Shown piece after piece: positions 1 through 64,000 of a DNA stretch of 64,000 bases. The translations under genes and the position numbers were made by a program. Below the pieces are notes generated by a model, which was not told the DNA's origin, ran no database searches, and saw nothing but the letters and a program-made list of their open reading frames with translations. The stretch covers positions 762-64,761 of the forward strand of contig JAISBN010000139.1 in NCBI GenBank assembly GCA_031266175.1. Direction: 5' to 3'. The DNA comes from Treponema sp. (GTDB lineage: Bacteria > Spirochaetota > Spirochaetia > Treponematales > Breznakiellaceae). Within the stretch, counting starts at the first letter, position 1, and each line of letters begins with the position of its first letter.

Positions 1-287
1 TAAGTTGCATAATCTACTGGATAAACCTTCAAAATTTCATCCCTATCTTCATCTACTATGAAACAGTATGTTTTATCAATTCGATCATCACTAGTGTGAT
101 CCCACCACACTTTACAGTAAAATGCCATGATTTCGGTATGCCCGGAACCTGTAAAATTATGCTTTTCCTGGAATAAAAGTTTTAAACTTTTATCATAATT
201 TTCTATCCCGGTGGTAATACGACCCTGGCTGTATATGCCATTATTTATCGCCATTATAATACCAATTAATATTACGTACTTTTTCAT
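1..287 (-). CDS. Partial CDS (first 95 codons, runs off the window edge): small hypothetical secreted protein
   Basis: Own minus-strand reading. ATG at 287-285 with AAGGAG 6 nt upstream. N-terminus MKKYVILIGIIMAINNGIYSQ looks like a signal peptide. No stop down to position 1. AT-rich relative to neighbours. Absent from the ORF track because it is truncated. Confidence 0.45.
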   Translation of the reverse strand, partial: MKKYVILIGIIMAINNGIYSQGRITTGIENYDKSLKLLFQEKHNFTGSGHTEIMAFYCKVWWDHTSDDRIDKTYCFIVDEDRDEILKVYPVDYAT

Positions 288-380
288 AGACAACTCCTTT
301 GTGATTATTCAATTGTTTTTACAGATAGGTATCTCTCCGTTAATTAGTTGGCACTTCGAAACCTCTTCTATTTGTCACCC

Positions 381-1742
381 TCAGTTCCTGAAGCTGTGAA
401 TCGGCGGGGGAATACGGCCTCCCCGGGCGATAAAGACGTCGCTCCCGGCGGGGTTCACCGGCATGACGGGGGCGCGTCCCAAAAGGCCGCCGAACTCCGC
501 CCAGTCCCCGGCTTTTTTCCCCGGTACGGGGATTACCCGGACCGCGGTGGTTTTGCCGTTTACCATGCCGATGGCCATTTCGTCGGCGATGATCGCCGAA
601 ATGGAAGCGGCGCTGATATCCCCCGGCAGGGCGATCATATCCAGGCCCACGGAACAGACGCTGGTCATGGCCTCCAGCTTGTCCAGGGTAATGTACCCGT
701 TTTGGACCGCCGCGGCCATGCCTTCATCCTCCGACACGGGGATGAAGGCCCCGGAAAAGCCCCCTACCCTGGCGCCGGCCATGACGCCCCCCTTTTTTAC
801 CAGGTCCGTGAGCAGGGCCAGCGCCGCGGTGGTACCGTGGGTTCCCGCGGCTTCCAGGCCCATTTCTTCCAGGATCCGGGCCACCGAATCCCCCACTTCG
901 GGAGTGGGAGCCAGGGAAAGATCGAGGATCCCGAAGGGAACCCCCAGCCGTTTTGCCGCTTCCATCCCCACCAGCTGTCCCATCCGGGTTATCTTAAACG
1001 CGGTCTTCTTGATGATCTCCGCCAGTTCGTCAAAGTCCGCATCCTTCCGGGATTCCAGCGCCGCCTTGATCACTCCGGGACCGGAAACCCCCACGTTCAG
1101 GCAGCTTTCCCCCTCGCCGGGACCGTGGAACGCGCCGGCCATAAAGGGATTGTCCTCCGGGGCGTTGCAGAATACCACCAGCTTCGCGCAGCCCAGGCCG
1201 TCTTTGTCCGCGGTTTTTTCCGCGGTTTCCCGGATCACTTCCCCCATACGGCGTACCGCGTCCATGTTGATGCCGCTTTTTGTTGAGGCCACATTCACCG
1301 AAGCGCAGACCCGTTCGGTGGAGGCCAAGGCTTCGGGAATGGAATCGACCAGCCTGGTATCCCCGGATGAAAAGCCCTTTTGTACCAGGGCGGAAAAGCC
1401 CCCCACAAAATCAATGCCCAGCTCTTTGGCGACGCCGTCCAAAACCCGGGCGTAGGGCGTATAATCCGTATCCTCCGAGGCGGCCGCCACCAGGGCGATG
1501 GGGGTTACCGAAACCCGCTTGTTGATGATGGGGATTCCGTACTCCACTTCGATGTCCCTGCCGACCCGGACCAAAGGCCCCGCGAGGCGCAGCAGCTTTT
1601 CCCGGATCCGGCGGCGGGTTTCGTTTCCCTTGGCGGCGGCGCAGTCCAGAAGGGAAACCCCCAGGGTAATCGCCCGGATATCCAGTTTATAGCGGAGGAA
1701 CATATCCACCGTTTCTTGTATTTCATGGGCGGTAAACAGCAT
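381..1742 (-). CDS. UPF0210 (DUF711) family protein
   Basis: 453-aa ORF. N-terminus [28 protein letters not shown] is typical of UPF0210. It has the usual pairing with an upstream small ACT-domain gene. AAGGA SD upstream. Confidence 0.85.
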
Positions 1743-1762
1743 ATATCATCCTTAAATCAGAG

Positions 1763-1797
1763 AAAAAATCGATGGGGAAAACGCGGCTTTTCTCCCC
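1763..1797 (-). terminator. Intrinsic-terminator-like hairpin plus U-run between the ACT gene and the UPF0210 gene
   Basis: Minus-strand RNA GGGGAGAAAA-GCCGCG-UUUUCCCC followed by AUCGAUUUUUU. It ends about 20 nt before the UPF0210 ATG. Confidence 0.5.
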
Positions 1798-1800
1798 GTA

Positions 1801-1859
1801 TATAACGGCGCATGCCGTTACCACGATACCATGCATATAACGGCGTATGCCGTTATATG
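1801..1859. repeat. Two copies of a TATAACGGC(G)-N-GCCGTTA(TA) palindromic hairpin
   Basis: Copy 1: 1803-1820, 7-bp stem, GCAT loop. Copy 2: 1834-1859, 11-bp perfect stem, 4-nt loop, overlapping the ACT gene stop codon. Confidence 0.7.
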
Positions 1860-2122
1860 CGATGCATCGCGGAAAACACCTGTTCGTGCATCAGGCTGAT
1901 GGAAACTCCCATGGTTTTTCCCAGTTCGGAAAGTTCCGTTTTAACTTCGTCCAGGGCCCGGCTTGAGGCGGACAAATTGACCATCATCATCATAACAAAA
2001 TTTCCCGACAGGATCGTCTGGCTTATATCCTCGATGTTGATGTTCCGTTCCGCCAGAAAAGCGCTGACCTTGGCAATGATACCGACCTTGTCGGATCCTA
2101 CCACGGTGACAATCGCGTTCAT
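1853..2122 (-). CDS. ACT-domain protein (UPF0237 family)
   Basis: 89 aa. MNAIVTVVGSDKVGIIAKVSAFLAERNINIEDISQT is a typical ACT fold start. Adjacent to the UPF0210 gene. Confidence 0.85.
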   Translation of the reverse strand: MNAIVTVVGSDKVGIIAKVSAFLAERNINIEDISQTILSGNFVMMMMVNLSASSRALDEVKTELSELGKTMGVSISLMHEQVFSAMHRI

Positions 2123-2128
2123 GCGTAC

Positions 2129-3232
2129 CTACCCCCCGTTTTTGTCGAATTTATATTCCGTCAGGAACAGATCCAGCACGGTAAGAAAAAGGATCACCAC
2201 CATGGGGCCCAGGATAATACCGTTAAATCCAAAGGTACTAATTCCACCCAAAATAGCAAAGAAAATAATCAGGGGATGAAGCTGAATCCGGTCCCGCAGG
2301 AAAAAGGGACGCAGCAGGTTGTCCAGGGTGGAAATAACGATTCCCGACGCGGCCATAAAAATAATGCCGCCCCCCAAATCCCCGTTCAGGATCCGCAGCA
2401 GCCCCAGGGGAAACCAGACGATACCCGCGCCGAAGATGGGAATAAAAGCGCAGAAGAAGGTAAGGACCGTAAAGACCAGGGCGCCGGAAACGCGGAAAAT
2501 CGAAAAAATAATAAAGGCCAGAGCCGCCTGGGCCAGGGCCACCATGATATACCCCAGCACCAGGTTCCGGGTAATGTCCTTGAATTTACCCACCAGCGCC
2601 TTGATGTACTCCTGCCGGATGGGGATGCCCCGAAGGACCAATTTGGAAAGATACGCGCCGTCCATGAAAAAGAAAAACAGGCTGAACATCATAAAGATCA
2701 TGCCCGCAAAAAAGGAACCCACGTTCCGGGCCAGGTTGCTGGACAGCTGTAGCAGCCTCTGGAGTTCGGCGCTCAGGTACGACATGATCCGGGAACGCAG
2801 CGCGTCGGCGCTGAGGGTTACCTGGTTCGAGGTAAGCTCGCTGATGATCCGGGAAATTTCGTCCAGGGTGGTATCCCCGCTCAGGGAATGGGTTGAAAGA
2901 TAGCCCCGGAGGCGGTGGATCAAATCGGTAACCTGGTGAAAAAGCTGGAAAGCCACAAACGAAAGGGGCAGCAAAATCAGGATGGTTACTCCCAGGGAAA
3001 AAACCCCGGCCCAGATATTGCAGAGTACTTTCCCCTTTAGCCTGGTCCTGTCCAGACGGCCGGTAAGCTTTTGGTGAAGGGGCCCCAGCAGGATATAAAA
3101 CAAAATAGACCACAGGAGGGATGTAAAAAACGGAGCAAAAAGCCGGCATACCAAAAGAAAGAACAATACCAGGATGACGACAAAGACAAGATTCTGGATA
3201 CGGCGGGATCCCCAGGACTGGTTTTCTTTCAT
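2129..3232 (-). CDS. AI-2E family transporter (PerM/UPF0118-like permease)
   Basis: 367 aa, multiple hydrophobic helices. Overall layout and C-terminal region are typical of the AI-2E family. Confidence 0.75.
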   Translation of the reverse strand: MKENQSWGSRRIQNLVFVVILVLFFLLVCRLFAPFFTSLLWSILFYILLGPLHQKLTGRLDRTRLKGKVLCNIWAGVFSLGVTILILLPLSFVAFQLFHQVTDLIHRLRGYLSTHSLSGDTTLDEISRIISELTSNQVTLSADALRSRIMSYLSAELQRLLQLSSNLARNVGSFFAGMIFMMFSLFFFFMDGAYLSKLVLRGIPIRQEYIKALVGKFKDITRNLVLGYIMVALAQAALAFIIFSIFRVSGALVFTVLTFFCAFIPIFGAGIVWFPLGLLRILNGDLGGGIIFMAASGIVISTLDNLLRPFFLRDRIQLHPLIIFFAILGGISTFGFNGIILGPMVVILFLTVLDLFLTEYKFDKNGG

Positions 3233-5238
3233 AGGCCCGCGAGGATCTTTTCCGCCTCCGCCTTTCCGCTGTAGGAAGGACTTTTTTCCAGCAGCGCCGC
3301 CAGATACCGGCGGGCGGATTCGGCATCGCCCATTCCGGCGCAGGTCTTGCCCAGCTCAAAGAGGGCGTCATAGTTGTTCGGCGCCAGGCGGATCACTTCC
3401 AGATACGCTTCCCTGGCTCCGGGCAGGTCCCGCTCTCCCACGTGGGCCCTGGCCAGGTTCATCCGGACGGTACTGTTTCCCGGCTGGGATGCCAGGGCCG
3501 CTTCGTAGCGTTCAACCGCCTGGGGCCAGTTTTCCATCCGGGCATAGACGCCGCCCAGATTGTTGTTGACCTCGAAAGAAGCGGGTTCCGCCCGGTACGC
3601 TTCCATCAGGTAAACGAGGGCCGCGTCGGGAAAACCGTTGTCCAGATAGAGGAGCCCCAGGTTGATCCGGGGGCGGACGTACCGGGGATTTTTGGCCGCC
3701 GAAGCCTTGTAGGCGGCAATGGCCCCGTCCAGGTCCCCCGCTTTTTCACAGGCAAGGCCCAGGGTATAGGCATAACGCTCGTTGGCGGGAGCTCCGGCGG
3801 AAGCCTTCCTGGCATACTCCACCGCTTCTTTGTATTTCCGCAGGGCGATCTTTACCAGCGCCATATTGTCGTTGGTCTGGGCATCCGAAGAATCCGCGGC
3901 CAGGGCCTGGGCAAAGGAAGCTTCCGCCGCCTGGTTCTGTCCCAGCTGGCTCTGGGCATAGCCCAGAGCCCGCAGGGAAGCAAGATCCCGGGGATTGTAC
4001 TTGAGGGCCTGTCCGTAATTTTCCACCGCCCGGCTGTAATCTTCCCGGACGGAATAAATGCGGCCAATCTCCCGCCAGGCCGGGGCATAGTCGCTTTTCA
4101 GAGCCACCGCTTTCTGGTACGCGTTCAGGGCGTCGCCGGGCCTGCGGAGGGCGGAGTAGGTTCCCCCCAGATTATACCAGGCGGGCTCGAACCGGGAATT
4201 CAGCTTAACGGCGTTTTCAAAGGCGGTCCGGGCTTCGGCAAACTGGCCGGTTCTGAACTGGCTCCGGCCCAGTTCATAGGCATAGAGGTAGTTGTCAGGA
4301 TCCAGCCGCAAAGCTTCCTTAAAAGCCGTAACAGCCCCGGGCCAGCTGCCCTGGTCCCGGCTAAGGCGTCCCAGGGTATACTGGGGCAGCGCCAGGGAAG
4401 GATCTTTGGCGATTGATTCCCGGGCGGCCTGGAGGGCCCGCCGGGCCGCGTCGCTTCCCAAGGGGGTAGCGCCGTTCCGGGAAGAGCCTTCGTACCATGC
4501 GTCGGAAATATCCGCCAGCTTCCGTCCTTCAAAACGGGTTTCCCCGCCGGGCACTTTGGACAGCGCCTCCTTAAAGGCTTCTTCCGCGCCGCGGAAATCG
4601 TTCCGGGCCACGGCGCTTTTTCCCTTCTCTACCAGTTCGTTCACTTCCTTCATCCGGGCCTGGCGATCGGCGGAAGCGCGGGCCAGTTCTTCCGCCTCCG
4701 CCCGCTTCCGCGCTTCCACGGCTTCCGACGCGGCCCTGGCCTCCGCTCCCGCCGAGGCTTTCGCCGCCGCGTCCTTCGCGGCCGCGTCTTCCGCGGAAGC
4801 CGCCGCGGAAACATCCGCCCCGCTTCCGCCGGAAGGGCCGCCCGCCGCCGATCCCGGCAGGACTCCCGCAAGGATCCGCTCTATGTCGGCCAGGGTCAGG
4901 GCGTTCCCCCGGGACCGGAATTCCTCCAGAAGCCGGGCTATATCTTCCGCGGTCAGCGGACTCCCGTCGTCCCGTCGCATTTCCGCCAGGCGCTTTCCCT
5001 CGATGGCTTCATCCCGGAGGGCCCTGGCTTCCCCGTCACCGGGATCATCTATCAAAAGCTGATCCAGCAGATCCATGGCCCGCTGGTACTCACCCTGATC
5101 AATATATTCCCTGGCAAGGCGCAGGGTATTGTTCCGGCGGGTCAGATCGCCGTTCCCCCGGAGCAGAAAAAAAACTACCGCGCCGGCAAGAACCGCCGTC
5201 AAAATGCCGCCCATGATTATCAGTTTCTTTTTATCCAT
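3229..5238 (-). CDS. Membrane-anchored TPR-repeat protein
   Basis: 669 aa. N-terminal TM helix (LIIMGGILTAVLAGAVVFFLL), an Ala/Glu-rich low-complexity linker, then many TPR-like repeats (A..Y..AL.L.P....A..NLG). Confidence 0.8.
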   Translation of the reverse strand: MDKKKLIIMGGILTAVLAGAVVFFLLRGNGDLTRRNNTLRLAREYIDQGEYQRAMDLLDQLLIDDPGDGEARALRDEAIEGKRLAEMRRDDGSPLTAEDIARLLEEFRSRGNALTLADIERILAGVLPGSAAGGPSGGSGADVSAAASAEDAAAKDAAAKASAGAEARAASEAVEARKRAEAEELARASADRQARMKEVNELVEKGKSAVARNDFRGAEEAFKEALSKVPGGETRFEGRKLADISDAWYEGSSRNGATPLGSDAARRALQAARESIAKDPSLALPQYTLGRLSRDQGSWPGAVTAFKEALRLDPDNYLYAYELGRSQFRTGQFAEARTAFENAVKLNSRFEPAWYNLGGTYSALRRPGDALNAYQKAVALKSDYAPAWREIGRIYSVREDYSRAVENYGQALKYNPRDLASLRALGYAQSQLGQNQAAEASFAQALAADSSDAQTNDNMALVKIALRKYKEAVEYARKASAGAPANERYAYTLGLACEKAGDLDGAIAAYKASAAKNPRYVRPRINLGLLYLDNGFPDAALVYLMEAYRAEPASFEVNNNLGGVYARMENWPQAVERYEAALASQPGNSTVRMNLARAHVGERDLPGAREAYLEVIRLAPNNYDALFELGKTCAGMGDAESARRYLAALLEKSPSYSGKAEAEKILAGL

Positions 5239-5298
5239 ATGGTCCTCCTTATATCCCGCCTACAGCCAGGCTGTTCCAGCCAGGCTGCTTCAGCCCGG

Positions 5299-6030
5299 TT
5301 ATTCCAGTTCAAATTCACCGTCGTACCCGGACAGATCCTCCGCCCCGGCGGAAATGCCTTCCGTATCATCGGCCTGGGCCTGGAGGGACGCGGATACTTC
5401 CTCCATAAGCCGCTGCCGCCGTTCCGCCTCCGCCCGGGCCGCTTCTTCCGCCATAAGCCGGCGGATCTCCTCCGCGGCGAATTCTTCCCGAATCAGGCCG
5501 GTCAATTTTTCTATCTGGGGCCGCTGGGGGGAATCCGGTTTCAGGCTCAGGTAACGCTCATAATCGGGGAGGGCGTCTTTAAGGGCCCCGGTCTTCACCC
5601 TGGCATTGGCCCGGTTCAGGTAGGCCGGCGCATAGGAGGGATCGCTTCTGACGGCCTGGGTATAGAACTGTTCGGCAAAACCGGCGCTGCCCTTCCTGAA
5701 GTATACGTTCCCCAGGTTGCAGGCGATCAGGGCCGACTTGTCCCCTCCCGCGGGGAGGATCTTCCGGTAGACCGTCACGGCCTCGTCCAGTTTTCCCAGC
5801 TGTTCGTAGCATACCGCCAGATACAGGGCCGTTTCCACATGGGTCTGGTCCGCCACAAAGGCCTTTTCCAGGAACGGCAGGGCTTCTTCAGGCTTGTTCC
5901 GGACAAAAAACTCTTCCCCCCGGACAAAATCAGGGTTCCGCCCCGGAACAGGGGCGGATTCCTGGGAAGCAAGCGAAAGCGGAAGCATCAGCCAGACCGG
6001 CCATAGGATCAGCAGTATTTTGATTTTCAA
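5299..6030 (-). CDS. Secreted TPR-repeat protein
   Basis: 243 aa. Signal-like N-terminus MKIKILLILWPVWLMLPLSLASQ, TPR motifs, acidic/coiled C-terminus. Confidence 0.75.
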   Translation of the reverse strand: MKIKILLILWPVWLMLPLSLASQESAPVPGRNPDFVRGEEFFVRNKPEEALPFLEKAFVADQTHVETALYLAVCYEQLGKLDEAVTVYRKILPAGGDKSALIACNLGNVYFRKGSAGFAEQFYTQAVRSDPSYAPAYLNRANARVKTGALKDALPDYERYLSLKPDSPQRPQIEKLTGLIREEFAAEEIRRLMAEEAARAEAERRQRLMEEVSASLQAQADDTEGISAGAEDLSGYDGEFELE

Positions 6031-6061
6031 AGTCCCTCCCGGATAAGTACCGTCTCCCGGT

Positions 6062-6090
6062 TTGACAGGATCGGCAAAAACCGTTATAAC
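6062..6090 (+). promoter_or_regulatory. Sigma70-like promoter TTGACA-N17-TATAAC
   Basis: -35 at 6062-6067 and -10 at 6085-6090, about 100 nt upstream of the 6189 ATG. Confidence 0.45.
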
Positions 6091-6188
6091 CCTAAGTATA
6101 TGTTGCGCCTTTTTTAAAATCTATCGTAACAGGCGGTTTTGAAAAAGCCCCGGTTTTTCTACAAATAACATAAAGCAGCGGAAAAAGC

Positions 6189-7574
6189 ATGGGTCTTGCA
6201 GTTACAACCATTTTCCTCGCCGTGGGCATAGGGTTCCTTGTCTTCTTTATCGTCAAATCCATAGCCTTACCTAAGCGCGCCGATCAAATCCTTGAATTCC
6301 TTAAAAAGGGGAAAACCCAGATCGTTATCAAGGCCGCCAAAGCCATTTTAGCGGGGGATCCAAAAAACGCCGACGCCCGGTACTTCCTGGCCAAGGCATA
6401 TCTGGCGGAAAAAAAAGAGGATCTGGCCTACGGCGAGTTAAAAACCCTAAGCCTTTCCGGCGCGGCGGGGGAATTTACCCCGGAAGAGGACTTCCGAAAG
6501 GAACTGGCCCAGCTTTTTGTCAAGAACAAGCAGATTGAAGAAGCCCTTAAGGAATATATCCTTCTTATCAAACTGAAACCGGAAAAGCCGGAGTATTACT
6601 ACTGGGCGGGAAAGCTTTTTACCGAACGGAACCGTCCCGACATGGCCCAAAATTACCTTCGGAAAGCCGCGGAGCTTTCCCCCAGGGATCCAAAAATTCA
6701 TTTTGAGCTGGGGGTGATGCTCTACAAAAGTAAAAATACCATGGAGGCAAAGGACGCGCTGGAACGTTCCCTGAAGTTCCAGGCCGATAACGCCCAGGCC
6801 TACTACTACCTGGGAAAGATCCAGAAAGACGCCAGGGATTATAACGGTGCCGCCGCCACCCTGGAAAAGGCCGCCCGGGATCCCCTGTACCGCCTGCGGG
6901 CCCTGCTGGAACGGGGAAGCTGCTACATGGCCCTGAACGCGGCGGACAAGGCCATTCCCGACCTGGAACGGGCGGTGAAGGCCATTACCGAAGAAAAGGC
7001 CCCGGAGAGCCTCTACGCCCGGTACTTTCTGGCCATGTGTTACGAAAAAAACCGCGGCATGGAAAAAGCCATTGAACAGTGGGACAAGATCCACAGCGTT
7101 AAGGCAAATTTCAAGGATGTGGAAGCCAAGCTGGCGCAGTACCAGGATCTGCGGAACGACGACGCGGTAAAGGATTTTTTAAGTTCGGGAAACCGGGAAT
7201 TTATGGAAATCTGTAAAACCATGGTCAGCCTTTCCCTGGCCCTGACGGTTAAATTCTCCAAAACCATCCCCGACGGGGCGGAACTGGTGGTTATTGAAAA
7301 CGAGTCCGCCAAATGGAAAAACGCCCGCAAACAACCCCGGCTGATACGGATCTACCGTTCCCCCGACATGGTGGACGACGCCAAAATCCGTTCCATCCTG
7401 GACGACGCAAAAAAACAGAACATGGCCCGGGCCATGGTGATAACCAGTTCCGGTTTTACCGGAAGCGCCCTGGACTACGCGGAATCCCGGCCGGTGGAAC
7501 TGTACAACAAGACGAAGCTGCAGGAGCTGCTTAAGCAGAGTTCCGGACAAAACCCCCGGACCGGAGGCCCGTGA
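6189..7574 (+). CDS. Membrane-anchored TPR protein with C-terminal Mrr_cat-like (restriction-endonuclease-fold) domain
   Basis: 461 aa. N-terminal TM helix, central TPR repeats. C-terminal ~120 aa (..PDGAELVVIENE..PRLIRIYRS..V....I..L.D..K..NMARAMVITSSGFTGSALDYAESRPVELYNKTKLQELL) follows the Mrr_cat pattern. Confidence 0.65.
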   Translation: MGLAVTTIFLAVGIGFLVFFIVKSIALPKRADQILEFLKKGKTQIVIKAAKAILAGDPKNADARYFLAKAYLAEKKEDLAYGELKTLSLSGAAGEFTPEEDFRKELAQLFVKNKQIEEALKEYILLIKLKPEKPEYYYWAGKLFTERNRPDMAQNYLRKAAELSPRDPKIHFELGVMLYKSKNTMEAKDALERSLKFQADNAQAYYYLGKIQKDARDYNGAAATLEKAARDPLYRLRALLERGSCYMALNAADKAIPDLERAVKAITEEKAPESLYARYFLAMCYEKNRGMEKAIEQWDKIHSVKANFKDVEAKLAQYQDLRNDDAVKDFLSSGNREFMEICKTMVSLSLALTVKFSKTIPDGAELVVIENESAKWKNARKQPRLIRIYRSPDMVDDAKIRSILDDAKKQNMARAMVITSSGFTGSALDYAESRPVELYNKTKLQELLKQSSGQNPRTGGP

Positions 7575-8206
7575 AAATCCTCTGCATCGCGGATCAGATT
7601 GATCCGCTGGTGTATTCTTCTTCCATTAGGGAGCGGTACCGGGATGTGGAACTGGTTCTTTCTGCGGGGGATCTGCCCCCGGACTATCTGGATTTTGTCG
7701 TCTCCAGCCTGAACTGCCCCCTGCTCTTTGTCTTTGGCAACCACCATCTGGAAACCCTGGAGGCCTACCGGGACCTGACAAAAAACGGAGGGCTTATCCA
7801 CGCGGGTTCCGCCGTATGCCGGGAAGGGGACCTGATTATCGCGGGTCTGGGAGGCTCCATGATGTACAATAACGGCGCCAACCAGTATACGGAACTGCAA
7901 ATGGTCCTGGAAATCTGCCGGCTTATCCCCCGGCTTATCTTTAACCGGATCTTCCGGGGCCGGGCGCTGGACGTACTTCTGACCCACGCGGCTCCCCAGG
8001 GCATCCACGATAAAAGCGATCCCTGTCACCGGGGTTTTAAATGCTTCCTCTGGTTTATGACCCTCTTCAAGCCCCGGTACCTGGTCCACGGCCATATACA
8101 CATCTACGATCTTTCCGATGTACGGACCACCAGATATAAAGAAACAACGGTCATCAACGCCTTTGGCCGTTATCTTCTCAACACGGAGGATACGGAGCAA
8201 AACTGA
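7571..8206 (+). CDS. Calcineurin-like metallophosphoesterase
   Basis: 211 aa. Motifs SAGD, FGNHH, LLTHAAP and VHGHIH. GTG start overlaps the upstream stop by 4 nt. Confidence 0.8.
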   Translation: MKILCIADQIDPLVYSSSIRERYRDVELVLSAGDLPPDYLDFVVSSLNCPLLFVFGNHHLETLEAYRDLTKNGGLIHAGSAVCREGDLIIAGLGGSMMYNNGANQYTELQMVLEICRLIPRLIFNRIFRGRALDVLLTHAAPQGIHDKSDPCHRGFKCFLWFMTLFKPRYLVHGHIHIYDLSDVRTTRYKETTVINAFGRYLLNTEDTEQN

Positions 8207-8240
8207 CTGCGGTGATCTATGGTGTAAGAGAGGAGTTTTT

Positions 8241-9152
8241 ATGGACATTAAGCGCCAGGCGGCGGAAGATTTTTCCAAAGCCAGAACCAAAGAAATATTT
8301 TCCCGGATCATGCACTTTATGAATACCGGCCGGGACAAGCTGCTTTCCCTGAACGATGTACGGCAGATCTTAAAACCCAAAACGGAAAGCTACCGGGGCA
8401 TGGACGCGGTGCCGGTTAAGCTTATCGTGGGCAGCGAGGGCCGGTACCGGGACTTTAACAAGTACTTTCTGCCCCGGTCGGAACACCTCCGGTCCCGGTG
8501 GGAACGGGTAGACCAGGCCCGGCTTACCGACATAACCCTGCCCCCCATCCAGCTCTACGAAGTGGGGGGAGCGTACTTTGTCCGCGACGGAAATCACCGG
8601 GTTTCGGTGGCCCGTTCCCAGGGCGTTGAAATGGTAGACGCCGAGGTAACAAGCCTTTCCACGGAAATACAGATCAGTCCCCGCATGACCATTGATGAAC
8701 TAAAAACGGCCCTCGTCGGGTATGAAAAAAACCTGTTCTACGAAAAAACCCGGTTTATGGAACTGACGGGCTGCGGGGATCTGGATTTTACCGTACCGGG
8801 CCGCTACGACGTGATCTATAACCATATCCTAGTCCACAAGTACTACATTAATCAGTCCAGGACCGGGGAACTTTCCTTTGACGAAGCCCTGGTATCCTGG
8901 TACCAGAACGTGTATACCCCCATTATCAGCATCATCACCGGAGAAAAACTCTGCTCCCTCTTTTCCCAAAGGACCCCCGGCGATCTCTACGTCTGGATAG
9001 TCAGGCACTGGGACGAGCTTAAAAAAAAATACGGACTCCACTATACCCTGTCCGACGCAATCCATGATTTTAGCAACCGTTACGGTAACGGCCGGGTCTC
9101 TTTCCTTGCCTTGATAAAGTCCTTTATTACCGGTATCTTTACCAGGAGGTAA
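8241..9152 (+). CDS. ParB/Srx-fold N-terminal domain protein (DGNHR motif) with DUF4032-like C-terminal region
   Basis: Start moved to the ATG at 8241, with AGAGGAG SD at 8228-8234. LPPIQLYEVGGAYFVRDGNHRVSVARSQGVEMVDAEV matches the ParB-like nuclease-domain pattern. Confidence 0.6.
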   Translation: MDIKRQAAEDFSKARTKEIFSRIMHFMNTGRDKLLSLNDVRQILKPKTESYRGMDAVPVKLIVGSEGRYRDFNKYFLPRSEHLRSRWERVDQARLTDITLPPIQLYEVGGAYFVRDGNHRVSVARSQGVEMVDAEVTSLSTEIQISPRMTIDELKTALVGYEKNLFYEKTRFMELTGCGDLDFTVPGRYDVIYNHILVHKYYINQSRTGELSFDEALVSWYQNVYTPIISIITGEKLCSLFSQRTPGDLYVWIVRHWDELKKKYGLHYTLSDAIHDFSNRYGNGRVSFLALIKSFITGIFTRR

Positions 9153-9158
9153 AGCCAG

Positions 9159-10037
9159 TTGTCTGTACTTTCAATCCAATCCCATGTTGTTTACGGCCAC
9201 GCGGGGAACAGCGCCGCGGTCTTTCCCCTCCAGCGGCTGGGCCGCGAAGTCTGGGCCGTCAATACCGTTGAATTTTCCAACCATACCGGCTATAAGGCCT
9301 GGCGGGGTGAGGCCTTACGGCCCGCCCTGACGGAAGAGCTGGTCCTGGGCCTGGAAGAACGGGACGTGCTCAAGAACTGCGAAGCGGTACTTTCCGGCTA
9401 TTTGGGAGACCCCTCAACGGGCCGGGCCATTATTGCCGCGGTCAAAAAAGTTCGTTCCCACGCCCCCGGGGCCCTCTACTGCTGCGATCCGGTCATGGGG
9501 GACGTCGGCCGGGGGTTTTACGTCAGCCCCGAAATCCCCGGCATTTTTAAAAACGAGGTGATCCCCCTGGCGGATATTATTACCCCCAACCAGTTTGAGC
9601 TGGACGCCCTTTCAGGGATGGAGACCAAAACCCTTGAGGATGTCCTTACAGCGGTGGAACAGCTCCATAACAGGGGGCCCGGAGTCGTTCTGGTAACCAG
9701 CCTTCGTACTCCCGGAACCGGACAAAACGAAATCGGCATGCTGGTTTCCAACGGCAGGGAACGTTTCCGCATCAGCACCCCGGAACTGTACTTTGAAAAC
9801 AGCGCTTCTATGGCGGGTTCCGGGGATCTGACCACATCGGTCTTTCTTTCCCGGTACCTGGAAACCGGCGACATTAAACAAACCCTGGAACTGACCGCCG
9901 CGGCGGTGTACGGAATCATGGAAGCGACCCACCGGGCAAAAAGCCGGGAGCTGCTTTTAATCGCCGCCCAGGAGGCGCTGGTTTCTCCAGCGGCGCCGGC
10001 TTCTCCGGCGGCGAAGTTTCGGGCGGAAAAGCTGTAA
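9159..10037 (+). CDS. pdxY: Pyridoxal kinase
   Basis: LSIQSHVVYGHAGNSAAVFPLQRLGREVWAVNTVEFSNHTGY closely resembles the E. coli PdxY N-terminus. TTG start with AGGAGG SD. Short Ala/Pro-rich C-terminal tail. Confidence 0.85.
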   Translation: MSVLSIQSHVVYGHAGNSAAVFPLQRLGREVWAVNTVEFSNHTGYKAWRGEALRPALTEELVLGLEERDVLKNCEAVLSGYLGDPSTGRAIIAAVKKVRSHAPGALYCCDPVMGDVGRGFYVSPEIPGIFKNEVIPLADIITPNQFELDALSGMETKTLEDVLTAVEQLHNRGPGVVLVTSLRTPGTGQNEIGMLVSNGRERFRISTPELYFENSASMAGSGDLTTSVFLSRYLETGDIKQTLELTAAAVYGIMEATHRAKSRELLLIAAQEALVSPAAPASPAAKFRAEKL

Positions 10038-10068
10038 CGGCTTTTCCCCGGAAAGCGGCGGAAGACCC

Positions 10069-10986
10069 GTGGTCCCCCGGGCAGGTTCCGGTGTGAACCG
10101 GGATGATTTTTTTACGGCGGCGCCCTACCGCCGCTTTACGGAATTCACCGGCCCCGGAGCGGACCGCCGGGCCGTACTCTGTTCCGTCCTGAAAGAACTG
10201 CTCCTGCCCTACGCCGTCCTGGACATCGCGGGTAAACGCCACATTGTGGCGGGACCCGGGGTCCGGGAGGGCGAAGCGCCGGGGATCATCCTCACCGCCC
10301 ATTACGACCGCAGCCCCCGCAGTTCCGGGGCCAACGATAACGGGGCCGCGGTGTTCCTCCTGGCGGAAACCGCGGCGCGTGTCCGGCGCGGGGGCATACC
10401 GGTCCTGTTTGTCTTTACCGACGGCGAGGAACTTTCGGGGGACGAGGGCCTCCAAAACCAGGGCGCCTACGGCCTGGGAATGTACCTGCGGGAAAAAGGA
10501 TTCGACGGGGCCCGGATTTTTTGTTTTGACGCCTGCGGCACCGGCGACACCCTGATCATTTCCACCACCGCGGATCAGCTGTTAAAGGGCAGGGAAGAAA
10601 ACCCCGGCACAGAGGCGCTGCGGCGCAAAGTACAGGAACTGCGGCGTACCGCCCTGGATGCGGCCAGAACGGCCCGGCTGGAAAGGGTGCTGCTTATCCC
10701 CACGCCCTTTTCCGACGACGGGGGCTTTCTCCGGGCAGGACTGGCGGCCCAGACCATTACGGTCCTGCCCCGGAAAGAGGCGGCCCCCTTTGCGGCGCTG
10801 GTCCGCCGCAAAGGGGAAGTAGCCGCGGCCCTCCTTTCAAGGGCCGCGGCCCGGCCGAAGGACCGCGGAAGCATCCCCGAAACCTGGCGCTGCCTGAACG
10901 GCCCCTCCGACAGCCCGCTGCGGCTTACCCCGGAACACTGGAAGCAGGTAACCGCCTTCGCGGCGGCGCTGATAAGCGGATCCTAG
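10069..10986 (+). CDS. M28-family peptidase-like protein
   Basis: ILTAHYDRSPRSSGANDNGAAVFLLAE...VLFVFTDGEE matches the M28 zinc-ligand pattern (H.D...GA.DN..G...E...F...EE). Start codon uncertain (GTG). Confidence 0.55.
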   Translation: MVPRAGSGVNRDDFFTAAPYRRFTEFTGPGADRRAVLCSVLKELLLPYAVLDIAGKRHIVAGPGVREGEAPGIILTAHYDRSPRSSGANDNGAAVFLLAETAARVRRGGIPVLFVFTDGEELSGDEGLQNQGAYGLGMYLREKGFDGARIFCFDACGTGDTLIISTTADQLLKGREENPGTEALRRKVQELRRTALDAARTARLERVLLIPTPFSDDGGFLRAGLAAQTITVLPRKEAAPFAALVRRKGEVAAALLSRAAARPKDRGSIPETWRCLNGPSDSPLRLTPEHWKQVTAFAAALISGS

Positions 10987-11047
10987 GGTTCTGTCATTTT
11001 TAAGGCCTATGATTCCTGGTTTTGTTTTGAAACAAGATTTGTAGCTC

Positions 11048-12877
11048 CTACAACAGCGCCTCCGCGTCAAATTCGCAGGCGGTACAGGGGACGGTGATGC
11101 CCCAGTTTTCCAGTACCTCCGGGTGGAGTTCGCCGAAGACGCCGATGTTTTTTTTCCTGTGGATGATCGCCGCCGCCCGGCCGGGAATAAAGCGGCGGTC
11201 GGCGGATTCTTCCACGCCGTAGTCCCGGGAAAGATAGTAAAACAGGGTCTGGAGTTCCGCCGCGGCGGTATTAAAGCCGGATTCCGCCCCGGCGTGGAGG
11301 AATCCCAGGTACTGCCGGGTGGCCGTACCGTAGTTTTCCGCCGGGTCCCGGTACGCCACTTTGCCGGTTTCAAATATCCGGTGGGGATAGGCGGCGTGGC
11401 CCGATACGGATTCGCTTTGTACCAGGGAAGCAAGGATACTGTCCCGGACATACTCGTAATTTTCCGTCATGGGGTTGGAGATGCGGATGATCCGCCTCCC
11501 ATCCCCCCGCATATTGTCCACCAGGTCTTTGCGGGAACCCAGGTAATTGTAAATCATCTCCTGGTAACCCAGGCCGGTCATAAGCTCCTTGATTCGCCGG
11601 CTCAAAAGGGTTACCGCCGTCAGCCGGCCTATGGTAAAGTCCCGGGGACGTTCGGGCTTAAAGTCCGCGAGTCCCCGGCCCATCATGATGTCTTCCATCA
11701 CGTCCGCGGCGTGGAGAAAATCGTTCCGGTATTCGGGGGGCCACGCTTTTACGCCGGGAACTGTACCGGCGTTTGCGCCCCCTGAGCCCGTACCGGTTTC
11801 CCCGGCAGCGCCCGCTCCGGTCCCGGCGGTTCCGGCCCCGGTCCCGGCGCCACGCTCGGTATCCAGGGCCTTTTCAGCCCGTACCCCCATGCGGGCCAGG
11901 GCTTGTACGCAGTCACCGGCGTTAATCTCCCGGCCCAGATATTTTTCGATCCTGGCCAGGGAACAAAACACCGGCTCCTGAAAATAATAGGGGGTAACGC
12001 AGGTCCGGCCAAAGGGCGTGTCGAACTGGTATTCCACTTCCACCGGCTCAATGGTAAAGCCGTTATCCGCCATGTCGCAGGCGACAATGGAGGCCGCCAG
12101 GGTAAGCGCCGCCTGGTCCGTGCCGGTAAGTTCCACAAAAAGATCCGTATCCCCCACCTGGACCGCTCCCAGATCGGCGGAGTTGATGATGGGCGGATAG
12201 GATAAAACGCTCCCCGAAGCGTCGGTCAAAAGCGGATGGACGGGCTCATGCTCCTGGATAAAGGCGTATTCCTTTCCTTTGGGGTGCTGCTTAAGGATTT
12301 CCCGCAGCGAGAGGGGAGTGTCCCACTGGAGGGGCACAAAGGATACGCTGTCGGGATCCACCCCTTTGTAGATGATGGGCCACCGGATGATCGAACTACG
12401 GTACAGGCCCATGGAAATGGTCCGCCGCTTCCGGCCGAAATTCCAGGCAAGCTTTTCCTGGGTCTGGATCATGTCCCGGAGCATGGGATCGCTGATCGCT
12501 TTGCCCGACGCGATAAATCCCGCCAGGCAGGGCCGTACTTTTTGTACCGAAGCTTCCACAATCACCTTGCGCCCCGCGCTTTTTAGGTTTCCCGGGGACG
12601 AAAAGAACGGGTACTCCGGCGCTTTACCGCCGTTATACACCCGGAGCTGCCGGGCGCAGCCTGCGGTTCCCCAGAGGTCGGGCCTGTTGGTATCGTTCAG
12701 TTCTATCTTTAAAACCCGTTCCGGCGGGGGAAGGGATTTGTCGCTGTCCTCATCCAGCTCCGCCTTCGCGCAGCTCAAGGCCGCTTCAAAGGCGTCCCGG
12801 GTTTTCCAGATACTTTTTCCGCCGGGACATCCCGCCAGGGTGTAGAATACTTCTTCGTTCACTTCTATCTTGGGCAT
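11048..12877 (-). CDS. pheT: Phenylalanine--tRNA ligase beta subunit, archaeal/eukaryal type
   Basis: 609 aa, versus about 800 for the bacterial type. MPKIEVNEEVFYTLAG start. Immediately downstream of pheS. Contains a Gly/Thr/Ala low-complexity insert. Confidence 0.9.
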   Translation of the reverse strand: MPKIEVNEEVFYTLAGCPGGKSIWKTRDAFEAALSCAKAELDEDSDKSLPPPERVLKIELNDTNRPDLWGTAGCARQLRVYNGGKAPEYPFFSSPGNLKSAGRKVIVEASVQKVRPCLAGFIASGKAISDPMLRDMIQTQEKLAWNFGRKRRTISMGLYRSSIIRWPIIYKGVDPDSVSFVPLQWDTPLSLREILKQHPKGKEYAFIQEHEPVHPLLTDASGSVLSYPPIINSADLGAVQVGDTDLFVELTGTDQAALTLAASIVACDMADNGFTIEPVEVEYQFDTPFGRTCVTPYYFQEPVFCSLARIEKYLGREINAGDCVQALARMGVRAEKALDTERGAGTGAGTAGTGAGAAGETGTGSGGANAGTVPGVKAWPPEYRNDFLHAADVMEDIMMGRGLADFKPERPRDFTIGRLTAVTLLSRRIKELMTGLGYQEMIYNYLGSRKDLVDNMRGDGRRIIRISNPMTENYEYVRDSILASLVQSESVSGHAAYPHRIFETGKVAYRDPAENYGTATRQYLGFLHAGAESGFNTAAAELQTLFYYLSRDYGVEESADRRFIPGRAAAIIHRKKNIGVFGELHPEVLENWGITVPCTACEFDAEALL

Positions 12878-14527
12878 TTAGACCGTCTCCTCCGCTGTCC
12901 CGTCTTTGGTCCGTCTGAGCCGCACGCTCTCTATGTCGTAGCTGAACAGTTCCCGCAGGTCGTTAAGGCCCAGGGCCATTAACGCCATGCGGTCTATACC
13001 GATGCCCCAGGCCGCTACGGGCACATGAACGCCCAGGCTTTCGGTTACTTCGGGCCGGAAGATCCCCGAACCGCCCAGCTCGAACCAGCCCAGCACGGGA
13101 TGTTTTATGTGAACCTCGACGGAAGGCTCGGTAAACGGAAAGTAGCCGGGAACATACTTTACTTCCCCGGCCCCCGCCACTTCCAGGGCGAACATTTCCA
13201 GCATCCCCAGCAGGGTTTTTAAGTTTACCTCTTCCCCCAGGACGATGCCCTCGGTTTGGTAAAAGTCCGGAAGGTGGGTGGCGTCCACCTTGTCGTACCG
13301 GAAACACCGGACGATGCCGAAGTACTTGCCGGGAATTTTTGCCCCCGGCAGGGTTTTGGCGGAAAGGGCCGTCCCCTGGCTGCGGAGAATAAGCCGCCGG
13401 GTAAAGTCCCGGTCAAAGGCATAGCTCCAGCCCCGGCTCCCGGTGGCGCCCCCCGACTCATGGGCGGCGGCTATGTTGGACAGCCAGGGTTCTTCGATGG
13501 ACGCGGCATGTTCCGGTTCCGCAAGACGGTACACGTCGTGGATGTCCCGGGCGGAATGAAACTGCGGCATAAACAGGGCGTCGGAATTCCAGAATTCCGT
13601 TTCTACCAGGGGACCGTCGAATTCCTCAAAGCCCAGGGACGCAAGTTTGTCCTTGACCCCTTCAAGAAACTGGGCATAGGGATTGGTCCGTCCGGGGATA
13701 AGCCTGACGGGGGGCACGTTGATATTATAGGAGCGGAAGGTTTTGCCCTTCCAGCTTCCGGAGGCAAGCATATCCGGGGTAAGGGCTCCGGTTTCCTCGC
13801 CGGTGATCCCCGCTGCCTTCAGGGCCTCCGCCAGCTCCGCCGCCAGGCCGGTAAAGCCAAAGACCACCGTTTCCCGCTCCACCTGGCGGAAGGCCGCGTC
13901 GGCGGCGCCCCGCTTTTTGGCGATCCCCGCAACGGCGGCTTTTTCCCCGGCGGTCAGTTCCGTTTCCGCTATAAAGACCGAGCCGGTAATATGAGCGTCC
14001 GCTCCGGCATTGCGGCCTGCGGCTTTTATTTCCCTGGCGGCGGCTTTCTCCAGCAGGCCGCGGATCAGCGCCAGGTGTTCCTCCGCCGGTCCGGCCCTTT
14101 CCCCGGCGGGGGAAAGGGGGATCACCTTTTTTTCCCCGTCCAGGGCCAAAGCCCCCAGTTTGGAAAGGGCGCCGAAAGCGCTACCGGCGTCTTTGTTGTC
14201 CATTCCCAGCCGGGCCGCTATGTCCGGCAGGCGCAGCCCGCTTCCCGCGGCCCGGACGAGTTCCATGATCCGCTCTTCGGGCGTACCCTTTTCTTTCCAG
14301 CCCCGGCCCAGGCCGGTTAGTTCGTACAGCACCGCCCGTTCCCGGCGGAGTTCGGTTACAATCCCCTTACCCGCGAGCCAGGACAGCGCCTGGTTGCCGT
14401 TTCCGCTCCTGAAACCAAGGTCCGCCTCGACTTTTTCGATGGTAAGTTCGTCCCCCGGGCTGTAGTGGAGGATAATTTTGACCTCCAGGGGGTGGAGGTT
14501 TTTTACCGTGGCCTGTATATCGTTCAT
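12878..14527 (-). CDS. pheS: Phenylalanine--tRNA ligase alpha subunit, archaeal/eukaryal type
   Basis: 549 aa with a long N-terminal extension. Class II core motifs (FRSYNINVPP.., HSARD, FRYDKVDATH, GIGIDR). Confidence 0.9.
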   Translation of the reverse strand: MNDIQATVKNLHPLEVKIILHYSPGDELTIEKVEADLGFRSGNGNQALSWLAGKGIVTELRRERAVLYELTGLGRGWKEKGTPEERIMELVRAAGSGLRLPDIAARLGMDNKDAGSAFGALSKLGALALDGEKKVIPLSPAGERAGPAEEHLALIRGLLEKAAAREIKAAGRNAGADAHITGSVFIAETELTAGEKAAVAGIAKKRGAADAAFRQVERETVVFGFTGLAAELAEALKAAGITGEETGALTPDMLASGSWKGKTFRSYNINVPPVRLIPGRTNPYAQFLEGVKDKLASLGFEEFDGPLVETEFWNSDALFMPQFHSARDIHDVYRLAEPEHAASIEEPWLSNIAAAHESGGATGSRGWSYAFDRDFTRRLILRSQGTALSAKTLPGAKIPGKYFGIVRCFRYDKVDATHLPDFYQTEGIVLGEEVNLKTLLGMLEMFALEVAGAGEVKYVPGYFPFTEPSVEVHIKHPVLGWFELGGSGIFRPEVTESLGVHVPVAAWGIGIDRMALMALGLNDLRELFSYDIESVRLRRTKDGTAEETV

Positions 14528-14641
14528 GAATGTTCCTTATGACTATGGACGCCGGGTGGCTGGGGGTAGAATAGCAAGTTTCACGGGCTTTGAGAAGGGA
14601 TGCCCGGCCCGGGAATCCCGAATTCAGCCGCGGATCACAAA

Positions 14642-14742
14642 GAATTCAACCACGGACCATACGGAAAAACACGGACCCTTGGTTCCACATCCCTGCTTTT
14701 GTCCGTGGTGGTCTGCGGTGGTCCGTGGTTATGTTTGAATTC
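14642..14742. repeat. 101-bp imperfect long hairpin element bounded by GAATTC, rich in CACGGAC/GTCCGTG
   Basis: Left arm GAATTCAACCACGGACCA (14642-) pairs with right arm TGGTCCGTGGTT..TTGAATTC (-14742). There are inner CACGGAC/GTCCGTG pairs. A related half-copy lies at 59978-60012. Confidence 0.7.
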
Positions 14743-14765
14743 GGAAGTGCTCAGCCTGGCCCGGC

Positions 14766-14880
14766 GTCTTGAGACAATGGCCCGCTGTCTCGAGACAATG
14801 ACCCGCTGTCTCGAGACAATGACCCGGCGTCTCGAGACAATGACCTGCTGTCTCGAGACAATGGCCCGCTGTCTACAGAC
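14766..14880. repeat. Tandem array, 5.5 x 21 bp, each unit with the 10-bp palindrome GTCTCGAGAC
   Basis: Units start at 14766, 14787, 14808, 14829, 14850 and 14871 (GTCTCGAGACAATGRCCYGCT). Intergenic. Confidence 0.9.
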
Positions 14881-14951
14881 ACCGGGCCGCGGGCAGCACG
14901 GGGACCCCCGCCGGATGAACCGTTCAGGCTTTCGGATACTTCATCCGGTTC

Positions 14952-15998
14952 TTAGCGCAGGACGATGGCGTCGGCGGAGCCGCGTGCCCCGGTATGAGGG
15001 AGATCATGCCGCGTGCCGTTCAACCAGTAACAGGCCTTGTACTCATTTTGGCCCGTTATATATACATTGGAGCCGGATACGACGATGGCTCGGGCAGAGT
15101 TGCCGTATTTCCCGGTAACAGGGAGGGCATGCCGCGTGCCGTTAAGCCAGTAACAGGCTGCGGACGGAAACCCAAAAAAATCCTCGGGCTCCACGCTGGT
15201 ATCATAGTCGTAACCCACGATATACACATCGGAACCGGATACGGCGATCCCGTTGGCAGAACCCTGTGCCCCGATAAGAGGGAGAGCCTGCCAGACGCCG
15301 TTAAGCCAGTAACCGAACGTGTCCCCATCGGAGCCCAGGATATACACGCCGGAACCGGATACGGCGATGCCTCGGGCAGAGCCGGATGTCCCGGTAACGG
15401 GGAGGCCCTGCCATACGCCGTTAAGCCAGTAACCGGGCGTACTCTTTTCCCCGTCCCCATCCTGGCCCGCGATATACACATCGGAACCGGATATGACGAT
15501 GGCGGCGGCGGAACCATATGTCCCGCTAACAGGAAGGTCATGCCATACGCCGTTGAGCCAGTAACCGGGCGTGGATTTCCACTGGTAGTTACCGGTGTGG
15601 CTCCTCTCGGAACCCGCGATATACACATTGGAACCGGATACGGCGATAGCTGCGGCTCCACCCAATACTTCTGCCCTGGAAACAGGGAGGTCATGCCGCG
15701 TACCGTTGAGCCAGTAACAGGGCGAGTTAGGGTACTGAGTACTGCCCGCGATATACACGTTGGAACCGGATACGGCAATGGCCCGGGCAGAACCGCCTAA
15801 CGCCCCGGTAACAGGGAGGGCCTGCTGCCTGTCGTTGAGCCAGTAACCGGGCGCACCCATTTCCTGACCGATACTGGCCATGCCCACGATTAACACATCG
15901 GGGCCCTTGCCGCCGGCGGACTGTCCGTAGGCGGTAAAGGCCAGGGTTACCATAACGACCGCCAGGGCCGTCATCCGTTGGTAAAACGTCGTTTTCAT
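14952..15998 (-). CDS. Secreted repeat protein, about 8 x 40-aa (G)YWLNG...LP...S.A.AI.VSGS.VYI.G units (beta-propeller-like)
   Basis: 348 aa. Signal-like N-terminus MTALAVVMVTLAFTAYGQ. The internal periodicity is obvious in both protein and DNA. Confidence 0.7.
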   Translation of the reverse strand: MKTTFYQRMTALAVVMVTLAFTAYGQSAGGKGPDVLIVGMASIGQEMGAPGYWLNDRQQALPVTGALGGSARAIAVSGSNVYIAGSTQYPNSPCYWLNGTRHDLPVSRAEVLGGAAAIAVSGSNVYIAGSERSHTGNYQWKSTPGYWLNGVWHDLPVSGTYGSAAAIVISGSDVYIAGQDGDGEKSTPGYWLNGVWQGLPVTGTSGSARGIAVSGSGVYILGSDGDTFGYWLNGVWQALPLIGAQGSANGIAVSGSDVYIVGYDYDTSVEPEDFFGFPSAACYWLNGTRHALPVTGKYGNSARAIVVSGSNVYITGQNEYKACYWLNGTRHDLPHTGARGSADAIVLR

Positions 15999-16082
15999 CG
16001 TACTTAAGCTCCTATAATCATGTATTTGTCATGAAAAACACCTTACTATGGGGGCAGCGGGCTGTCAACGGGAAAACTCAAC

Positions 16083-16196
16083 CCTGTCCGCCTTTGGCGG
16101 ACAGGCAGTGGAAACAGAAGAGCCCGCTTGCGCGGGGGAGATCCATGGTAAAGCCCTTAGGCTTTACCCCGCCACCCTGCGGGTGTACCGCCATGG
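16083..16196. other. Cluster of four GC-rich stem-loops in a 220-nt intergenic region
   Basis: 16083-16105 (10-bp stem), 16123-16136 (5 bp), 16147-16168 (9-bp perfect stem, CTTA loop), 16173-16185 (5 bp). CCATGG at 16143 and 16191 could close the last two. Confidence 0.5.
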
Positions 16197-16219
16197 CCAG
16201 GAAACGCCCGGTCATGCAG

Positions 16220-17362
16220 TCAAAGTTTAAATCCCCGGGAAGCGGCCTGGGTAAGTTTGTGTTTTAGCAGGTTATTTTCTTTTTTCAGCTTGCTTATCTC
16301 CAGCTGCTGGGATTTTACGGTTTCCAGCAGATCCCCCTGGGTAAGGGCGCCGGTGTGGAGCAGTTCTTCCACATATTCCATTTTGTTTTCAAAATCTATT
16401 TCCGCCTCCAGGCTTGCTTCCTGGAAGCTGTCGTCGATGGCCTCTTCGGTGAGGGTAAAATTTTCTTCTTCGGTCTGGAGTATCTTGTCGGCAATACGGT
16501 AAATAGCCTGGGAGATTACCGACTGGGGTTTGTAGAGCACCACCGGCAGCCGGGACGACAGGGCCGTATCCTGAATGCCGTCCCGGTACATGATCCCCAG
16601 ATGTTCCACTTTTATATCCAGGTATTCTTCGCAGGATCGCCGGATCTTCATGGCCACATCGGCGTCTTTGGGATCCTCGATCATGTTCATAATAAGCCGG
16701 GGATGAAAGTGCAGCACCGCTTCCCGGAATTTTTTATGGGATTCGGGGTCGATTTTGACAATTTCCGAAAGCATCTGGGGTATGTACAGATGTTTCCCGG
16801 AACTGTCTTTGCGCACTTTTTCCAGATAGCCGCAGGCTTCGGTTCCCTTTTTGAATACCGTGTACATAAGCCGGAAAACGGTATTCTTTAAAAAGACATA
16901 GGCGTTAAGGGTGGCGGTCACCGCCGGGGATGTTACCACAATCCCCTGGCCAGAAAGCAGAAAGAAATCCAGAATAGATTGATGGGTGCCCGCGCCCAAA
17001 TCCAGGATCAGAATATCCGTATCCGAAGCAAGGGCAAGAAGCCGCCGCACCAGGGCATTCCGCTGGAAGGATTTAAGGTTTGCCATCCCGGGCATTTCCT
17101 GATCCCCCGGTATAAAACGGAGGCCCCGGACATCGGTCGGGAAAATCACCTGGGTAAAATCGACCCTGGTATTGTTCAGAAAGGTACCGATGCCCCCGGC
17201 GGGGGAGCGGAAACCCAGAACCAGATGAAGGTTCGACGCCCCCAGATCCAGATCCGCCAGCACTACCCGCTGGCCCGCCTGGGCCAGGGCTACCGCGATA
17301 TTGGCGGCTACCAGGGATTTGCCGACGCCGCCTTTTCCGCTGGCAATGGGGATTACCCGCAT
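16220..17362 (-). CDS. MinD/ParA-family P-loop ATPase (FlhG/YlxH-like) with coiled-coil C-terminal extension
   Basis: Deviant Walker A IASGKGGVGKS, then ADLDLGASNLH. About 100 aa C-terminal charged helical tail. Confidence 0.8.
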   Translation of the reverse strand: MRVIPIASGKGGVGKSLVAANIAVALAQAGQRVVLADLDLGASNLHLVLGFRSPAGGIGTFLNNTRVDFTQVIFPTDVRGLRFIPGDQEMPGMANLKSFQRNALVRRLLALASDTDILILDLGAGTHQSILDFFLLSGQGIVVTSPAVTATLNAYVFLKNTVFRLMYTVFKKGTEACGYLEKVRKDSSGKHLYIPQMLSEIVKIDPESHKKFREAVLHFHPRLIMNMIEDPKDADVAMKIRRSCEEYLDIKVEHLGIMYRDGIQDTALSSRLPVVLYKPQSVISQAIYRIADKILQTEEENFTLTEEAIDDSFQEASLEAEIDFENKMEYVEELLHTGALTQGDLLETVKSQQLEISKLKKENNLLKHKLTQAASRGFKL

Positions 17363-17847
17363 TATTCGCCTCCCTCCGGCGTTTCCGCAAAAACCGGGGT
17401 CCCGGTTCCTTCATCCTCCGCACCGGCCGGCGCTTCGCCAGCTTCGCCGCGGCTAAAGATGAACAGCAAAACCATGCCCAGGATGGTACCAAGATCGGCC
17501 GCGCCCATAAAGAGCGCCCACGACATGGATCGGGGTATTTCCCCGGCGGGTCCAAATGCCGCCGCCAGCCAGAATATCAGGCACATGATGCCGATCGCCT
17601 TACCCGTTATGTACAGGGGTATGTAGGGTTTTGAAATTTCCAGCCGGATCAGCAGAAAGAAGGACATCAGGGGGAAAAGGGCCTGGGGCGCGGCGTACAT
17701 CATAAAAGGCAGGTTCCGCCCCATGCCGCGGAACAGCCCCGCCGGGCCCGAACCCGTAAAGGCCGCCAGCAGGATTACCAGAAAAAGCAGCCGGGAACAA
17801 TCATAGATAACAACAGCCGTCCGTACTGTCCGGCGGGGTTCTTTCAT
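17362..17847 (-). CDS. Small integral membrane protein (about 4 TM) with acidic Gly/Ala/Glu tail
   Basis: 161 aa with hydrophobic segments. Its stop overlaps the ATPase gene start. No family recognised. Confidence 0.55.
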   Translation of the reverse strand: MKEPRRTVRTAVVIYDCSRLLFLVILLAAFTGSGPAGLFRGMGRNLPFMMYAAPQALFPLMSFFLLIRLEISKPYIPLYITGKAIGIMCLIFWLAAAFGPAGEIPRSMSWALFMGAADLGTILGMVLLFIFSRGEAGEAPAGAEDEGTGTPVFAETPEGGE

Positions 17848-17855
17848 CAGCGGTA

Positions 17856-18926
17856 CTACTTAATTCCCGTCAGTTCCATTTCAAAAACCAGGAAACTGTT
17901 GGGGGGAATAACGCCGCCGGCGCCCTGTTCGCCGTATGCCAGTTCCGGGGGTATGACCACCAGGCGCTTTTCGCCGGTCCGCATATCCAGAATAGACCTG
18001 TCCCAACCGGGGATCACCTGGCCTATTCCGGCCTGGAATTCCAGGGGACCGCCGTGGGCGTCCGAGGCGTCAAAAACCTCGCCGGAAAGGAACATGCCCT
18101 TATACTGCACCTGTACCGTACTGCCGCTTTGGGGTTTGGGGCCGGTTCCCTGTTTTTGTATAAGATACTGTATTCCGCCGTCGCCGGTTTTAAGGCCCGG
18201 ATAGGCGGAGGCAATTAAAGCCAGGTCCGCTTCCCGGCGGGCCCTGGCTTTGGCGGAAGCTTCTTCAGCGGCCCGGGCTAACAGCGCGTCAAACGCGGCC
18301 TGATCGGCCTTAAAGCCCTGGGCCGCCGCACCGTTCCGCACAATGGCGATACCGGTAATCGTATCCCCCTGCTGAATCGCGTTAACTACCCGCTGGCCTT
18401 CCACTACCCTGCCAAAGATCGTGTGGTGATCGTCCAGCCAGGGAGTTTCCTTGTGGGTGATAAAGAACTGGCTGCCGTTGGTACCGGGCCCCGCGTTGGC
18501 CATGGAAAGAATTCCCGGCCCGTCGTGGCGCAGGGAAGGGTCGAATTCATCGGGAAACTGGTAACCCGGTCCGCCCCTGCCGCTGCCCAGGGGATCGCCG
18601 CCCTGGATCATAAAGTTGGGAATTACCCGGTGAAAGGCAAGGCCGTCGTAAAAAGGCTTCCCCCCGCAGACGGTCATTTTCCCCTCCGCCAGGGCAACAA
18701 AGTTACAGACGGTTAAGGGGGCTTTTTCATATTCAAGTTTAATCAGGATTTCTCCCCTGGAGGTATTAATCCTGGCATAGAGACCTTCTCCCAGCGCGGT
18801 ATTACCGGGAGAGCTTTGGGCGGAGGCCTCGTCAATAGGAATACGGGGAGGCCATTTTTCGGAACAGGAAAAAAGAAAGACGGAAATAACCGCGGGAACC
18901 CAACAGAGTGTTTTATGTATCATCAT
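17856..18926 (-). CDS. Dual-family peptidyl-prolyl isomerase (N-terminal cyclophilin + C-terminal FKBP), probable lipoprotein
   Basis: Cyclophilin motifs [15 protein letters not shown] and [21 protein letters not shown] motifs GQVIPGWD and LVFEMEL. Possible lipobox FLFSC. Confidence 0.85.
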
Positions 18927-18941
18927 ATATAAATCCTACCA

Positions 18942-18970
18942 TAGACACTGGCGGTTTTTCAATCTATAAT
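18942..18970 (+). promoter_or_regulatory. Promoter TAGACA-N17-TATAAT placed 8 nt before the ATG (leaderless-type)
   Basis: -35 at 18942-18947, -10 at 18965-18970, ATG at 18979. No SD in between. Confidence 0.45.
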
Positions 18971-18978
18971 GCAGAATA

Positions 18979-21165
18979 ATGGATATTACCGAGATTCAGG
19001 ATGAACTGCTTCGCCTTGAATACCCGAATTTACTCCCCGATCACGATCCCGATATAGAACGTTACTACTACCTGCGGTCCATGGGTCAGGCCCGGGACGC
19101 CATGACCATTTATCAAAACCGGCTCAAGTTCCGGTATCCGGATGATAGTTTTCGCACATGGCTGCTCCGATCGTACCGCAGCCACGATCCCGCTTTCAGG
19201 GGCCTTCTGGCCAAGGGATACCGCCTGCTGGCGGTCCGTTCCCTGGAGCGGGTAAAGAATATCATCATCTATATTGCGGAAAGGGCCGAATCGTACAACG
19301 AAAAAGACGTTTATTCCACGATAAAAACGGCGGAGGAAATACTGCAATTCCTTCCCCCCGAACGGTACGAAGCGGTGGCGGGGATGGAACGCTTCCTCCG
19401 TTACGCCAGTGTCCTTGATCTGAAAGTTCCCTCCATCGCAAAAGCCGTGGAGCTGGTCCGGGCCTACCTGACCGACAGTCTGGCGGTGGTGGAAGAAGAA
19501 CGAAAACGCCGCTCCGAAACCCTGTCCCGGATGGAAGAAGCGGAACGCCAGCGGCTGGTACAGGCGGACTGGGACAGTTACTATTCCCAGAAAAAATACG
19601 GCGTCCACGCTCCGCTGATTGATCTTTCGGCGGTGGTTTTTTCCCCGGCGGATCTGAACCGGATCGAGATTCCCCCCTTTCCCCGGATTGAAGATCAGAT
19701 CCTGGGGTACTGCGTCAAATACTGGAATTTGGTGGACGATCCCGCCTTTGAGCGAATCCTGTTCCTCTATTCCCGTAAATACGGAAAAAAGAACTACGAA
19801 GTGTTTATGTCCATCCGCCGGGGAAGGCAGGCGAATCACCGGGATGATGAAATCCTCGCTTCCATTATGAGCGTTTTGGTAACCGGTTATTACTACTCCA
19901 TTCAGGGTGATATTTACCTGCAGCGGAACTGGAATACCATTAAGCATATCCTGGCCAACCAGGAGCCGCCGAAGGCCCTGCCGGCTCCCGCGGCGCCAAA
20001 GGCGATTGCGGCGCCCGCCGGGGCAAGACGGGCAGCGGTAAAAACCGGGGCAAAAAAGGCTGTGACAAAACAAGCCGGGGCAAAACAGGCCCCGGTAAAG
20101 CGGACAAAAGATACCGCGAAGAAACAGACCGCCATACCACAGACGGCTCAGGAAAAGGCGGTCAGGGAACGCCCTGTCCGGAAGCTTGCATCCAGGCTGG
20201 TTCCCGGGGCAAAATCAAAAACGGCGCCCAGAATTGCGCCGCCGCCGGTTAAGCCGAAAAACCGGCCCGCGGCGGTAGTGGCTAAACCGGCGGGCAGGGC
20301 CGCGGAACGCGCGCCGGCAAAATCCGTGAAGGTCCCGTATAAATTACAACCCGCCCGGGAGCCGAAGACAACTATCGTGGCCCGGCAGGCCAGGGCCTTA
20401 CAAAAACCCGCGGCCCCGCGGCCCGGACCAAAGCCCGCGGTTCCGGTCCGGGCGGCGCCAAAACCGACCGCTATTCCGTCGAAGCCGGCTCAGCCGTCGA
20501 GACCGGCCGTTGCCATTCCGCCGAAGCCCGCCCAGCCGCCGAGACCGGCCGTTGCCATCCCGCCGAAGCCCGCCCAGCCGCCAAGACCAGCCGTCGCTGT
20601 TCCGCCAAAACCGGTCCAGCCGCCAAGACCAGCCGCCGCTGTTCCGCCGAAGCCGGCTCAACCGCCGTGGCCGGCCGCCGCTGTTCCGCCGAAACCGGCC
20701 CAGCCGCCGAGACCGGCCATTGCCGCTTCGTCCCTGCCGTCCAAACCGCTGGCTTCGGCGCCGCCGGTTCAGCCGGGAGGATACCGGCCCGCTCCCTATG
20801 TTACCGCGTCTTCTCCGCCCAGCCGGCCCAAGCCCAAGGTGTTTACCCCCAAGACGCTGGAAAAGGCCAAGGGGTCGGTATCGGACAGGCTTAAACAGCT
20901 TTCGGGCCGTTCCTACGATGTCTACGAAGACCGCTTCCTGTCAAAGGCCAGGACCGTTATACGCAAGGTGCTGGGAATCGGCCGGGGACTGTTCTTTAAT
21001 CTTCCCGAAGAAGCGGAAGATCTGATATACAACTTTCTTCGGGATCACTATTCGGATCCCTATATGGACTGGGAAGACAGCGCCGAACGCAGGAGCCTTG
21101 CTTCCATGGGTTTTGAGCTGTCGTCCCTGAATCCGGTTATCGACGAATGTTACAAATTACTGTAA
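18979..21165 (+). CDS. Hypothetical cytoplasmic protein with Lys/Ala/Pro-rich basic tract and 6 x 14-aa proline-rich repeats between two globular ends
   Basis: 728 aa with no signal peptide. The central region is AKP-rich (AAPKAIAAPAGARRAAVKTGAKKAVTKQAGAKQAPVKR...), followed by (A/V)(I/V)PPKPAQPPRPA(V/A)A repeats. Confidence 0.7.
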   Translation: MDITEIQDELLRLEYPNLLPDHDPDIERYYYLRSMGQARDAMTIYQNRLKFRYPDDSFRTWLLRSYRSHDPAFRGLLAKGYRLLAVRSLERVKNIIIYIAERAESYNEKDVYSTIKTAEEILQFLPPERYEAVAGMERFLRYASVLDLKVPSIAKAVELVRAYLTDSLAVVEEERKRRSETLSRMEEAERQRLVQADWDSYYSQKKYGVHAPLIDLSAVVFSPADLNRIEIPPFPRIEDQILGYCVKYWNLVDDPAFERILFLYSRKYGKKNYEVFMSIRRGRQANHRDDEILASIMSVLVTGYYYSIQGDIYLQRNWNTIKHILANQEPPKALPAPAAPKAIAAPAGARRAAVKTGAKKAVTKQAGAKQAPVKRTKDTAKKQTAIPQTAQEKAVRERPVRKLASRLVPGAKSKTAPRIAPPPVKPKNRPAAVVAKPAGRAAERAPAKSVKVPYKLQPAREPKTTIVARQARALQKPAAPRPGPKPAVPVRAAPKPTAIPSKPAQPSRPAVAIPPKPAQPPRPAVAIPPKPAQPPRPAVAVPPKPVQPPRPAAAVPPKPAQPPWPAAAVPPKPAQPPRPAIAASSLPSKPLASAPPVQPGGYRPAPYVTASSPPSRPKPKVFTPKTLEKAKGSVSDRLKQLSGRSYDVYEDRFLSKARTVIRKVLGIGRGLFFNLPEEAEDLIYNFLRDHYSDPYMDWEDSAERRSLASMGFELSSLNPVIDECYKLL
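20473..20724 (+). repeat. 6 x 42-bp in-frame tandem repeat inside the 728-aa gene
   Basis: Units at 20473, 20515, 20557, 20599, 20641 and 20683. Confidence 0.9.
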
Positions 21166-21175
21166 GGGAGCGCTT

Positions 21176-22168
21176 ATGAATCCACGGCGGGGTAAGGTAA
21201 ACAGGGCGCTGGCATGGGCGTTGCTGCCGGTTCTGCTGGCTGTAAGCGGCTGCGGAGCCAAATCCGGCGCTGCCGCTGTAGATGAGGATTATAGTTTTTC
21301 CGGAGATGGCGCCGATCTTAACGGCGACCTTGAATACCGGGAAACGGAATTCCGGGGGACAGGCTTCAACCCGGAAGAAACGGATGTCCCGGCGGATGAA
21401 GGTAACCGTTCTCCCGGAGACGGTCCTTCCGGTCCCGGGGCTGTTCCGGGGAAAACCCGCAAGTTGGTAAAAAAGGCGGATGTTTCCATAGAAGCGGATA
21501 AATCACTCCTTGACAAGGACGGCAAACTGACGGGGGTAAACCAAAGGATGGACGGGCTCCTGAAGCAATACGGCGCCTACTCGGAGTACTCCCTTTCCGA
21601 TGAAGATTCGGCCCGGTATACCATACGGGTACCCCAGGTTTCCTACGAGTCCATGCTTTCCGCTGTGGGCGTCCTGGGCAAAATCAGGTCCCGCAGCGAA
21701 ACCGCGGAGGACGTGACCCTTAAGTACTACGATCTTGAAGGACGGCTCAATACCAGAAAGACCCTGCTGGGTACCTTCCAGGGTTATCTGGGCAGAGCCC
21801 AGAACATCGACGACATTATGAAAATCGAAACCCGGATTGCGGATTTGCAGGCTGAAATTGACCGGCTGGGAACACAGCTGCAGGAGCTGGCAAGTCTTGT
21901 GGACTATGCCACCATTGAACTCTCCATAGACAGTCCCGGCGTTTCTTCGGATTACGGCCTGCCGGAAAAAATACGGGATCTTTTTGCCGCTTTCCGCGGT
22001 TTTGCCTCTGGCGGCCTCCTGGTCGTTCTGGGGATCATCATTTTCGGCCTGCCGCTTGTCATCATCTTCCTGCTGGCATACTGGCTTTTCTTTGGCAGGG
22101 TGGGACTCCTTAAAAAAGCCTTCCGCCTGGCGGTACGCGGCAGGGACACGGATATTAAGAAAGAATAA
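21176..22168 (+). CDS. DUF4349-like lipoprotein (coiled coil plus C-terminal TM helices)
   Basis: Lipobox LLAVSGC, central coiled coil, hydrophobic C-terminus LVVLGIIIFGLPLVIIFLLAYWLFF. Confidence 0.6.
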   Translation: MNPRRGKVNRALAWALLPVLLAVSGCGAKSGAAAVDEDYSFSGDGADLNGDLEYRETEFRGTGFNPEETDVPADEGNRSPGDGPSGPGAVPGKTRKLVKKADVSIEADKSLLDKDGKLTGVNQRMDGLLKQYGAYSEYSLSDEDSARYTIRVPQVSYESMLSAVGVLGKIRSRSETAEDVTLKYYDLEGRLNTRKTLLGTFQGYLGRAQNIDDIMKIETRIADLQAEIDRLGTQLQELASLVDYATIELSIDSPGVSSDYGLPEKIRDLFAAFRGFASGGLLVVLGIIIFGLPLVIIFLLAYWLFFGRVGLLKKAFRLAVRGRDTDIKKE

Positions 22169-22190
22169 GGCAAGGAGTAAAAAGTTTGCC

Positions 22191-22751
22191 ATGGCTATTG
22201 TAAACAAAGCGCGAAAAAACGGATTCTTTGTAAAAAACCTGCGGAATTTTTTTGAACACCGGGCGCTGTGGATGTACCTGCTCTGCGACGAAGCCCGTAA
22301 ACAGGGGGCCGATCCGGCAAGCTTCGCTCCCGCCGCCATACGCCGCTGCGGCATCTATCACGGGATCCGGGCGATCACCGGCATCCAGGACGCTGCGGCC
22401 CAGGCGGAATCTGACCGCCGCGGACACGGAGTGGAAGGTTCCGGTAAACAGAAAGGGGTTAGCTGTAGGGCGCTGCAAAAAAAACTCTTTCCCCCGGCGG
22501 GGCAGGCGATCTTTGAAATGAAATTCCGCGGGCTGACCGACGATGTTTTTGATGTGGACTTCCACTACTGTCCCCTGGTTTCGGCCTGGAAAAAGCAGGG
22601 ATGCGGCGATGATGAATGCGACAAACTCTGCGACTGGGCCATGGAAGGGGACCGGGGCATTGCCGAAGCCTTTGGTTGCGAACTGGAACTGAAAAAAACT
22701 ATCGCCCGGGGTGATGATATCTGTCAGATCCGCTTCCGCCGGAAACAATAA
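22191..22751 (+). CDS. ATC-hydrolase-family (L-2-amino-thiazoline-4-carboxylate hydrolase-like) Cys-rich protein
   Basis: Start moved to the ATG at 22191 (MAIVNKARKNGFF...). The C-terminal Cys pattern HYCPLV...GCGDDECDKLCDW...GDDICQIRF is as I remember for PF14196-type proteins. Confidence 0.5.
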   Translation: MAIVNKARKNGFFVKNLRNFFEHRALWMYLLCDEARKQGADPASFAPAAIRRCGIYHGIRAITGIQDAAAQAESDRRGHGVEGSGKQKGVSCRALQKKLFPPAGQAIFEMKFRGLTDDVFDVDFHYCPLVSAWKKQGCGDDECDKLCDWAMEGDRGIAEAFGCELELKKTIARGDDICQIRFRRKQ

Positions 22752-22753
22752 GT

Positions 22754-23599
22754 ATGGGGGGATTTGTATACGAGACCCACCTCCATACCCGGCAGGCCAG
22801 CGCCTGCGGCGTTTCCCGGGGCGCCGACTATGTCCGGCGTTACCAGGATGCGGGCTTTACCGGCATTATGGTGACCGATCATTTTTTTAACAGCAATACC
22901 ACTGTAGACCGCCGAAAGTCCTGGTCCGAATGGGTCAAGGGTTTTTGTTCCGGCTACGAAGATGCCCGGAACGAAGGGGAAAAGCGGGGACTGGATGTGT
23001 TCTTTGGCTGGGAAGAAACCTTTGACGGCGATGATTATTTGATCTACGGCCTGGACAAGGCGTGGCTCCTGGAACACCCCGAAATGATCCGCTGGACCAG
23101 AAAAGAGCAGGCCCGGGAAGTACGCCGATCCGGGGGCTGTGTGGTTCACGCCCACCCTTTCAGGCAGCACAGTTACATAGACACGATACACCTGGCTCCG
23201 CATTTTGTAGACGCCATAGAAGCCGCGAACAAGGGCAACCACGACGCGATCTACGATGCCCAGGCCCTCGAATACGCCCGGATTCTGGGGCTGCCCGCGG
23301 TGGCCGGATCGGACATCCACCATGCGGACGATTTACCGGGCCAAGCGCCCTTTGGGATCGAGGTTGAAACAAGATTTGCTTCCGCCGCGGACTATGCCGC
23401 GCTGATACTGAATAAGGGCAGCATAAAACTCAGGATACCGCCGGGCCGCTGCGATTTCCGCCGGACCGGCGATAAGCCTTTGCTGTTACCGGTGGAAATT
23501 CGGGACAGTAATGACAGAACCTCCGGTCCCCGGCGAATGACCTTTAACGAAGCGGCGGAACAGCTGGCTTTTTCCGCGGTAGGGAAAAAGGCGGGGTAG
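22754..23599 (+). CDS. PHP-domain metal-dependent phosphoesterase
   Basis: YETHLHTRQAS start (H.H motif), plus HAHPFR and GSDIHH motifs. Confidence 0.75.
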   Translation: MGGFVYETHLHTRQASACGVSRGADYVRRYQDAGFTGIMVTDHFFNSNTTVDRRKSWSEWVKGFCSGYEDARNEGEKRGLDVFFGWEETFDGDDYLIYGLDKAWLLEHPEMIRWTRKEQAREVRRSGGCVVHAHPFRQHSYIDTIHLAPHFVDAIEAANKGNHDAIYDAQALEYARILGLPAVAGSDIHHADDLPGQAPFGIEVETRFASAADYAALILNKGSIKLRIPPGRCDFRRTGDKPLLLPVEIRDSNDRTSGPRRMTFNEAAEQLAFSAVGKKAG

Positions 23600-23628
23600 C
23601 CGGAAATTTCCAGCAAAGGGAGGAACGG

Positions 23629-24798
23629 ATGAACAGAAAACTTACCGTGGGCATACTCTGCGGAGGAAAATCCGCGGAGCACGAAGTATCCCTCCAGTCG
23701 GCCAGGAATGTCTATGAAGCCATGGACCGGGAAAAGTTTAACCCTGTCCTTATCGGCATAGAAAAAAGCGGCCGTTGGATTTTTAACGCTTCCGGTTATG
23801 TGAACGATGATCGCATCGGTAGTGTCAACACCGATCCCGCCAGCAATTCCATAAACAGTTTTATTCTAAACGCCGATGATCCGGCGGCGATATGCCTGGC
23901 CCCGCAAAGTTTTTCGGCGCTTCTGCCCCCCCGTAGCGGGGGCTTTCTGTCGATAACCGGGGAATCCGGGGGAACGGCGGTTTCCGGTAAGGTTCAGCTG
24001 GACCTGATTTTTCCCATCCTCCACGGGCCTTTCGGTGAAGACGGTACGGTACAGGGCCTCCTTAAACTGGCGGAAATTCCCTTTGTAGGCCCGGGGGTCC
24101 TCGGTTCCGCCGCGGGCATGGACAAGGATGTGATGAAGCGGCTCCTCCGGGACGGCGGAGCGCCCATCGGTCAATTCCTGGTACTCCGGGATTGGGAACC
24201 TGTCCCTTCTTTTGCGGACATTACCGCCGTCCTGGGAAACCCGGTATTTGTCAAACCCTCCAATATGGGTTCCAGCGTGGGGGTAAGCAAGGTTCATGAC
24301 GAAGCGGGTTTCCGCGCCGCCCTGCGCGAAGCCTTCGTCTACGACACAAAAGTGATTCTGGAAGAAAACATCCCCGGCAGGGAAATAGAATGTTCCGTAC
24401 TGGGCAATGAAGAACCGCGGGCGTCCCTTCCCGGAGAGGTAAAGGCCGGCAGGGATTTTTATTCCTACGAGGCAAAGTACATTGACTCAGCCGGGGCAGC
24501 GCTGGAAATTCCCGCCAATCTGCCGGATGCCAAAGTTAAGGAAATACAGGCCCTGGCGGTCAAAACTTTCCGGATTCTGGAATGCCAGGGCTTATCCCGG
24601 GTAGATTTTTTTATGAAAGAGGACGGCAGGGTACTGGTAAACGAAATCAACACCATGCCGGGATTTACCAGGATCAGCATGTATCCCAAATTGTGGGAAG
24701 CCTCCGGCCTGACGTATACGGCCCTTATCACCCGGCTTATAGAACTTGCCCTGGCGCGGTTTGAAAAAGAGAAAAACCTTAAAACCAGTTACGGTTAG
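23629..24798 (+). CDS. ddl: D-alanine--D-alanine ligase
   Basis: VGILCGGKSAEHEVSLQSA, FPILHGPFGEDGTVQGLL, FVKPSNMGSSVG, EINTMPGFT. GGGAGG SD. Confidence 0.92.
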   Translation: MNRKLTVGILCGGKSAEHEVSLQSARNVYEAMDREKFNPVLIGIEKSGRWIFNASGYVNDDRIGSVNTDPASNSINSFILNADDPAAICLAPQSFSALLPPRSGGFLSITGESGGTAVSGKVQLDLIFPILHGPFGEDGTVQGLLKLAEIPFVGPGVLGSAAGMDKDVMKRLLRDGGAPIGQFLVLRDWEPVPSFADITAVLGNPVFVKPSNMGSSVGVSKVHDEAGFRAALREAFVYDTKVILEENIPGREIECSVLGNEEPRASLPGEVKAGRDFYSYEAKYIDSAGAALEIPANLPDAKVKEIQALAVKTFRILECQGLSRVDFFMKEDGRVLVNEINTMPGFTRISMYPKLWEASGLTYTALITRLIELALARFEKEKNLKTSYG

Positions 24799-24893
24799 TT
24801 AGTCAGAGTTACAGTTAGTATTGAGGGTTTTTCAAAACTTCAGTTTTTGGAAACTTCAAAGCCGGTGGAAAAACCCAACACTTTTTCCATTGC

Positions 24894-25331
24894 TCAGTTG
24901 CTTTTTGGATCCAGCCCCGGCAGATTCCATTCTTCGGGGATCTTGGTGGGCTGGCCTTTAGCATCCACAAAGGCCCAGGTAACTTTTGCCTCGGCAATCA
25001 AATCATCGTTCCGTTTTATTTCCTGGGCGATAATGCCGCTGACGGCGCCCTTTTTGATGGGCCAGGATCTGATGATAAGCACATCGTCGGGAAAGGCGGG
25101 CTGTTTGTAATCAATTTCTACCCTGGCCACATACACGCCGTAGCCGGTTCTTACCGCTTCCACATAATCGAAGCCCACGGCCTTAAGGAATTCATACCGG
25201 GCATACTCCAGGTAATGAAGATAATTGGCGTTATTTACATGATTGTAATGATCGCATTCATAGGTACGGACCTGCAAAGTACATTCACAAACCATGGGAA
25301 TAACTATATACTTAGAAAGATCTATTTTCAA
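24894..25331 (-). CDS. Acyl-CoA thioesterase, 4HBT/YbgC family
   Basis: VRTYECDHYNHVNNANYLHYLEYARYEFL hot-dog thioesterase signature. The start could instead be the internal Met at 25295. Confidence 0.8.
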   Translation of the reverse strand: MKIDLSKYIVIPMVCECTLQVRTYECDHYNHVNNANYLHYLEYARYEFLKAVGFDYVEAVRTGYGVYVARVEIDYKQPAFPDDVLIIRSWPIKKGAVSGIIAQEIKRNDDLIAEAKVTWAFVDAKGQPTKIPEEWNLPGLDPKSN

Positions 25332-25344
25332 GGAGAATTCCGGA

Positions 25345-25914
25345 ATGTTCCGCTATTGCCCCGCCTGCGCTTCCGAAAGAATCAGCTTTAAAGGGGGTAA
25401 GGTATTTATCTGCCCCGCCTGCGATTTTACCTACTACCACAATACCGCCGCCGCGACCGCCTGTCTCGTCAGAACCGGCGCGGGGCTGCTTTTCCTGGTC
25501 CGGGGCAAAGAACCGGCCAGGGGAAAGCTGGATCTGCCCGGCGGCTTTGTGGACCCCGGCGAAGGCGCGATGGACGGCCTGCGCCGGGAATTCGTTGAGG
25601 AGCTGGGCTGGGATCCGCTGACCGCAGCCGGCGGTCCTGCCGGGGAATCCGGTGCAAAAACCCAGGGAGCTTTTACGCTTTTTGCATCCTTTCCCAACAA
25701 GTACCCCTACAAAAATATTTCCTACAATACCTGCGATCTGTTTTTTTATATTGATGCCCCCTCCCTCTCCAAAAAAGATTTACGCCTGGAAGCGGCGGAA
25801 ATCGCCGAAGTACGGTTTATCAGGCCCGGGGATATCAACTATGAAGACCTGGCCTTTGAGTCCACCAAACGAGCCGTCAAAGCGTACCTGCAACAATTCC
25901 CGGCTTACCACTAA
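25345..25914 (+). CDS. NUDIX hydrolase with N-terminal zinc ribbon
   Basis: Start moved to the ATG at 25345 (AAGGAGA SD). CPAC..CPAC ribbon. Nudix box GGFVDPGEGAMDGLRREFVEELG. Confidence 0.85.
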   Translation: MFRYCPACASERISFKGGKVFICPACDFTYYHNTAAATACLVRTGAGLLFLVRGKEPARGKLDLPGGFVDPGEGAMDGLRREFVEELGWDPLTAAGGPAGESGAKTQGAFTLFASFPNKYPYKNISYNTCDLFFYIDAPSLSKKDLRLEAAEIAEVRFIRPGDINYEDLAFESTKRAVKAYLQQFPAYH

Positions 25915-26165
25915 CTCCACGAATGGCGCGGGCCGTCCAAACCCCTTTTGTCCGGATTAATTTTGAGGCATTGCGGTGTCCACCCCGGGTCCGAACCCGG
26001 CGCACATCTGCTCACATACTGGACAATGTTCTTGAAGAAGCGGTCATACGCGGGACCGCACGAAGAAATACCTGTCTGCCTCCTGTTCTATACATACCCG
26101 CGGCCATACCGCCTAAAACAAGAATCACCATCGGCATATGCTTTCCTTTTTTAAAGTAATGCTCC

Positions 26166-27161
26166 CTATATCCGAACCAGCTCATAGCGCTGGCTGCCCA
26201 GGCCGATTCGCTCGGCATACACAATCTGGTGGACCCCGCCCCGGTTTTCGATACGGTTGACCAGATCCTTTCGCTCGTTCTCCGGCCGGGCGTAGATCTG
26301 ATCCAGACTGGCCCGTTCCAGCGCGACCGGATCGGTGGAAGAGAGGATGCCAATATCCGCCAGGGTTGCCTTGGGGGCCCGGGCATCGCAGTCGCAGCTG
26401 ACCGAAAGGTTGTTCAGTACATTGATAAAGAGGATCCTGCCGTTTTTTGAGTCCATGACCGCCCGGTTGTATTCGACGATCTTTTCAAAGAACGGTTCCC
26501 CGGAAGACGAGAATCCGCCGCCGGAACCGTTGGAATGGATTGCCCCCTTCCCCCGGGGCGACGCGATACCTACCGCCATATTTTTAAAGGTCCCGCCGAA
26601 TCCCGCCAGGTTGTGTCCCTTAAAATGGGCCACCGAAATAATCCAGTCGTAGTTTCTGATATGGGCGCCCACAATCGCTTCCTTAAGCTGCCTGCCGCCC
26701 CGGACCGGGAGGCTTATGTCTCCGTCGGAGTCAAGGATGTCCACCGGCGCGTAGGTAAACCCGTGTTCCCGGGCTACCGCCAGATGTCCCTCGGTGGTGG
26801 ACCGGGCGCCGCCGTAGTAGGTATTGCTGTCCGTAAAGGTTCCCCCGGTTTCGGCGATCAGGCTTTGAAGCAGCGCCGGATTCAGATAATTGGTATTTCC
26901 CCGCTCCCCCATGTGGAGCTTCACCGCCACTTTGCCCGCAGCGCTTATCCCCAGGGCTTTGTAGGCTGCAAGAAGCCCCCGGGCGCTTATATCGGAGCTA
27001 AAGTATACCTTGCTTGCCCCCGCTGCCTGGGTCTGCCATATCTCCCCGTCCTGTTTCGGAAGGGGATCCTCAAAAGCCTTGCTTCCCAGCAGGGACAGCG
27101 CCGCCACGCCGCCGGCGGCTTTTTTGATAAACTCCCGGCGGGTCATTTCTCTGATTTTCAT
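26166..27161 (-). CDS. DUF362-domain protein with twin-arginine (Tat) signal peptide
   Basis: N-terminus MKIREMTRREFIKKAAGGVAALSLLGS matches S/T-R-R-x-F-L-K. The body resembles DUF362 (HFKGHNLAGFGGTFKNMAVG). Confidence 0.7.
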   Translation of the reverse strand: MKIREMTRREFIKKAAGGVAALSLLGSKAFEDPLPKQDGEIWQTQAAGASKVYFSSDISARGLLAAYKALGISAAGKVAVKLHMGERGNTNYLNPALLQSLIAETGGTFTDSNTYYGGARSTTEGHLAVAREHGFTYAPVDILDSDGDISLPVRGGRQLKEAIVGAHIRNYDWIISVAHFKGHNLAGFGGTFKNMAVGIASPRGKGAIHSNGSGGGFSSSGEPFFEKIVEYNRAVMDSKNGRILFINVLNNLSVSCDCDARAPKATLADIGILSSTDPVALERASLDQIYARPENERKDLVNRIENRGGVHQIVYAERIGLGSQRYELVRI

Positions 27162-27235
27162 GAAACCTCCGTAACTTTCGTCCGCCGGGAAAAAAAGCCG
27201 GACAGGGAAAGTCTTTTCCTCAAGGCTATAAGACT

Positions 27236-27263
27236 TTTACTTGCCGCGTCAATAGAGTATACT
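27236..27263 (+). promoter_or_regulatory. Promoter TTTACT-N16-TATACT placed 7 nt before the tatB-like ATG (leaderless-type)
   Basis: -10 at 27258-27263, ATG at 27271. Confidence 0.35.
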
Positions 27264-27270
27264 GGGGACC

Positions 27271-27531
27271 ATGTTCGGCGTCAGCATGGGGGAACTGGTC
27301 CTGATTTTTCTTGCCGCTTTTATCGTGGTAGGGCCCGGCCGTCTTCCCGGGCTTGCCCGTATGCTCGGCCGGTTTGTCAAAACCGCCCGGAAAGCGGTAC
27401 GGGATCTTTCCGACGCGGTGGATGCCGAATCGCCGGGTAACGCCGGCGGGTCCGGGTCTCTGGTTGACGAACTTCGGGAAGCAGGCAGGGCGGCGCGGAA
27501 CCTGGAAGACGGGTTAAAGGAGAAGTTATGA
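27271..27531 (+). CDS. tatB: Tat translocase TatB-like (TatA/E family) component
   Basis: MFGVSMGELVLIFLAAFIVVGPGRLPGLAR resembles the TatB N-terminus (TM helix plus GP..LP hinge). Confidence 0.7.
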   Translation: MFGVSMGELVLIFLAAFIVVGPGRLPGLARMLGRFVKTARKAVRDLSDAVDAESPGNAGGSGSLVDELREAGRAARNLEDGLKEKL

Positions 27532-27710
27532 GGCTGGGTATAACTGAAATCATCGTTATCGTGATCGTCGCCTTTGTACTCTTCGGGGGAGCGGCAAAAC
27601 TTTCGGGCCTGGGAAAGGCCCTGGGAAAAAGCATCCGGGAGTTTCGGGACGAGCTAAAAGACGACAGGGCCGAAACCGGTAAAAAGGCCGACGACGATTC
27701 CGCGGGCTGA
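27528..27710 (+). CDS. tatA: Tat translocase TatA
   Basis: 60 aa. ITEIIVIVIVAFVLFGGAAKLSGLGKALGKSIREFR is a typical TatA/E. It overlaps the tatB stop by 4 nt. Confidence 0.85.
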   Translation: MRLGITEIIVIVIVAFVLFGGAAKLSGLGKALGKSIREFRDELKDDRAETGKKADDDSAG

Positions 27711-27789
27711 TCTGCCCAGGGGCAGCGTCTATTCCCACCTGAAGGCCCTGCGGCGCTGTCTTGTCGTAAGCCTCGCCGCGGCGGGGGCC

Positions 27790-28428
27790 GTGTTTCTGGT
27801 GATCTTTTTCGGCTTTTCCCGGCAGTTGATGGAATTCCTGGAAATTCCCCTAAAGGAACGGGGCATCGCGTTAATCTACATTACCCTCTATGAGCCAATC
27901 GCCGTCCAAATGAAGGCGTCCTTTATCGCGGCGGTGATTGCCGCGTCCCCGGTTATCATCGCCCAGCTGTGGTCCTTTCTTAAACCGGCCCTGTATCCCC
28001 GTGAAAGCCGAACCACGGTGATCCTCTTTCTGGTAACCCTGATACTGTTCCTTGGGGGGGCGGTTTTTGCCTACCTGATCGTGTTCCAGCTGGCGGTGAA
28101 TTTTTTCCTGGTCACCGCCGAGGGCATCGCTTCCCCCTTTATCTCTATAGAAAAATACGTGGGGTTTCTGTTCAGTTTTATTTTGCCCTTCGGGCTGATT
28201 TTTGAACTCCCCGTGGTCATGGGAATTCTTGCCGCCCTTGGCATTGCCGGTCCTGCCCTGTTTGTCAAAATCCGCCGTTATGCGATCCTGCTGATTTTTA
28301 TCGCCGCGGCAATCCTGACGCCCCCCGACGTGGTATCCCAGATTCTGCTTGCTCTGCCCCTGCTGGCGCTGTTCGAGGCGGGGATTGTCGTGTCCCGGAT
28401 CATGTACAAGAAGCGGAAAACTGACTAA
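27790..28428 (+). CDS. tatC: Tat translocase TatC (true start probably upstream, non-canonical)
   Basis: Polytopic TatC-like sequence. The frame is open back to 27658 and encodes ..SVYSHLKALRRCLVVSLAAAGA.., the conserved TatC N-terminus, upstream of the GTG at 27790. Confidence 0.85.
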   Translation: MFLVIFFGFSRQLMEFLEIPLKERGIALIYITLYEPIAVQMKASFIAAVIAASPVIIAQLWSFLKPALYPRESRTTVILFLVTLILFLGGAVFAYLIVFQLAVNFFLVTAEGIASPFISIEKYVGFLFSFILPFGLIFELPVVMGILAALGIAGPALFVKIRRYAILLIFIAAAILTPPDVVSQILLALPLLALFEAGIVVSRIMYKKRKTD

Positions 28429-28482
28429 ACCCCCGGTATACATGTTCTTTGTCTTTTTTACCGGCTCAACGCGCATGGCGCA

Positions 28483-28512
28483 TTGACCACCCGGGCCCTT
28501 TTTATGTATACT
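28483..28512 (+). promoter_or_regulatory. Sigma70-like promoter TTGACC-N18-TATACT upstream of rpmH
   Basis: -35 at 28483-28488, -10 at 28507-28512, about 145-nt leader before rpmH. Confidence 0.45.
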
Positions 28513-28658
28513 AATCCTGTTTCACACCCTATGGGGTTTGAACAGGCTTTCCGGGTATGATCCCAGTGGACCCGCCGGTATGCTCCGCCCGGTAAAGAAT
28601 GTGCGAAGCTTCCTTTTGGAATTTCCGGCGGTTTCCTAAAAATAGAGGAGTTGGTCTC

Positions 28659-28814
28659 ATGAAGCGGACGTATCAGCCCAGTAAAGTTAAGCGGAACCGC
28701 AAATTTGGCTTTCGGGCAAGGATGAAAACGAAGGGGGGGCGGCTGGTGTTAAAACACCGCCGGGCCAAGGGACGGTACAAGCTTACCGTTGCGGACGAGA
28801 AAAAGCCCTATTGA
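28659..28814 (+). CDS. rpmH: 50S ribosomal protein L34
   Basis: [48 protein letters not shown]. Confidence 0.92.
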
Positions 28815-29193
28815 TGAACCGGCCCTGAACCCCCCGGCAACGGGGCGTTTCAGGCGGCGGGAACATCTTAAAAAACGGACGGAAATAACCAGGGTTTTTA
28901 AAAAGGGAAAGGTTGTCAGCGGTCCCGGCGTCAGGCTGTTTTTCCTGAAGAACGCATTGTCTTATAACCGGCTGGTAATTACCTTTACACGGAAATTCGG
29001 GAATGCGGTACAGCGGAACCGGGCGCGGCGGCTGGGCCGGGAGGCTTACCGCTCACTACGGGAAAAGCTAAAAACCGGTTATGATGTGGTTGTACTGGTC
29101 TATCCCCGGAGCGATTCGGAAGCTGGTAAGCCGGGACTAACCGGGACGCGGGAACAGCTTAAAACCCTTTTTACCAGGGCCGGTATGCTATGA
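28789..29193 (+). CDS. rnpA: RNase P protein component
   Basis: Basic protein directly after and overlapping rpm[23 protein letters not shown] is RnpA-like. The exact start is uncertain (TTG). Confidence 0.85.
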
Positions 29194-29405
29194 TGCTAAA
29201 GAAAACTGTTTTAGGTTTAATCCGGGTGTACCAGAAAGTATTTTCGCCCTATCTCCGTCCAAGCTGCCGTTACTATCCCAGCTGTTCCGCCTATGCGTAC
29301 CAGGCGGTTCAGAAATACGGAGCGGTAAGGGGTTCTTTTTTAGCCATCAAACGGATTCTGCGCTGTCATCCCTTTCATAAGGGCGGCTATGATCCGGTAC
29401 TTTAA
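29190..29405 (+). CDS. yidD: Membrane protein insertion efficiency factor YidD
   Basis: [31 protein letters not shown]...[16 protein letters not shown]. Confidence 0.9.
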
Positions 29406-29414
29406 GAGACAGGA

Positions 29415-31340
29415 TTGCCCATGGAAAAACACACAATATTAGCGATTGCTCTTAGCAGTCTGGTTATGGTTGGCTGGCTGCTGGTTCAGCCTAAGCTGTT
29501 CCCCCCGGAACAGGCCCAGGAAACCGAACAGGCTTCCGGTACTGCCCCGTCCGCCGCCGGAACTCCTGTTCCGGCGGTATCCGCGGTTCAACCCGCGGAC
29601 GGATCGGCGGCCGGAACGGCGGACGAAGCCGCGGCTGGAACCGGCGAATTGGCCGCGCCAGCGGTCCCGGCCGGGACGGATACGTCCGCCGCGGCGCCGG
29701 ACGCCTCGGCAAACGCTGCGGCGGAAGCCGGAGCGGTATCCGGGGATGGCGAAACCGCAGCCGGTTCCGCGGCTCCGGCCATTGCGGAGGAGCGGGTCAT
29801 TGTCGAAACGGAACTGGTCCGGGCGGTGCTGACCAACCAGGGGGGGGACATGATCTCCTACCGGCTCAAGAAGCACAGCGACAAGGGCGACATGGTAGAG
29901 ATGATTCTTTCCGCCGGGGACACGGAATCCCACGCCTTTACCCTGGCGTTTGGAGGGCTGGACGCCCGGCCGGTGGACTCGTTTTTCCGGGTTTCCCGGC
30001 CTTCCCCCCTCTCGGTGGAATTTGCCCGGGACTTTTCCGTCACCGGTTATCCGGGCACCATTACCCTGATCAAGCGCTACGATTTTGAAGCCGATGAATA
30101 CCTGTTCCGGCTGACCGTTTCGCTGGACAGCGCTTCCACGATTCCCCTGAACGTTAATAACGCCGCCTATACGCTGGCTTTCGGCCCCCAAATCGGACCG
30201 GGTTTCCAAAAGCTGGATCAGCGGTATGAATACCGTCACTACTACACCATGGTCAACGGGAAACGGAAAACGGAAAAAGTGGGGGAAGGAAATCCCTCAA
30301 TCATCGGTACCCGGGTAACCTGGGCGGCTATTGCCGGAAAATACTTTACCGTTATCGCGGTACCCGACAATACCCTGTATGAAGTGGCCTTTTCCGCCAA
30401 ACCCGAACCGGGGCTGGCCGCCGCGTCCCGGCTCTACATGGTCCGCCCGGCCCTGGACAGCGCCAGAACCAACGATGTGTTTCACTTTTATCTGGGTCCC
30501 AAAAACCAGGAAAACCTGGGGCGCTACGATACGGGGGACAACAAGTTTAAGCTTCGGGAATTGAATTTTACCAAAGCGGCCAGTACCAGCGGCATCCTAA
30601 GCCCTCTGGAATCGCTGCTGAAGCTGCTGTTACAGTTTTTTTATAACCTTGTCCCCAACTACGGGGTTGCGATTATCCTTTTGACCCTGCTGGTCAAGAT
30701 CATCCTGTTCCCGCTGACCAAGAAAAGTTCCGAGGCAAGCATTAAAATGCAGGCCTTGGCGCCGAAAATCAAGGAACTCCAGGAAAAATACCGGGAGAAT
30801 CCCGCCAAGCTTAACGCCGAAATGGGGGCCCTGTATAAACGGGAAGGCCACAATCCCATGTCGGGCTGTCTGCCCCTGTTAATCCAGATGCCCATACTGT
30901 TTGCAATGTACAATCTGTTTAACACCCATTTTGATTTACGGGGCGCCCTGTTTCTGCCGGGCTGGATCCCGGATCTATCCCTGCCTGAATCGGTGTACAA
31001 TTTTCAGACCCCCCTGCCGCTTCTGGGCTGGGAGAGCATCCGGCTGCTGCCGTTTATTTATGTCGGTTCCCAGATGCTGTACGGGCTGGCTACCAGAACC
31101 CCGGAACAGCAGGGCAATCCTTCCATGAAGATGATGATGTATGTCATGCCGGTTATGTTTTTCTTTATCCTCTACAACGTTCCTTCCGGTCTTCTGGTGT
31201 TCTGGATCATGTCCAATGTTTTTACCCTTATTCAGCAGGTAATATTGAACAAGTACCTGGCCGCCAAACGCCAGGCTGCTGTGGCGGATGAAGGGCCGCC
31301 GCCGGTTATTGCCCCCCCCAGGCGAAAAAAACGGCGCTAA
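29415..31340 (+). CDS. yidC: Membrane protein insertase YidC
   Basis: 641 aa. N-terminal TM helix, large periplasmic domain, and a C-terminal 5-TM core with GCLPLLIQMPILFAMY. Ala/Gly/Thr-rich insert near the N-terminus. Confidence 0.9.
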   Translation: MPMEKHTILAIALSSLVMVGWLLVQPKLFPPEQAQETEQASGTAPSAAGTPVPAVSAVQPADGSAAGTADEAAAGTGELAAPAVPAGTDTSAAAPDASANAAAEAGAVSGDGETAAGSAAPAIAEERVIVETELVRAVLTNQGGDMISYRLKKHSDKGDMVEMILSAGDTESHAFTLAFGGLDARPVDSFFRVSRPSPLSVEFARDFSVTGYPGTITLIKRYDFEADEYLFRLTVSLDSASTIPLNVNNAAYTLAFGPQIGPGFQKLDQRYEYRHYYTMVNGKRKTEKVGEGNPSIIGTRVTWAAIAGKYFTVIAVPDNTLYEVAFSAKPEPGLAAASRLYMVRPALDSARTNDVFHFYLGPKNQENLGRYDTGDNKFKLRELNFTKAASTSGILSPLESLLKLLLQFFYNLVPNYGVAIILLTLLVKIILFPLTKKSSEASIKMQALAPKIKELQEKYRENPAKLNAEMGALYKREGHNPMSGCLPLLIQMPILFAMYNLFNTHFDLRGALFLPGWIPDLSLPESVYNFQTPLPLLGWESIRLLPFIYVGSQMLYGLATRTPEQQGNPSMKMMMYVMPVMFFFILYNVPSGLLVFWIMSNVFTLIQQVILNKYLAAKRQAAVADEGPPPVIAPPRRKKRR

Positions 31341-31423
31341 TGTTAAAGAACGTGAACACGGCGTGTTCATGCGGTTGAATGTAAGCGGCGGCGTCAGCGC
31401 CGCGCTTTAAATAGGAGTGTCCT

Positions 31424-32149
31424 ATGGTATATGAATTTGAAGGCCGCACCGAAAAAGAGGCCATTGATCGGGCCGCGGCGGAGCTGGGAATTGAAAAAGA
31501 CGAATTCGACGTCGAAATTCTGGAAACCCAGCGTTCCGGTTTGTTTAAGAAGGGCTATGTTAAAATTCAGGTGCATACCGAAGCGGTCCCGGCCCCGACG
31601 GAACGTCCCGAAAGTCCGGCCCGGCGGCCGCCCCGTGAGACCCGGCGCAACGAGGTCCGGTCCGGCGGCTCCGCCGGCGGGGCGGAAGACTTTGAACGCG
31701 CGATGGTTTCCTTTGTGGAAGAGCTTATCGAGCGCATGGGTTATGACGGAACCGTTTCGGTTTTATACCGGGAAGAACGCAAGCTGGGATTGAAAATCGA
31801 ATCGGAGTATTCTTCAATATTGATCGGGAAAAAGGGGAAAAACCTTGACGCCCTCCAGCTTCTGGTTAATATTTATGCCGGAAGGCAGGGCCGGGATGAC
31901 ATGCGGATCATCCTGGACAGTGAAAACTACCGTATCCGGCGGGAAGAATCCCTGGTCCGCCTGGCCTATACCGTGGCCGACCGGGTACGGGAAAACCGGG
32001 GCTCCATTCTGCTGGAACCGATGAATCCCTTTGACCGCAGGCTTATTCATACCACCCTGAATGACATAAACGATGTTGAAACCAAAAGCGAGGGAGAGGG
32101 TTTATATAAGCAGGTCCGCGTGTATTACAGGGGATTACGGATCAACTAG
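31424..32149 (+). CDS. jag: Jag/KhpB RNA-binding protein (Jag_N, KH, R3H)
   Basis: Conserved position after yidC. GKKGKNLDALQLL (KH GxxG) and the R3H-like LEPMNPFDRRLIHTTL. Confidence 0.85.
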   Translation: MVYEFEGRTEKEAIDRAAAELGIEKDEFDVEILETQRSGLFKKGYVKIQVHTEAVPAPTERPESPARRPPRETRRNEVRSGGSAGGAEDFERAMVSFVEELIERMGYDGTVSVLYREERKLGLKIESEYSSILIGKKGKNLDALQLLVNIYAGRQGRDDMRIILDSENYRIRREESLVRLAYTVADRVRENRGSILLEPMNPFDRRLIHTTLNDINDVETKSEGEGLYKQVRVYYRGLRIN

Positions 32150-32169
32150 CCGGGCCTTTGGGAGGTTGT

Positions 32170-32970
32170 GTGAAGCGGTTTATCATAGCGGTTGCGATTC
32201 TGTACGGAGTACAGGCGCTTTGGGGGCAGTCTCCCCTGATCAATTTGGCCGGGCCGGAAAACGCGGCGCGTCTTGGGCAGGGGGAAAAGCTGATCCGCCT
32301 TCAGCAGAAAGCCCCTGTTCCGTTCCTGGTTCCCCGGGATCCCTACATTAAAGGCATGGTGGAACGGATACTCCGGGAGCTGGACCCCGGGTTTTTTGTG
32401 GAGACCCTCAGGATCTACCGTAAACCCGCCGTTAACCCCGCAAGTCCCCGGTGGACAGCGGGGGAAAGGACCGGCCTCTACAACCAGATCCTGGCCCTGA
32501 GCACCCTGGCGGGGCTGCAGTACTATTCGGCCAGCCGGGAAAAAATGCGGGTATTCTACGAAACCTCCGCAGTGGTAAGCGGCCCCGACGGCAAGACCAC
32601 CCGGCCGGATCCGGTGTACGCTAATCCCCCGGCGGAACTAACGATCTATGCCCGGCAGAAGGATCTGTCCTTCGGGGATAACATTTACCGCTACGACTAT
32701 TATGCCCGGCCCGATTCTCTTGTCTTTGTCCAGGAAAACATAACATCCATGAGTTACGGCATTATCCCCGCGGTGGGTAAAAACAAGCTCCGTTCCGTGG
32801 TGGTGGTCTGCGATGCCGGCGACTGCCTTCTTATTTATGCCGCGTCCATGGCAAAGGCCGCGTCGATACCCGGTCTGAGCGACAGGATCAGCGCATCCTT
32901 TACCAACAGGGCCGAAGCGGTCCTGGACTGGTTTAACCAGCAGGCGGACAAGGTTTTTACCCGGCCATGA
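32170..32970 (+). CDS. Hypothetical secreted protein
   Basis: Start placed at the GTG at 32170, 4 nt after GGAGG. Signal-like MKRFIIAVAILYGVQALWGQS. No family recognised. Confidence 0.5.
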   Translation: MKRFIIAVAILYGVQALWGQSPLINLAGPENAARLGQGEKLIRLQQKAPVPFLVPRDPYIKGMVERILRELDPGFFVETLRIYRKPAVNPASPRWTAGERTGLYNQILALSTLAGLQYYSASREKMRVFYETSAVVSGPDGKTTRPDPVYANPPAELTIYARQKDLSFGDNIYRYDYYARPDSLVFVQENITSMSYGIIPAVGKNKLRSVVVVCDAGDCLLIYAASMAKAASIPGLSDRISASFTNRAEAVLDWFNQQADKVFTRP

Positions 32971-32987
32971 ATTCCTCCGGCAGCGGA

Positions 32988-34661
32988 TTAGCCATCGCCT
33001 TGATACTCGATCTCGCCGAGACAGTTGTAACCCCTAGTTTCGCGCCAGATGCCCTTGTTGGCAAAGTGCACGGAATACTCCGGCAGGCCGCGCAGGTTCT
33101 CATAGTAGTCCGGAAGCCACAGCGCAACCGTGTACTTGCCCGCTTTCATATCCGCGGGAAGCGTTATCGAAGCATCTAAGCTGTTTTCGCCGCTCCGCCA
33201 TGTGCGGGCATCCACGTCTGTCAGCTCGATGTCGCAGCGGTTAACGCCGTTGTCGAAGACCACAAATACCGGACGGACCCTGACGATGCCCGCGTAGCCG
33301 TCGTTGTAAATTACTGCCCTGATGTTGAAAGTATCCCCGCTCCGTGCGGTGCTTGTAAACTCCGCGGTATCAAGGCGAAGCCTATAGCCGAGTTTGCGGT
33401 CAAGACGGGTGTAGGCTCTTTCGGCGGGATCGCTGCCGGATGCGCGGAGCCTGATACCTTTCCAGAACTTAAGATGCTTGATATGCCAGCTGCGGTTTAT
33501 CATAGTCAGCTTTCTTGCCGCGGCTTCACCAAGCGCCAGTTTCGCGCCCGCGTCAATCACCTTTGTATTGGCCAAGGGATCGTTCCTGCCAAAGTCGAGA
33601 TCGCCATCAGGGTACCAGGTCGTCTCGCCGCACTGCATAACATCGCCGCCGTATGATGTTTCGAGCTGAGCCGCAAACGCCGCCACATCTTTGACCTGGT
33701 CGTATTCTTTGTGATCATCCCAATATGGGTAGAATGTTTCCTTCCAGCCGCCGCCGCGGGTATAGCTTAACACAAACGACGCGAACGAGTCGTCGTGCAG
33801 ACCCAGACGGTCAAGCTGTGCCTGTGTCAGCGCGGCCGCGCCCTGCGGAGGGTTCTTTGCCAGCGCCTTTATCTCCATAAGGAATTCGGCGTAGCGAATA
33901 ACGACAGGTATGGTATCCGGCGTGCGGTCGAGCAATCGCTTGATAAGCCGGTAACGCAGCGCGCCCTGCGCCGGAGAGTCTATATCTGTCGTTGGCACGC
34001 CGTTTGCGTATTCGGGACGATCTTCGCGTTTATAGGATTTGTTATCTGCCATAACATACTCGTCGTCATTATGCCACTCTCCCCAGGGGCCGAGGATCCC
34101 GGCGGACAAAGCCTCCACAATGTCGGCATTTTCGGTAATAAGCCCTCCGATTTGCTCAATATGCCGCAAATAGTTCTGCTCGACCACCATCGGTGTCCAG
34201 GCGTCCGCATATACCATGCGGAGGATGATTTTCATCCCGGCTTCCCGTACAACCCGCAATGCTTTGGAGAGTTCAGCTACAAAGGACCGCGGCAGTTCGG
34301 GCGAGTTAATGTATTCAGTAAGGTATATGTTTCCATCCAGTACCGTGACTCCGTCCCTGCGCAACGCGCGCAGCAGCTCAAGGTAAGCGCCGCCAAAACG
34401 CCAGGAATCATATTCCGGATCGGCAAGCCACTCCGCGTAATCCTCATCGAAATCCCGAGGATGAAGATAGTCAAAGCCGGTGAAGTTCTCAAAATATCCC
34501 CTCCCCGGATTGGCTATGACGCTGGTGAAATCCGGCGTATAGGCGAATGTCCGCGTCGAGGCTGCCGGACCCTCGGCGGCCGTCACTGGCGGGAACAGCG
34601 CGGCAGCCGCAAACAAGAGCGCCGCGGCGAATCCATTAAATCTGTCCACTAAATTTCCCAT
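32988..34661 (-). CDS. Secreted glycoside-hydrolase-like protein (DUF4874/DUF4832-like TIM barrel plus beta-sandwich)
   Basis: Start moved to the ATG at 34661 (GGAGGA SD). Signal-like FAAALLFAAAALFPPVTAAEG. GILGPWGEWH motif as in GH42-like/DUF4832 proteins. Confidence 0.55.
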   Translation of the reverse strand: MGNLVDRFNGFAAALLFAAAALFPPVTAAEGPAASTRTFAYTPDFTSVIANPGRGYFENFTGFDYLHPRDFDEDYAEWLADPEYDSWRFGGAYLELLRALRRDGVTVLDGNIYLTEYINSPELPRSFVAELSKALRVVREAGMKIILRMVYADAWTPMVVEQNYLRHIEQIGGLITENADIVEALSAGILGPWGEWHNDDEYVMADNKSYKREDRPEYANGVPTTDIDSPAQGALRYRLIKRLLDRTPDTIPVVIRYAEFLMEIKALAKNPPQGAAALTQAQLDRLGLHDDSFASFVLSYTRGGGWKETFYPYWDDHKEYDQVKDVAAFAAQLETSYGGDVMQCGETTWYPDGDLDFGRNDPLANTKVIDAGAKLALGEAAARKLTMINRSWHIKHLKFWKGIRLRASGSDPAERAYTRLDRKLGYRLRLDTAEFTSTARSGDTFNIRAVIYNDGYAGIVRVRPVFVVFDNGVNRCDIELTDVDARTWRSGENSLDASITLPADMKAGKYTVALWLPDYYENLRGLPEYSVHFANKGIWRETRGYNCLGEIEYQGDG

Positions 34662-34739
34662 TCCTCCTTCAATTATTATCGTACATATGGCGTTACGCAA
34701 ACAAAAAAGAAAGATTAACCGGTTTTTTGGGGGAGGAAG

Positions 34740-34811
34740 ATGAAAATATTGCCATCCTGGAGGCTGGTATTCTACTACCCCGTTACTACCGTATTGGCCG
34801 TTACTTTTTAG
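34740..34811 (+). CDS. Candidate 23-codon sORF (MKILPSWRLVFYYPVTTVLAVTF)
   Basis: Own reading. GGAGG lies 3 nt before the ATG. Hydrophobic peptide. A strong + strand terminator follows about 30 nt downstream. Speculative. Confidence 0.25.
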   Translation: MKILPSWRLVFYYPVTTVLAVTF

Positions 34812-34842
34812 TCCATTCACTCCATTCACTCCATTCGCGTCA

Positions 34843-34878
34843 AAGCCGCGGGGAAACCTGCGGCTTTTTTCGTTTTTT
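34843..34878 (+). terminator. Strong intrinsic terminator with no annotated upstream gene
   Basis: AAGCCGCGGG-GAAA-CCTGCGGCTT stem (GNRA loop) followed by TTTTTTCGTTTTTT. Confidence 0.65.
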
Positions 34879-34921
34879 ATATGACATTTGTCATGTTTTG
34901 GAGGAATTTTTCCTTTTTTTG

Positions 34922-34949
34922 TTGACTTTTTTTCAGAGATCAGTATGCT
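34922..34949 (+). promoter_or_regulatory. Sigma70-like promoter TTGACT-N16-TATGCT upstream of the giant gene
   Basis: -35 at 34922-34927, -10 at 34944-34949. About 70-nt leader. AGAGG SD 6 nt before the ATG at 35025. Confidence 0.45.
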
Positions 34950-35024
34950 TTTTGTGAAGGCACCATCTGCGTGGGAAAGGAAGTCCGCGGGCGCGGACAG
35001 CATCAAGTGTAACAGAGGCCTCCC

Positions 35025-38000
35025 ATGGCTGCCAAATCTTTCTCCTTCTTCCTTTCGGGAATCATCCTGTGTTTATGTTCCGTAACCCTCTTTGCCCAGA
35101 CCAGGCCGGAACTCCGGGGTTTTGACGAACGGGTCTTCCAGTATCATTTTGACCGGGCCGACCGGGAACTGGATCCCGCCTCGTGGATCCGCGAAGCCCG
35201 GCTGGGGATCGGCCTGGCCCGGGCCGGCTGGGAAAGGACCGCCCTGGAAGTATACGCCGACCCTGAACTGCGGGCCGCGGCGCTGGAAGAAGTGGAACGC
35301 TGGTCGGAAGCGGAACTGGAACAGCGGTACGCCCGGTGGCTCTTTAAGCGCTTTTTCGGCGGAGCCTCCGGCGATACGGCAAAAACGCTGGACGCCGCCC
35401 TGGACGAGGCCAACCGCCGCTATGCCTACCATACCGATGACGAAGGCAATATCCTCTACGGCGAAACCGGCGATCCCGAAGCGGTACGTCCCTTTGAGGG
35501 ACGCAGCGTTGAAGAGGACCGGCAGCTGTGGCGCGGCCATGTTTCCGGAACGGAAGCGGCGGAACTGCAGCGCCACAGCCTTTCTTTCTCGTCGGCCTTC
35601 CCCGAATTATTGTCGTTTATCGGGGAAGAAAACCGGGAAAGTTTTGAAAAACAGTTCCGGGAATTTTCCGCCGCTTCGCTGTTACAAAAAAAGGCGGAAT
35701 TTGAAGCCCTGCTGGACCGGGAAGAGCGGCTCTTTATCGCCCGCCGGACCGGCGATGTCTGGAGCCTTCGCAAGCAGAGCGAAAACGAAAAAGCGTCGGT
35801 GATCAGCTCCCAGCTGATTGCCGGCGCCCAGGCCGTCTGCGCCGAGGGAATCTCCGCCCTGGAAGAACGGATAGAAACGGCCCGGGCGGGGACCGGGGAT
35901 CTTTCCTTGGCGGGAGCGGAATGGCTCAGCGCGTTTGAAGAACAGTTTGACCGGGGACTCAAGGCCTGGTCCGGGGCGGAGGAACGGTTTATCATCCGCC
36001 GGATGGAATGGGAACGGGACAGCGGCGAACATTTTCTTGAGGGGGAAGAAGCGTGGAAGACCGCTTTTTCGGAACTGGAAAGGGAACGGCTTGCCTGGGA
36101 AGAACAGGCCAGAGAACTTTTTAACAGCGGGGAACAGCTCTTTGCCGCGGTTTCCCAACAGCTGGAGTCCGCCATCGCCGAAGCCAGGGAAGAATTCCTC
36201 CGGGATGCCGCCCTCCGTACCTACAACGGCGCGGAAAGAGCGGGCGCGTGGGTAGACATGTATGTTACCGGGAATGCGGTTATGGCGGAAGCCCGGGACA
36301 GCGTTGAGTTTTGGCTTTCCCGCTTTGTCAGCGGTTCCCCCGCGGGCGGCATGGAAAACGGCACGCTCGCCGCGTGGGTACAGCAGATTGTCAACCGGGG
36401 CGGAATTACCACCTACCGGGAAGCAAAAGTAAAGATCCTTGGCCGGACAATGGAAAACCGGATAGAGCAGTTTATACCCCTGACCGAAATGCAGAAAATC
36501 GCGGGCCGGGAACTGCTCCGCTGGTCCGCCCTGTATACCCAGTACCGGAACAAATCCGGCGAAGCCCTGGCGGTTCTAGAACAGGAATTCGGCGTGGCCC
36601 TGGGCATGGACCGGGGAGCCCTGACAGCGGTCCTCGGTTCGGACAGCGAATCGTTTTTCCTGGATGAATACCAGGTTGAATTACTGCGGGCAAAGGCAAT
36701 TGCCGGGTACTGGGAACAGCGGCTGGATATTGCCCAGGCCGTTTCCTCCTATGCGGAAGAATTAACCGCGGGCCGCATGACCGAAGAAGAAAGCCTTCTG
36801 CAGTGGAGGGATTCCAAGTCGCGGTATGACACCGCGGTTACGGCCTATGAGGAAGCCCAGAACCGCCTGAAAGACGCCGGATCCGGTCTTGAGACGGTCC
36901 GGGCCGAACTGCAAGACGCCGCGGCGGAACTGGCCGCGGCGGAAAGATCCCTGGAGGAACTGAATAACCGCTACGCGGATCAAATGGCGGCCTACCAGGT
37001 TAATTCCGGTGATTTTATCCTTGAGGAATTAGGCGCTTATTATGCATCCCTGGTCCGGCTGACGGAAAACCGCCTTACCGATGATGCCTATTACACGTCG
37101 TACCTCCGGGCCGAACAGCAGTACGCGGATGCTTATATCCTGCGGGATGCCTGGGCGGCGCTCAAAAGTATTATCGAAACCGCAAGCGAAGCAGAAACCG
37201 AAGCAGAAGCGGAAACCGGTGATGAAGCTGAGACCGAATCCGATACCGGCGAGGAAACGATAAACGAAGCGGCAAGGGAAACCCGGCAGCTGCAGCTGGC
37301 TTTTTTAAGCGCCCCTTCGGCCGCGGACTGGTATTTTGCCGCGGCCGGCAGGGAAGGAACGGAAGCGGAAAAAAAGGCCCTGGAAGAAGAAGGGCTCCTT
37401 AACCGGCTCAAGCGCGAAGCCCTGGAAGAAGCCGTCCCGGGAAACGCCGGGCGGCTGCTGGCCGTTTACCGGGATTTGTCTCCCTATTCGCCCGCGGCCC
37501 AGCGGGAAGCGGCGGACTATGCCCGGCGCGCGCTGGGAATGATATTTGCGGAATTCGGCATCGAAAGCGCCGGGGAGGAATTACCGCCCATGGCGTTGAT
37601 AGGCGACGCCCTGTACCAGTACGAAACGGACAGCGATATGATTCCCGCGGCCGCGCTTGCATCCTTCCTCATACGGATCGATGAAGAAACGGAAGTTCTG
37701 CCCATACTGCTTGAAGCGGAACTTGGAGCGTGGAAAGAGTCGCTCATTGCCTATATGGCGGCAAAGACATTGTACCTGGGAATCGAAATTCCCGAACTGG
37801 CCGGCAACATACTGGATGAATATGAGCAGTTTATTGCCGACGCGCTTGACCGGATGAACGGCGGTGAGCTGTCGCAGGAACTGGCCCGGCAGGGGGCTTT
37901 TTATCAGTACCTGATTGATTTTCTTGTGTCCTGCGAGGATTTAAAAACCGCCGTACGCTCCGGGGGAGATGAAGGCAGGGAACACTGGCGGACCTATATC

Positions 38001-41000
38001 AGCGCCCCCGTCTTTAATCCCTACAGTATCAACAGTAAAGAAACCCTCTCCGCCGCGGAAGCCGGAGATCCGGAAGCGGAACTCCCCGGCGTCTCAGGCA
38101 TCAGGGGCGCTTTGTCCCGGGAGGAAGGGCTGCTGGCCGACGCCTTCGAGGCGGCGGAAGAATCCCGGCGGGTTTTGACGGAAGCCTTCGGCATGTTTTA
38201 TGAAAGCGGCATGTCCCCGGAACAACGGGACTTTCTTTTGGCTGCGGAAAGGTACATGGCCGATCCGGACCTTGGCTGGACGGATCTTCCGGATAACGGT
38301 AATTACGCCGCGGCGCTGGAATTATTCCAGAAAGAGTCAATAGCGTTTCAGAACAGGTTTTTGTACGAGGAAACCATCAAGCAGCAGATAGCGCAGCTCG
38401 GTTTTGAATATACGATCCTTCCTCCGGGAGGACAGGAAGCGCTTGACGCGCTCAAGGACATTTCCGGGGAACTGGAAGCAGCCCGCCTGGTCCACCAGAA
38501 CATGCTTGAGCGGTATAATGCCGGAGCGGCCCGGTATATTGCCGAGGGAAACAATTATGAATCCCTCTACGGTCTGGTAAAAGATCGTTTTACCGCCATG
38601 GAACAGGCCGGGAATGAATATGAAAAACAGGATGCGATAAGGCGCTGGGCAAGTACGGCATACCTGCGTCAGACCGCCGAATTGCCCGAAGCGGCAGTAT
38701 ACTATAAAGAGCCGGAAGAAGAGTTGGAATATGCCGCCGGCAGGAACCGGCGGGCGCAGATTGCCCTGTCCGCACTACAGGATCTCTATAGCGGCGGGGA
38801 GTCCAAAAGACCGTATGCGGATGAAGAGTACAACAGCCTGTACCGGGAATATCAGGAAAGTTTTTCCAGAATGTTTTTAACGTTCAAGGCGAAAATGGAA
38901 TTTACCGCCGGCCTTGAGGCGGAACAGATAAAGAACAGAGAATTGTATCTTTCCGCCCATGACGCCATGTCGTCATTTGTTAATCAGAATATGTATAGCT
39001 GCTATGACGAATACAATCCGCCCGCCGTTACGGACAGTTCTCTCCTGGATTTTATACACATCACCGGATCCGGGGATCTGGGGCTTTCATTTGATCCCGG
39101 GTCATTTGTATTGCACCAAACAACACCGGAAGAGGCTCTTGAATTGTCCGGGTATTTTCAAACCAAAGGATTTACCGGAGACGGGGAAAGCCAAATGTCC
39201 GCCTTCGAAACGGCTCTGAAAAAATGGGTTGCCAGAATGGCCGGTTATAATCTTCAGGATATGAATGTATACCAAACCTGGGGCCTGGCCCTGGATTATC
39301 TAACCAGACGGCTTAAGGAAAGCAACCCGTCCATCGGCAGTACCCGGTCGATCTACGAGCTTACCAATATGGGCGCGGACGGAACTATTGAACTTGACGG
39401 GGATTCTCTGAACAAACTGCTCGACCGATACCGGAATAACAGGCTGCCGGGTATTCAGCAGAACGCATGGAACAGCCTGAGCGCCCAGCAGCGCGCCGAT
39501 CTGGGATTTTTGGCGGCCCTGCTTCTTACCGGAAGGGGAGGGGAAGGGGCCGCGGGACTCACGCAGGTTTCGGAATACCTGGAAATGGACGAGATCTATG
39601 GCGAAGCCGATTATTACAAGATTACGAAAAAACTGTTGTTCATACGGATAACCGTATACCGCTGGCCCTACACCTTTGATCACAGCGGATTAAATCAGGT
39701 GTTTAACGCTTCCAAAAACAGGCAGACCGCATTTTATAATTCCATTAATGCCAATAAATCGCTCTTTTCATCCGGGGTTTCAAAAGCCCTTTCGGAAATA
39801 ACGGCCTATGAAAAATCCTGCGGAAGACTTGCCGTTTTAACCAAACAGAAAGAGGACGGCATAACCTGGGACGATATAGAACCGGCGCTGATGCTTCTGG
39901 AAAACATCGATACAAACGAAATAAAGAAACTGGAAACCCACTGGTATGAGATGCGGGAAGATCGCGGCGCTGTTATCTATACGGATATTGCGGGGGCTTT
40001 GGGCAGTTTATACGCGTGGGGAGAAGGACTCAGAAACGATGCGGAGCGGGACTTTGAGAACGCCTATCTTGCCGGAGAGGAAATCAGACAGGACAAGCAG
40101 GCTGAGTACAGGGATGCCCTGGAAGCGTACATTGACGGAACAGGCTCTCTGGCGGATTTGAATAGCGCCGCCCGGGAGGCCTACGGAGATAAAGCGGCGG
40201 CGTTAAAAAATCATCTGGGAAATACGGGAGCGGCGCTTATTGCCGACTTAAAATCAATCAATGCCGAACGGCCTGAATATACGGAACAGTACCGGAATTT
40301 GGCCGGACAGTATACCGGATTGATAGACCGTGTCTATGACGCCCGGTTTAACGCCGAATTGGCCGCCAGGGAAACGGAATGGCAGGAACAGCAAAAGGAT
40401 TTGCGGGAAAAACTCGCATCCTGGCATGAGGCGGCGGGGCTTATCCTGGAACGGGGAAGGCAGGACTGGAAAGACGGTTTTGAATCCATGCAGGCGGCGT
40501 ATGCAAAATGGGAGCGGGATTTTTCCGAACAGTATGCCATTGTTGATGCGGCCTGGAATGCCGCTTACCTGGAAAGCCTTACGAATAAGGAACAATGGAT
40601 CAATCAGGCTGTCGTTTCCGCCAATGAAGCCCTTGATAATACCCTTCTGAGTTTTGTCGCTTCCGATGCGGAAGCCTATGCCCGAAGGCTGGATTCTTTT
40701 ATACCCTCGGCGCTTCCCGGATACGGAACCGTGGAAGAAGCCGCGTCAATCCTGCAGGCGGTTCTTGGCAGGGCGGGAATTACCGGCCTTGCCGGCGCGT
40801 TTACCGCCATGGCAGGCAGCGCCGGTACGGTTATGACCCAGGTTAGGACCGGAACTTCCGGGCTTGGACTCTGGAATTCGGGTCAGGCCCACGCGGCGGC
40901 AAAGGAGCTTGCCTGGAACAGTACCAGTGAAATGGCGGACGGCAGGATGGCAATCCTTGGATTTCAGGCCAAAGAGTCGGTCTTGGAAGCAAAAAAAATT

Positions 41001-43928
41001 CTGGAAGAAAATATAGCCCGGAGCAATACCGGTTTTGACGGCAGCATGGACGATCTGTATACGATGGACGGAGGCTGGAGACGGACCGGCAGCAGATATA
41101 ACAAGGATATTATTGTCCATTCAACATTTTTTAAAAGCGCCATTACCGACAAGGTTGTGATTGATGCCTATAGATGGTTTGTCATGGATTATTGGGAATT
41201 GAATACCGATTTGAGCGAGGGAAATTTAAACGGCCTGAATTACAGGGGAATACAAGCGCTTGTAGCCATGGCGCAGAAGGAAATTCAGGAAAAAAGCGAT
41301 GAGGTATTCGGCGCTGACGGTACGGAGGGGGCTTTTACCGCCTGGATCGGCAGCCCTGCCGTTATGACCAACGGAGGAATAACAGATAACGGCAGCGGCG
41401 AGCTTGGCCGCCTGCTGCGTGAATTTTACAAATGGGAGCAGAAGCAGGGCGAGGGTATAGCGGCGATGAATGCGCCCCTCTGGGATAAACCTCTCTGGGA
41501 TTCCCGGGGTTCGTGGTTCAGCGCGCCAAGCCTTCGCAGCGCGGTTGACATGGTCAATACAATTGCCGCCACGGTAGTTTCCGCGGTCCTGGCTCCGGTT
41601 ACCGCCGGCGGCAGTTTTGCCCTTGGGATTGCCATCAATTTAACGGATGATCTATTGTTTAACAGTTTGGATGTCGCCTACGGATATAAGAGCTGGTCTG
41701 AAGCGGGATTTGATTTTGGGAAAAAAGCCCTCGTGACAACGGTAACAAGCGTGGCGGGAGCGGCTGTAAAAGTAGGGTCCGCCACTGCGGGAATAGGAGG
41801 CGTTATTTCAACAACCGTCAAAACGGCAGTAAAAACCTTTAGCACAAGTACCATAACCAGCGCCATAAATGCGGTTACCTACAATAACGGCAAATTCGGC
41901 TGGTCAAAAGACGATTTTAGAGGGGGTCTCTGGAACGGTCTCATAAATGCCGCCGTCGCGGGGGCCGGGACCTTTACTACCGGCTCGCTCAACCTTGGGC
42001 TTGAAGGATTTTACGGCAAGTACTATGCTGATGGGACAAAACTATCGTCCCTGGCCGGAGGTTTGGCGGCTCAGGGCGTGAATTATGCCCTGGGCGGTGA
42101 CTTTACGTTGAATGCTTTCAACATTGGGCTTTTAGCCAAAAATGACGCTGTGGACCTTGGAATGCTGGAACTGCATTTTGGACATGATGGTTTTAGTGCC
42201 GGCCTTGGGTCGGGCGGTGCGGATGTCAGTCTGGAATCCATTATTGGGGCAGCAAGAGGTTTGGAGGCATGGAAAGCGAATTTTGACATCTGGGGTTCTG
42301 ATTCTGCGGATGCGAAAAAATACATAAGCCAGATGAGGACGCTGTATTCGGGCGGGAATGGCAGTGAAAATAGAGAATTGTACGATTCGATGCTGGCGGG
42401 AACAACCATGGTTTATGAAAACCGAAACGCCGATCACACCCAAACGGTTTATGATCCCGTGTCCGGTTATAAATTGATACTGCTGGGAAACGATGCCCTT
42501 GATGATGGAAGCCGCTTTGGCCTTAATGTGGTGTTCAGTCATGAATCCTATCGAAACGGCCTGGATGACGGCGTTGAAGGACAGAGGATGGAAACAGACA
42601 GGGCGATCTTTGGGCATATCAGTACCGCCTTGGGATTAATGGGAAGTTACGGGGAAAATGCTGTCGGCTCCGAAGTTCGGGAACGGGCTCTTAAATTCGC
42701 TGAAAACTATAATATTTTTCTATCTGATCTTAGTACTGTAGAAGATCATAATGCGGCAGTTGGAAATTTACTCAATGTCTTTGATGAATTTGATTCGGGT
42801 AAAGATTATTGGCGGTTGGTAAAAAAAGAAGGTGGATCCTATGGTTTGCTTAATGATGGAAACCACAGCCTGCTCGATGAAAAAGGTAAGGTGATTGTTA
42901 AAAGCACTCTTGATATTTTTGACAGATCGGGAAATATTATTGGTCATCATTATGATGATCCCGATTCATATCTTAGATCCCTTGGTATGCTGTTGGGGAT
43001 ATATCCCGATTTCAATCAGGGGACGGATAAGGCGCAGCTGTTAAAAGAATACCGGCTTTTTACCGCAAATACCTATTTTGATAATATTTATTTGGGAACA
43101 GTCAAATCGGTAAAACAAAATAATGGCATCATAAATGTTAATCCGTATCTTATGACGTACAAAGAGATAGTTAATGGTAAAGGGTATATGATAGCCGCCT
43201 ACGGTTCTTATAACCAGATTGCTCTTTCAATTTTCGATGAATATAATGAAGTGAGAGGACATGTGATCTTTAACAACAAACCGGGAGAACGGGATTATGC
43301 GATGATCGAAAATATGATACCCGAGGGTAAAAGGTTAAAAGCAGGGACAATTTCATTCGAAACAGTTGGTTTTTACGCTAATGTAAAAATGTTTGGCTTG
43401 GGTTCGACTTTACCAGATCCCACAAAAATGGGGGCCGGTCATCCTGCTGTTCTTGATGGTACTTATCGTTACGCGTGGTCGCTTCACGCCGTCGCTTCTC
43501 AAGATCCTTATAGGGCTTTCCGGTTGTTTAGTGGAAGGCCTGATTCCTGGGACTCTGTTACCGGGCCAAAACCCGCGATTAATAGTGGTATTGGTATTGT
43601 GGAAGATTTTCCATATAGTAACGGAATATTTGATAACTGGTCGGGGGACTTGCGGAAGTTTAATGGATATTACTATAAGAATGGAAACAGAGCGATGACG
43701 ACTACGGACGCTATTAATGGACATAGGGCGTATTCAAATCCATATGAGTTGAAAACCAATGGCTATACGGCCGGAAGCCTCGGATGCCAGGTTTGGATAC
43801 CCACGACCTTTTATCAGCTTTCCAGCGGATTAAGGACAACTATGGAATCCCAGGCCTGGGGTAATTTTATTATCAACAGGTGGATTTTAGGTGACGGGAC
43901 AGGGAACAAAAATAATTGGAGTTGGTAA
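35025..43928 (+). CDS. Giant (2,967 aa) secreted modular protein: signal peptide, long Glu/Ala/Arg/Leu-rich helical body, Gly/Ala/Thr-rich hydrophobic module, AT-rich C-terminal YkuD/Tlde1-like candidate toxin domain
   Basis: Single uninterrupted ORF. N-terminus MAAKSFSFFLSGIILCLCSVTLFAQT. C-terminal INGH-x17-SLGCQV motif. All six-frame competitors are short. No family recognised for the first ~2,700 aa. Confidence 0.85.
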   Translation: MAAKSFSFFLSGIILCLCSVTLFAQTRPELRGFDERVFQYHFDRADRELDPASWIREARLGIGLARAGWERTALEVYADPELRAAALEEVERWSEAELEQRYARWLFKRFFGGASGDTAKTLDAALDEANRRYAYHTDDEGNILYGETGDPEAVRPFEGRSVEEDRQLWRGHVSGTEAAELQRHSLSFSSAFPELLSFIGEENRESFEKQFREFSAASLLQKKAEFEALLDREERLFIARRTGDVWSLRKQSENEKASVISSQLIAGAQAVCAEGISALEERIETARAGTGDLSLAGAEWLSAFEEQFDRGLKAWSGAEERFIIRRMEWERDSGEHFLEGEEAWKTAFSELERERLAWEEQARELFNSGEQLFAAVSQQLESAIAEAREEFLRDAALRTYNGAERAGAWVDMYVTGNAVMAEARDSVEFWLSRFVSGSPAGGMENGTLAAWVQQIVNRGGITTYREAKVKILGRTMENRIEQFIPLTEMQKIAGRELLRWSALYTQYRNKSGEALAVLEQEFGVALGMDRGALTAVLGSDSESFFLDEYQVELLRAKAIAGYWEQRLDIAQAVSSYAEELTAGRMTEEESLLQWRDSKSRYDTAVTAYEEAQNRLKDAGSGLETVRAELQDAAAELAAAERSLEELNNRYADQMAAYQVNSGDFILEELGAYYASLVRLTENRLTDDAYYTSYLRAEQQYADAYILRDAWAALKSIIETASEAETEAEAETGDEAETESDTGEETINEAARETRQLQLAFLSAPSAADWYFAAAGREGTEAEKKALEEEGLLNRLKREALEEAVPGNAGRLLAVYRDLSPYSPAAQREAADYARRALGMIFAEFGIESAGEELPPMALIGDALYQYETDSDMIPAAALASFLIRIDEETEVLPILLEAELGAWKESLIAYMAAKTLYLGIEIPELAGNILDEYEQFIADALDRMNGGELSQELARQGAFYQYLIDFLVSCEDLKTAVRSGGDEGREHWRTYISAPVFNPYSINSKETLSAAEAGDPEAELPGVSGIRGALSREEGLLADAFEAAEESRRVLTEAFGMFYESGMSPEQRDFLLAAERYMADPDLGWTDLPDNGNYAAALELFQKESIAFQNRFLYEETIKQQIAQLGFEYTILPPGGQEALDALKDISGELEAARLVHQNMLERYNAGAARYIAEGNNYESLYGLVKDRFTAMEQAGNEYEKQDAIRRWASTAYLRQTAELPEAAVYYKEPEEELEYAAGRNRRAQIALSALQDLYSGGESKRPYADEEYNSLYREYQESFSRMFLTFKAKMEFTAGLEAEQIKNRELYLSAHDAMSSFVNQNMYSCYDEYNPPAVTDSSLLDFIHITGSGDLGLSFDPGSFVLHQTTPEEALELSGYFQTKGFTGDGESQMSAFETALKKWVARMAGYNLQDMNVYQTWGLALDYLTRRLKESNPSIGSTRSIYELTNMGADGTIELDGDSLNKLLDRYRNNRLPGIQQNAWNSLSAQQRADLGFLAALLLTGRGGEGAAGLTQVSEYLEMDEIYGEADYYKITKKLLFIRITVYRWPYTFDHSGLNQVFNASKNRQTAFYNSINANKSLFSSGVSKALSEITAYEKSCGRLAVLTKQKEDGITWDDIEPALMLLENIDTNEIKKLETHWYEMREDRGAVIYTDIAGALGSLYAWGEGLRNDAERDFENAYLAGEEIRQDKQAEYRDALEAYIDGTGSLADLNSAAREAYGDKAAALKNHLGNTGAALIADLKSINAERPEYTEQYRNLAGQYTGLIDRVYDARFNAELAARETEWQEQQKDLREKLASWHEAAGLILERGRQDWKDGFESMQAAYAKWERDFSEQYAIVDAAWNAAYLESLTNKEQWINQAVVSANEALDNTLLSFVASDAEAYARRLDSFIPSALPGYGTVEEAASILQAVLGRAGITGLAGAFTAMAGSAGTVMTQVRTGTSGLGLWNSGQAHAAAKELAWNSTSEMADGRMAILGFQAKESVLEAKKILEENIARSNTGFDGSMDDLYTMDGGWRRTGSRYNKDIIVHSTFFKSAITDKVVIDAYRWFVMDYWELNTDLSEGNLNGLNYRGIQALVAMAQKEIQEKSDEVFGADGTEGAFTAWIGSPAVMTNGGITDNGSGELGRLLREFYKWEQKQGEGIAAMNAPLWDKPLWDSRGSWFSAPSLRSAVDMVNTIAATVVSAVLAPVTAGGSFALGIAINLTDDLLFNSLDVAYGYKSWSEAGFDFGKKALVTTVTSVAGAAVKVGSATAGIGGVISTTVKTAVKTFSTSTITSAINAVTYNNGKFGWSKDDFRGGLWNGLINAAVAGAGTFTTGSLNLGLEGFYGKYYADGTKLSSLAGGLAAQGVNYALGGDFTLNAFNIGLLAKNDAVDLGMLELHFGHDGFSAGLGSGGADVSLESIIGAARGLEAWKANFDIWGSDSADAKKYISQMRTLYSGGNGSENRELYDSMLAGTTMVYENRNADHTQTVYDPVSGYKLILLGNDALDDGSRFGLNVVFSHESYRNGLDDGVEGQRMETDRAIFGHISTALGLMGSYGENAVGSEVRERALKFAENYNIFLSDLSTVEDHNAAVGNLLNVFDEFDSGKDYWRLVKKEGGSYGLLNDGNHSLLDEKGKVIVKSTLDIFDRSGNIIGHHYDDPDSYLRSLGMLLGIYPDFNQGTDKAQLLKEYRLFTANTYFDNIYLGTVKSVKQNNGIINVNPYLMTYKEIVNGKGYMIAAYGSYNQIALSIFDEYNEVRGHVIFNNKPGERDYAMIENMIPEGKRLKAGTISFETVGFYANVKMFGLGSTLPDPTKMGAGHPAVLDGTYRYAWSLHAVASQDPYRAFRLFSGRPDSWDSVTGPKPAINSGIGIVEDFPYSNGIFDNWSGDLRKFNGYYYKNGNRAMTTTDAINGHRAYSNPYELKTNGYTAGSLGCQVWIPTTFYQLSSGLRTTMESQAWGNFIINRWILGDGTGNKNNWSW

Positions 43929-43929
43929 A

Positions 43930-45255
43930 ATGATAAACGCTATCTGGCTTAAGGGCATTGTAATATTGGTTTTCACGGTTACTTTATCCTCCTGCACCGC
44001 TAAAAACGAAATGCCGGAGGATAATACAAGTGAAAGGTCTGTGGAAATTGAAAAGCAAATTCCGGCTCAAAATAAAAACTCCTCCGGTTTGGCATCTTTG
44101 AGCGTTGAAACTGATAAGGCCGATAATGAGTCTGATGATGACGGAGATTATGAGGTTATTCTAAAAATGCAGGGCCTGGAATTAAGGGATTTTACGGCAA
44201 ACGGACGTAATAATCTTTCCGCCCAACAGGGGACAAGCTATCTGTTTAAGTATTTAAAGAATATGCGGCAGGATGTTCACGATATGTTTTTATTAACTGA
44301 TAGTAAGGTTCAACGTATGTTTAATTCACATTTATGGTATGGCCGGTCTGTACCGGGCGTAAAAGAACCGGTACACTTCATTGAATATCAGGAAAACCTG
44401 CTGCAATTTAAGGAAAGAAATGAAGTAATACCGGTCGGAGAAATGACCCTTGATAAATGGGATGCCATCCTCGGGGGAATAATTACGGAATTTACAAACG
44501 GAAAAATAGCGATATACAATCCAATATCTGTCAGAGCGGGGGATGGGGTCATTTTCTATATACCATATTATATTAAAGCAGAAGATGCTGCAAGGTGTTT
44601 GTTTTTGCGGGTTAGGGATGGTAAGATTGTTGATAAAAAATATCTTGATCATAGCTTTGATTTTGCCATTTATGATTTGGGCTTCTTTTATTCAAGTTTA
44701 TATGACAAGGATTATTCCTTTGGAGAATGGCATGTGGATGATTTTAAAAATATAATTGTTATTCAGGATATGAATCATAACATGCTGACATTTGATTATA
44801 AATCATTGATCAGTACTAAATGTGACGTTTTTACCCATGTTGTTGTTTTACCCTTTGTTCAAAATGGGAAGATGGGATTTTCTCTTTTAATTGGGTATCC
44901 AATGATATTTTTGTACATACCCAATAAGGGTGAAATTTTTCCTAAAAATAGTGGTATGGCTCTATATAAAACATATATTGCGGATTTTGCAAATAACGAA
45001 CTCCTTTTGCTGGAAGAAGGTTGTTTTAATTTTTTGGCGACTGAAAATTTTGTTAAAAATTTTGTGTTAAATAATCTTGATAGAGATTACTACAACCTGG
45101 CGTTTTTGCCGGAAGGATTTTCTGATACGATTCAGTCGGATGAATTTGTGGAAGAAGCAATAACCGAACGTAATGTGGAGTTAAACTTAATAGAGGCAAG
45201 GAGAAATTTGTATGACGAATCTTTGTTGCAGAGGTTGATAGATATAGATAAATAG
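43930..45255 (+). CDS. AT-rich lipoprotein of unknown family, coupled to the giant gene (candidate immunity/accessory protein)
   Basis: Start moved to the ATG at 43930, 1 nt after the giant gene's TAA. Lipobox TVTLSSC. 441 aa with no recognisable domain. Confidence 0.7.
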   Translation: MINAIWLKGIVILVFTVTLSSCTAKNEMPEDNTSERSVEIEKQIPAQNKNSSGLASLSVETDKADNESDDDGDYEVILKMQGLELRDFTANGRNNLSAQQGTSYLFKYLKNMRQDVHDMFLLTDSKVQRMFNSHLWYGRSVPGVKEPVHFIEYQENLLQFKERNEVIPVGEMTLDKWDAILGGIITEFTNGKIAIYNPISVRAGDGVIFYIPYYIKAEDAARCLFLRVRDGKIVDKKYLDHSFDFAIYDLGFFYSSLYDKDYSFGEWHVDDFKNIIVIQDMNHNMLTFDYKSLISTKCDVFTHVVVLPFVQNGKMGFSLLIGYPMIFLYIPNKGEIFPKNSGMALYKTYIADFANNELLLLEEGCFNFLATENFVKNFVLNNLDRDYYNLAFLPEGFSDTIQSDEFVEEAITERNVELNLIEARRNLYDESLLQRLIDIDK

Positions 45256-45327
45256 CAGCTTAATACAAACCGGGGCAGATACGTGAATAACAGTTAAAAT
45301 CCAGGGAAGTTATTTATGATCACGATA

Positions 45328-45963
45328 TTATTCATTTTTAGTATTTGAAACGTAAAGTACATCCTTCAGATTAAACCGGAATTCAAACTCTTCCAGGGCT
45401 TGACCGAAACCGAAAAAAAGGGGATAGGTTACGATCCCCTGGCCGGGAAGGGGAGCTCCGCAGATGACGGTTTTCTGGATAAAAACAGGGGTATTTTTCC
45501 GGATGTTTATTTTTGCCCTGGCCGCGGCTTCCTGTTCTTCAAAGGTCCGGGCGTTGTAAATGACGGTGTATGAATCGTATGCCCCGGAAGCGTTCTGCCA
45601 ATAAAGCTCACCGTTTATGGTAAAATTTTGGTACTGCTTAATGGAAGGGGGGCTGTTTTCCCCGGAAGGATAGATCACAAAATAAAAGGCCAGTCCGTCC
45701 GGATAGGTATAGGTTTGTTTCCCGTCAAAGATAAAATTTTGCCGTTCAACCAGGGCAAGTACGGTGGTGGACATTTTCCCCCTTCTGGTAATGGGAATTC
45801 TGGAGACCGGGGTTAAAGGTTTTGTTGCCTTGTCTGAGAGCGGGACGCCGGTACAGGAAAAAACAAGGAGTAGCAGCAGAAAACCGTAAGGAAAGAGCCG
45901 CCTGAATTTACCTCGGGCTAGGCGGGTATGGGCGAAAGATTCTTTCCGGTAGTTGACCGTCAT
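45328..45963 (-). CDS. Hypothetical lipoprotein
   Basis: ATG at 45963. LLLLLVFSC lipobox. No family recognised. Confidence 0.5.
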   Translation of the reverse strand: MTVNYRKESFAHTRLARGKFRRLFPYGFLLLLLVFSCTGVPLSDKATKPLTPVSRIPITRRGKMSTTVLALVERQNFIFDGKQTYTYPDGLAFYFVIYPSGENSPPSIKQYQNFTINGELYWQNASGAYDSYTVIYNARTFEEQEAAARAKINIRKNTPVFIQKTVICGAPLPGQGIVTYPLFFGFGQALEEFEFRFNLKDVLYVSNTKNE

Positions 45964-46071
45964 ATTCAAGAAGTATATCCCCCTTGCGGGGAAAAAGCTA
46001 CTCGGAATCAGGAGCCTTCCTGGGAAAAACGGGACCGTCGTAGTCTTCGCCCCATTTTACTGTTTGTGTTC

Positions 46072-47010
46072 CTATCCGGCAGCTTCGTTCCAGTGGCCGA
46101 TGGTACGGATTTTCTGACTGCGGTAACGGACCAGAATTTCCGGCCGCCGGGCGCAGAGATCGTCCAGGTCCCGGATAAGCGTATCCTTAATGGCCCGGGC
46201 GACGGCGCCGGGATCGGCATGGGCGCCTTCTTCGGGTTCGGGAATGATCCCATTAATTACCTTAAAGTCCAGCAAGTCGCCGCTGGTAATTCGGAGCATG
46301 GCGGCGGCGTCTTTTGCCCTGGACGCGTCGCGGAGAAGTATGGACGCGCAGCCTTCGGGGCTGATAACGGAATAGATGGCATTTTCCAGCATATAAATTT
46401 TATCCCCCACGCAAAGGCCCAGGGCGCCGCCGGAGCCGCCTTCCCCGATAATGATACAGATTACCGGAGTAAGGAGGCGGCTGAAACACATCAGGTTCCG
46501 GGCAATGGCTTCGCCTATGCCCCGTTCCTCCGCTCCCAGTCCGGGGTACGCGCCGGCGGTATCTACCAGGGTAACGATGGGCCGGTGAAACTTTTCCGCT
46601 TCCCTGGCCAGCCGCAGGGCTTTGCGGTACCCTTCAGGATTGGCCATGCCGTGGTTGCGGCGCACGTTTTCTTTCAGGGTGCGGCCCTTCTGGTTTGCCA
46701 GCACCGTTACAGGCCGGCCTTCCAAAAAACAGATGCCCCCCACAATCGAAGGATCGTCCCCAAAGGTCCGGTCACCGTGGAGTTCGATAAAGTTGTCAAA
46801 AATCCGGGTGATATAATCCATCGCGTAGGGCCGGTCGGGATGCCGGGCAAGTTCCACCTGTTTCCACACCGTTTCGGCCCGCGACTGGGACCGGAGCTTT
46901 AGCTCCAGCCGGGAAATTTCATCCGCCGCATCCAGTCCCGTTTCCTCGATCAGTTTTTTTAATTCCCCAAGCTTTGATTCAAGCCGGTTTCCGTCCGGGG
47001 TATTATTCAT
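46072..47010 (-). CDS. accA: Acetyl-CoA carboxylase carboxyltransferase alpha subunit
   Basis: Start moved to the ATG at 47010 (MNNTPDG...). RPYAMDYI, GRPVTVLANQKG, VTLVDTAGAYPG. Confidence 0.9.
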   Translation of the reverse strand: MNNTPDGNRLESKLGELKKLIEETGLDAADEISRLELKLRSQSRAETVWKQVELARHPDRPYAMDYITRIFDNFIELHGDRTFGDDPSIVGGICFLEGRPVTVLANQKGRTLKENVRRNHGMANPEGYRKALRLAREAEKFHRPIVTLVDTAGAYPGLGAEERGIGEAIARNLMCFSRLLTPVICIIIGEGGSGGALGLCVGDKIYMLENAIYSVISPEGCASILLRDASRAKDAAAMLRITSGDLLDFKVINGIIPEPEEGAHADPGAVARAIKDTLIRDLDDLCARRPEILVRYRSQKIRTIGHWNEAAG

Positions 47011-47806
47011 GATTGCTCCTGTGCAGGTCGATAAGGGCGGAGATGATCCGCCGCTGATCCCGGCGGTGGACGATGGTGTCCACGAAGCCCTTTTCCAGCT
47101 GGAACTCGGAACGCTGAAATCCTTCGGGAAGGCTTTGCCGTATCGTTCCTTCAATAACCCGGGGACCCGCAAAACCGATAAGGGCGCCGGGCTCCGCCAT
47201 GATCACATCGGCCAGCATGGCGAAGGATGCCGTCACTCCGCCGGTGGTGGGATCGCAGAGGACGATAAAGAAGGGGACTCCCGCCTTGTCCAGCTCCGCG
47301 GCGGCGCTGGCGGTTTTTGCCATCTGCATAAGGGAGAAGATCCCCTCCTGCATCCGGGCGCCGCCGGAAGTGGTATAGATCAGCACGGGAAGTTTTTTTT
47401 CCGCCCCCTTGATTAGGGCCCGGCCGACTTTTTCACCCACCACCGATCCCATGGAGCCGCCCATGAACCTGAAGGACATAATTCCCAGGATGACGGGCTT
47501 TCCTTCAATGGTGCAGTCGCCGGTAAGCACCGCGTCCTTCATCCGGGTTTTGGCTTCCGCCTCGGAAAGTTTTTCTTCGTAGCCCGAAAGATCAATGGGA
47601 TTAAGGGAGCGGAGGTTCGCGGAAAATTCAACGAAGCTTCCCTCATCCGCAAGGTATGCTATCCGTTCCACGGGCTCCATCCGGTAGTGATAACCGCATC
47701 CGGGACAGGTGTTAAGCGATGCCTTTACCGTCGCTTCGTCGCGGGGTTTTCCGCATCCGGGACAGGTTTTTCCGGTCTGCCCGCCGTCTTCACTGGACAT
47801 GTTCAA
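47003..47806 (-). CDS. accD: Acetyl-CoA carboxylase carboxyltransferase beta subunit
   Basis: Zinc ribbon CPGCG..CPGCGYHYRM, MGGSMGSVVGEK. Confidence 0.9.
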   Translation of the reverse strand: MNMSSEDGGQTGKTCPGCGKPRDEATVKASLNTCPGCGYHYRMEPVERIAYLADEGSFVEFSANLRSLNPIDLSGYEEKLSEAEAKTRMKDAVLTGDCTIEGKPVILGIMSFRFMGGSMGSVVGEKVGRALIKGAEKKLPVLIYTTSGGARMQEGIFSLMQMAKTASAAAELDKAGVPFFIVLCDPTTGGVTASFAMLADVIMAEPGALIGFAGPRVIEGTIRQSLPEGFQRSEFQLEKGFVDTIVHRRDQRRIISALIDLHRSNHE

Positions 47807-49148
47807 CTTCCTTCTCTATATTTTCGTACCAGGAGGTGCCGAAAACGCCGTAATGGAACACGGGGTGATTGATGATCCACCGCTGCCGTTCTTTATTGGT
47901 TGCGATTCCGTCAATTACCAGTTCCCGCAGGGCGCGGTCCATCCGGGCCAGCGCGTGGTTCCGGTCTGTTTCATGGACGATAAGTTTGGCCACCATCGAA
48001 TCGTAGTGGGGCGGAACGGAATACCCCGGATAGAGGAACGAATCGAACCGTACCCCCGGGCCTCCGGGTACTTCCAGCCGGGTTATTTTTCCCGGAGTCA
48101 GGGCATTGATCCTGCATTCCATCGCCCAGCCCGAAAGCGGCGGTTCCGCCGGGAAATCCGCCTCACCCGCCGCCGCGGCGTCCGCCTGTCCGGGAAGTTC
48201 CAGGCGGCCTTCGGTACAGGCAAGGATCTGCTGGCGTATAATATCGACGCCGCTTACAAACTCGCTTACCGGATGCTCTACCTGGACCCGGGCGTTTACT
48301 TCCATAAAATAAAATTTGCCCTCTTCCACAAGGAACTCGATGGTACCTGCGCCGCGGTACTTAAGCTCCCGGAAAAGCGGCACGGCCGCGGCGGTCATGG
48401 CCCGGCGCATGCCGGCGCTTACCGCGGGGGAGGGACTTTCTTCGATAAGTTTCTGATGATTTTTCTGAACCGTACAGTCCCGCTCGCCCAGAACGGCCGC
48501 ATTGCTGCCGTCGGCGATAATCTGCAGTTCCACGTGCCGGGGATTTTCCAGGTACTTTTCGATGAACACCGTACCGTCGGCAAAATTTTCCTCCGCCTCC
48601 CGGCTGGCAATGCTGATGTTGTCCCGCAGGTCTTCCGCCCTGCGGACGATCCGCATGCCTCTGCCGCCCCCGCCGGCGGCGGCCTTGATAATCACGGGAA
48701 AACCCAGGGCCTCCGCCGCCTGTATTGTTTCACCGCTGACCGCCCCGGTTCCCGGTGTTACCGGGAGGCCGTATTTTTGCGCGGTAGCCCTGGCCCGGAC
48801 CTTGTCGCCCAGGAGTTCTATCACCTCCGGATCGGGGCCGATAAAAAGAAGACCCTGGTCCCGGACCAGCCGGGCAAATTCCGGGTTTTCCGAAAGAAAG
48901 CCCACTCCGGGATGAACCGCCCCGCAGTCCGTATGGAGGGCCGCCATAATCAGGTTTTCCTTTACCAGGTAACTTTTTGCCGGGGGTGCCGGTCCTATGC
49001 AAACCGATCTGTCGGCAAGCCGCACATGGAGACTGTCCCTGTCGGCTTCGGAATAAACCGCGACGGTTTCGATTCCCATTTCCCGGCAGCTACGGATAAT
49101 GCGGACGGCAATTTCACCCCGGTTGGCGATTAAGAGACGCTTTATCAC
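47790..49148 (-). CDS. accC: Biotin carboxylase
   Basis: MIKRLLIANRGEIAVRIIR, GGGGRGMRIV, EMNARVQVEHPVSE. Confidence 0.93.
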   Translation of the reverse strand: MIKRLLIANRGEIAVRIIRSCREMGIETVAVYSEADRDSLHVRLADRSVCIGPAPPAKSYLVKENLIMAALHTDCGAVHPGVGFLSENPEFARLVRDQGLLFIGPDPEVIELLGDKVRARATAQKYGLPVTPGTGAVSGETIQAAEALGFPVIIKAAAGGGGRGMRIVRRAEDLRDNISIASREAEENFADGTVFIEKYLENPRHVELQIIADGSNAAVLGERDCTVQKNHQKLIEESPSPAVSAGMRRAMTAAAVPLFRELKYRGAGTIEFLVEEGKFYFMEVNARVQVEHPVSEFVSGVDIIRQQILACTEGRLELPGQADAAAAGEADFPAEPPLSGWAMECRINALTPGKITRLEVPGGPGVRFDSFLYPGYSVPPHYDSMVAKLIVHETDRNHALARMDRALRELVIDGIATNKERQRWIINHPVFHYGVFGTSWYENIEKEVEHVQ

Positions 49149-49164
49149 GGTCGTTCCTTCATCG

Positions 49165-49686
49165 TCAGCCCGGCCGCTTTACTTCAAAGAGTTCCTGTCC
49201 GTATTCAACCATATCCCCTCCTGCGGCTTTTACCGCGATAATTTCGCAGTCAAATTCCGCGACCAGCTGATTCATCATCTTCATCGCTTCCAGGATACAC
49301 AGGGTACCGCCGGCCTTTACTTTTGAGCCGGGCCGGACAAAGGGCGGAGCGTCGGGACCCGGCGAAGGGTAAAACGTTCCCACGATGGGACTGGTAATAA
49401 ACTCCGTCCCGGTCGCGGCGGCGTCTGCCGCGGTTCCGCTGCCCGCCGAAACCGGCTGTACCCCGGGGTCCTGTGCCGCGGGGCGGGATGCGGACGATGC
49501 CCCCGCGGGCGCTTCCGCCGTGCGGGACGGCGTTACGGACCCGGAATGTACCGCGGCGGCGCCGATGACGCCGGCGGAACTTTCTTTACGCAGTAGCAGC
49601 CGGGCGCTGCCGTCGCTTAATTCCAGTTCCCCGATGTTTCCGGCGGAGAACCTGTCGACCAGGGTAAGGATCAGTTTTTCATCCAT
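49165..49686 (-). CDS. accB: Biotin carboxyl carrier protein
   Basis: C-terminal biotinyl motif CILEAMKMMN. Ala/Ser/Pro-rich linker. Confidence 0.88.
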   Translation of the reverse strand: MDEKLILTLVDRFSAGNIGELELSDGSARLLLRKESSAGVIGAAAVHSGSVTPSRTAEAPAGASSASRPAAQDPGVQPVSAGSGTAADAAATGTEFITSPIVGTFYPSPGPDAPPFVRPGSKVKAGGTLCILEAMKMMNQLVAEFDCEIIAVKAAGGDMVEYGQELFEVKRPG

Positions 49687-49701
49687 AAAAAACCTCTTTG
49701 T

Positions 49702-50940
49702 CTACAGTCCCGAAGGATCCACGTCGGCGTCGTAGTTAATTCCATCCACGTCAAAGCCGTGGGCTTCAAGAAAATCGTGCCTGAATCCCACCACATCGGT
49801 AAGGTCGTTGATATTTTCCGGTTTTGCCCGGGCCATCCGGTCCAGTACTTCCTTCTGTACGTCTTCCCGCATTTCCCAGTCGTCAATACGGATACGGCCT
49901 TCACTGTCCACGGGAACCTGCGCGGGATCCTGCGCCGCCCTGGTACTGTAAAGCCGTTCGCCGTAGAGCCGCACGATCTGTTCAATGCAGCCTTCGTGGA
50001 GGCCCTTTTCTTTCATCACCTTGAAAAGGGTTGAAACATAAAAGGGAATGATGGGGATCACCGCGCTGGCCCTGGTAACCAGGGCCTTGTTGACCGATAT
50101 CCAGGCGTGAACGCCTTTTTGATTGATCACCGCGGCCGCCCGTTCCAGATCCTGTTTGGCCCGGCCTATGGTTCCGTTTTTGTAAATCGCCCAGGAAAGT
50201 TCCGGCCCGATGTAGGTGTAGGCCACGGTCCGTGTTTCGGGGGACAAAAGGCCTTCCCCGCCGAGGGCTTCGATCCACAGTTCCCAGTCTTCGCCGCCCA
50301 TAACCTTAACCGTACCGGCAATTTCTTCTTCCGTCGCGCTTTCCGCCGACGCGGTGGTAAAGTTCCCCGACATCATGTCCAGGGTAGTACCGGAATAGGA
50401 TTCGCCGATGGGCTTGATCACCGACCGGTACGTGATCCCCGTGGCGGGATCGGTCCGTACCGGAGAGGCCAGTGAATAAACGAACAGATCAACCCTGGCG
50501 GGAATGCCCGCGGCCGCCGCGGCGTCCCGCAGGGCTTTGGCGGCTTCCGCCTTCATCCCGCCGGAAAACGCGTCGCCGTCCAGGGTTTTTGATACCAGCG
50601 ACGCCCGGGCCGCCTCCGCGTCGAAGGCAAGATTGTTGTACCAGCCGGGGGTGCCGGGTTTTTTCTGCGAACCGGGTTTTTCGAAGGAAATCCCCACCGT
50701 GGCCGCGCCGTAGCCAAAGGCGGCGGCAATGCGGCTTGCCAGTCCATAGCCGGTGGAACAGCCCGCTACCAGGACCAGCCGGGGACTTCCCGCTGGAGCG
50801 GCAGCCCGGGCACTTTGGGGATCCCTGCCACCGGCCAGATTTTTTGTTACCCCGGCGATTTGGTTTCTTACCGTTTTGGCGCATCCCGCGGGATGGCTGC
50901 TGATACAGATATTGTTGCGGATCATGGGTTTAATGATCAT
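49702..50940 (-). CDS. fabV: Trans-2-enoyl-CoA/ACP reductase, FabV/Ter type
   Basis: Start moved to the ATG at 50940. MIIKPMIRNNICISSHPAGCAKTV closely resembles the T. denticola Ter/FabV N-terminus. 4-nt overlap with fabZ. Confidence 0.9.
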   Translation of the reverse strand: MIIKPMIRNNICISSHPAGCAKTVRNQIAGVTKNLAGGRDPQSARAAAPAGSPRLVLVAGCSTGYGLASRIAAAFGYGAATVGISFEKPGSQKKPGTPGWYNNLAFDAEAARASLVSKTLDGDAFSGGMKAEAAKALRDAAAAAGIPARVDLFVYSLASPVRTDPATGITYRSVIKPIGESYSGTTLDMMSGNFTTASAESATEEEIAGTVKVMGGEDWELWIEALGGEGLLSPETRTVAYTYIGPELSWAIYKNGTIGRAKQDLERAAAVINQKGVHAWISVNKALVTRASAVIPIIPFYVSTLFKVMKEKGLHEGCIEQIVRLYGERLYSTRAAQDPAQVPVDSEGRIRIDDWEMREDVQKEVLDRMARAKPENINDLTDVVGFRHDFLEAHGFDVDGINYDADVDPSGL

Positions 50941-51431
50941 GTCGCTGCTCCTTCCGTCGCGGGGCCCACAAGGCAGAGCCATTCCGCTTCCGCGGCAAGC
51001 TCATCCCCCACATAGGCCCTGCCGGCCTGTTTTATCATTTTTGCGGAAACCCGTAAATTGGTAATTTCCGAACGGACTTCTTCACCGGGCCGTACCTGCC
51101 GGCGGAACTTAACCTTATCTATCGACGCAAGAAAGAAAAGCGCATCGCCGCCGAGCCTCCCCTGCTTTCGCAGCCCCGCGCCGCCGGACTGGGCCATGGT
51201 CTCCACCAGAATCACCCCCGGCACCACCGGGTATTGGGGAAAGTGGCCCGCAAAGAAAAATTCTTTTTCGGTAAATACATGGCGGGCGGTGATTGTTTCT
51301 TCGGTGAACGAAACAACCTCGTCCACAAACAAAAACGGAATCCGGTGGGGCAAAAGCTTTTCTATTTCGGTGTCCGCTTTCTTGGCATTGCCGGCATCGT
51401 TCACACCGCTCATATTAATAGTATCGTTCAT
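50937..51431 (-). CDS. fabZ: 3-hydroxyacyl-ACP dehydratase
   Basis: LPHRIPFLFVDEV, FFAGHFPQYPVVPGVILVETMAQ. Confidence 0.88.
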   Translation of the reverse strand: MNDTINMSGVNDAGNAKKADTEIEKLLPHRIPFLFVDEVVSFTEETITARHVFTEKEFFFAGHFPQYPVVPGVILVETMAQSGGAGLRKQGRLGGDALFFLASIDKVKFRRQVRPGEEVRSEITNLRVSAKMIKQAGRAYVGDELAAEAEWLCLVGPATEGAAT

Positions 51432-51467
51432 ATCGGCCTCCCTGTGTTTATTTTACGGCCCGCGACT

Positions 51468-52727
51468 TTAATGCTTCCTGAAAACCACCACGCCGTTATG
51501 CCCGCCGAAACCAAGATTTCCCGAAGCGGCGGCGTTGATCGTACCGTACTGGACTTTGTTGGGTACATAGTCCAGATCGCATTCAGGATCGGGATCGTCC
51601 AGATTGATTGTCGGCGGAAAGAAACCCTGGCGGATCGCCAGCACACAGGCGATGGCTTCCATGCCGCCGGAACCGGCAACGCAGTGGCCCGTCATACTTT
51701 TGATGCTGGAGACTTTCAGTTTATAGGCGTGATCGCCGAAGGCGGTTTTGATCATCCTGGTTTCGGAGGGATCGTTTATCTCCGTGGAAGTGCCGTGGGC
51801 ATTGTAGTACTGGATGTCCTCCGGCCCAAGCCCCGCGTCCCTGATTGCTCCGGCAATAGCCCGGCCCCCTCCCGCGCCGGAGGGATCCGGCGAGGTAATG
51901 TGGTATGCGTCGGCGCTGACTCCGTAACCGGCCAATTCCGCCAGGCAGAGCGCTCCCCGGGCCCTGGCGTGGTCTTCGCTTTCCAGGACCAGAATGCCCG
52001 CCCCTTCTCCCAGCACAAAGCCGTCCCGGTCTTTGTCGAAGGGACGGCTTGCCTTTTCAGGCTCGTCGTTCCGTTTGACGGAAAGCGTTTTGAGCATCTG
52101 GAATCCCCCGATTCCGAAGGGGACCATGCAGGATTCGGAACCTCCGGCGATGATAACGTCGCAGCGGCCGGAACGGATCAAATCCAGAGCCTGTCCAAGG
52201 GCGTCGGTACCGGAGGCGCAGGCCGTAATCTGGGTAAAGGCGGGCCCCCTAGTTCCGTAGATCATGGAGATGTTTCCCGCGGCTTCGTTGCCGATCATCA
52301 TGGGAATGGTCAGGGGAGGCATACGCCGGGGTCCGGCGGCGAAGAGTTTTTTGAAGGATTCGCTGACAATCTCAAAGCCTCCGATGCCGTTTCCCAGAAC
52401 CACGCCGGTCCTGTCCGGATCGCTTGTAACCCGTCTGCGGCCTTCGCTGTTCCGGACAAGCAGCCCCGCCTGTTCCAGCGCCTGATCCGCGGCGGCCGCG
52501 GCAAACTGGGTGAACCGGGCCATTTTACGGGCGTCCTTTTTATCGATCCACCGGGAAGGATCAAAGTCCCTGACTTCGGCGGCTATCTTTACTTCAAAGT
52601 CCGAAGTGTCAAAGGCAGTGAGCCGGGAGACGCCGCTCTTGCCCTCTTTCAGGGACCGGGTAAAATCTTCGATAGAATTTCCAATGGGCGAAATAACTCC
52701 CATTCCGGTAACGACAACTTTTCTCAT
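51468..52727 (-). CDS. fabF: 3-oxoacyl-ACP synthase II
   Basis: RKVVVTGMGVISP, ACASG active-site Cys, HGTST, GHNG. Confidence 0.92.
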   Translation of the reverse strand: MRKVVVTGMGVISPIGNSIEDFTRSLKEGKSGVSRLTAFDTSDFEVKIAAEVRDFDPSRWIDKKDARKMARFTQFAAAAADQALEQAGLLVRNSEGRRRVTSDPDRTGVVLGNGIGGFEIVSESFKKLFAAGPRRMPPLTIPMMIGNEAAGNISMIYGTRGPAFTQITACASGTDALGQALDLIRSGRCDVIIAGGSESCMVPFGIGGFQMLKTLSVKRNDEPEKASRPFDKDRDGFVLGEGAGILVLESEDHARARGALCLAELAGYGVSADAYHITSPDPSGAGGGRAIAGAIRDAGLGPEDIQYYNAHGTSTEINDPSETRMIKTAFGDHAYKLKVSSIKSMTGHCVAGSGGMEAIACVLAIRQGFFPPTINLDDPDPECDLDYVPNKVQYGTINAAASGNLGFGGHNGVVVFRKH

Positions 52728-52742
52728 ACCAGCTCCATTCCT

Positions 52743-53486
52743 TTACATAAACATGCCGCCGTCGACGGCAAGCACCTGTCCCGTGATATACGCCGAAGCA
52801 TCCGATGCCAGAAACAAAACCGCCGCGGCTATATCGCCGGGGGTCCCCATGCGCTTCAGGGGGATCTGTTCCAGCATTGTTTCCTTAACCTTGTCCGGCA
52901 GTCCGGCGGTCATATCGGTACCGACAAAGCCCGGAGCCACGGCGTTAACCCGCACATTCCGGGAGGCCGTTTCCCGGGCCAGGCTTTTGGTCAGGCCGAT
53001 AAGCCCGGCCTTGCTGGCCGCGTAGTTCGCCTGGCCCCCGTTGCCGTGGATCCCTACTACGCTGGACATGTTGATGATTGAGCCGGACCGCCGGCGTATC
53101 ATGTCTCTGCCCACAACACGGCTCAGGGCAAAAGCGGCGCTCAGGTTTACGTCCAGCACCTTGCGGAAATCATCCAGGGTCATGCGGAAAACAAGGTTGT
53201 CTTTGGTGATCCCCGCGTTATTGACCAGGATATCAAAGCCCCCCGCTTCCTTAAGAGCTTCCCCGATGATCCCTTCAAGTGCGCCCAGATCGGAAAGATC
53301 CGCCCGCAGCCAGTGGAGCCTGCCCCCCGCCCCGCCAATCCGCGCCACCAGGTCCTCAGGTTCCCCGGCGCTTAAGCCCCAGACTTCCGCCCCCTCGGCC
53401 AAAAAGAGATCCGTTATGGCCCGGCCGATTCCCCGGGAAGCTCCGGTGACCAGCGCTTTCTTGTTTTCCAAAACCATATTTGCCAT
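52743..53486 (-). CDS. fabG: 3-oxoacyl-ACP reductase
   Basis: ALVTGASRGIG, NNAGI, YAASKAG SDR motifs. Confidence 0.92.
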   Translation of the reverse strand: MANMVLENKKALVTGASRGIGRAITDLFLAEGAEVWGLSAGEPEDLVARIGGAGGRLHWLRADLSDLGALEGIIGEALKEAGGFDILVNNAGITKDNLVFRMTLDDFRKVLDVNLSAAFALSRVVGRDMIRRRSGSIINMSSVVGIHGNGGQANYAASKAGLIGLTKSLARETASRNVRVNAVAPGFVGTDMTAGLPDKVKETMLEQIPLKRMGTPGDIAAAVLFLASDASAYITGQVLAVDGGMFM

Positions 53487-53488
53487 CC

Positions 53489-54517
53489 TTATGCAGAATA
53501 CGCGCTAAAAAATTCCATGATTTCCTTTACCGTCCCCGCGCCATAAGCGGGAATTTCGCTTCCCGTATCCCGCCAGAGTCCCTGAAGTACCGATCCGGGA
53601 CCGGTTTCCAGTACCGCGCCGGGCTTCCGTTCCGCCAGGGCCTTTTCTTCCGCGGTCCACCGCACTCCCTCTACAATCTGCCGCAGGGCCAGGGACTTTG
53701 CTTCCGCGCCGGTATGTACCTGTCCGCCGGTGACGTTGGAAAAAAGGGGAATCGCGGGATCGGCAAAGGCTGTCTGTTCCAGGACCGGCGCAAAAGTTTC
53801 CGCCGCTTCCTTCATAAAAGGCGAATGGAAAGGACCGGCTACCGCCAGCCGCAGTACCCGCCGGGCCCCCGCTTCCATGAAGCGTTTTTTTGCTTCCCCA
53901 AGCGCCGCGGCGGAACCGGATACCACCGTCTGTTTGGGCGAATTGATGTTCGCCGGGTAAAGATCCTCCAGGGGTGATTTTTTGCCGTCCTTCCATTCGG
54001 CGATAAGGGCTTCCACCCTTTCGGGGGACAGTCCCAGCACCGCCGCCATCCCCGGAGCGGTCTCCGCTTCGCCGTCCTCCACGCTGTTTTCAGCGCCGCC
54101 CGCAGCGTTTCGCGTTACGCGATCCGTTATGTGATCGACGGCCTCCCGCATGGCCCTGCCCCGCGCTTTTGTCAGGCGGAAACAGTTCTCCATACTGATC
54201 ACGGAAGCGCAGGCCAGGGCGGGGTACTCCCCCAGGCTGAAACCGGCGCAGGCCGCGGGAACTATGCCCCGCTCTTTAAGGAAAACTGCGGCGGCCAGGG
54301 ATACGGCGCTGATGGCAGGCTGGGAAATGTCGGTACGCTTGAGGGTTTCCGCATCCGAATTCCGGATAAGGGCCGCCATGTCCAGGCCCATGATGTCCGA
54401 CGCGGCGGCGAACACTTCCCTCGCTCCGGCGGAGGCGTCCGCCATATCCAGCCCCATGCCGGGATACTGCGCCCCCTGGCCGGGAAATAAAAAGACAATC
54501 CTTTTGCTTTCCTTCAT
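53489..54517 (-). CDS. fabD: Malonyl-CoA-ACP transacylase
   Basis: FLFPGQGAQYPGMG, GFSLGEY active-site Ser. Contains a small acidic insert. Confidence 0.9.
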   Translation of the reverse strand: MKESKRIVFLFPGQGAQYPGMGLDMADASAGAREVFAAASDIMGLDMAALIRNSDAETLKRTDISQPAISAVSLAAAVFLKERGIVPAACAGFSLGEYPALACASVISMENCFRLTKARGRAMREAVDHITDRVTRNAAGGAENSVEDGEAETAPGMAAVLGLSPERVEALIAEWKDGKKSPLEDLYPANINSPKQTVVSGSAAALGEAKKRFMEAGARRVLRLAVAGPFHSPFMKEAAETFAPVLEQTAFADPAIPLFSNVTGGQVHTGAEAKSLALRQIVEGVRWTAEEKALAERKPGAVLETGPGSVLQGLWRDTGSEIPAYGAGTVKEIMEFFSAYSA

Positions 54518-54547
54518 TATTCGTTTCCTGTTATTCCCGCCATCATT

Positions 54548-55615
54548 CTACCATCGTATCAGGTTTCCTCCGTAGGTAAGACCGGCGCCGAAACCTACGG
54601 TCATCACCAGGCTGCCCCGCCGGAGTCCTCCGGAGCGGTTCAGTTCGTCCAGGGCGATGGGGATCGACGCCGATGAAGTGTTGGCGTATTCTTCAATGTT
54701 AAGGTAAAACTTTTCCTCCGGAATTTTCAGCCGCTTTGCCGCAGCCTGGACAATCCGGGCGTTTGCCTGGTGGGGAACGATAAGGTCAAGATCGGCGGCG
54801 CTGATTCGCTCTTCCTTCAGCATTTTTTCGATAGTTTCGGTAATAACCTTTACGGCAAAGTTGTACACCGCGTGTCCGTTCATTTCTATGGCCGGAACGG
54901 TGTCTACAATTTCTCCCTTTTTCCAGGGATTGCGGCTTCCTCCCCTGCGGATCATGAGGTACTCCCAGCCGGAACCATCGGCCCCCAGGACGGTACGAAG
55001 CAGGCCCCGTCTGCCGGTATGGGCCGGTCCCGGGCCTGAGGAAACCGGCGCTTCCGCGGAATCTTCCCCGGTTTTTTCCAGCAGCACCGCCCCGGCGCCG
55101 TCTCCGAAGAGGACGCAGTTTCTCCGGTCTTCCCAGTTGACAATCCGGGACAGTACCTCCGTTCCGATAACTAAAGCCCGCCTGCGCCGGGGATCGGTTT
55201 TCAGCAGAGCCGCGGCGGTTTCTATACCGTAGATAAATCCGCTGCAGGCCTGGGTAATGTCCATTGCGGCGGCATTGACAGCCCCCAGTTTGTGCTGAAC
55301 GATGCACGCCGTGGCGGGATGGCCGAAAAAGTCCTGGGTAGTGCTTCCCACCACGATGAGATCCACCGTTAAAGCCAGCTCTGCGGCGGTTTTTTCCGCA
55401 GCCGCTCCCCGTTCAACAGCCAGTTTCAGCGCTTCCAGGGCTGCGGCCGCGCCCAAATCACTGGCCGCGGTGTCGTCATCCGCTATATGGCGGCTCCCAA
55501 TCCCCGTATGGGAACGGATCCACCCATCGCTGGTGTCGATTTTGCCCGCCAGTTCTTCATTAGTGACCCTGCGGAGGGGAATAGCCCGGCCGGTCCCGAT
55601 TATCTCAACAGTCAT
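54548..55615 (-). CDS. fabH: 3-oxoacyl-ACP synthase III
   Basis: Start chosen at the ATG at 55615 (MTVEIIGTGRAIP, typical FabH start). The track's GTG at 55645 is an alternative. ACSGF, HQAN, GFGAGLT. Confidence 0.9.
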   Translation of the reverse strand: MTVEIIGTGRAIPLRRVTNEELAGKIDTSDGWIRSHTGIGSRHIADDDTAASDLGAAAALEALKLAVERGAAAEKTAAELALTVDLIVVGSTTQDFFGHPATACIVQHKLGAVNAAAMDITQACSGFIYGIETAAALLKTDPRRRRALVIGTEVLSRIVNWEDRRNCVLFGDGAGAVLLEKTGEDSAEAPVSSGPGPAHTGRRGLLRTVLGADGSGWEYLMIRRGGSRNPWKKGEIVDTVPAIEMNGHAVYNFAVKVITETIEKMLKEERISAADLDLIVPHQANARIVQAAAKRLKIPEEKFYLNIEEYANTSSASIPIALDELNRSGGLRRGSLVMTVGFGAGLTYGGNLIRW

Positions 55616-55627
55616 GGAGAGCCTTAT

Positions 55628-55776
55628 AAGCGGCGGATTTAGCACGAATTCGCTTTAAATCCCAAGCGGCAGCGGATTTAGTACGCATTCGCTTTAAATC
55701 CGCCGGAAAGAATGACAAAATTTCAAAAAATGTCATAATAAAAGGATAATAAGCTTAGGGAGGAATGTCAAGCGGG
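55628..55776 (-). promoter_or_regulatory. fab operon promoter/leader: TTGACA-N17-TATCCT, ATGACA-N13-TGTCAT palindrome, and two tandem ~30-bp GGATTTA-N14-TAAATCC palindromes
   Basis: Minus strand: -35 at 55771-55766 and -10 at 55748-55743. Palindrome at 55712-55736. Repeat copies at 55633-55662 and 55672-55701 (39-bp spacing). Confidence 0.45.
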
Positions 55777-55815
55777 CGGGCAGACTTGGCGTTTCCGTAA
55801 GAATATTTAACCCGC

Positions 55816-55845
55816 TTGACAAAAGCGCATAACAGATGTGATATT
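55816..55845 (+). promoter_or_regulatory. Orphan + strand promoter-like TTGACA-N18-(TGt)GATATT
   Basis: Perfect -35 at 55816-55821. It is preceded by CCCGC, forming an 11-bp inverted repeat with the minus-strand fab -35 (55766-55776). There is no + strand gene downstream. Confidence 0.3.
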
Positions 55846-56022
55846 GGCAGGGTTAATAAACACCCTTAGACAGAACCGCATATCCAAAATCCCCGGTACT
55901 CGGCAAAGGGTACTTTGATATGAACACCCCGCGCCAAACCATCGCAGCCCTTATCATCTTCCGTCTACTATACCGAACTGCTCTATGCGGTGATACGACG
56001 CGTAGCCCCGGAAATACCGGGC

Positions 56023-57414
56023 TCAGCCCAGCTCCAGCGCGAAGACCTTGCTGTTCCGCTCGCTGTTATAGGTTCTTCGCCGCGCCTCCGGCAGGCTTTC
56101 GGGATCACCCTCGGTAAAGCCCAGGGTTAAAAACCAGTCTTCGGTTTTGGTGGTCAGCACAAAAACCCGGCGGAGCCCTTCCCTGGAAGCTTTACCGATA
56201 AAGTAGCGGACCATCCGGCTTCCCAGCCCCATGTCGGCATAGGCGCTGTCCACCGCCAGGGCGGCGATTTCCCCCTGGTCCTCCCAGATGTGGAGGGCGC
56301 CGGAAGCGTGGGCTTTGCCGTCTATGCCGAAAACATAGTAATCTTCCTTTTTTTCCTGGATGTCTTCCATGGTCCGCCGGACAAGAACGCCCTGCCGCAT
56401 CAGGGGTTCCATGATCCGTAGTACGTCCGGGATATCCCGGGTTCTCAAAGGTCTGATGGCCTCGTATTCGTCGGCGTGGATCATCGTCCCCGATCCCAGG
56501 TTGGAAAAGAGTTCCCGCAGCACCGCCCCGTCTTCCCGGCCGTCGATAATGTGGACCCGTTCCACCCCCGCTTTGGATGCCGCCAGGGCAAGCCGCAGTT
56601 CCGCCGGGTCCCCGCCGTCTCCGGAGGGGGCGTTTTCCGGAAGATTTACCGCCGGCCGGGTCTTGTTCAAATCCAGAATAGCCTTGGCTTCCGCGGGGGT
56701 CAGCCTGACGATCCGCCCGTTTTCACCGGGTTTGATTTCTTCCGGTAACGTAAACCCCTCAAGGCTTTTTTCCGCCTGGACGATAAAGAGTTTTACCGCC
56801 CCCAGGGCTCCGGCCGCGGCCAGGGCTATTTCATCGCTGGGAACATTGTAGGGTTTTCCCGAAGGGCCCCAGCCTATGCAGGGGATGATGGGGACCATCT
56901 TGAGATCCAGGATTTTGCCGATGGGCCCGGTCAGGATCTTTTCTACCCGGCCGGAATGTTCCATATCCCTGCCGGCCACCACTCCCAGCCCCCGGGCCCG
57001 GACAAAGTTGCCGATGACCGAATCGCAGCGGTTGGCCGAAAGGGCCGTCATAAACCGGGTGGCCACATGGAAGGCGGCCATTTCCACAAAGGGGATGGCC
57101 CTGGAGCCGGTAATCCGGTATACCCCCCCGGGGGAGGAAGCAAAACTCCCCCGCAGGGCGGCTTCCGCGGGGACGTACCCGGACACAATGCCGTATTCAG
57201 CAAGGACCGAGTCTATCCATTCCTTGGCGCCGGGGACGATCACCACCCTAAAGCCGGTCCGGGCCAGCAGGGCCAGATCCTTCATCAGCGAAGGGAAGGA
57301 GGATTCCCCGGTCACGGGAAAATCTATCTTAAAGACCATGGTAGAACCGGCATAGCGGCTCTGGTAGTGAAAGGCCTCCCGGACCAGATCCATTTGGGAA
57401 CCGGAGTGATTCAT
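56023..57414 (-). CDS. Amino-acid kinase + GNAT fusion (N-acetylglutamate synthase/ArgA-like)
   Basis: 463 aa. N-terminal AAK fold (FRVVIVPGAKEWID, GxxP), C-terminal acetyltransferase region (ALAVDSAYADMGLGSRMV). Confidence 0.75.
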   Translation of the reverse strand: MNHSGSQMDLVREAFHYQSRYAGSTMVFKIDFPVTGESSFPSLMKDLALLARTGFRVVIVPGAKEWIDSVLAEYGIVSGYVPAEAALRGSFASSPGGVYRITGSRAIPFVEMAAFHVATRFMTALSANRCDSVIGNFVRARGLGVVAGRDMEHSGRVEKILTGPIGKILDLKMVPIIPCIGWGPSGKPYNVPSDEIALAAAGALGAVKLFIVQAEKSLEGFTLPEEIKPGENGRIVRLTPAEAKAILDLNKTRPAVNLPENAPSGDGGDPAELRLALAASKAGVERVHIIDGREDGAVLRELFSNLGSGTMIHADEYEAIRPLRTRDIPDVLRIMEPLMRQGVLVRRTMEDIQEKKEDYYVFGIDGKAHASGALHIWEDQGEIAALAVDSAYADMGLGSRMVRYFIGKASREGLRRVFVLTTKTEDWFLTLGFTEGDPESLPEARRRTYNSERNSKVFALELG

Positions 57415-58757
57415 GCCGGCGCCGGCCGCTGTACCGCCGGCTGCTGCGCTGCCGCCGGCACCGTAACGCAGCCGTCGGGCAGTACCAGGATTTTCGGGAC
57501 CGCCACTCCCCGGGCGATCAGGGCGGCCATGGCCCGGTCCAGGGCCGCCTGGGGGCTTTCCGCCTTTTCGATAAACATCGGCGCCAGCCGCTCCGCCCCC
57601 AGTTCCGAAACCGCCAGTACCGATGCCCGGCCGGACACTTCCGCCATTTTCGCCGCCTTGTGGTATCCCAGCTTATACCCCGCCCTGATCTGCTCAATGG
57701 CGTCCCCGGGGCTTGAAGAGCGGGCCAGCAGCCCCGCGTAGGCCTCGTCGCCGATGCCGTCCCTGCACGATGATACCAGGATAAGGAAGCCTCCGTCCCT
57801 GAGGGCAAGGGCTCCGTTGTCGATGGCCTTCTGGGACTGGTAAAGGTCTATATCCATGGGGAACTTTGCCACCGACACCACAATATCCGCCCGGGCGGGG
57901 ATGGAGACGCAGAAGATCTTTTTCGCAATCTCCACGGCGGCATAAAACGATCCCATCAGATCCCCGGCAGTTACCGCGGCCACCCCCTGCTCCTTGTCAA
58001 GGACCGTCATCACCGAGAAAACCGGCGCTTTGATCAGGGGAAGGGCATCCATCATGTCTTCGTGGACCGGGTTTCCCTCCAGCGCCAAAGACCGGGCGTT
58101 GGGAGACAGGGCCTGCTTGTGGTTGGCCTCGATGGTTTTATAGGCGGCGATGCCGGGTAAAAAAGCCTTCCGCCCCCCGGTAAAGCCCGCGAAATAGTGG
58201 GGCTCCACGCTCCCGGTAACGATGATCCGATCCGCCTCGAAGAGGCGCCGGTTAAGCAGCATGGGGGTGCCGTTCCGGGTGGTTCCGATGTCCACCATAT
58301 CCGCGTCGCTGCGGGCGTCGTGGTGAACGCACCGTTCCCGGAGGCGGTCAAAAAATCCCCCCAGGATCTGGCGGTATTCCGTTTCCGTGGGGGCCCGGTG
58401 CGCGCCGGTCGCCGCCATCAGGGTGATGCCGCTGTCGGGGATGCCCGCTCCGGCGATGACCGGCAAAAGTCCCGCCAGCATTGCCGCCGTGGGAGTGGGT
58501 CTGGTAGCGTCGTTGATGATGATGAGCAGCTTTTTCCCGCCCCCAAGAAAATCCGCCAGGCTTGTACCGTTCCGGCCGGGGCCGGCGGCGGCCATACCCA
58601 CGGCGCCCGGCCCGGCGGCGGCGTAGGGGCGGGCCAGGGCGTCCGCCAGGGTCTCCGCGGGGGCGGTATATTCATTGGGTTCCGCGACGGCCAGCAGGTT
58701 TTCGCCGGGGAACTCCAGGGGAAAGGTTTTGTCCAGGTAGGGAATGTCCAGTTTCAC
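57411..58757 (-). CDS. LarA-like (lactate racemase N-terminal/DUF2088) protein
   Basis: LLIIINDATRPTP, ATGAHR, EPHYFAGFTGGRKAFLPG. 4-nt overlap with the downstream gene. Confidence 0.7.
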   Translation of the reverse strand: MKLDIPYLDKTFPLEFPGENLLAVAEPNEYTAPAETLADALARPYAAAGPGAVGMAAAGPGRNGTSLADFLGGGKKLLIIINDATRPTPTAAMLAGLLPVIAGAGIPDSGITLMAATGAHRAPTETEYRQILGGFFDRLRERCVHHDARSDADMVDIGTTRNGTPMLLNRRLFEADRIIVTGSVEPHYFAGFTGGRKAFLPGIAAYKTIEANHKQALSPNARSLALEGNPVHEDMMDALPLIKAPVFSVMTVLDKEQGVAAVTAGDLMGSFYAAVEIAKKIFCVSIPARADIVVSVAKFPMDIDLYQSQKAIDNGALALRDGGFLILVSSCRDGIGDEAYAGLLARSSSPGDAIEQIRAGYKLGYHKAAKMAEVSGRASVLAVSELGAERLAPMFIEKAESPQAALDRAMAALIARGVAVPKILVLPDGCVTVPAAAQQPAVQRPAPA

Positions 58758-58831
58758 GGTAAGCTCCTGTCTCCATACTATGGCGGCCGGGCCTGTCCGT
58801 CAATGACCGGGTTTTTACCGGGAAAAACATC

Positions 58832-58859
58832 TTGCCCCCACGGCTAATTGTGATATAGT
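58832..58859 (+). promoter_or_regulatory. Promoter TTGCCC-N16-(TGa)TATAGT placed 7 nt before the ATG (leaderless-type)
   Basis: Extended -10 at 58851-58859. ATG at 58867. No SD. Confidence 0.35.
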
Positions 58860-58866
58860 GGTTGTC

Positions 58867-59958
58867 ATGAATAGTACCCGCCGTTTCCGCATCTGTTTTT
58901 TTGCCCTGCTGATCCCCGCGTGGCTGCCGGGGGTTTTTGCCATTGACGTGGACGGCAAGGCTCCGCAAATCACCGGTGGTGGACCTTTGCTCCAGCCCGC
59001 TCTGAATGCTGTATTTGGTAATATCCTCAGTAATATCAGTTCCGAAATCATGGGCATCGACGCCGAACCCGAAAAACTGCTGCGGAGTTTTGCCGACGCT
59101 TCGGTTTTTTCAAGTTCCGGGGCCACCCAGAGGGCCTTTGAAGGATACGACTGGTTTGCCTTTACCCTGGGAGCGATGGGCGGGGTTGTTCTGCCGGGCA
59201 GTAAGCTTAACGCGGAGGCGTTCTCGAATATCGGCGACACCCTGAAGGACAAGGGCGATGTGTCGGTGGGGGCCAATATCCAGGTTATCAACGCCCAGAT
59301 AGGCGTTAATACCTCGGCGTTCCTGCTCGAAAACCTGTACCTGGGCCTTAAGTTCGGGTATTTCGGCATCGGCTCCATCGAAAGCGTGACGTATAACTCC
59401 TTTCAGATTGGAGCGGTGGCCAGTTACCTGGCTGTTCGGGGGACAGCGGGGAACCGCTTTTCCTGGCGGGGGCTTAGTGTGGGTTCGGGCCTTATTTATC
59501 AAAGGACCAACTTACAGTTTGAATATCCCCTGGAGAGTTATGAAAAACCTTTTGACGATACCCTCGGTACCAGCGGCGTTTTAACGGTAGAGCCCGAACT
59601 GGCGCTGGATATGACCATTAACACCTTTACCGTCCCCCTGGAGGTCAACACGTCCTTTCAGATTCTGTTTTTTAATTTTAACTTCGGCCTGGGGATGGAT
59701 CTGGCCTTTGGTAAAAACCATACGACCATGGACATAGCGGGCCCCATGGCGGTTTCCGGCACCGGTATCATCATGACCGCTCCGGGATACCTGACGGTAG
59801 AGGGCGGCGGGGATATAAGCCCTTCCATAGTGAATCCCAAACTGATGATGAACCTGGGTTTTAAATTCGGTCCGGTGCTTCTTGATATTCCCCTTACCTA
59901 TTATTTCCTTATGGGCTACGGATTGAATCTGGGCGTTACCCTGGGAGTGGTCTTTTAG
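58867..59958 (+). CDS. Putative outer-membrane beta-barrel protein
   Basis: Start at the ATG at 58867 (MNSTRRFRICFFALLIPAWLPGVFA signal). Alternating amphipathic strands. C-terminal ...LGVTLGVVF ends in Phe. Confidence 0.55.
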   Translation: MNSTRRFRICFFALLIPAWLPGVFAIDVDGKAPQITGGGPLLQPALNAVFGNILSNISSEIMGIDAEPEKLLRSFADASVFSSSGATQRAFEGYDWFAFTLGAMGGVVLPGSKLNAEAFSNIGDTLKDKGDVSVGANIQVINAQIGVNTSAFLLENLYLGLKFGYFGIGSIESVTYNSFQIGAVASYLAVRGTAGNRFSWRGLSVGSGLIYQRTNLQFEYPLESYEKPFDDTLGTSGVLTVEPELALDMTINTFTVPLEVNTSFQILFFNFNFGLGMDLAFGKNHTTMDIAGPMAVSGTGIIMTAPGYLTVEGGGDISPSIVNPKLMMNLGFKFGPVLLDIPLTYYFLMGYGLNLGVTLGVVF

Positions 59959-59977
59959 TGTCTGTCCGCGGTAAAGG

Positions 59978-60012
59978 ATTCAACCACGGACCCCCGCGGA
60001 CAAACACGGACT
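59978..60012. repeat. Half-copy of the CACGGAC module (GATTCAACCACGGACCCCCGCGGACAAACACGGAC)
   Basis: Shares ATTCAACCACGGACC and AAACACGGAC with 14643-14675. It lies immediately 5' of the 21-bp array. Confidence 0.6.
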
Positions 60013-60015
60013 CCT

Positions 60016-60435
60016 GACCCAGAAGTCGCGGATTTCAAGTCAAAAGCCGCGGATTCCAACCCAAAATCCACGGATTTTAACCCAAAAGTCGCGGATTCCA
60101 AGTCAAAAGTCGCGGATTCCAAGTCAAAAGTCGCGGATTCTAACCCAAAATCCGCGGATTCCAAGTCAAAAGTCGCGGATTCCAAGTCAAAAGTCGCGGA
60201 TTCTAACTCAGAAGTCGCGGATTCTAACCCAAAATCCGCGGATTCCAAGTCAAAATCCGCGGATTCCAAGTCAAAATCCGCGGATTCTAACCCAAAATCC
60301 ACGGATTTTAACCCAAAAGTCGCGGATTCCAAGTCAAAAGCCGCGGATTCTAACTCAGAAGTCGCGGATTCTAACCCAAAATCCGCGGATTCCAAGTCAG
60401 AAATCGCGGCTTTTAACCCGGAAGCCGCGGTTTTT
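60016..60435. repeat. Tandem array, 20 x 21 bp, each unit containing a CGCGG-centred palindrome (best: AATCCGCGGATT)
   Basis: Units every 21 bp from 60016 (AAGTCAAAAGTCGCGGATTCC / AACCCAAAATCCGCGGATTCC / AACTCAGAAGTCGCGGATTCT variants). The array fills the whole space between convergent genes and overlaps the mutS2 stop. Confidence 0.92.
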
Positions 60436-62914
60436 ACCCTTTCAGCGTCACTTCGGTCCTGCCGAAGCCGCCCTGTTCCGGGCGGGAAAAACGGTACTCC
60501 TCCACCGCGGGATCGTTTTTCAGGTAGTCCTGAACGCCCCGCTGCAGGATGCCGTCTCCCCTGCCGTGGACCACGGCAAATTCCCGCAAACCCGCCAGCG
60601 CCGCCCCGTCGATCTGCCGGCGCAGCAGATCCAGGGCTTCTTCCAGCCGCAGGCCCAGCAGGTTTAACTCCAGCTTTACCTCCGCCGGGGCAAGATCCGC
60701 CGTCCAGCCGCTGACGCTAAAGGCGCCCCCGGCGGAAAGCGTTTCGCCGCTTTTTCCGCCGGAAGCCCGGACCGGGACGAGTTCCCTTTCGGGAAAGCTC
60801 ATCCGTACCGAGCCGGTTTCCACAATCCAGAGATCCTTTTTTTCCCGGCGGATTACCCTTCCCCGCCGGCGGGAGGGGCCGGCGGTCACCTCGACCCCGG
60901 GGGCTATGTCCGGCGGCGGGTCCGCGTCCCCGGGGAAATGTCCGCCGGACCCGCGGTCCGGATCGGCCAGGGCGGCCAGGGCCGCTTCCTCCGCTTCCAG
61001 GGCCGCTTCGGCTTCCGCCGAATTTTCTTCCAGCCGGCGGATAAATTCTTTTACCCCCCGGGTCTTTTCTCCGGTTAACTCCCCTTCCCTGATTTCCCGG
61101 ACCAGGTTTTCCAGCTGCCTGCGGCTCTCCCGGAGAAAACGGCGGAATTCCAGCGCCCCCTCCCGTTTAAGCTGATATTCCCGCTGACGCAGGGAGAGCT
61201 CCTGTAAATCCGCCCTTCTTCTGTCTTCCCGGAGTTTCAGTTCCTGTTCCCTGGCGGACCGGGCGGCCTCGTCCAGTTCCCGGTGCTTCTCCTTTAACCC
61301 GGAGATCAGCGCCGAAACGTCGGACCGTTCCTTGTCCAGATAGGTCCGGGCCTTTTCTGTCAGTTCCGGGGGCAGGCCGTTCCGGGCGGCAATGTCCACC
61401 GCCCTGCTTTCGCCGGGGATGCCCATGATGATCCGGTAGGTGGGGGAAAGGGTTCGGCCGTCAAATTCCAGGGACGCGTTTTCCACCCCCCCGCGGCTGT
61501 ACCCGTAGTTTTTAAGCATGCCGTGGTGGGTGGTCAGGAGCACCATACTTTTCTTTTCAATAAAGTGATCCAGGATTGCCATGGCAATGGCGCTGCCCTC
61601 CTCCGGATCGGTGCCGGAACCAAGCTCGTCCAGCAGCACCAGGGACCGCTCCGCAGCTTCGCCGATGATACTGGCAATATTGGTCATGTGGCCGGAAAAG
61701 GTTGAAAGGGACTGGCTGATGGACTGCTCGTCCCCGATGTCGGCGTAGACTCCGTCAAACAGGGGCAGAACCGCTTCCTCCGCGGGCAGGGCCAGGCCCG
61801 CCTGGTTCATCAGCGCGAAGAGGCCGATGGTTTTCAGGGTAACGGTCTTGCCCCCCGTATTGGGGCCGGTGATAACCACCTGCCGGGTCCGGGCATCTAT
61901 CCGGAGGTCAACGGGAACGACGCCGTTATCGGCAACGCCGTTGTCCACAACGCCGTTGCCCAAAAGGGGATGGCGGGCCTGTTTCAGGAAAAGTCCCGTA
62001 CCGAAACGGGGGCCCGGCTCCTCGGCAAAACAGCCCCGGATCTCCAGGGAATACCGGGCCCTGGCCCGGAGGCTTTCCAGGTACACCAGAACGGAATGGA
62101 ACTGTTCCAGTTCATTCCGCCGCCGCCCCAGGCTCTTTGTCAGATCCCGGAGGAGCCTGCGTATTTCCGCGTCCAGGTTTGCCTGTTCCACAAGGATTTG
62201 GTTATTGGCCTCCACCGATTCTTCGGGTTCCACAAAAACGGTCTGCCCCGTGGAGGATACCTCGTGGACAATGCCCTTTATCCGCCCCCGGAAATTCGCC
62301 TTCACCGCCAGTACGACCCTTCCATCCCGCTGGGATGGAAGAACCGACTGAAGCATGCGGCGGGTGTTGTCGTCCGCGCCGTAGCGGGAAACGCGGTTTT
62401 CCAGATCCCTGGCAAGTTCCCGGATGCGGGAACGGATTTTTTTTATCTCCGGCAGATCCCGCACCTTTCCCTCATGGTCAATGACGCGGAAAATATCCGC
62501 GGCGCAGGAGGAACAGTCCGGGGCGGAGGCGGCAATGTCCCTGAGCCCCCCTTCGTCCGGGGCCGGGGATTCATCCCGGGTGACAAAACGGCGCAGTTCT
62601 TCGCCCCGTTCAAGAAACAATCCCAGGGCCAGGACTTCGCCCGAATCCAGGAGGCTCCCTTCCACCGCCAGCCGGGGCAGTACGCCGCCGATGTCCGGCA
62701 GTTCCCGCCGGTCCTCGCCCCCGGCGTTTTCCAGCAGGCAGCGGAACGAAGCAACCAGGGCTTTCCGGGCCCTGACGGCTTCCATGTCAAAGAGGGGCGG
62801 CTCTTCCCGGATCAGCCGGGCGGCTTCCGCGCCCAGGGCGCGGGAAGCGGCCCTTTCCCGGATACGGTCAAATTCAAGGAGCCGGAGCGTCCGCTCACAA
62901 TGCTGCCAGTTCAT
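60434..62914 (-). CDS. mutS2: Endonuclease MutS2 (MutS ATPase + C-terminal Smr)
   Basis: Walker A ITGPNTGGKTV, LLDELGSGTDP, C-terminal Smr (VVHGRGDGILQ). Confidence 0.9.
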   Translation of the reverse strand: MNWQHCERTLRLLEFDRIRERAASRALGAEAARLIREEPPLFDMEAVRARKALVASFRCLLENAGGEDRRELPDIGGVLPRLAVEGSLLDSGEVLALGLFLERGEELRRFVTRDESPAPDEGGLRDIAASAPDCSSCAADIFRVIDHEGKVRDLPEIKKIRSRIRELARDLENRVSRYGADDNTRRMLQSVLPSQRDGRVVLAVKANFRGRIKGIVHEVSSTGQTVFVEPEESVEANNQILVEQANLDAEIRRLLRDLTKSLGRRRNELEQFHSVLVYLESLRARARYSLEIRGCFAEEPGPRFGTGLFLKQARHPLLGNGVVDNGVADNGVVPVDLRIDARTRQVVITGPNTGGKTVTLKTIGLFALMNQAGLALPAEEAVLPLFDGVYADIGDEQSISQSLSTFSGHMTNIASIIGEAAERSLVLLDELGSGTDPEEGSAIAMAILDHFIEKKSMVLLTTHHGMLKNYGYSRGGVENASLEFDGRTLSPTYRIIMGIPGESRAVDIAARNGLPPELTEKARTYLDKERSDVSALISGLKEKHRELDEAARSAREQELKLREDRRRADLQELSLRQREYQLKREGALEFRRFLRESRRQLENLVREIREGELTGEKTRGVKEFIRRLEENSAEAEAALEAEEAALAALADPDRGSGGHFPGDADPPPDIAPGVEVTAGPSRRRGRVIRREKKDLWIVETGSVRMSFPERELVPVRASGGKSGETLSAGGAFSVSGWTADLAPAEVKLELNLLGLRLEEALDLLRRQIDGAALAGLREFAVVHGRGDGILQRGVQDYLKNDPAVEEYRFSRPEQGGFGRTEVTLKG

Positions 62915-63872
62915 CGCTTATCCGCAAAAAGCTTTCGTACCGGTCTTCGTGGATTACCCCCGCGGCCACCGCTTCCATAACCTTGCAGCCCGGTTCGCGG
63001 CGGTGGGAACAGGAAAGGCCGTAGGTGCAGTGACCGGCCAGGGAGGCAAATTCCTTCATATACAGGATTACTTCCTCCGGCTTGATGCCGTCGGGAACCA
63101 TGCGCCGGATTCCCGGCGTGTCGATCACAAAGGTGCCCGCTTCGGAAACACCGGACCCGGCGGAAACAAAATCCGGCAGTTCCAGCATCACCGAAAGGGT
63201 CGTGGTATGGTTGCCCCGGTCGTATTTTTCGTTGAGGGCGCCGGTCCGCATGGCAAGGGAAGGGGCCAGGGCATTAACCATGCTTGTCTTGCCGACCCCG
63301 GACTGCCCCAGCAGGACGGAGGTCTTCCCCGCCATCAGTTCCCGCAGTTCATCCAGCCCCGCGCCGGTTTGGGCGGAAATCCGCAGAACCCCGTAGCCGA
63401 TATGCCGGTAATCCTCAAGCCGTTCTTCCGTATCCGGATCCATGCCGCCGGGGCCGGTCAAATCGCACTTGTTGCAGAGGATGACCGGCGTAATCCCCGC
63501 TATTTCCGCCTGTACCAGCACCCGGTCAAGAAAACGGGGCCTGAAGGGGGGGGAGACGGGGCTGGTCATGCAGAGGGCCAGATCCACATTGGCCGCCAGG
63601 ACCTGGGGCTTCTGTCCCTTTTGGTTAAAGCGGGTAAGCCGGTTACGCCGTTTTTCCGCCCCCAGGATAAGGGCTTTCCCCTGTTCCCGGGAAGCCTCTG
63701 CCGTTACCCGGTCCCCCGGAGCCAGGGGATTGTAGTACCCCTCCATTCCCTTAAGGACCTTCCCCTTGATTCTACATTCAATTTCGGATTTTTCAAAACC
63801 GCCGGTTTCCCCGGCGTGATCAACCCGGACCGTAAAGATATTCCGGGAACCCCGCAACACAATGCCTTTCAT
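62895..63872 (-). CDS. rsgA: Ribosome small-subunit-dependent GTPase A
   Basis: Circularly permuted GTPase motifs NKCDL and GQSGVGKTS. C-terminal zinc knuckle CTYGLSCSHRREPGC. Confidence 0.9.
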   Translation of the reverse strand: MKGIVLRGSRNIFTVRVDHAGETGGFEKSEIECRIKGKVLKGMEGYYNPLAPGDRVTAEASREQGKALILGAEKRRNRLTRFNQKGQKPQVLAANVDLALCMTSPVSPPFRPRFLDRVLVQAEIAGITPVILCNKCDLTGPGGMDPDTEERLEDYRHIGYGVLRISAQTGAGLDELRELMAGKTSVLLGQSGVGKTSMVNALAPSLAMRTGALNEKYDRGNHTTTLSVMLELPDFVSAGSGVSEAGTFVIDTPGIRRMVPDGIKPEEVILYMKEFASLAGHCTYGLSCSHRREPGCKVMEAVAAGVIHEDRYESFLRISDELAAL

Positions 63873-64000
63873 GGGAGCTATCCGTTAAAGAGGCCGTCAA
63901 AGGCGGCTTTTGCGTCGGAGCGGGCACCGCGGTCCTTCTGTTCCCCCGGGCTTGGGGAACGGAACCGGGGATTAAGGGAAAACCAGTCGCAGAAATTTCC

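Follow-up and report, generated by a model that had tools for sequence, protein, structure and literature searches.

Sec-dependent polymorphic toxins are a recognised category, and MafB/MafI of Neisseria belong to the Sec-dependent class of Zhang et al. 2012 (PMC3482391). The generic description of a polymorphic toxin, a conserved N-terminal trafficking part joined to C-terminal domains diversified by recombination (PMC3482391), applies to the family of giant proteins considered here. The member under study is encoded by a termite-gut Treponema within a stretch of 64,000 nucleotides, referred to as the window. To our knowledge, interbacterial antagonism in spirochaetes is almost unexplored, and the dense, treponeme-rich termite hindgut is a setting where antagonism should matter.

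The gene is a single unbroken ORF (35025..43928, forward strand, ATG start), the uninterrupted 8.9-kb frame of the initial annotation, and its product is a protein of 2,967 aa and about 320 kDa. Up to the junction with the variable end, its parts are:

35025..35096, forward strand: Sec-type signal peptide, aa 1-24, sequence MAAKSFSFFLSGIILCLCSVTLFA followed by Q, with predicted signal peptidase I cleavage after LFA
35097..41531, forward strand: conserved body, aa 25-2169, rich in Ala, Glu, Leu and Arg, matching no known family
37194..37244, forward strand: acidic tract ETEAEAETGDEAETESD, aa 724-740, within a hypervariable, insertion-prone stretch of the body
41532..42095, forward strand: hydrophobic Gly/Ala/Thr-rich module, aa 2170-2357, with six modelled helices of 23-30 residues each
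42096..42284, forward strand: Gly-rich beta-hairpin segment, aa 2358-2420, its columns nearly invariant in alignments A2 and A5 and its strands at model residues 460-495
42285..42667, forward strand: pre-tip domain, aa 2421-2548, ending in GHISTALGLMGSYGENAVG, with the recombination breakpoint at its 3' end

Much of this layout had been anticipated. The signal peptide, called classical at the outset, forms the protein's strongest hydrophobic peak in the hydropathy profile, and its n-region, h-region and (F/L)A cleavage site followed by Q recur in nearly all of about 100 homologues. The Glu/Ala/Arg/Leu-rich N-terminal sequence holds as to composition, over residues 1-2000. The body is best conserved in its first ~700 aa, has invariant Trp and Gly columns (alignment A2) and, on self-comparison of the protein, contains no internal repeats. 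The acidic tract, also noted at the outset, lies in a stretch where distant homologues are interrupted: their BLAST HSPs break off at query aa ~720 to ~810 and ~940-980, and large insertions are found there.

The hydrophobic module was also correctly perceived. Its Gly/Ala/Thr-rich composition spans aa ~2170-2400, with hydropathy peaks up to 1.78, and an AlphaFold2 model of aa 1900-2560 (mean pLDDT 76) has six long helices at residues 2170-2357 (model residues 271-458). The module is present in all homologues (alignments A2 and A5) and is a candidate membrane-insertion or translocation element. The beta-hairpin segment that follows has the consensus GGDFTLN..N....GLLELH.GRDG....GTGG.DVS. What had been described next as a linker of a few hundred aa is in fact the conserved pre-tip domain (aa ~2421-2548), which carries the motif HE.YR.G (HESYRNG, aa 2506-2512, 42540-42560). 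The H, E, R and G are invariant in alignment A5, and, compared with the zincin signature HExxH, an invariant Arg occupies the position of the second His. Foldseek gives non-significant resemblances of the pre-tip fold to zincin-like proteases (CapP 7t5t, prob 0.63; an IrrE-like protein, prob 0.84). These, and the tape-measure resemblances considered below, are hints only.

Collinear homology extends to 109 proteins of 2,100-3,900 aa, mostly 2,600-3,900 aa, almost all from termite-gut Treponema and Spirochaetaceae, a distribution that may be under-estimated because the scan relied on short conserved patterns. One carrier, Treponema sp. TIM-1 (L018), is a cultured isolate. The body of ~2,550 aa is vertically inherited, and its gene often occupies the same site in the chromosome, with the acc/fab operon downstream. 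The window gene sits between yidC/jag and acc/fab genes, its neighbours encoding YidC, Jag, DUF6675, DUF4832 and the acc/fab products. Copy number is mostly one per genome, in a conserved position beside housekeeping genes.

Searches of Pfam and NCBIfam returned no match anywhere in the protein, in agreement with the earlier failure to recognise a family over the first ~2,700 aa, and none in the product of the downstream gene. PHROGs and sequence searches of the PDB gave no family match for the body, the whole-protein PDB search yielding chance matches only, and the model of aa 1900-2560 found nothing at E <= 0.001 by Foldseek against the PDB and a viral library. The impression that no known secretion partner or delivery repeat accompanies the protein was likewise borne out: domain searches found none, and no TpsB, T6SS, T7SS, Rhs or PrsW gene is among the neighbours in the window. 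Neither the window nor the relatives' loci contain phage, tail, sheath or baseplate genes. Full-text searches of the literature turned up no published account of the family. By these searches the family is undescribed, and its carrier part matches no known domain.

The feature that sets the end of the protein apart is its exchange between strains:

42668..43928, forward strand: exchangeable tip, class T3, aa 2549-2967 plus stop, delimited by the DNA break against L001, GC 0.407

Against L001, the nearest relative, the window is 91% identical in nucleotides over 34844-42667. Similarity ends at 42667/42668 (aa 2548), is absent over 42668-43877 and returns from 43878. The initial annotation had recognised a compositionally foreign C-terminal domain and had put it at about 200 aa. 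The foreign composition is real, GC falling from 0.547 in the body to 0.407 in the tip and then to 0.358 in the gene that follows, and the exchangeable segment is about twice as long, ~420 aa (aa 2549-2967, nt 42668-43928). The breakpoint recurs, L005 and L002 parting at the same place as the window and L001, and in BLASTP against the 109 homologues most alignments stop at query aa ~2600-2660, leaving ~300-350 unrelated residues. Recombination replaces the C-terminal ~300-420 aa, and it acts at two junction motifs that are conserved: ...LM..YG..VG, where the pre-tip domain ends, and YDSS.DYWKL. Among 48 complete loci, 17 tip classes occur on otherwise collinear bodies. Three nearest-neighbour pairs with bodies 86-90% identical (the window and L001, L057 and L038, L029 and L024) differ in tip class, as does L053 from its nearest relative, L038, while L040 and L044, with bodies 91% identical, have their tip class in common. 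Tip GC lies below body GC by 5 points on average across loci and by 14 in the window. In class T4, which comprises 5 loci and to which the isolate Treponema sp. TIM-1 belongs, the tip is stable and native in composition, and no partner gene is present.

All tip classes with a Pfam name are peptidoglycan hydrolases: M23 (as in L075_g1), NlpC/P60, CHAP, M15 (Peptidase_M15_4) and, weakly, DUF5675. Catalytic motifs are intact in these nameable ends. DUF5675 has been described as C82/L,D-transpeptidase-like (bioRxiv 10.64898/2026.04.11.717860).

The window's own tip has no such name. From its N-terminal side it consists of a YD-like hairpin junction, helices, a beta-sandwich (aa ~2721-2838) and a C-terminal His/Cys region, in which His2900 (43722-43724) and Cys2921 (43785-43787) are invariant within a motif H-x(19-29)-GSx[GA]C, read as GSLGC2921 in the window. 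The His...GSxGC motif is present in 25 of 25 T3-type tips, and its His...SxGC signature resembles, we presume, the YkuD/Tlde1 catalytic motif. None of 15 T3 members has a Pfam match; sequence profiles (A3 and A6) find only chance matches in the PDB, as does one T5 tip; and the AlphaFold2 model of the tip (pLDDT 70, below 50 in the Cys/His region) retrieves nothing below E 0.5 from the PDB by Foldseek. The T3 tip family is confined to the giant family; among 1.8 billion representative proteins it was found in no other setting. We infer that the T3 tip belongs to a new family of Cys/His enzymes, marked by a YkuD-like H...SxGC motif. Two other affiliations were considered. In a comparison with the DUF5675-like T5 tips, hhalign aligned only the SxGC stretch (E 0.03 and 0.015) at a probability of 2-3%, a non-significant result that was not counted as evidence of kinship. 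A tip common to this family and to Rhs, T6SS or LXG toxins is not supported, as all homologues found are giant-family members or fragments of them.

Immediately downstream lies a gene with a history of its own:

43930..45255, forward strand: lipoprotein gene D17, 441 aa from its ATG, lipobox LSSC, translationally coupled to the giant gene, GC 0.358

The D17 ATG at 43930 is one base past the TAA of the giant ORF, and a GGAG lies inside the last codons of that ORF. Coupling was expected, and is found; the expectation that the coupled gene would be specific to the tip fails here, as D17 (441/454 aa) is 83% identical in L001, whose tip differs. An immunity gene that switches with the tip was rejected for this pair on the same ground. 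The comparison proposed at the outset, of a conserved body with a varying end and next gene among orthologues, gives a divided answer: the tip varies, whereas D17 is kept in the closest strains. D17 is nearly an ORFan, with 3 clusters in 5.8 billion.

Sister strains suggest how this came about. The window at 43694-45462 matches L078 at 2214-3959 by 91.2%. In L078 the live tip is of class T5, and 235 nt of the 3' end of a T3 tip, including the His/Cys motif, stand upstream of D17. In L001 a T3-tip 3' remnant of ~50 nt precedes D17, and the strain now has a T5 tip with a different partner. On this reading of the remnants, the T3 tip of both sister strains gave way to a T5 tip that came with its own partner, and D17 and a piece of the old tip stayed behind. 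The T3 tip and D17 are, to judge from composition and remnants, an imported low-GC unit, the older, displaced unit in these sister strains. D17 is probably the old partner of the T3 tip, and perhaps its immunity protein. Compared by hhalign, its profile is weakly similar to that of the family partnering T3b tips (E 0.012, 151 columns).

Partner genes are common across the loci. A co-directional gene lies <=300 bp downstream at 33 of 44 loci, and 30 of these 33 look like genes for signal-peptide proteins or lipoproteins; at least one partner (L076_g2) lacks a signal peptide. Partners co-vary with tip class in part. T3b tips occur with a partner family of ~550 aa on four of four contigs, T5 with D6 in three of four loci, and T6 with D19, T2 with D24, and T1 and T8 with D2 are further links. 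Among three informative loci with the window's tip subclass (T3a), two (L002 and L003) have no partner gene. Spare cassettes are found too, all on two short metagenomic contigs (L075 and L076), each of which bears, downstream of another tip-partner pair, a second, 5'-truncated ORF made of a pre-tip and a T3b tip with its own partner. None occurs within the window. Together, the breakpoint against L001, the 17 tip classes, the orphan cassettes and the displaced remnant uphold the original view of a conserved stalk with a swappable tip.

On balance, and with slightly better than even confidence, we regard the family as behaving like a polymorphic effector system that depends on Sec and has peptidoglycan as its target. 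Once exported by Sec and freed of its signal peptide, the body would act as scaffold and delivery device; the six-helix module (aa 2170-2357) would insert into a membrane and pass the tip across; the pre-tip HE.YR.G domain may help to release or gate the tip; the tip, a putative Cys/His enzyme, would damage peptidoglycan in a competitor's periplasm; and the adjacent periplasmic partner would shield the producer. A stronger version was implicit in the initial annotation, for which the mechanism would be new in a diderm spirochaete if this is a toxin-delivery protein. Calling it new is premature, as Sec-dependent polymorphic toxins are already recognised (PMC3482391) and a self-directed periplasmic role is possible. 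We consider it rather doubtful that diderm spirochaetes have, in the ~2,550-aa body, a new and self-contained device for delivery from cell to cell, one that, exported by Sec in the ordinary way, uses its six-helix module and pre-tip domain to bring a peptidoglycan-degrading tip into a neighbour's periplasm without a dedicated secretion system, be it a T5, T6 or T7 system or a phage tail. Its route could run through direct insertion into a membrane, or through contact or exchange between outer membranes.

The same parts could be turned inward. The producer's own periplasm likewise contains the substrate of the named tips, so the same data can be read as a self-directed role, and some lineages lack a partner gene, which makes a cell-wall role of that kind possible. 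The protein would then be a resident periplasmic scaffold for cell-wall remodelling, its hydrophobic helices serving as an anchor and its tip hydrolase placed on the cell's own wall, for instance for cell separation, for elongation or to make space for periplasmic flagella. Tip diversity would reflect non-orthologous replacement of hydrolases, and the partners would be regulators or inhibitors of hydrolases rather than immunity proteins. Sec export does bring the protein to its only recognisable substrate, no route or export device across the outer membrane is evident, the gene is mostly single-copy at a conserved site beside housekeeping genes, and the T4 lineage and the T3a loci L002 and L003 have stable tips without a partner gene. 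A resident wall enzyme accords poorly, however, with tips swapped between strains whose bodies are 90% identical, with imported low-GC tips, with 5'-truncated spare cassettes that each carry their own partner, with displaced tip remnants, with at least one partner that has no signal peptide (L076_g2), and with a family mainly limited to termite-gut treponemes, as far as a scan by short conserved patterns, which may under-estimate it, can tell. We hold this alternative to be unlikely, if somewhat less so than the self-contained delivery device.

The order of parts also recalls a phage. In tape-measure proteins such as Pb2 of T5, a long helical ruler is followed by channel-forming hydrophobic helices and a C-terminal wall hydrolase. 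A tape-measure or ejection-type protein that has been domesticated, or a part of a tailocin or another injection apparatus, would agree with this overall order, and among the best-ranking Foldseek matches in the viral library, none of them significant, are tape-measure, podovirus internal virion and phage M23/GH108 proteins. The best of these has E 0.046 and a TM of about 0.1, PHROGs and Pfam are silent, the loci of the window and its relatives hold no phage, tail, sheath or baseplate genes, the conserved Sec signal peptide is foreign to tape-measure proteins, and the gene lies between yidC/jag and acc/fab. The phage reading was dropped on genomic context and absence of matches, and we judge it very improbable. 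Equally remote is a surface adhesin or fibre with a C-terminus varied for attachment or antigenic variation instead of enzymatic attack, which the sheer size of the protein, its signal peptide, the low-complexity acidic tract and the variability of the C-terminus might suggest, but which is contradicted by nameable ends that are catalytic wall hydrolases with intact motifs rather than binding domains, by the absence of adhesin repeats, autotransporter barrel, sortase or T9SS signals in Pfam and NCBIfam, and by the paired exported partner genes that it leaves unexplained.

The polymorphic effector reading that we prefer matters because the genetic hallmarks of such a system, with tips that are swapped, genes for partners, and cassettes both spare and displaced, are found on a carrier whose one visible export signal is a Sec leader. 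The Cys/His tip family of the window and the candidate immunity proteins would be new parts. If the protein is a weapon, how a 320-kDa periplasmic protein brings a wall hydrolase to another diderm cell is a mechanistic question; if it is a self-directed wall-remodelling scaffold, it represents unusual spirochaete cell biology. The cultured carrier, Treponema sp. TIM-1, makes experiments possible.

Set beside known systems, the family shares something with each. With tape-measure proteins that end in a lysin (T5 Pb2) it has in common a long helical region, hydrophobic helices and a wall hydrolase in that order, but it has a signal peptide, no phage context, and no sequence or significant structural match to them. 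Type VI peptidoglycan effectors (Tae/Tge amidases and muramidases, M23 effectors, the L,D-transpeptidase-like Tlde1) have the same target and belong to the same enzyme families as the relatives' tips, and the signal peptides or lipoboxes of the partners recall periplasmic immunity lipoproteins; here, however, there is no T6SS, and the effector is fused to a Sec-exported carrier of 2,550 aa. Rhs/YD-repeat proteins likewise have a large conserved body, set off by a sharp demarcation motif from a polymorphic tip, and they have orphan tips and immunity genes, the latter with candidate counterparts here; the junction of the giant protein even has one YD-like hairpin (YDSS.DYW...DG). Unlike them, it lacks a YD-repeat array, an RHS core and a PxxxxDPxGL motif (Pfam and regular-expression search), and its gene has no T6SS, PAAR or VgrG context.

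The resemblance to CdiA/CdiB/CdiI (type Vb) takes in a giant exoprotein, a long conserved stalk, a hydrophobic or Gly-rich segment before a conserved pre-toxin junction, a C-terminal tip that can be swapped, a gene right after it for immunity (here a candidate), and cassettes that are orphaned or displaced. The giant protein differs in having no TPS domain, FHA repeats or VENN motif and no CdiB/TpsB neighbour, and the composition of its stalk suggests helix, not beta-helix. From MafB it is distinguished by the lack of a DUF1020 (MafB-N) domain in Pfam, by an unrelated body five to ten times longer, by recognisable tips that are periplasm-acting wall hydrolases where those of MafB are mostly nucleases and deaminases, and by lineages without a partner gene. 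In both, a signal peptide is the sole recognisable export signal, with no evident route across the outer membrane, and with MafB/MafI the family has in common a conserved N-terminal part, a variable C-terminal toxin (here a putative one), an adjacent gene for immunity (here a candidate) and 5'-truncated spare cassettes.

The initial annotation had proposed, as its central idea, a conserved stalk with a swappable C-terminal tip on a single uninterrupted ORF for a 2,967-aa protein. The ORF is confirmed in the following setting:

32988-35006, minus strand: divergent DUF4874/DUF4832 ORF with a TTG start
35025-43928, plus strand: giant ORF, 2,967 aa, ATG start, uninterrupted
aa 724-740 of the giant protein, plus strand: acidic tract
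43930-45255, plus strand: D17, lipoprotein gene
45328-45969, minus strand: lipoprotein-like ORF between D17 and accA, 213 aa, lipobox VFSC, GC 0.472

The swappable tip is borne out by a DNA breakpoint against the closest relative, P0001 of locus L001, and by the 17 tip classes found among 48 loci whose 3' end is complete. DNA similarity to L001 extends over 34844-42667 at 91%, is zero over 42668-43877, and returns at 43878-45261 (88%) and 45358-53003 (92%). Because it ends at 42667, the exchangeable segment begins at aa 2549, immediately past ...GHISTALGLMGSYGENAVG, and is about 420 aa long. That the end is foreign, as had been claimed, agrees with this breakpoint and with a GC of 0.547 in the body, 0.407 in the last 1.26 kb of the giant ORF and 0.358 in D17, but its length is twice the ~200 aa estimated. 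GC skew over the giant gene and D17 (36000-46000) is strongly positive (0.10-0.21) and elsewhere in the window about zero or negative, which looks like a compositional trait of the two genes and not a replication-related switch.

Exchange of this kind is widespread in the family. In BLASTP most homologues are collinear from residue 1 to query residue ~2600-2660, followed by ~300-350 unrelated residues, and close bodies often bear tips of different class (window/L001, 90%; L057/L038, 88%; L029/L024, 86%); the L053 tip likewise differs in class from that of its nearest body relative, L038 (86%). Breakpoints fall repeatedly at either of two conserved motifs, one being the end of the pre-tip domain and the other a YDSS.DYWKL hairpin ~45 residues on. 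Tip GC averages 5 points under body GC, with a gap of 14-20 points in high-GC hosts including the window, which fits import from a shared pool.

Alignment of orthologues had been proposed, to ask whether the downstream gene varies together with the tip. Bodies are collinear and tips differ, but D17 keeps 83% identity in L001 next to a different tip, and so does not behave as a co-varying partner in this comparison. In the sister strains L001 and L078 the live tip is of class T5, followed by partner D6, and just upstream of D17 both strains retain a 3' remnant of the T3 tip that the window carries (window 43694-45462 equals L078 2214-3959 at 91.2%). The remnant is 235 nt in L078, still coding ...NAINGHRSYSNPYELKTNGYTAGSLGCQVW...NNWSW and the stop, and about 50 nt in L001. 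These remnants mark the T3 tip and D17 as the presumptive older unit, in which an incoming T5-D6 cassette would have displaced the tip while D17 stayed, hence its conservation. The replaced segment is tip plus D6 in L001 and tip alone in the window.

Spare cassettes are known from two metagenomic contigs. L075 carries, in order, the end of an M23-tip gene, an exported SH3-domain protein, a 5'-truncated ORF and a ~565-aa exported protein; the truncated ORF has an abrupt start, corresponding to query residue 2260, and contains the pre-tip domain and a T3-type tip. The layout of L076 is similar, its truncated ORF running from the equivalent of residue 2492. Such an arrangement is typical of polymorphic toxin loci.

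In 33 of the 44 loci whose downstream sequence reaches 900 bp or more, a co-directional gene begins within 300 bp, and 30 of these 33 genes have a signal-peptide or lipoprotein-like start by a simple hydropathy test. The partner family partly tracks tip class (T5 with D6; T6 with D19; T2 with D24 or SH3-domain proteins; T1/T8 with D2), D6 having an F5/8-type-C domain (PF25302). D17 starts one base past the giant ORF's stop, with GGAG within the last codons of that ORF. It comes close to being an ORFan (three clusters in the entire protein-cluster collection) and has weak profile similarity (hhalign E 0.012 over 151 columns) to a ~550-aa partner family found behind tips of subclass T3b in 4/4 contigs (L075, L076, L077, L079).

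The D24 partner, a small exported protein (167-204 aa) directly 3' of M23-type tips (L022:19045-19548 and its L037 homologue), itself matches Peptidase_M23 (E 2.6e-07) and could be a degenerate LytM-like domain acting as inhibitor or immunity protein for the M23 tip. D15, a recurrent partner of short-tailed family members (L057, L053, L050) encoded directly 3' of the giant gene, is exported and has an FGE-sulfatase domain (PF03781, E 1.8e-27). In L076, a 336-aa partner (g2, 1157-2167) behind a tip of unknown class (g1, 1-1113) has no signal peptide, so some tips may act in the cytoplasm and not on the cell wall.

All nameable tip classes are peptidoglycan-cleaving enzyme families. Pfam matches comprise Peptidase_M23 in several classes, NlpC/P60, CHAP and Peptidase_M15_4, and, weakly, DUF261 and DUF5675, the last being C82 (L,D-transpeptidase)-like according to a 2026 preprint (bioRxiv 10.64898/2026.04.11.717860). 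The tips belong to a kind active in the periplasm.

The T3 tip has 11 matches in a word-indexed search and 25 in an exhaustive profile search of 1.84 billion representatives; they are confined to the giant family, every one examined being a fragment or carrying the family pre-tip sequence. Its AlphaFold2 model (pLDDT 70) runs from junction beta-hairpins through a helical segment and a confident beta-sandwich (tip residues 173-290) to ~130 poorly modelled C-terminal residues, which contain an invariant His2900 and Gly-Ser-x-Gly/Ala-Cys2921, spaced 19-29 residues apart in 25/25 T3-type tips. The spacing and the SxGC context resemble the catalytic motif found in YkuD-type L,D-transpeptidases and in the T6SS effector Tlde1. 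No fold assignment is supported by Pfam, PDB sequence search, Foldseek or profile-profile comparison with T5 tips; with invariant His and Cys and no fold support, the T3 tip is called a probable Cys/His enzyme of a class not assigned to a known fold.

The N-terminus, MAAKSFSFFLSGIILCLCSVTLFA|QTRPEL, is the top hydrophobic peak of the giant protein and is built like a signal peptidase I substrate. The classical signal peptide first read here recurs, with a terminal (F/L)A|Q or near variant, in about 100 homologues, which points to Sec export as a family-wide trait. Ala, Glu, Leu and Arg are enriched in residues 1-2000, and the first 1,900 residues have no internal repeats and no family match. 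Neither the giant protein nor the D17 protein matches Pfam or NCBIfam, none of the 2,550-aa body is covered by a curated profile, and the searchable literature holds no description of the family.

The AlphaFold2 model of aa 1900-2560 (pLDDT 76) resolves the Gly/Ala/Thr-rich hydrophobic region (aa ~2170-2400) into six helices of 23-30 residues each (Q 2170-2357), followed by conserved beta-hairpins and a helical pre-tip domain; the supposed linker is this domain (aa ~2421-2548), which is conserved and bears HE.YR.G as an invariant motif. Foldseek against the PDB and a viral structure library returned nothing significant. Repeated sub-threshold hints link the pre-tip domain to zincin-like proteases (CapP, IrrE-like, SprT-like), but Arg occupies the position of the zincin's second His, which casts doubt on a conventional zinc site.

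Searching 5.8 billion protein clusters yielded 109 homologues, most of 2,800-3,900 aa, and all those with an organism name are from Treponema, Spirochaetaceae or other spirochaete metagenome-assembled genomes. A scan with one genome per species gave 71 loci of concordant taxonomy, including the isolate Treponema sp. TIM-1 and a few environmental spirochaetes. The orphan-cassette contig L076 (JAISCQ010000184.1) is binned as 'Bacteroidales bacterium', and the full-length loci L063 and L067 (LIUH01000057.1, LIUH01000105.1) as 'Fibrobacteria bacterium GUT31', which would then have two copies; either treponeme contigs were mis-binned or cross-phylum transfer occurred. Two genes are interrupted, as pseudogenes or by assembly error: in L058 (9965-18782) tblastn places the pre-tip match 2.3 kb beyond the end of the longest ORF, and in L008 (10001-18772) the longest ORF begins 1.2 kb downstream of the start of the family match.

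The neighbours in the window are housekeeping genes: upstream TatC, YidC, Jag/KhpB, DUF6675 and the DUF4832/DUF4874 protein; downstream a small opposite-strand lipoprotein gene, then accA, accD, accC, BCCP, fabV, fabF, fabG, fabD and fabH. None of them is a phage gene or belongs to a type V, VI or VII secretion system, in keeping with the earlier reading that a recognisable secretion partner is absent. The 213-aa lipoprotein-like ORF has no Pfam match, is 86% identical in L001 and is conserved beside accA in L003 and L006; it looks like a native gene that lies outside the exchangeable unit. The DUF4874/DUF4832 start as listed lies 18 bp from the giant gene's ATG (35025); the true start is probably further inward, leaving a longer promoter region shared with the giant gene.

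The carrier is constant and the tips recombine; exported partners lie next to the tips, truncated spare cassettes and displaced tip remnants occur, and the composition is foreign. In these respects the family behaves genetically as a polymorphic toxin system. We lean, by a little, towards a Sec-dependent polymorphic effector that attacks peptidoglycan and has periplasmic immunity partners; we infer entirely the steps that would lead from periplasmic export to action on another cell. The main rival, a resident periplasmic scaffold applying its hydrolase to the cell's own wall, seems to us unlikely, though several observations favour it: in the T4 lineage, to which a cultured strain belongs, the tip is stable and compositionally native and no partner accompanies it; L002 and L003 have the window's tip subclass without a partner; the family occupies a conserved place among housekeeping genes; and an outer-membrane export device is not visible. 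A domesticated tape-measure-like protein, to which non-significant Foldseek hints for the whole modelled segment (aa 1900-2560) point (tape-measure and internal-virion proteins, E above 0.04, TM about 0.1), and an adhesin are minor alternatives.

The polymorphic effector is nearest in logic to MafB and CdiA. Like MafB, the giant protein has only a signal peptide, with no outer-membrane route in evidence; like CdiA, it has a giant stalk, a hydrophobic segment and a pre-toxin junction. Searches of the giant protein turned up the defining domains of neither, and it therefore belongs to neither family. A new delivery mechanism is a hypothesis. Sec-dependent polymorphic toxins are a known category (PMC3482391), within which the carrier, the tip family and the candidate immunity families are new.

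What the first reader, a model, noticed from the sequence alone, without database searches (positions are those of the whole stretch)
42650..45330. Sharp compositional break: the 3' end of the giant gene plus the downstream lipoprotein gene form an AT-rich cassette in a GC-rich chromosome
These are hand counts of single 60-nt lines. 35281-35340 (5' part of the giant gene) has 39/60 G+C. 43081-43140 (3' part of the same ORF) has 15/60. 44701-44760 (downstream gene) has 17/60. Composition declines along the ORF and is lowest from about 42.7 kb through 45.3 kb. It returns to GC-rich at accA. The AT-rich tract therefore covers exactly the C-terminal domain and the gene starting 1 nt after the stop (TAA-a-ATG). 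That is what toxin-tip/immunity displacement by recombination would produce. The downstream product is a lipoprotein (lipobox TVTLSSC), so it is periplasm-facing. That is the right compartment for immunity to a cell-wall-acting toxin, although 441 aa is large for an immunity protein. No integrase, transposase or tRNA flanks the tract.
Basis: partly seen in the sequence, partly recalled or inferred. Interest (0 to 1): 0.72.

Follow-up and report, generated by a model that had tools for sequence, protein, structure and literature searches.

The report
Swappable tail on spirochaete giant protein
The AT-rich block is the exchangeable C-terminal tail of a 2,967-residue secreted Treponema protein plus the lipoprotein gene that travels with that tail, arranged like a bacterial toxin-immunity cassette but on a giant carrier protein that has not been described.

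Summary
GC falls to 0.377 over 42,691-45,392, against 0.575 ± 0.025 in other 2.7-kb windows. GC3 shows the same drop (tail 0.38, lipoprotein gene 0.35, neighbours 0.62-0.68).

Comparative data support most of the interpretation.
- A 91%-identical relative (L001) loses all homology within ~30 bp at ~42,660 and carries an unrelated tail plus an extra gene.
- Homology resumes at the lipoprotein gene.
- A second relative (L002) still holds a 235-bp stub of the window-type tail in front of its lipoprotein gene.
- A third body (P0012), 90% identical, carries a third tail.

The carrier family has 622 clusters, all named hits spirochaetal. Its ~330-aa tails fall into at least 12 sequence types. Those that can be identified are peptidoglycan peptidases: NlpC/P60 above threshold, M23 in many members. 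Truncated orphan tail modules occur in other loci.

The lipoprotein is a remote homologue (E = 2e-8) of the proteins encoded directly after four other tails of the window's type. It stays under purifying selection after the tail is displaced.

Cautions:
- Immunity function is inferred, not shown.
- Three loci with the same tail type lack the partner gene.
- The fold of the window's tail is undetermined; it has only a partial LD-transpeptidase-like motif.
- The delivery route is unknown.

Best label: a new spirochaete variant of a polymorphic toxin-immunity system.

The parts
35025..43928 (+). Giant gene, 2,967 aa. In order: signal peptide (aa 1-25, possibly a lipobox at IILC16), a ~2,000-aa Glu/Ala/Leu-rich body, a hydrophobic segment, a Gly/Ser/Thr/Ala-rich region, a conserved pre-tail domain and an exchangeable tail.
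   Evidence: ORF. No Pfam, NCBIfam, PHROGs or PADLOC hit. Hydropathy and composition. The family has 622 representative clusters; all 108 named hits are Spirochaetota.
41538..41642 (+). The only strongly hydrophobic internal segment (aa 2172-2206). A Gly/Ser/Thr/Ala-rich region follows it, up to aa ~2400. Orphan modules in other loci begin about here.
   Evidence: Kyte-Doolittle scan. Orphan modules L004/P0001 start at window-equivalent aa 2259 and L005 at aa 2156.
42147..42660 (+). Conserved pre-tail domain (aa 2375-2546). Invariant residues are H2506, E2507, R2510, G2512, E2523, A2527 and H2531.
   Evidence: Alignment A5. AF2 model has pLDDT 75, with the core at 85-93. Foldseek found no significant match; only weak zincin-type hits.
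42650..42680 (+). Junction J1. Homology to L001 and P0012 ends here (aa ~2546, just after GLMGSYGxNxVG). It coincides with the GC change-point at 42,691.
   Evidence: blastn breakpoint at 42,667. 30-bp identity profile. Segmentation. Three-way protein alignment.
42661..43928 (+). Exchangeable type-A tail module (aa 2547-2967). It consists of a linker, the junction motif and a ~334-aa tail. GC is 0.41 and GC3 is 0.38.
   Evidence: Unrelated to the L001 tail. 12 homologues at 37-68% identity. No Pfam or PDB sequence match.
42792..42812 (+). Junction J2. The motif is DSGKDYW here and YDSSxDYW in the family consensus (aa 2590-2596). D and W are invariant across the family. L001 and P0012 share sequence up to this motif and diverge after it.
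   Evidence: Alignment A5, invariant D216, D220 and W222..
43722..43787 (+). H2900-x17-S2918-x-G-C2921, conserved in all complete type-A tails. C2921 is the only cysteine after aa 1599. It partly matches the LD-transpeptidase motif H-X-X14-17-(S/T)-H-G-C-h.
   Evidence: Alignment A1. Tails of P0162-P0164. Cysteine positions. Motif definition from PMC9638812.
43694..43928 (+). 3' end of the type-A tail. It is retained as a non-coding stub upstream of the lipoprotein gene in L002 (235 bp, within a 91%-identical match) and, from 43,878, in L001 (~50 bp).
   Evidence: blastn. Three-way DNA alignment A2.
43930..45255 (+). Lipoprotein gene (441 aa, lipobox LSSC22). It starts 1 nt after the giant gene's stop codon. 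GC3 is 0.35. It is the candidate cognate partner or immunity protein of the type-A tail.
   Evidence: Remote homology to the partners of four other type-A tails. dN/dS is 0.22-0.32. No Pfam, NCBIfam or PDB match.

Best explanation
The giant gene encodes a Sec-exported, spirochaete-specific carrier protein. Its last ~420 residues are an exchangeable module ending in a cell-wall-acting enzyme domain.

New tail modules enter by homologous recombination at two conserved junctions. One lies after the pre-tail domain at aa ~2546. The other is the YDSSxDYW motif at aa ~2590. The incoming module usually brings a downstream gene for a signal-peptide protein or lipoprotein.

These modules circulate among gut spirochaetes and keep a lower GC content than the host chromosome. 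That produces the compositional break.

In the window, the module is a type-A tail, a probable cysteine-dependent peptidoglycan peptidase. The translationally coupled 441-aa lipoprotein most likely binds and neutralises that tail in the producer's periplasm, acting as immunity.

Shown here: the break, the junctions, tail replacement in close relatives, the retained stub, the orphan modules, the tail-partner co-occurrence, and the peptidoglycan-peptidase identity of several other tails.

Inferred: toxicity, the target (rival cells rather than self), neutralisation by the lipoprotein, the catalytic chemistry of type A, and the export and delivery route.
For: Composition: GC 0.377, z about -8; GC3 0.38 and 0.35 against 0.62-0.68.

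Tail replacement:
- There is a sharp homology breakpoint at 42,650-42,680 inside an otherwise 90-94% identical gene.
- L001 and L002 carry an unrelated tail plus a 267-aa gene.
- P0012 (body 90% identical) carries a third tail.
- L001 and P0012 share the linker between J1 and J2, so the structure is mosaic.

Stub: 235 bp (L002) and ~50 bp (L001) of the type-A tail's 3' end remain in front of the conserved lipoprotein gene.

Family:
- 622 clusters; homology ends at aa ~2612-2630 and is followed by 270-350 further residues.
- 66 complete tails fall into 12 BLAST clusters.
- Tail identities: NlpC/P60 at E = 5e-10; M23 at E = 1e-4 to 7e-6 here, and PF01551 precomputed in many members; DUF5675, described as C82-like, faintly in type B.

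Orphan modules: L004 and L005 have a main-gene tail with its partner, then a 5'-truncated module starting in the conserved region with a type-A tail and its partner.

Partner:
- Four type-A tails are followed by homologous signal-peptide proteins of 565, 593, >542 and >444 aa.
- Their HMM hits the lipoprotein at 19.2 bits, E = 2e-8; the best of 2,000 shuffles scores 7.2.
- hhalign is colinear over 183 columns, E = 0.002.
- Type-B tails in L001, L002 and L009 are likewise followed by their own homologous partner.
- The lipoprotein's dN/dS is 0.22-0.32, including in lineages where type A was displaced.
Against: - No experiment shows toxicity or neutralisation.
- L011, L012 and L013 carry the closest type-A tails (58-65% identity, motif intact) with no partner gene downstream and no tblastn trace of one in the locus. 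L016, which has an M23 tail, also has none.
- The partner is large for an immunity protein (441 aa; relatives 565-593 aa with an F5/8 type C domain).
- The type-A fold is unresolved. The AF2 model has pLDDT 48.6. There is no Pfam or PDB hit. The comparison with type B is not significant (E = 0.066). The LD-transpeptidase motif lacks its second His.
- The carrier is a syntenic chromosomal gene under purifying selection (dN/dS 0.17-0.19), near the acc operon and usually behind two RND genes. That could also fit a housekeeping envelope protein.
- No known secretion or delivery domain was found.
Confidence: 0.6

Rival explanations
1. The giant protein is a housekeeping envelope protein whose C-terminal peptidoglycan hydrolase remodels the cell's own wall, for example around periplasmic flagella or at division. 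The downstream lipoprotein is a regulator or activator of that hydrolase, or simply an unrelated neighbour. Low GC reflects relaxed codon selection in a fast-evolving surface-exposed part.
For: - The gene is conserved and syntenic across relatives ~56% identical, usually behind two RND permease genes and near the acc operon.
- The body is under purifying selection (dN/dS 0.17-0.19).
- Several loci have no partner gene (L011-L013, L016).
- In L012, L013, L016 and L017 the tail's GC3 is close to native (0.47-0.55).
Against: - A housekeeping hydrolase should not switch between unrelated enzyme classes (M23, NlpC/P60, H...SxGC types) among bodies ~90% identical.
- Displaced stubs, 5'-truncated orphan modules and tail-specific partner genes are not expected.
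- GC3 of 0.35-0.38 beginning within ~30 bp of a homology breakpoint points to import, not drift.
Confidence: 0.2
2. The tail is an exchangeable toxin, but the lipoprotein is not its immunity protein. It is instead a helper that travels with the tail, for example a receptor-binding or lectin-type adaptor, a release factor or an export factor. Immunity is encoded elsewhere or is not needed.
For: - The partner is large, and its relatives end in an F5/8 type C (discoidin-like) carbohydrate-binding domain (PF25302). The partner of type-B tails carries that domain too.
- Type-A loci without any partner exist.
Against: - The window's lipoprotein lacks the F5/8C domain and keeps only the N-terminal core.
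- It is retained under purifying selection in L001 and L002 after its tail was displaced. That suits an orphan immunity gene better than a helper with no tail to help.
- Lipoprotein anchoring in the periplasm fits inhibition of a wall-acting enzyme.
Confidence: 0.15
3. The AT-rich block is a remnant of a phage or other mobile element, for example a tape-measure-like protein with a lytic domain, inserted into the chromosome.
For: Giant helical proteins ending in M23 or NlpC/P60 domains occur among phage tail proteins (general knowledge). DUF5675 has been described in phage lysins.
Against: - No PHROGs hit for the giant protein, the lipoprotein or the neighbouring ORF.
- No phage, integrase or tRNA genes flank it.
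- The gene has an N-terminal Sec signal and a conserved chromosomal context in many spirochaetes.
- Foldseek against viral structures gave nothing significant for the pre-tail domain.
Confidence: 0.03

Closest known systems
Polymorphic toxin systems (Rhs/YD-repeat, CdiA, MafB and others), as surveyed by Zhang et al. 2012 (PMC3482391)
   Same: - A large conserved N-terminal carrier with a variable C-terminal domain, demarcated by a conserved junction motif.
- A cognate gene immediately downstream.
- Replacement by recombination that leaves displaced stubs and orphan 5'-truncated modules.
- Low-GC tails.
- Tail repertoires that include NlpC/P60 and L,D-peptidase domains.
   Different: - No RHS/YD, filamentous-haemagglutinin, LXG, PAAR, MafB or other known trafficking or repeat domain.
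- The carrier is a spirochaete-specific ~2,500-residue, mostly helical protein with its own pre-tail domain.
- All identifiable tails act on peptidoglycan; none is a nuclease or deaminase.
- Partners are large lipoproteins or signal-peptide proteins, and they are missing from some loci.
- The gene is usually linked to two RND permease genes.
T6SS effector-immunity pair Tlde1-Tldi1 (LD-transpeptidase-fold effector; PMC9638812)
   Same: A periplasm-acting, cysteine-dependent peptidoglycan enzyme paired with a periplasmic immunity protein encoded next to it. The type-A tail has H-x17-S-x-G-C, which resembles H-X-X14-17-(S/T)-H-G-C-h.
   Different: - No sequence or profile similarity was detected.
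- The second His of the motif is not conserved.
- Delivery is not by T6SS.
- The tail is fused to a giant carrier.
- The partner is much larger than Tldi1.
CdiA-CT/CdiI and Rhs-CT/RhsI orphan arrays
   Same: In L001 and L002, an incoming tail-plus-partner cassette sits upstream of a remnant of the older tail and its retained partner gene. In L004 and L005, orphan modules begin within the conserved region, which could allow recombination back into the main gene.
   Different: - The junction motifs are different: YDSSxDYW and GLMGSYGxNxVG rather than VENN or PxxxxDPxGL.
- There is no two-partner secretion gene or T6SS gene nearby.
- In the window's lineage only a short stub remains, not a complete orphan tail.

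Membership tests
Polymorphic toxin-immunity system (sensu Zhang et al. 2012) | Conserved N-terminal region with unrelated C-terminal domains among close homologues | tested here: met
   Bodies are 88-90% identical up to aa ~2546-2633, and the tails are unrelated in the window, L001/L002 and P0012. There are 12 tail clusters among 66 family members.
Polymorphic toxin-immunity system (sensu Zhang et al. 2012) | Tail exchanged by recombination, with displaced remnants or orphan cassettes | tested here: met
   Sharp breakpoint at 42,650-42,680. Stub of 235 bp in L002 and ~50 bp in L001. Orphan 5'-truncated modules in L004 and L005.
Polymorphic toxin-immunity system (sensu Zhang et al. 2012) | A tail-specific gene immediately downstream that co-varies with tail type | tested here: inconclusive
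   Met in these loci:
- Type A in the window, L003, L004, L007 and L008, whose partners are homologous.
- Type B in L001, L002 and L009.
- L010, L017, L004-g1 and L005, each with a different signal-peptide protein.

Not met in L011-L013 (type A) or L016 (M23), which have no partner.
Polymorphic toxin-immunity system (sensu Zhang et al. 2012) | The tail is toxic and the downstream protein neutralises it | not testable with these tools
   This needs expression, rescue and binding experiments.
Polymorphic toxin-immunity system (sensu Zhang et al. 2012) | A recognised trafficking or secretion module (T5SS, T6SS, T7SS, RHS, PVC and others) | tested here: not met
   Only a Sec signal peptide was found. 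There is no Pfam, NCBIfam, PHROGs or PADLOC domain in the 2,967 aa.
LD-transpeptidase / YkuD (MEROPS C82) fold, including Tlde1-type effectors | Catalytic motif H-X-X14-17-(S/T)-H-G-C-h | tested here: inconclusive
   H2900-x17-S-L-G-C2921 is conserved in all complete type-A tails. The spacing, Ser, Gly and Cys fit. The second His is variable (L, K, A, E or D). Motif definition from PMC9638812.
LD-transpeptidase / YkuD (MEROPS C82) fold, including Tlde1-type effectors | Detectable sequence or structural similarity to YkuD, Tlde1 or DUF5675 domains | tested here: not met
   - No Pfam hit in 9 members.
- The family profile finds nothing in PDB sequences.
- hhalign against type B, which has a faint DUF5675 hit, gives E = 0.066 over 25 columns.
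- The AF2 model is too poor for a fold comparison (pLDDT 48.6).
Peptidase M23 / NlpC-P60 cell-wall hydrolase tails (other members of the carrier family) | Pfam domain match in the C-terminal tail | tested here: met
   This applies to relatives, not to the window's tail.
- The P0040 tail matches NLPC_P60 at E = 5.4e-10, above the curated cut-off.
- The P0041 and P0144 tails match M23 across the full domain (E = 7e-6 and 1e-4); the L010 tail matches only the HxH part of the M23 profile (positions 65-88 of 96, E = 1.2e-5). All three are below the cut-off.
- PF01551 is precomputed in at least 17 family members.

The most novel reading that the evidence does not exclude
This is an undescribed contact- or secretion-dependent antagonism system specific to Spirochaetota. 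A ~3,000-residue helical carrier, ancestrally co-transcribed with a pair of RND permeases, delivers interchangeable peptidoglycan-degrading tails into neighbouring spirochaetes. A new pre-tail domain (invariant HE..R...E...H) releases the tail, and large lipoproteins serve as immunity. That would be a new delivery route for polymorphic toxins in a phylum with no characterised interbacterial weapon of this type.
Probability: 0.3. Interest if true: 0.8.

Novelty: new variant of a known kind. Interest (0 to 1): 0.62.

Why it matters
Gut spirochaetes, including the dense Treponema communities of termites, have no characterised machinery for competition between bacteria.

This locus shows the genetic signature of a polymorphic toxin-immunity system: swappable tails, tail-specific partner genes, displaced stubs and orphan modules. 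The carrier, however, has no known domain. It forms a large family (622 clusters at 50% identity) that appears restricted to Spirochaetota.

If the inference holds, it would provide four things:
- a testable toxin-immunity pair;
- two defined recombination junctions;
- a panel of new cell-wall-targeting enzyme domains and their inhibitors;
- a candidate new export route, through the linked RND permeases.

It is also a practical warning for annotation. Many of these genes are currently labelled only "M23 family metallopeptidase" or "hypothetical protein".

Tried and rejected
- Family and sequence searches. Pfam, NCBIfam, PHROGs and PADLOC found nothing for the giant protein or the lipoprotein. 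PDB sequence searches with the tail, the lipoprotein and the type-A profile found nothing.
- Type-A tail structure. The AF2 model from 9 sequences was unusable (pLDDT 48.6). Foldseek on it returned only GFP-barrel noise.
- Pre-tail domain structure. The AF2 model was good (pLDDT 75), but Foldseek against PDB and BFVD gave no significant match. Weak zincin-type hits are kept only as a lead.
- A shared fold between type-A and type-B tails through the SxGC motif is rejected as unproven. hhalign gave E = 0.33 and then 0.066.
- Metagenome scans. The scan with the partner family found nothing. The scan with the type-A alignment found only two truncated loci.
- The idea that the window's tail and lipoprotein were imported together recently relative to all relatives is only partly upheld. 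The composition supports import, but the nearest type-A tails (L011-L013) are about as diverged as the body and lack the partner. The donor and the timing therefore remain unknown.
- Phage or mobile-element origin is rejected.
- I could not look up the genomic context of P0012, the third tail type on a 90%-identical body, because it was not returned by the permitted search.

Full report
**1.

Sliding-window GC and maximum-likelihood segmentation divide the region as follows.

| Segment | GC |
|---|---|
| 30,001-38,319 | 0.563 |
| 38,320-42,690 | 0.515 |
| 42,691-45,392 | 0.377 |
| 45,393-46,139 | 0.499 |
| from 46,140 | 0.589 |

Other 2.7-kb windows of the 64-kb sequence average 0.575 (sd 0.025, minimum 0.51), so the tract lies about 8 sd below the mean.

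Third-codon-position GC rules out an amino-acid-composition effect:

- giant gene body: 0.66 and 0.56
- last 1,260 nt of the giant gene: 0.38
- downstream gene: 0.35
- yidC, jag, accC and fabV: 0.62-0.68

The 2,967-aa ORF is 35,025-43,928. The junction reads TAA-A-ATG. The 441-aa ORF is 43,930-45,255, with lipobox LSSC. There is no tRNA in the window, and the neighbouring genes have no integrase or transposase domain.

**2. Organism and context**

The flanks are yidC, jag, a DUF6675 gene and a DUF4832 gene upstream. Downstream are a 213-aa lipoprotein-like ORF and then accA, accD, accC, accB and fabV. The lipoprotein is identical to a protein from a Treponema sp. MAG (P0009). Neither the giant protein nor the lipoprotein matches anything in Pfam, NCBIfam, PHROGs, PADLOC or PDB sequences.

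**3. The key comparison**

L001 is a 21.8-kb metagenome contig with the same gene order. Its DNA compares with the window as follows.

| Window | L001 | Identity |
|---|---|---|
| 34,871-42,667 | 18-7,781 | 91% |
| 42,668-43,877 | 7,782-9,987 | none |
| 43,878-45,261 (lipoprotein gene) | 9,988-11,365 | 88% |
| 45,358-55,326 | 11,423-21,368 | 91% |

A 30-bp identity profile shows about 90% identity up to 42,650 and about 45% from 42,680. That is a sharp recombination junction, and it coincides with the GC change-point.

In L001 the non-homologous block encodes an unrelated tail plus an extra 267-aa gene. L002 has the same arrangement.

In L002 the spacer between the 267-aa gene and the lipoprotein gene contains a 235-bp remnant of the window-type tail's 3' end, lying within a match that is 91% identical overall. 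The remnant includes the codons for ...NGHRSYSNPYELKTNGYTAGSLGCQVW...GDGTGNKNNWSW-stop. L001 keeps only the last ~50 bp.

So the window-type (type A) tail was next to the lipoprotein gene in the common ancestor of these three. A type-B tail with its own downstream gene later displaced it in the L001/L002 lineage, leaving a stub and the lipoprotein gene.

**4. A third tail, and two junctions**

An exhaustive HMMER search with body residues 1500-2640 found P0012. It is 90% identical to the window over 1,769 aa but carries yet another tail.

L001 and P0012 share the ~50-aa linker that follows aa 2546. They diverge from each other only after the motif YDxxADLW. The window differs from both from aa 2547 onward.

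The module therefore has two recurrent junctions:

- J1, after GLMGSYGxNxVG (nt ~42,660)
- J2, the family-wide YDSSxDYW motif (aa 2590-2596, nt 42,792-42,812), whose D and W are invariant in a 21-sequence alignment

**5. The family**

The search found 622 representative clusters at 50% identity, 242 of them with E ≤ 1e-30. Many proteins are 2,500-4,000 aa long. Homology typically ends at the equivalent of aa 2,612-2,630, and 270-350 further residues follow. All 108 hits from the annotated collection are from Treponema, Spirochaetaceae or other Spirochaetota.

Sixty-six complete tails fall into 12 BLAST clusters. Their identities, where detectable:

- One cluster is NlpC/P60 (E = 5.4e-10, above the Pfam cut-off).
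- Several tails match peptidase M23. P0041 and P0144 match across the whole domain (E = 7e-6 and 1e-4). L010 matches only the HxH part (E = 1.2e-5). All three are below the Pfam cut-off, but PF01551 is precomputed for at least 17 members.
- Type B has a faint DUF5675 hit (E = 0.005). A 2026 preprint describes that domain as C82-like, that is, LD-transpeptidase-like.

Every tail that can be named acts on peptidoglycan.

Short contigs show orphan arrays. In L004 the end of a main gene carries an M23 tail and is followed by a 361-aa signal-peptide protein. Next comes a 5'-truncated module that starts in the conserved Gly/Ala-rich region (window-equivalent aa 2259) and carries a type-A tail and a 565-aa partner. 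L005 is similar.

**6. The lipoprotein is the type-A tail's partner**

Four other type-A tails (L003, L004, L007, L008; 37-42% identical to the window's) are each followed by a signal-peptide protein of 565, 593, >542 or >444 aa. These four proteins are 34-73% identical to one another.

BLAST does not link them to the window's lipoprotein. An HMM built from the four does: 19.2 bits, E = 2e-8 for a single target. Two thousand shuffled controls had mean -3.9, sd 3.8 and maximum 7.2. hhalign gives a colinear alignment of 183 columns at E = 0.002.

The relatives have an extra C-terminal F5/8 type C domain (PF25302) that the window's protein lacks.

Type-B tails in L001, L002 and L009 are likewise followed by their own homologous partner. 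In L009 that partner has a lipobox.

Between the window, L001 and L002 the lipoprotein gene has dN/dS 0.22-0.32 and dS 0.17-0.37. The giant body has dN/dS 0.17-0.19, and the acc and fabV genes 0.05-0.13. The lipoprotein gene is therefore maintained even where its tail has been displaced, as expected for an orphan immunity gene.

**7. Complications**

- Partner-less loci. P0162-P0164 (L011-L013) carry the closest type-A tails. The tails are 58-65% identical to the window's, the bodies 56-59%, and the motif is intact. The next genes downstream are convergent housekeeping genes, and tblastn finds no partner in those loci. In L012 and L013 the tail's GC3 is close to native (0.55 and 0.47). The M23 locus L016 also lacks a partner, whereas L017 has a 270-aa LRR lipoprotein. 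Partner genes are therefore common but not universal. The window's strongly AT-shifted tail-plus-partner looks imported, but its donor has not been sampled.
- Type-A fold unknown. The AF2 model was poor (pLDDT 48.6). No Pfam or PDB hit was found. The link to type B is not significant.
- Only a motif argument supports the chemistry. H2900-x17-S-x-G-C2921 is conserved in every complete type-A tail, and C2921 is the only cysteine after aa 1599. This partly matches the LD-transpeptidase motif H-X-X14-17-(S/T)-H-G-C-h (PMC9638812), but the second His is missing.

**8. Carrier architecture**

| Residues | Feature |
|---|---|
| 1-25 | signal peptide |
| to ~2000 | Glu/Ala/Leu-rich body |
| 2172-2206 | single hydrophobic segment |
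| to ~2400 | Gly/Ser/Thr/Ala-rich region |
| 2375-2546 | conserved pre-tail domain (invariant H2506, E2507, R2510, E2523, H2531) |
| 2547-2967 | exchangeable tail module |

The pre-tail domain models well (pLDDT 75; core 85-93) but has no significant structural neighbour. Several weak hits are zincin metallopeptidases: BlaR1, CapP, IrrE-like and SprT-like. A role in releasing the tail is speculation.

In seven of seven more distant relatives with available context, the giant gene directly follows two co-oriented RND permease genes. The window has no such genes.

**9. Interpretation**

The genetics match a polymorphic toxin-immunity system as defined by Zhang et al. 2012 (PMC3482391). The matching features are a conserved carrier, unrelated tails in close relatives, conserved junction motifs, tail-specific downstream genes, displaced stubs, orphan modules and low-GC tails.

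It differs in four ways:

- The carrier is unknown, with no recognised trafficking domain.
- The tail repertoire seems restricted to wall-acting enzymes.
- The partners are large lipoproteins.
- Some loci lack a partner.

I put the polymorphic-toxin reading at about 0.6. Within that reading, I put the chance that the lipoprotein is the immunity protein at about 0.55-0.6. The main rival is a self-acting wall-remodelling protein whose hydrolase domain happens to be exchangeable, at about 0.2.

**10. Verdict**

The compositional break is real and is explained by modular recombination. The displacement seen among sampled relatives happened in the sister lineage, not in the window. Function remains inferred.

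This is a new variant of a known kind, of moderate to high interest. It gives a testable toxin-immunity pair and points to an undescribed spirochaete delivery scaffold.

Noticed in passing
L009-L013, L016, L017 (immediately upstream of the giant gene); absent from window 1-64,000: In all seven more distant relatives with context, two co-oriented RND/AcrB-like permease genes (PF00873, ~1,010-1,060 aa each) directly precede the giant gene. The window and L001 lack them. They may be a dedicated export partner or an ancestral operon.
   Followed up: partly
window 45,328-45,969 (-): This 213-aa ORF has a lipoprotein-like N-terminus (LLLLVFSC) and no Pfam hit. It occupies the intermediate-GC segment (45,393-46,139, GC 0.50) between the lipoprotein gene and accA. 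It is conserved in L001, with a relatively high dN/dS of 0.46.
   Followed up: partly
L001 9,155-9,958 and L002 1,327-2,130, compared with L009 12,625-13,773: The 267-aa partner of the type-B tail in L001 and L002 lacks the ~95-residue N-terminus, including the lipobox, that its 382-aa homologue in L009 has. It may be truncated or mis-started, so the incoming cassette's partner may not reach the periplasm.
   Followed up: no
window 35,025-43,928: The window's own giant protein is absent from the 5.8-billion-protein collection, although its neighbour (P0009, LBK74_10300) is present. The source record may list it as a pseudogene or omit it. The ORF is intact here.
   Followed up: no
L003 (GCA_031265445.1, binned as Bacteroidales): This contig is assigned to a Bacteroidales MAG but carries modules of the spirochaete family: a pre-tail HEAYRDG motif, a type-A tail and a partner protein. 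Either there was cross-phylum transfer or the contig is mis-binned.
   Followed up: no
window 38,320 and 37,071-37,270: There is a first, smaller GC step inside the giant gene at ~38.3 kb (0.563 to 0.515). There is also a local dip in identity to L001 (75%) at 37,071-37,270, near an acidic low-complexity stretch (ETEAEAETGDEAETESD) in the protein; I did not map that stretch to these coordinates.
   Followed up: no
window 35,025-35,105: The giant protein's signal peptide contains IILC16-L-C18. By the loose spirochaetal lipobox rules, the carrier could itself be a lipoprotein.
   Followed up: no
window 42,537-42,617: The pre-tail domain has an invariant H-E-x2-R...E...H constellation across 21 diverse family members. 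Its non-significant structural neighbours are enriched for zincin metallopeptidases. It may be a tail-releasing protease.
   Followed up: partly
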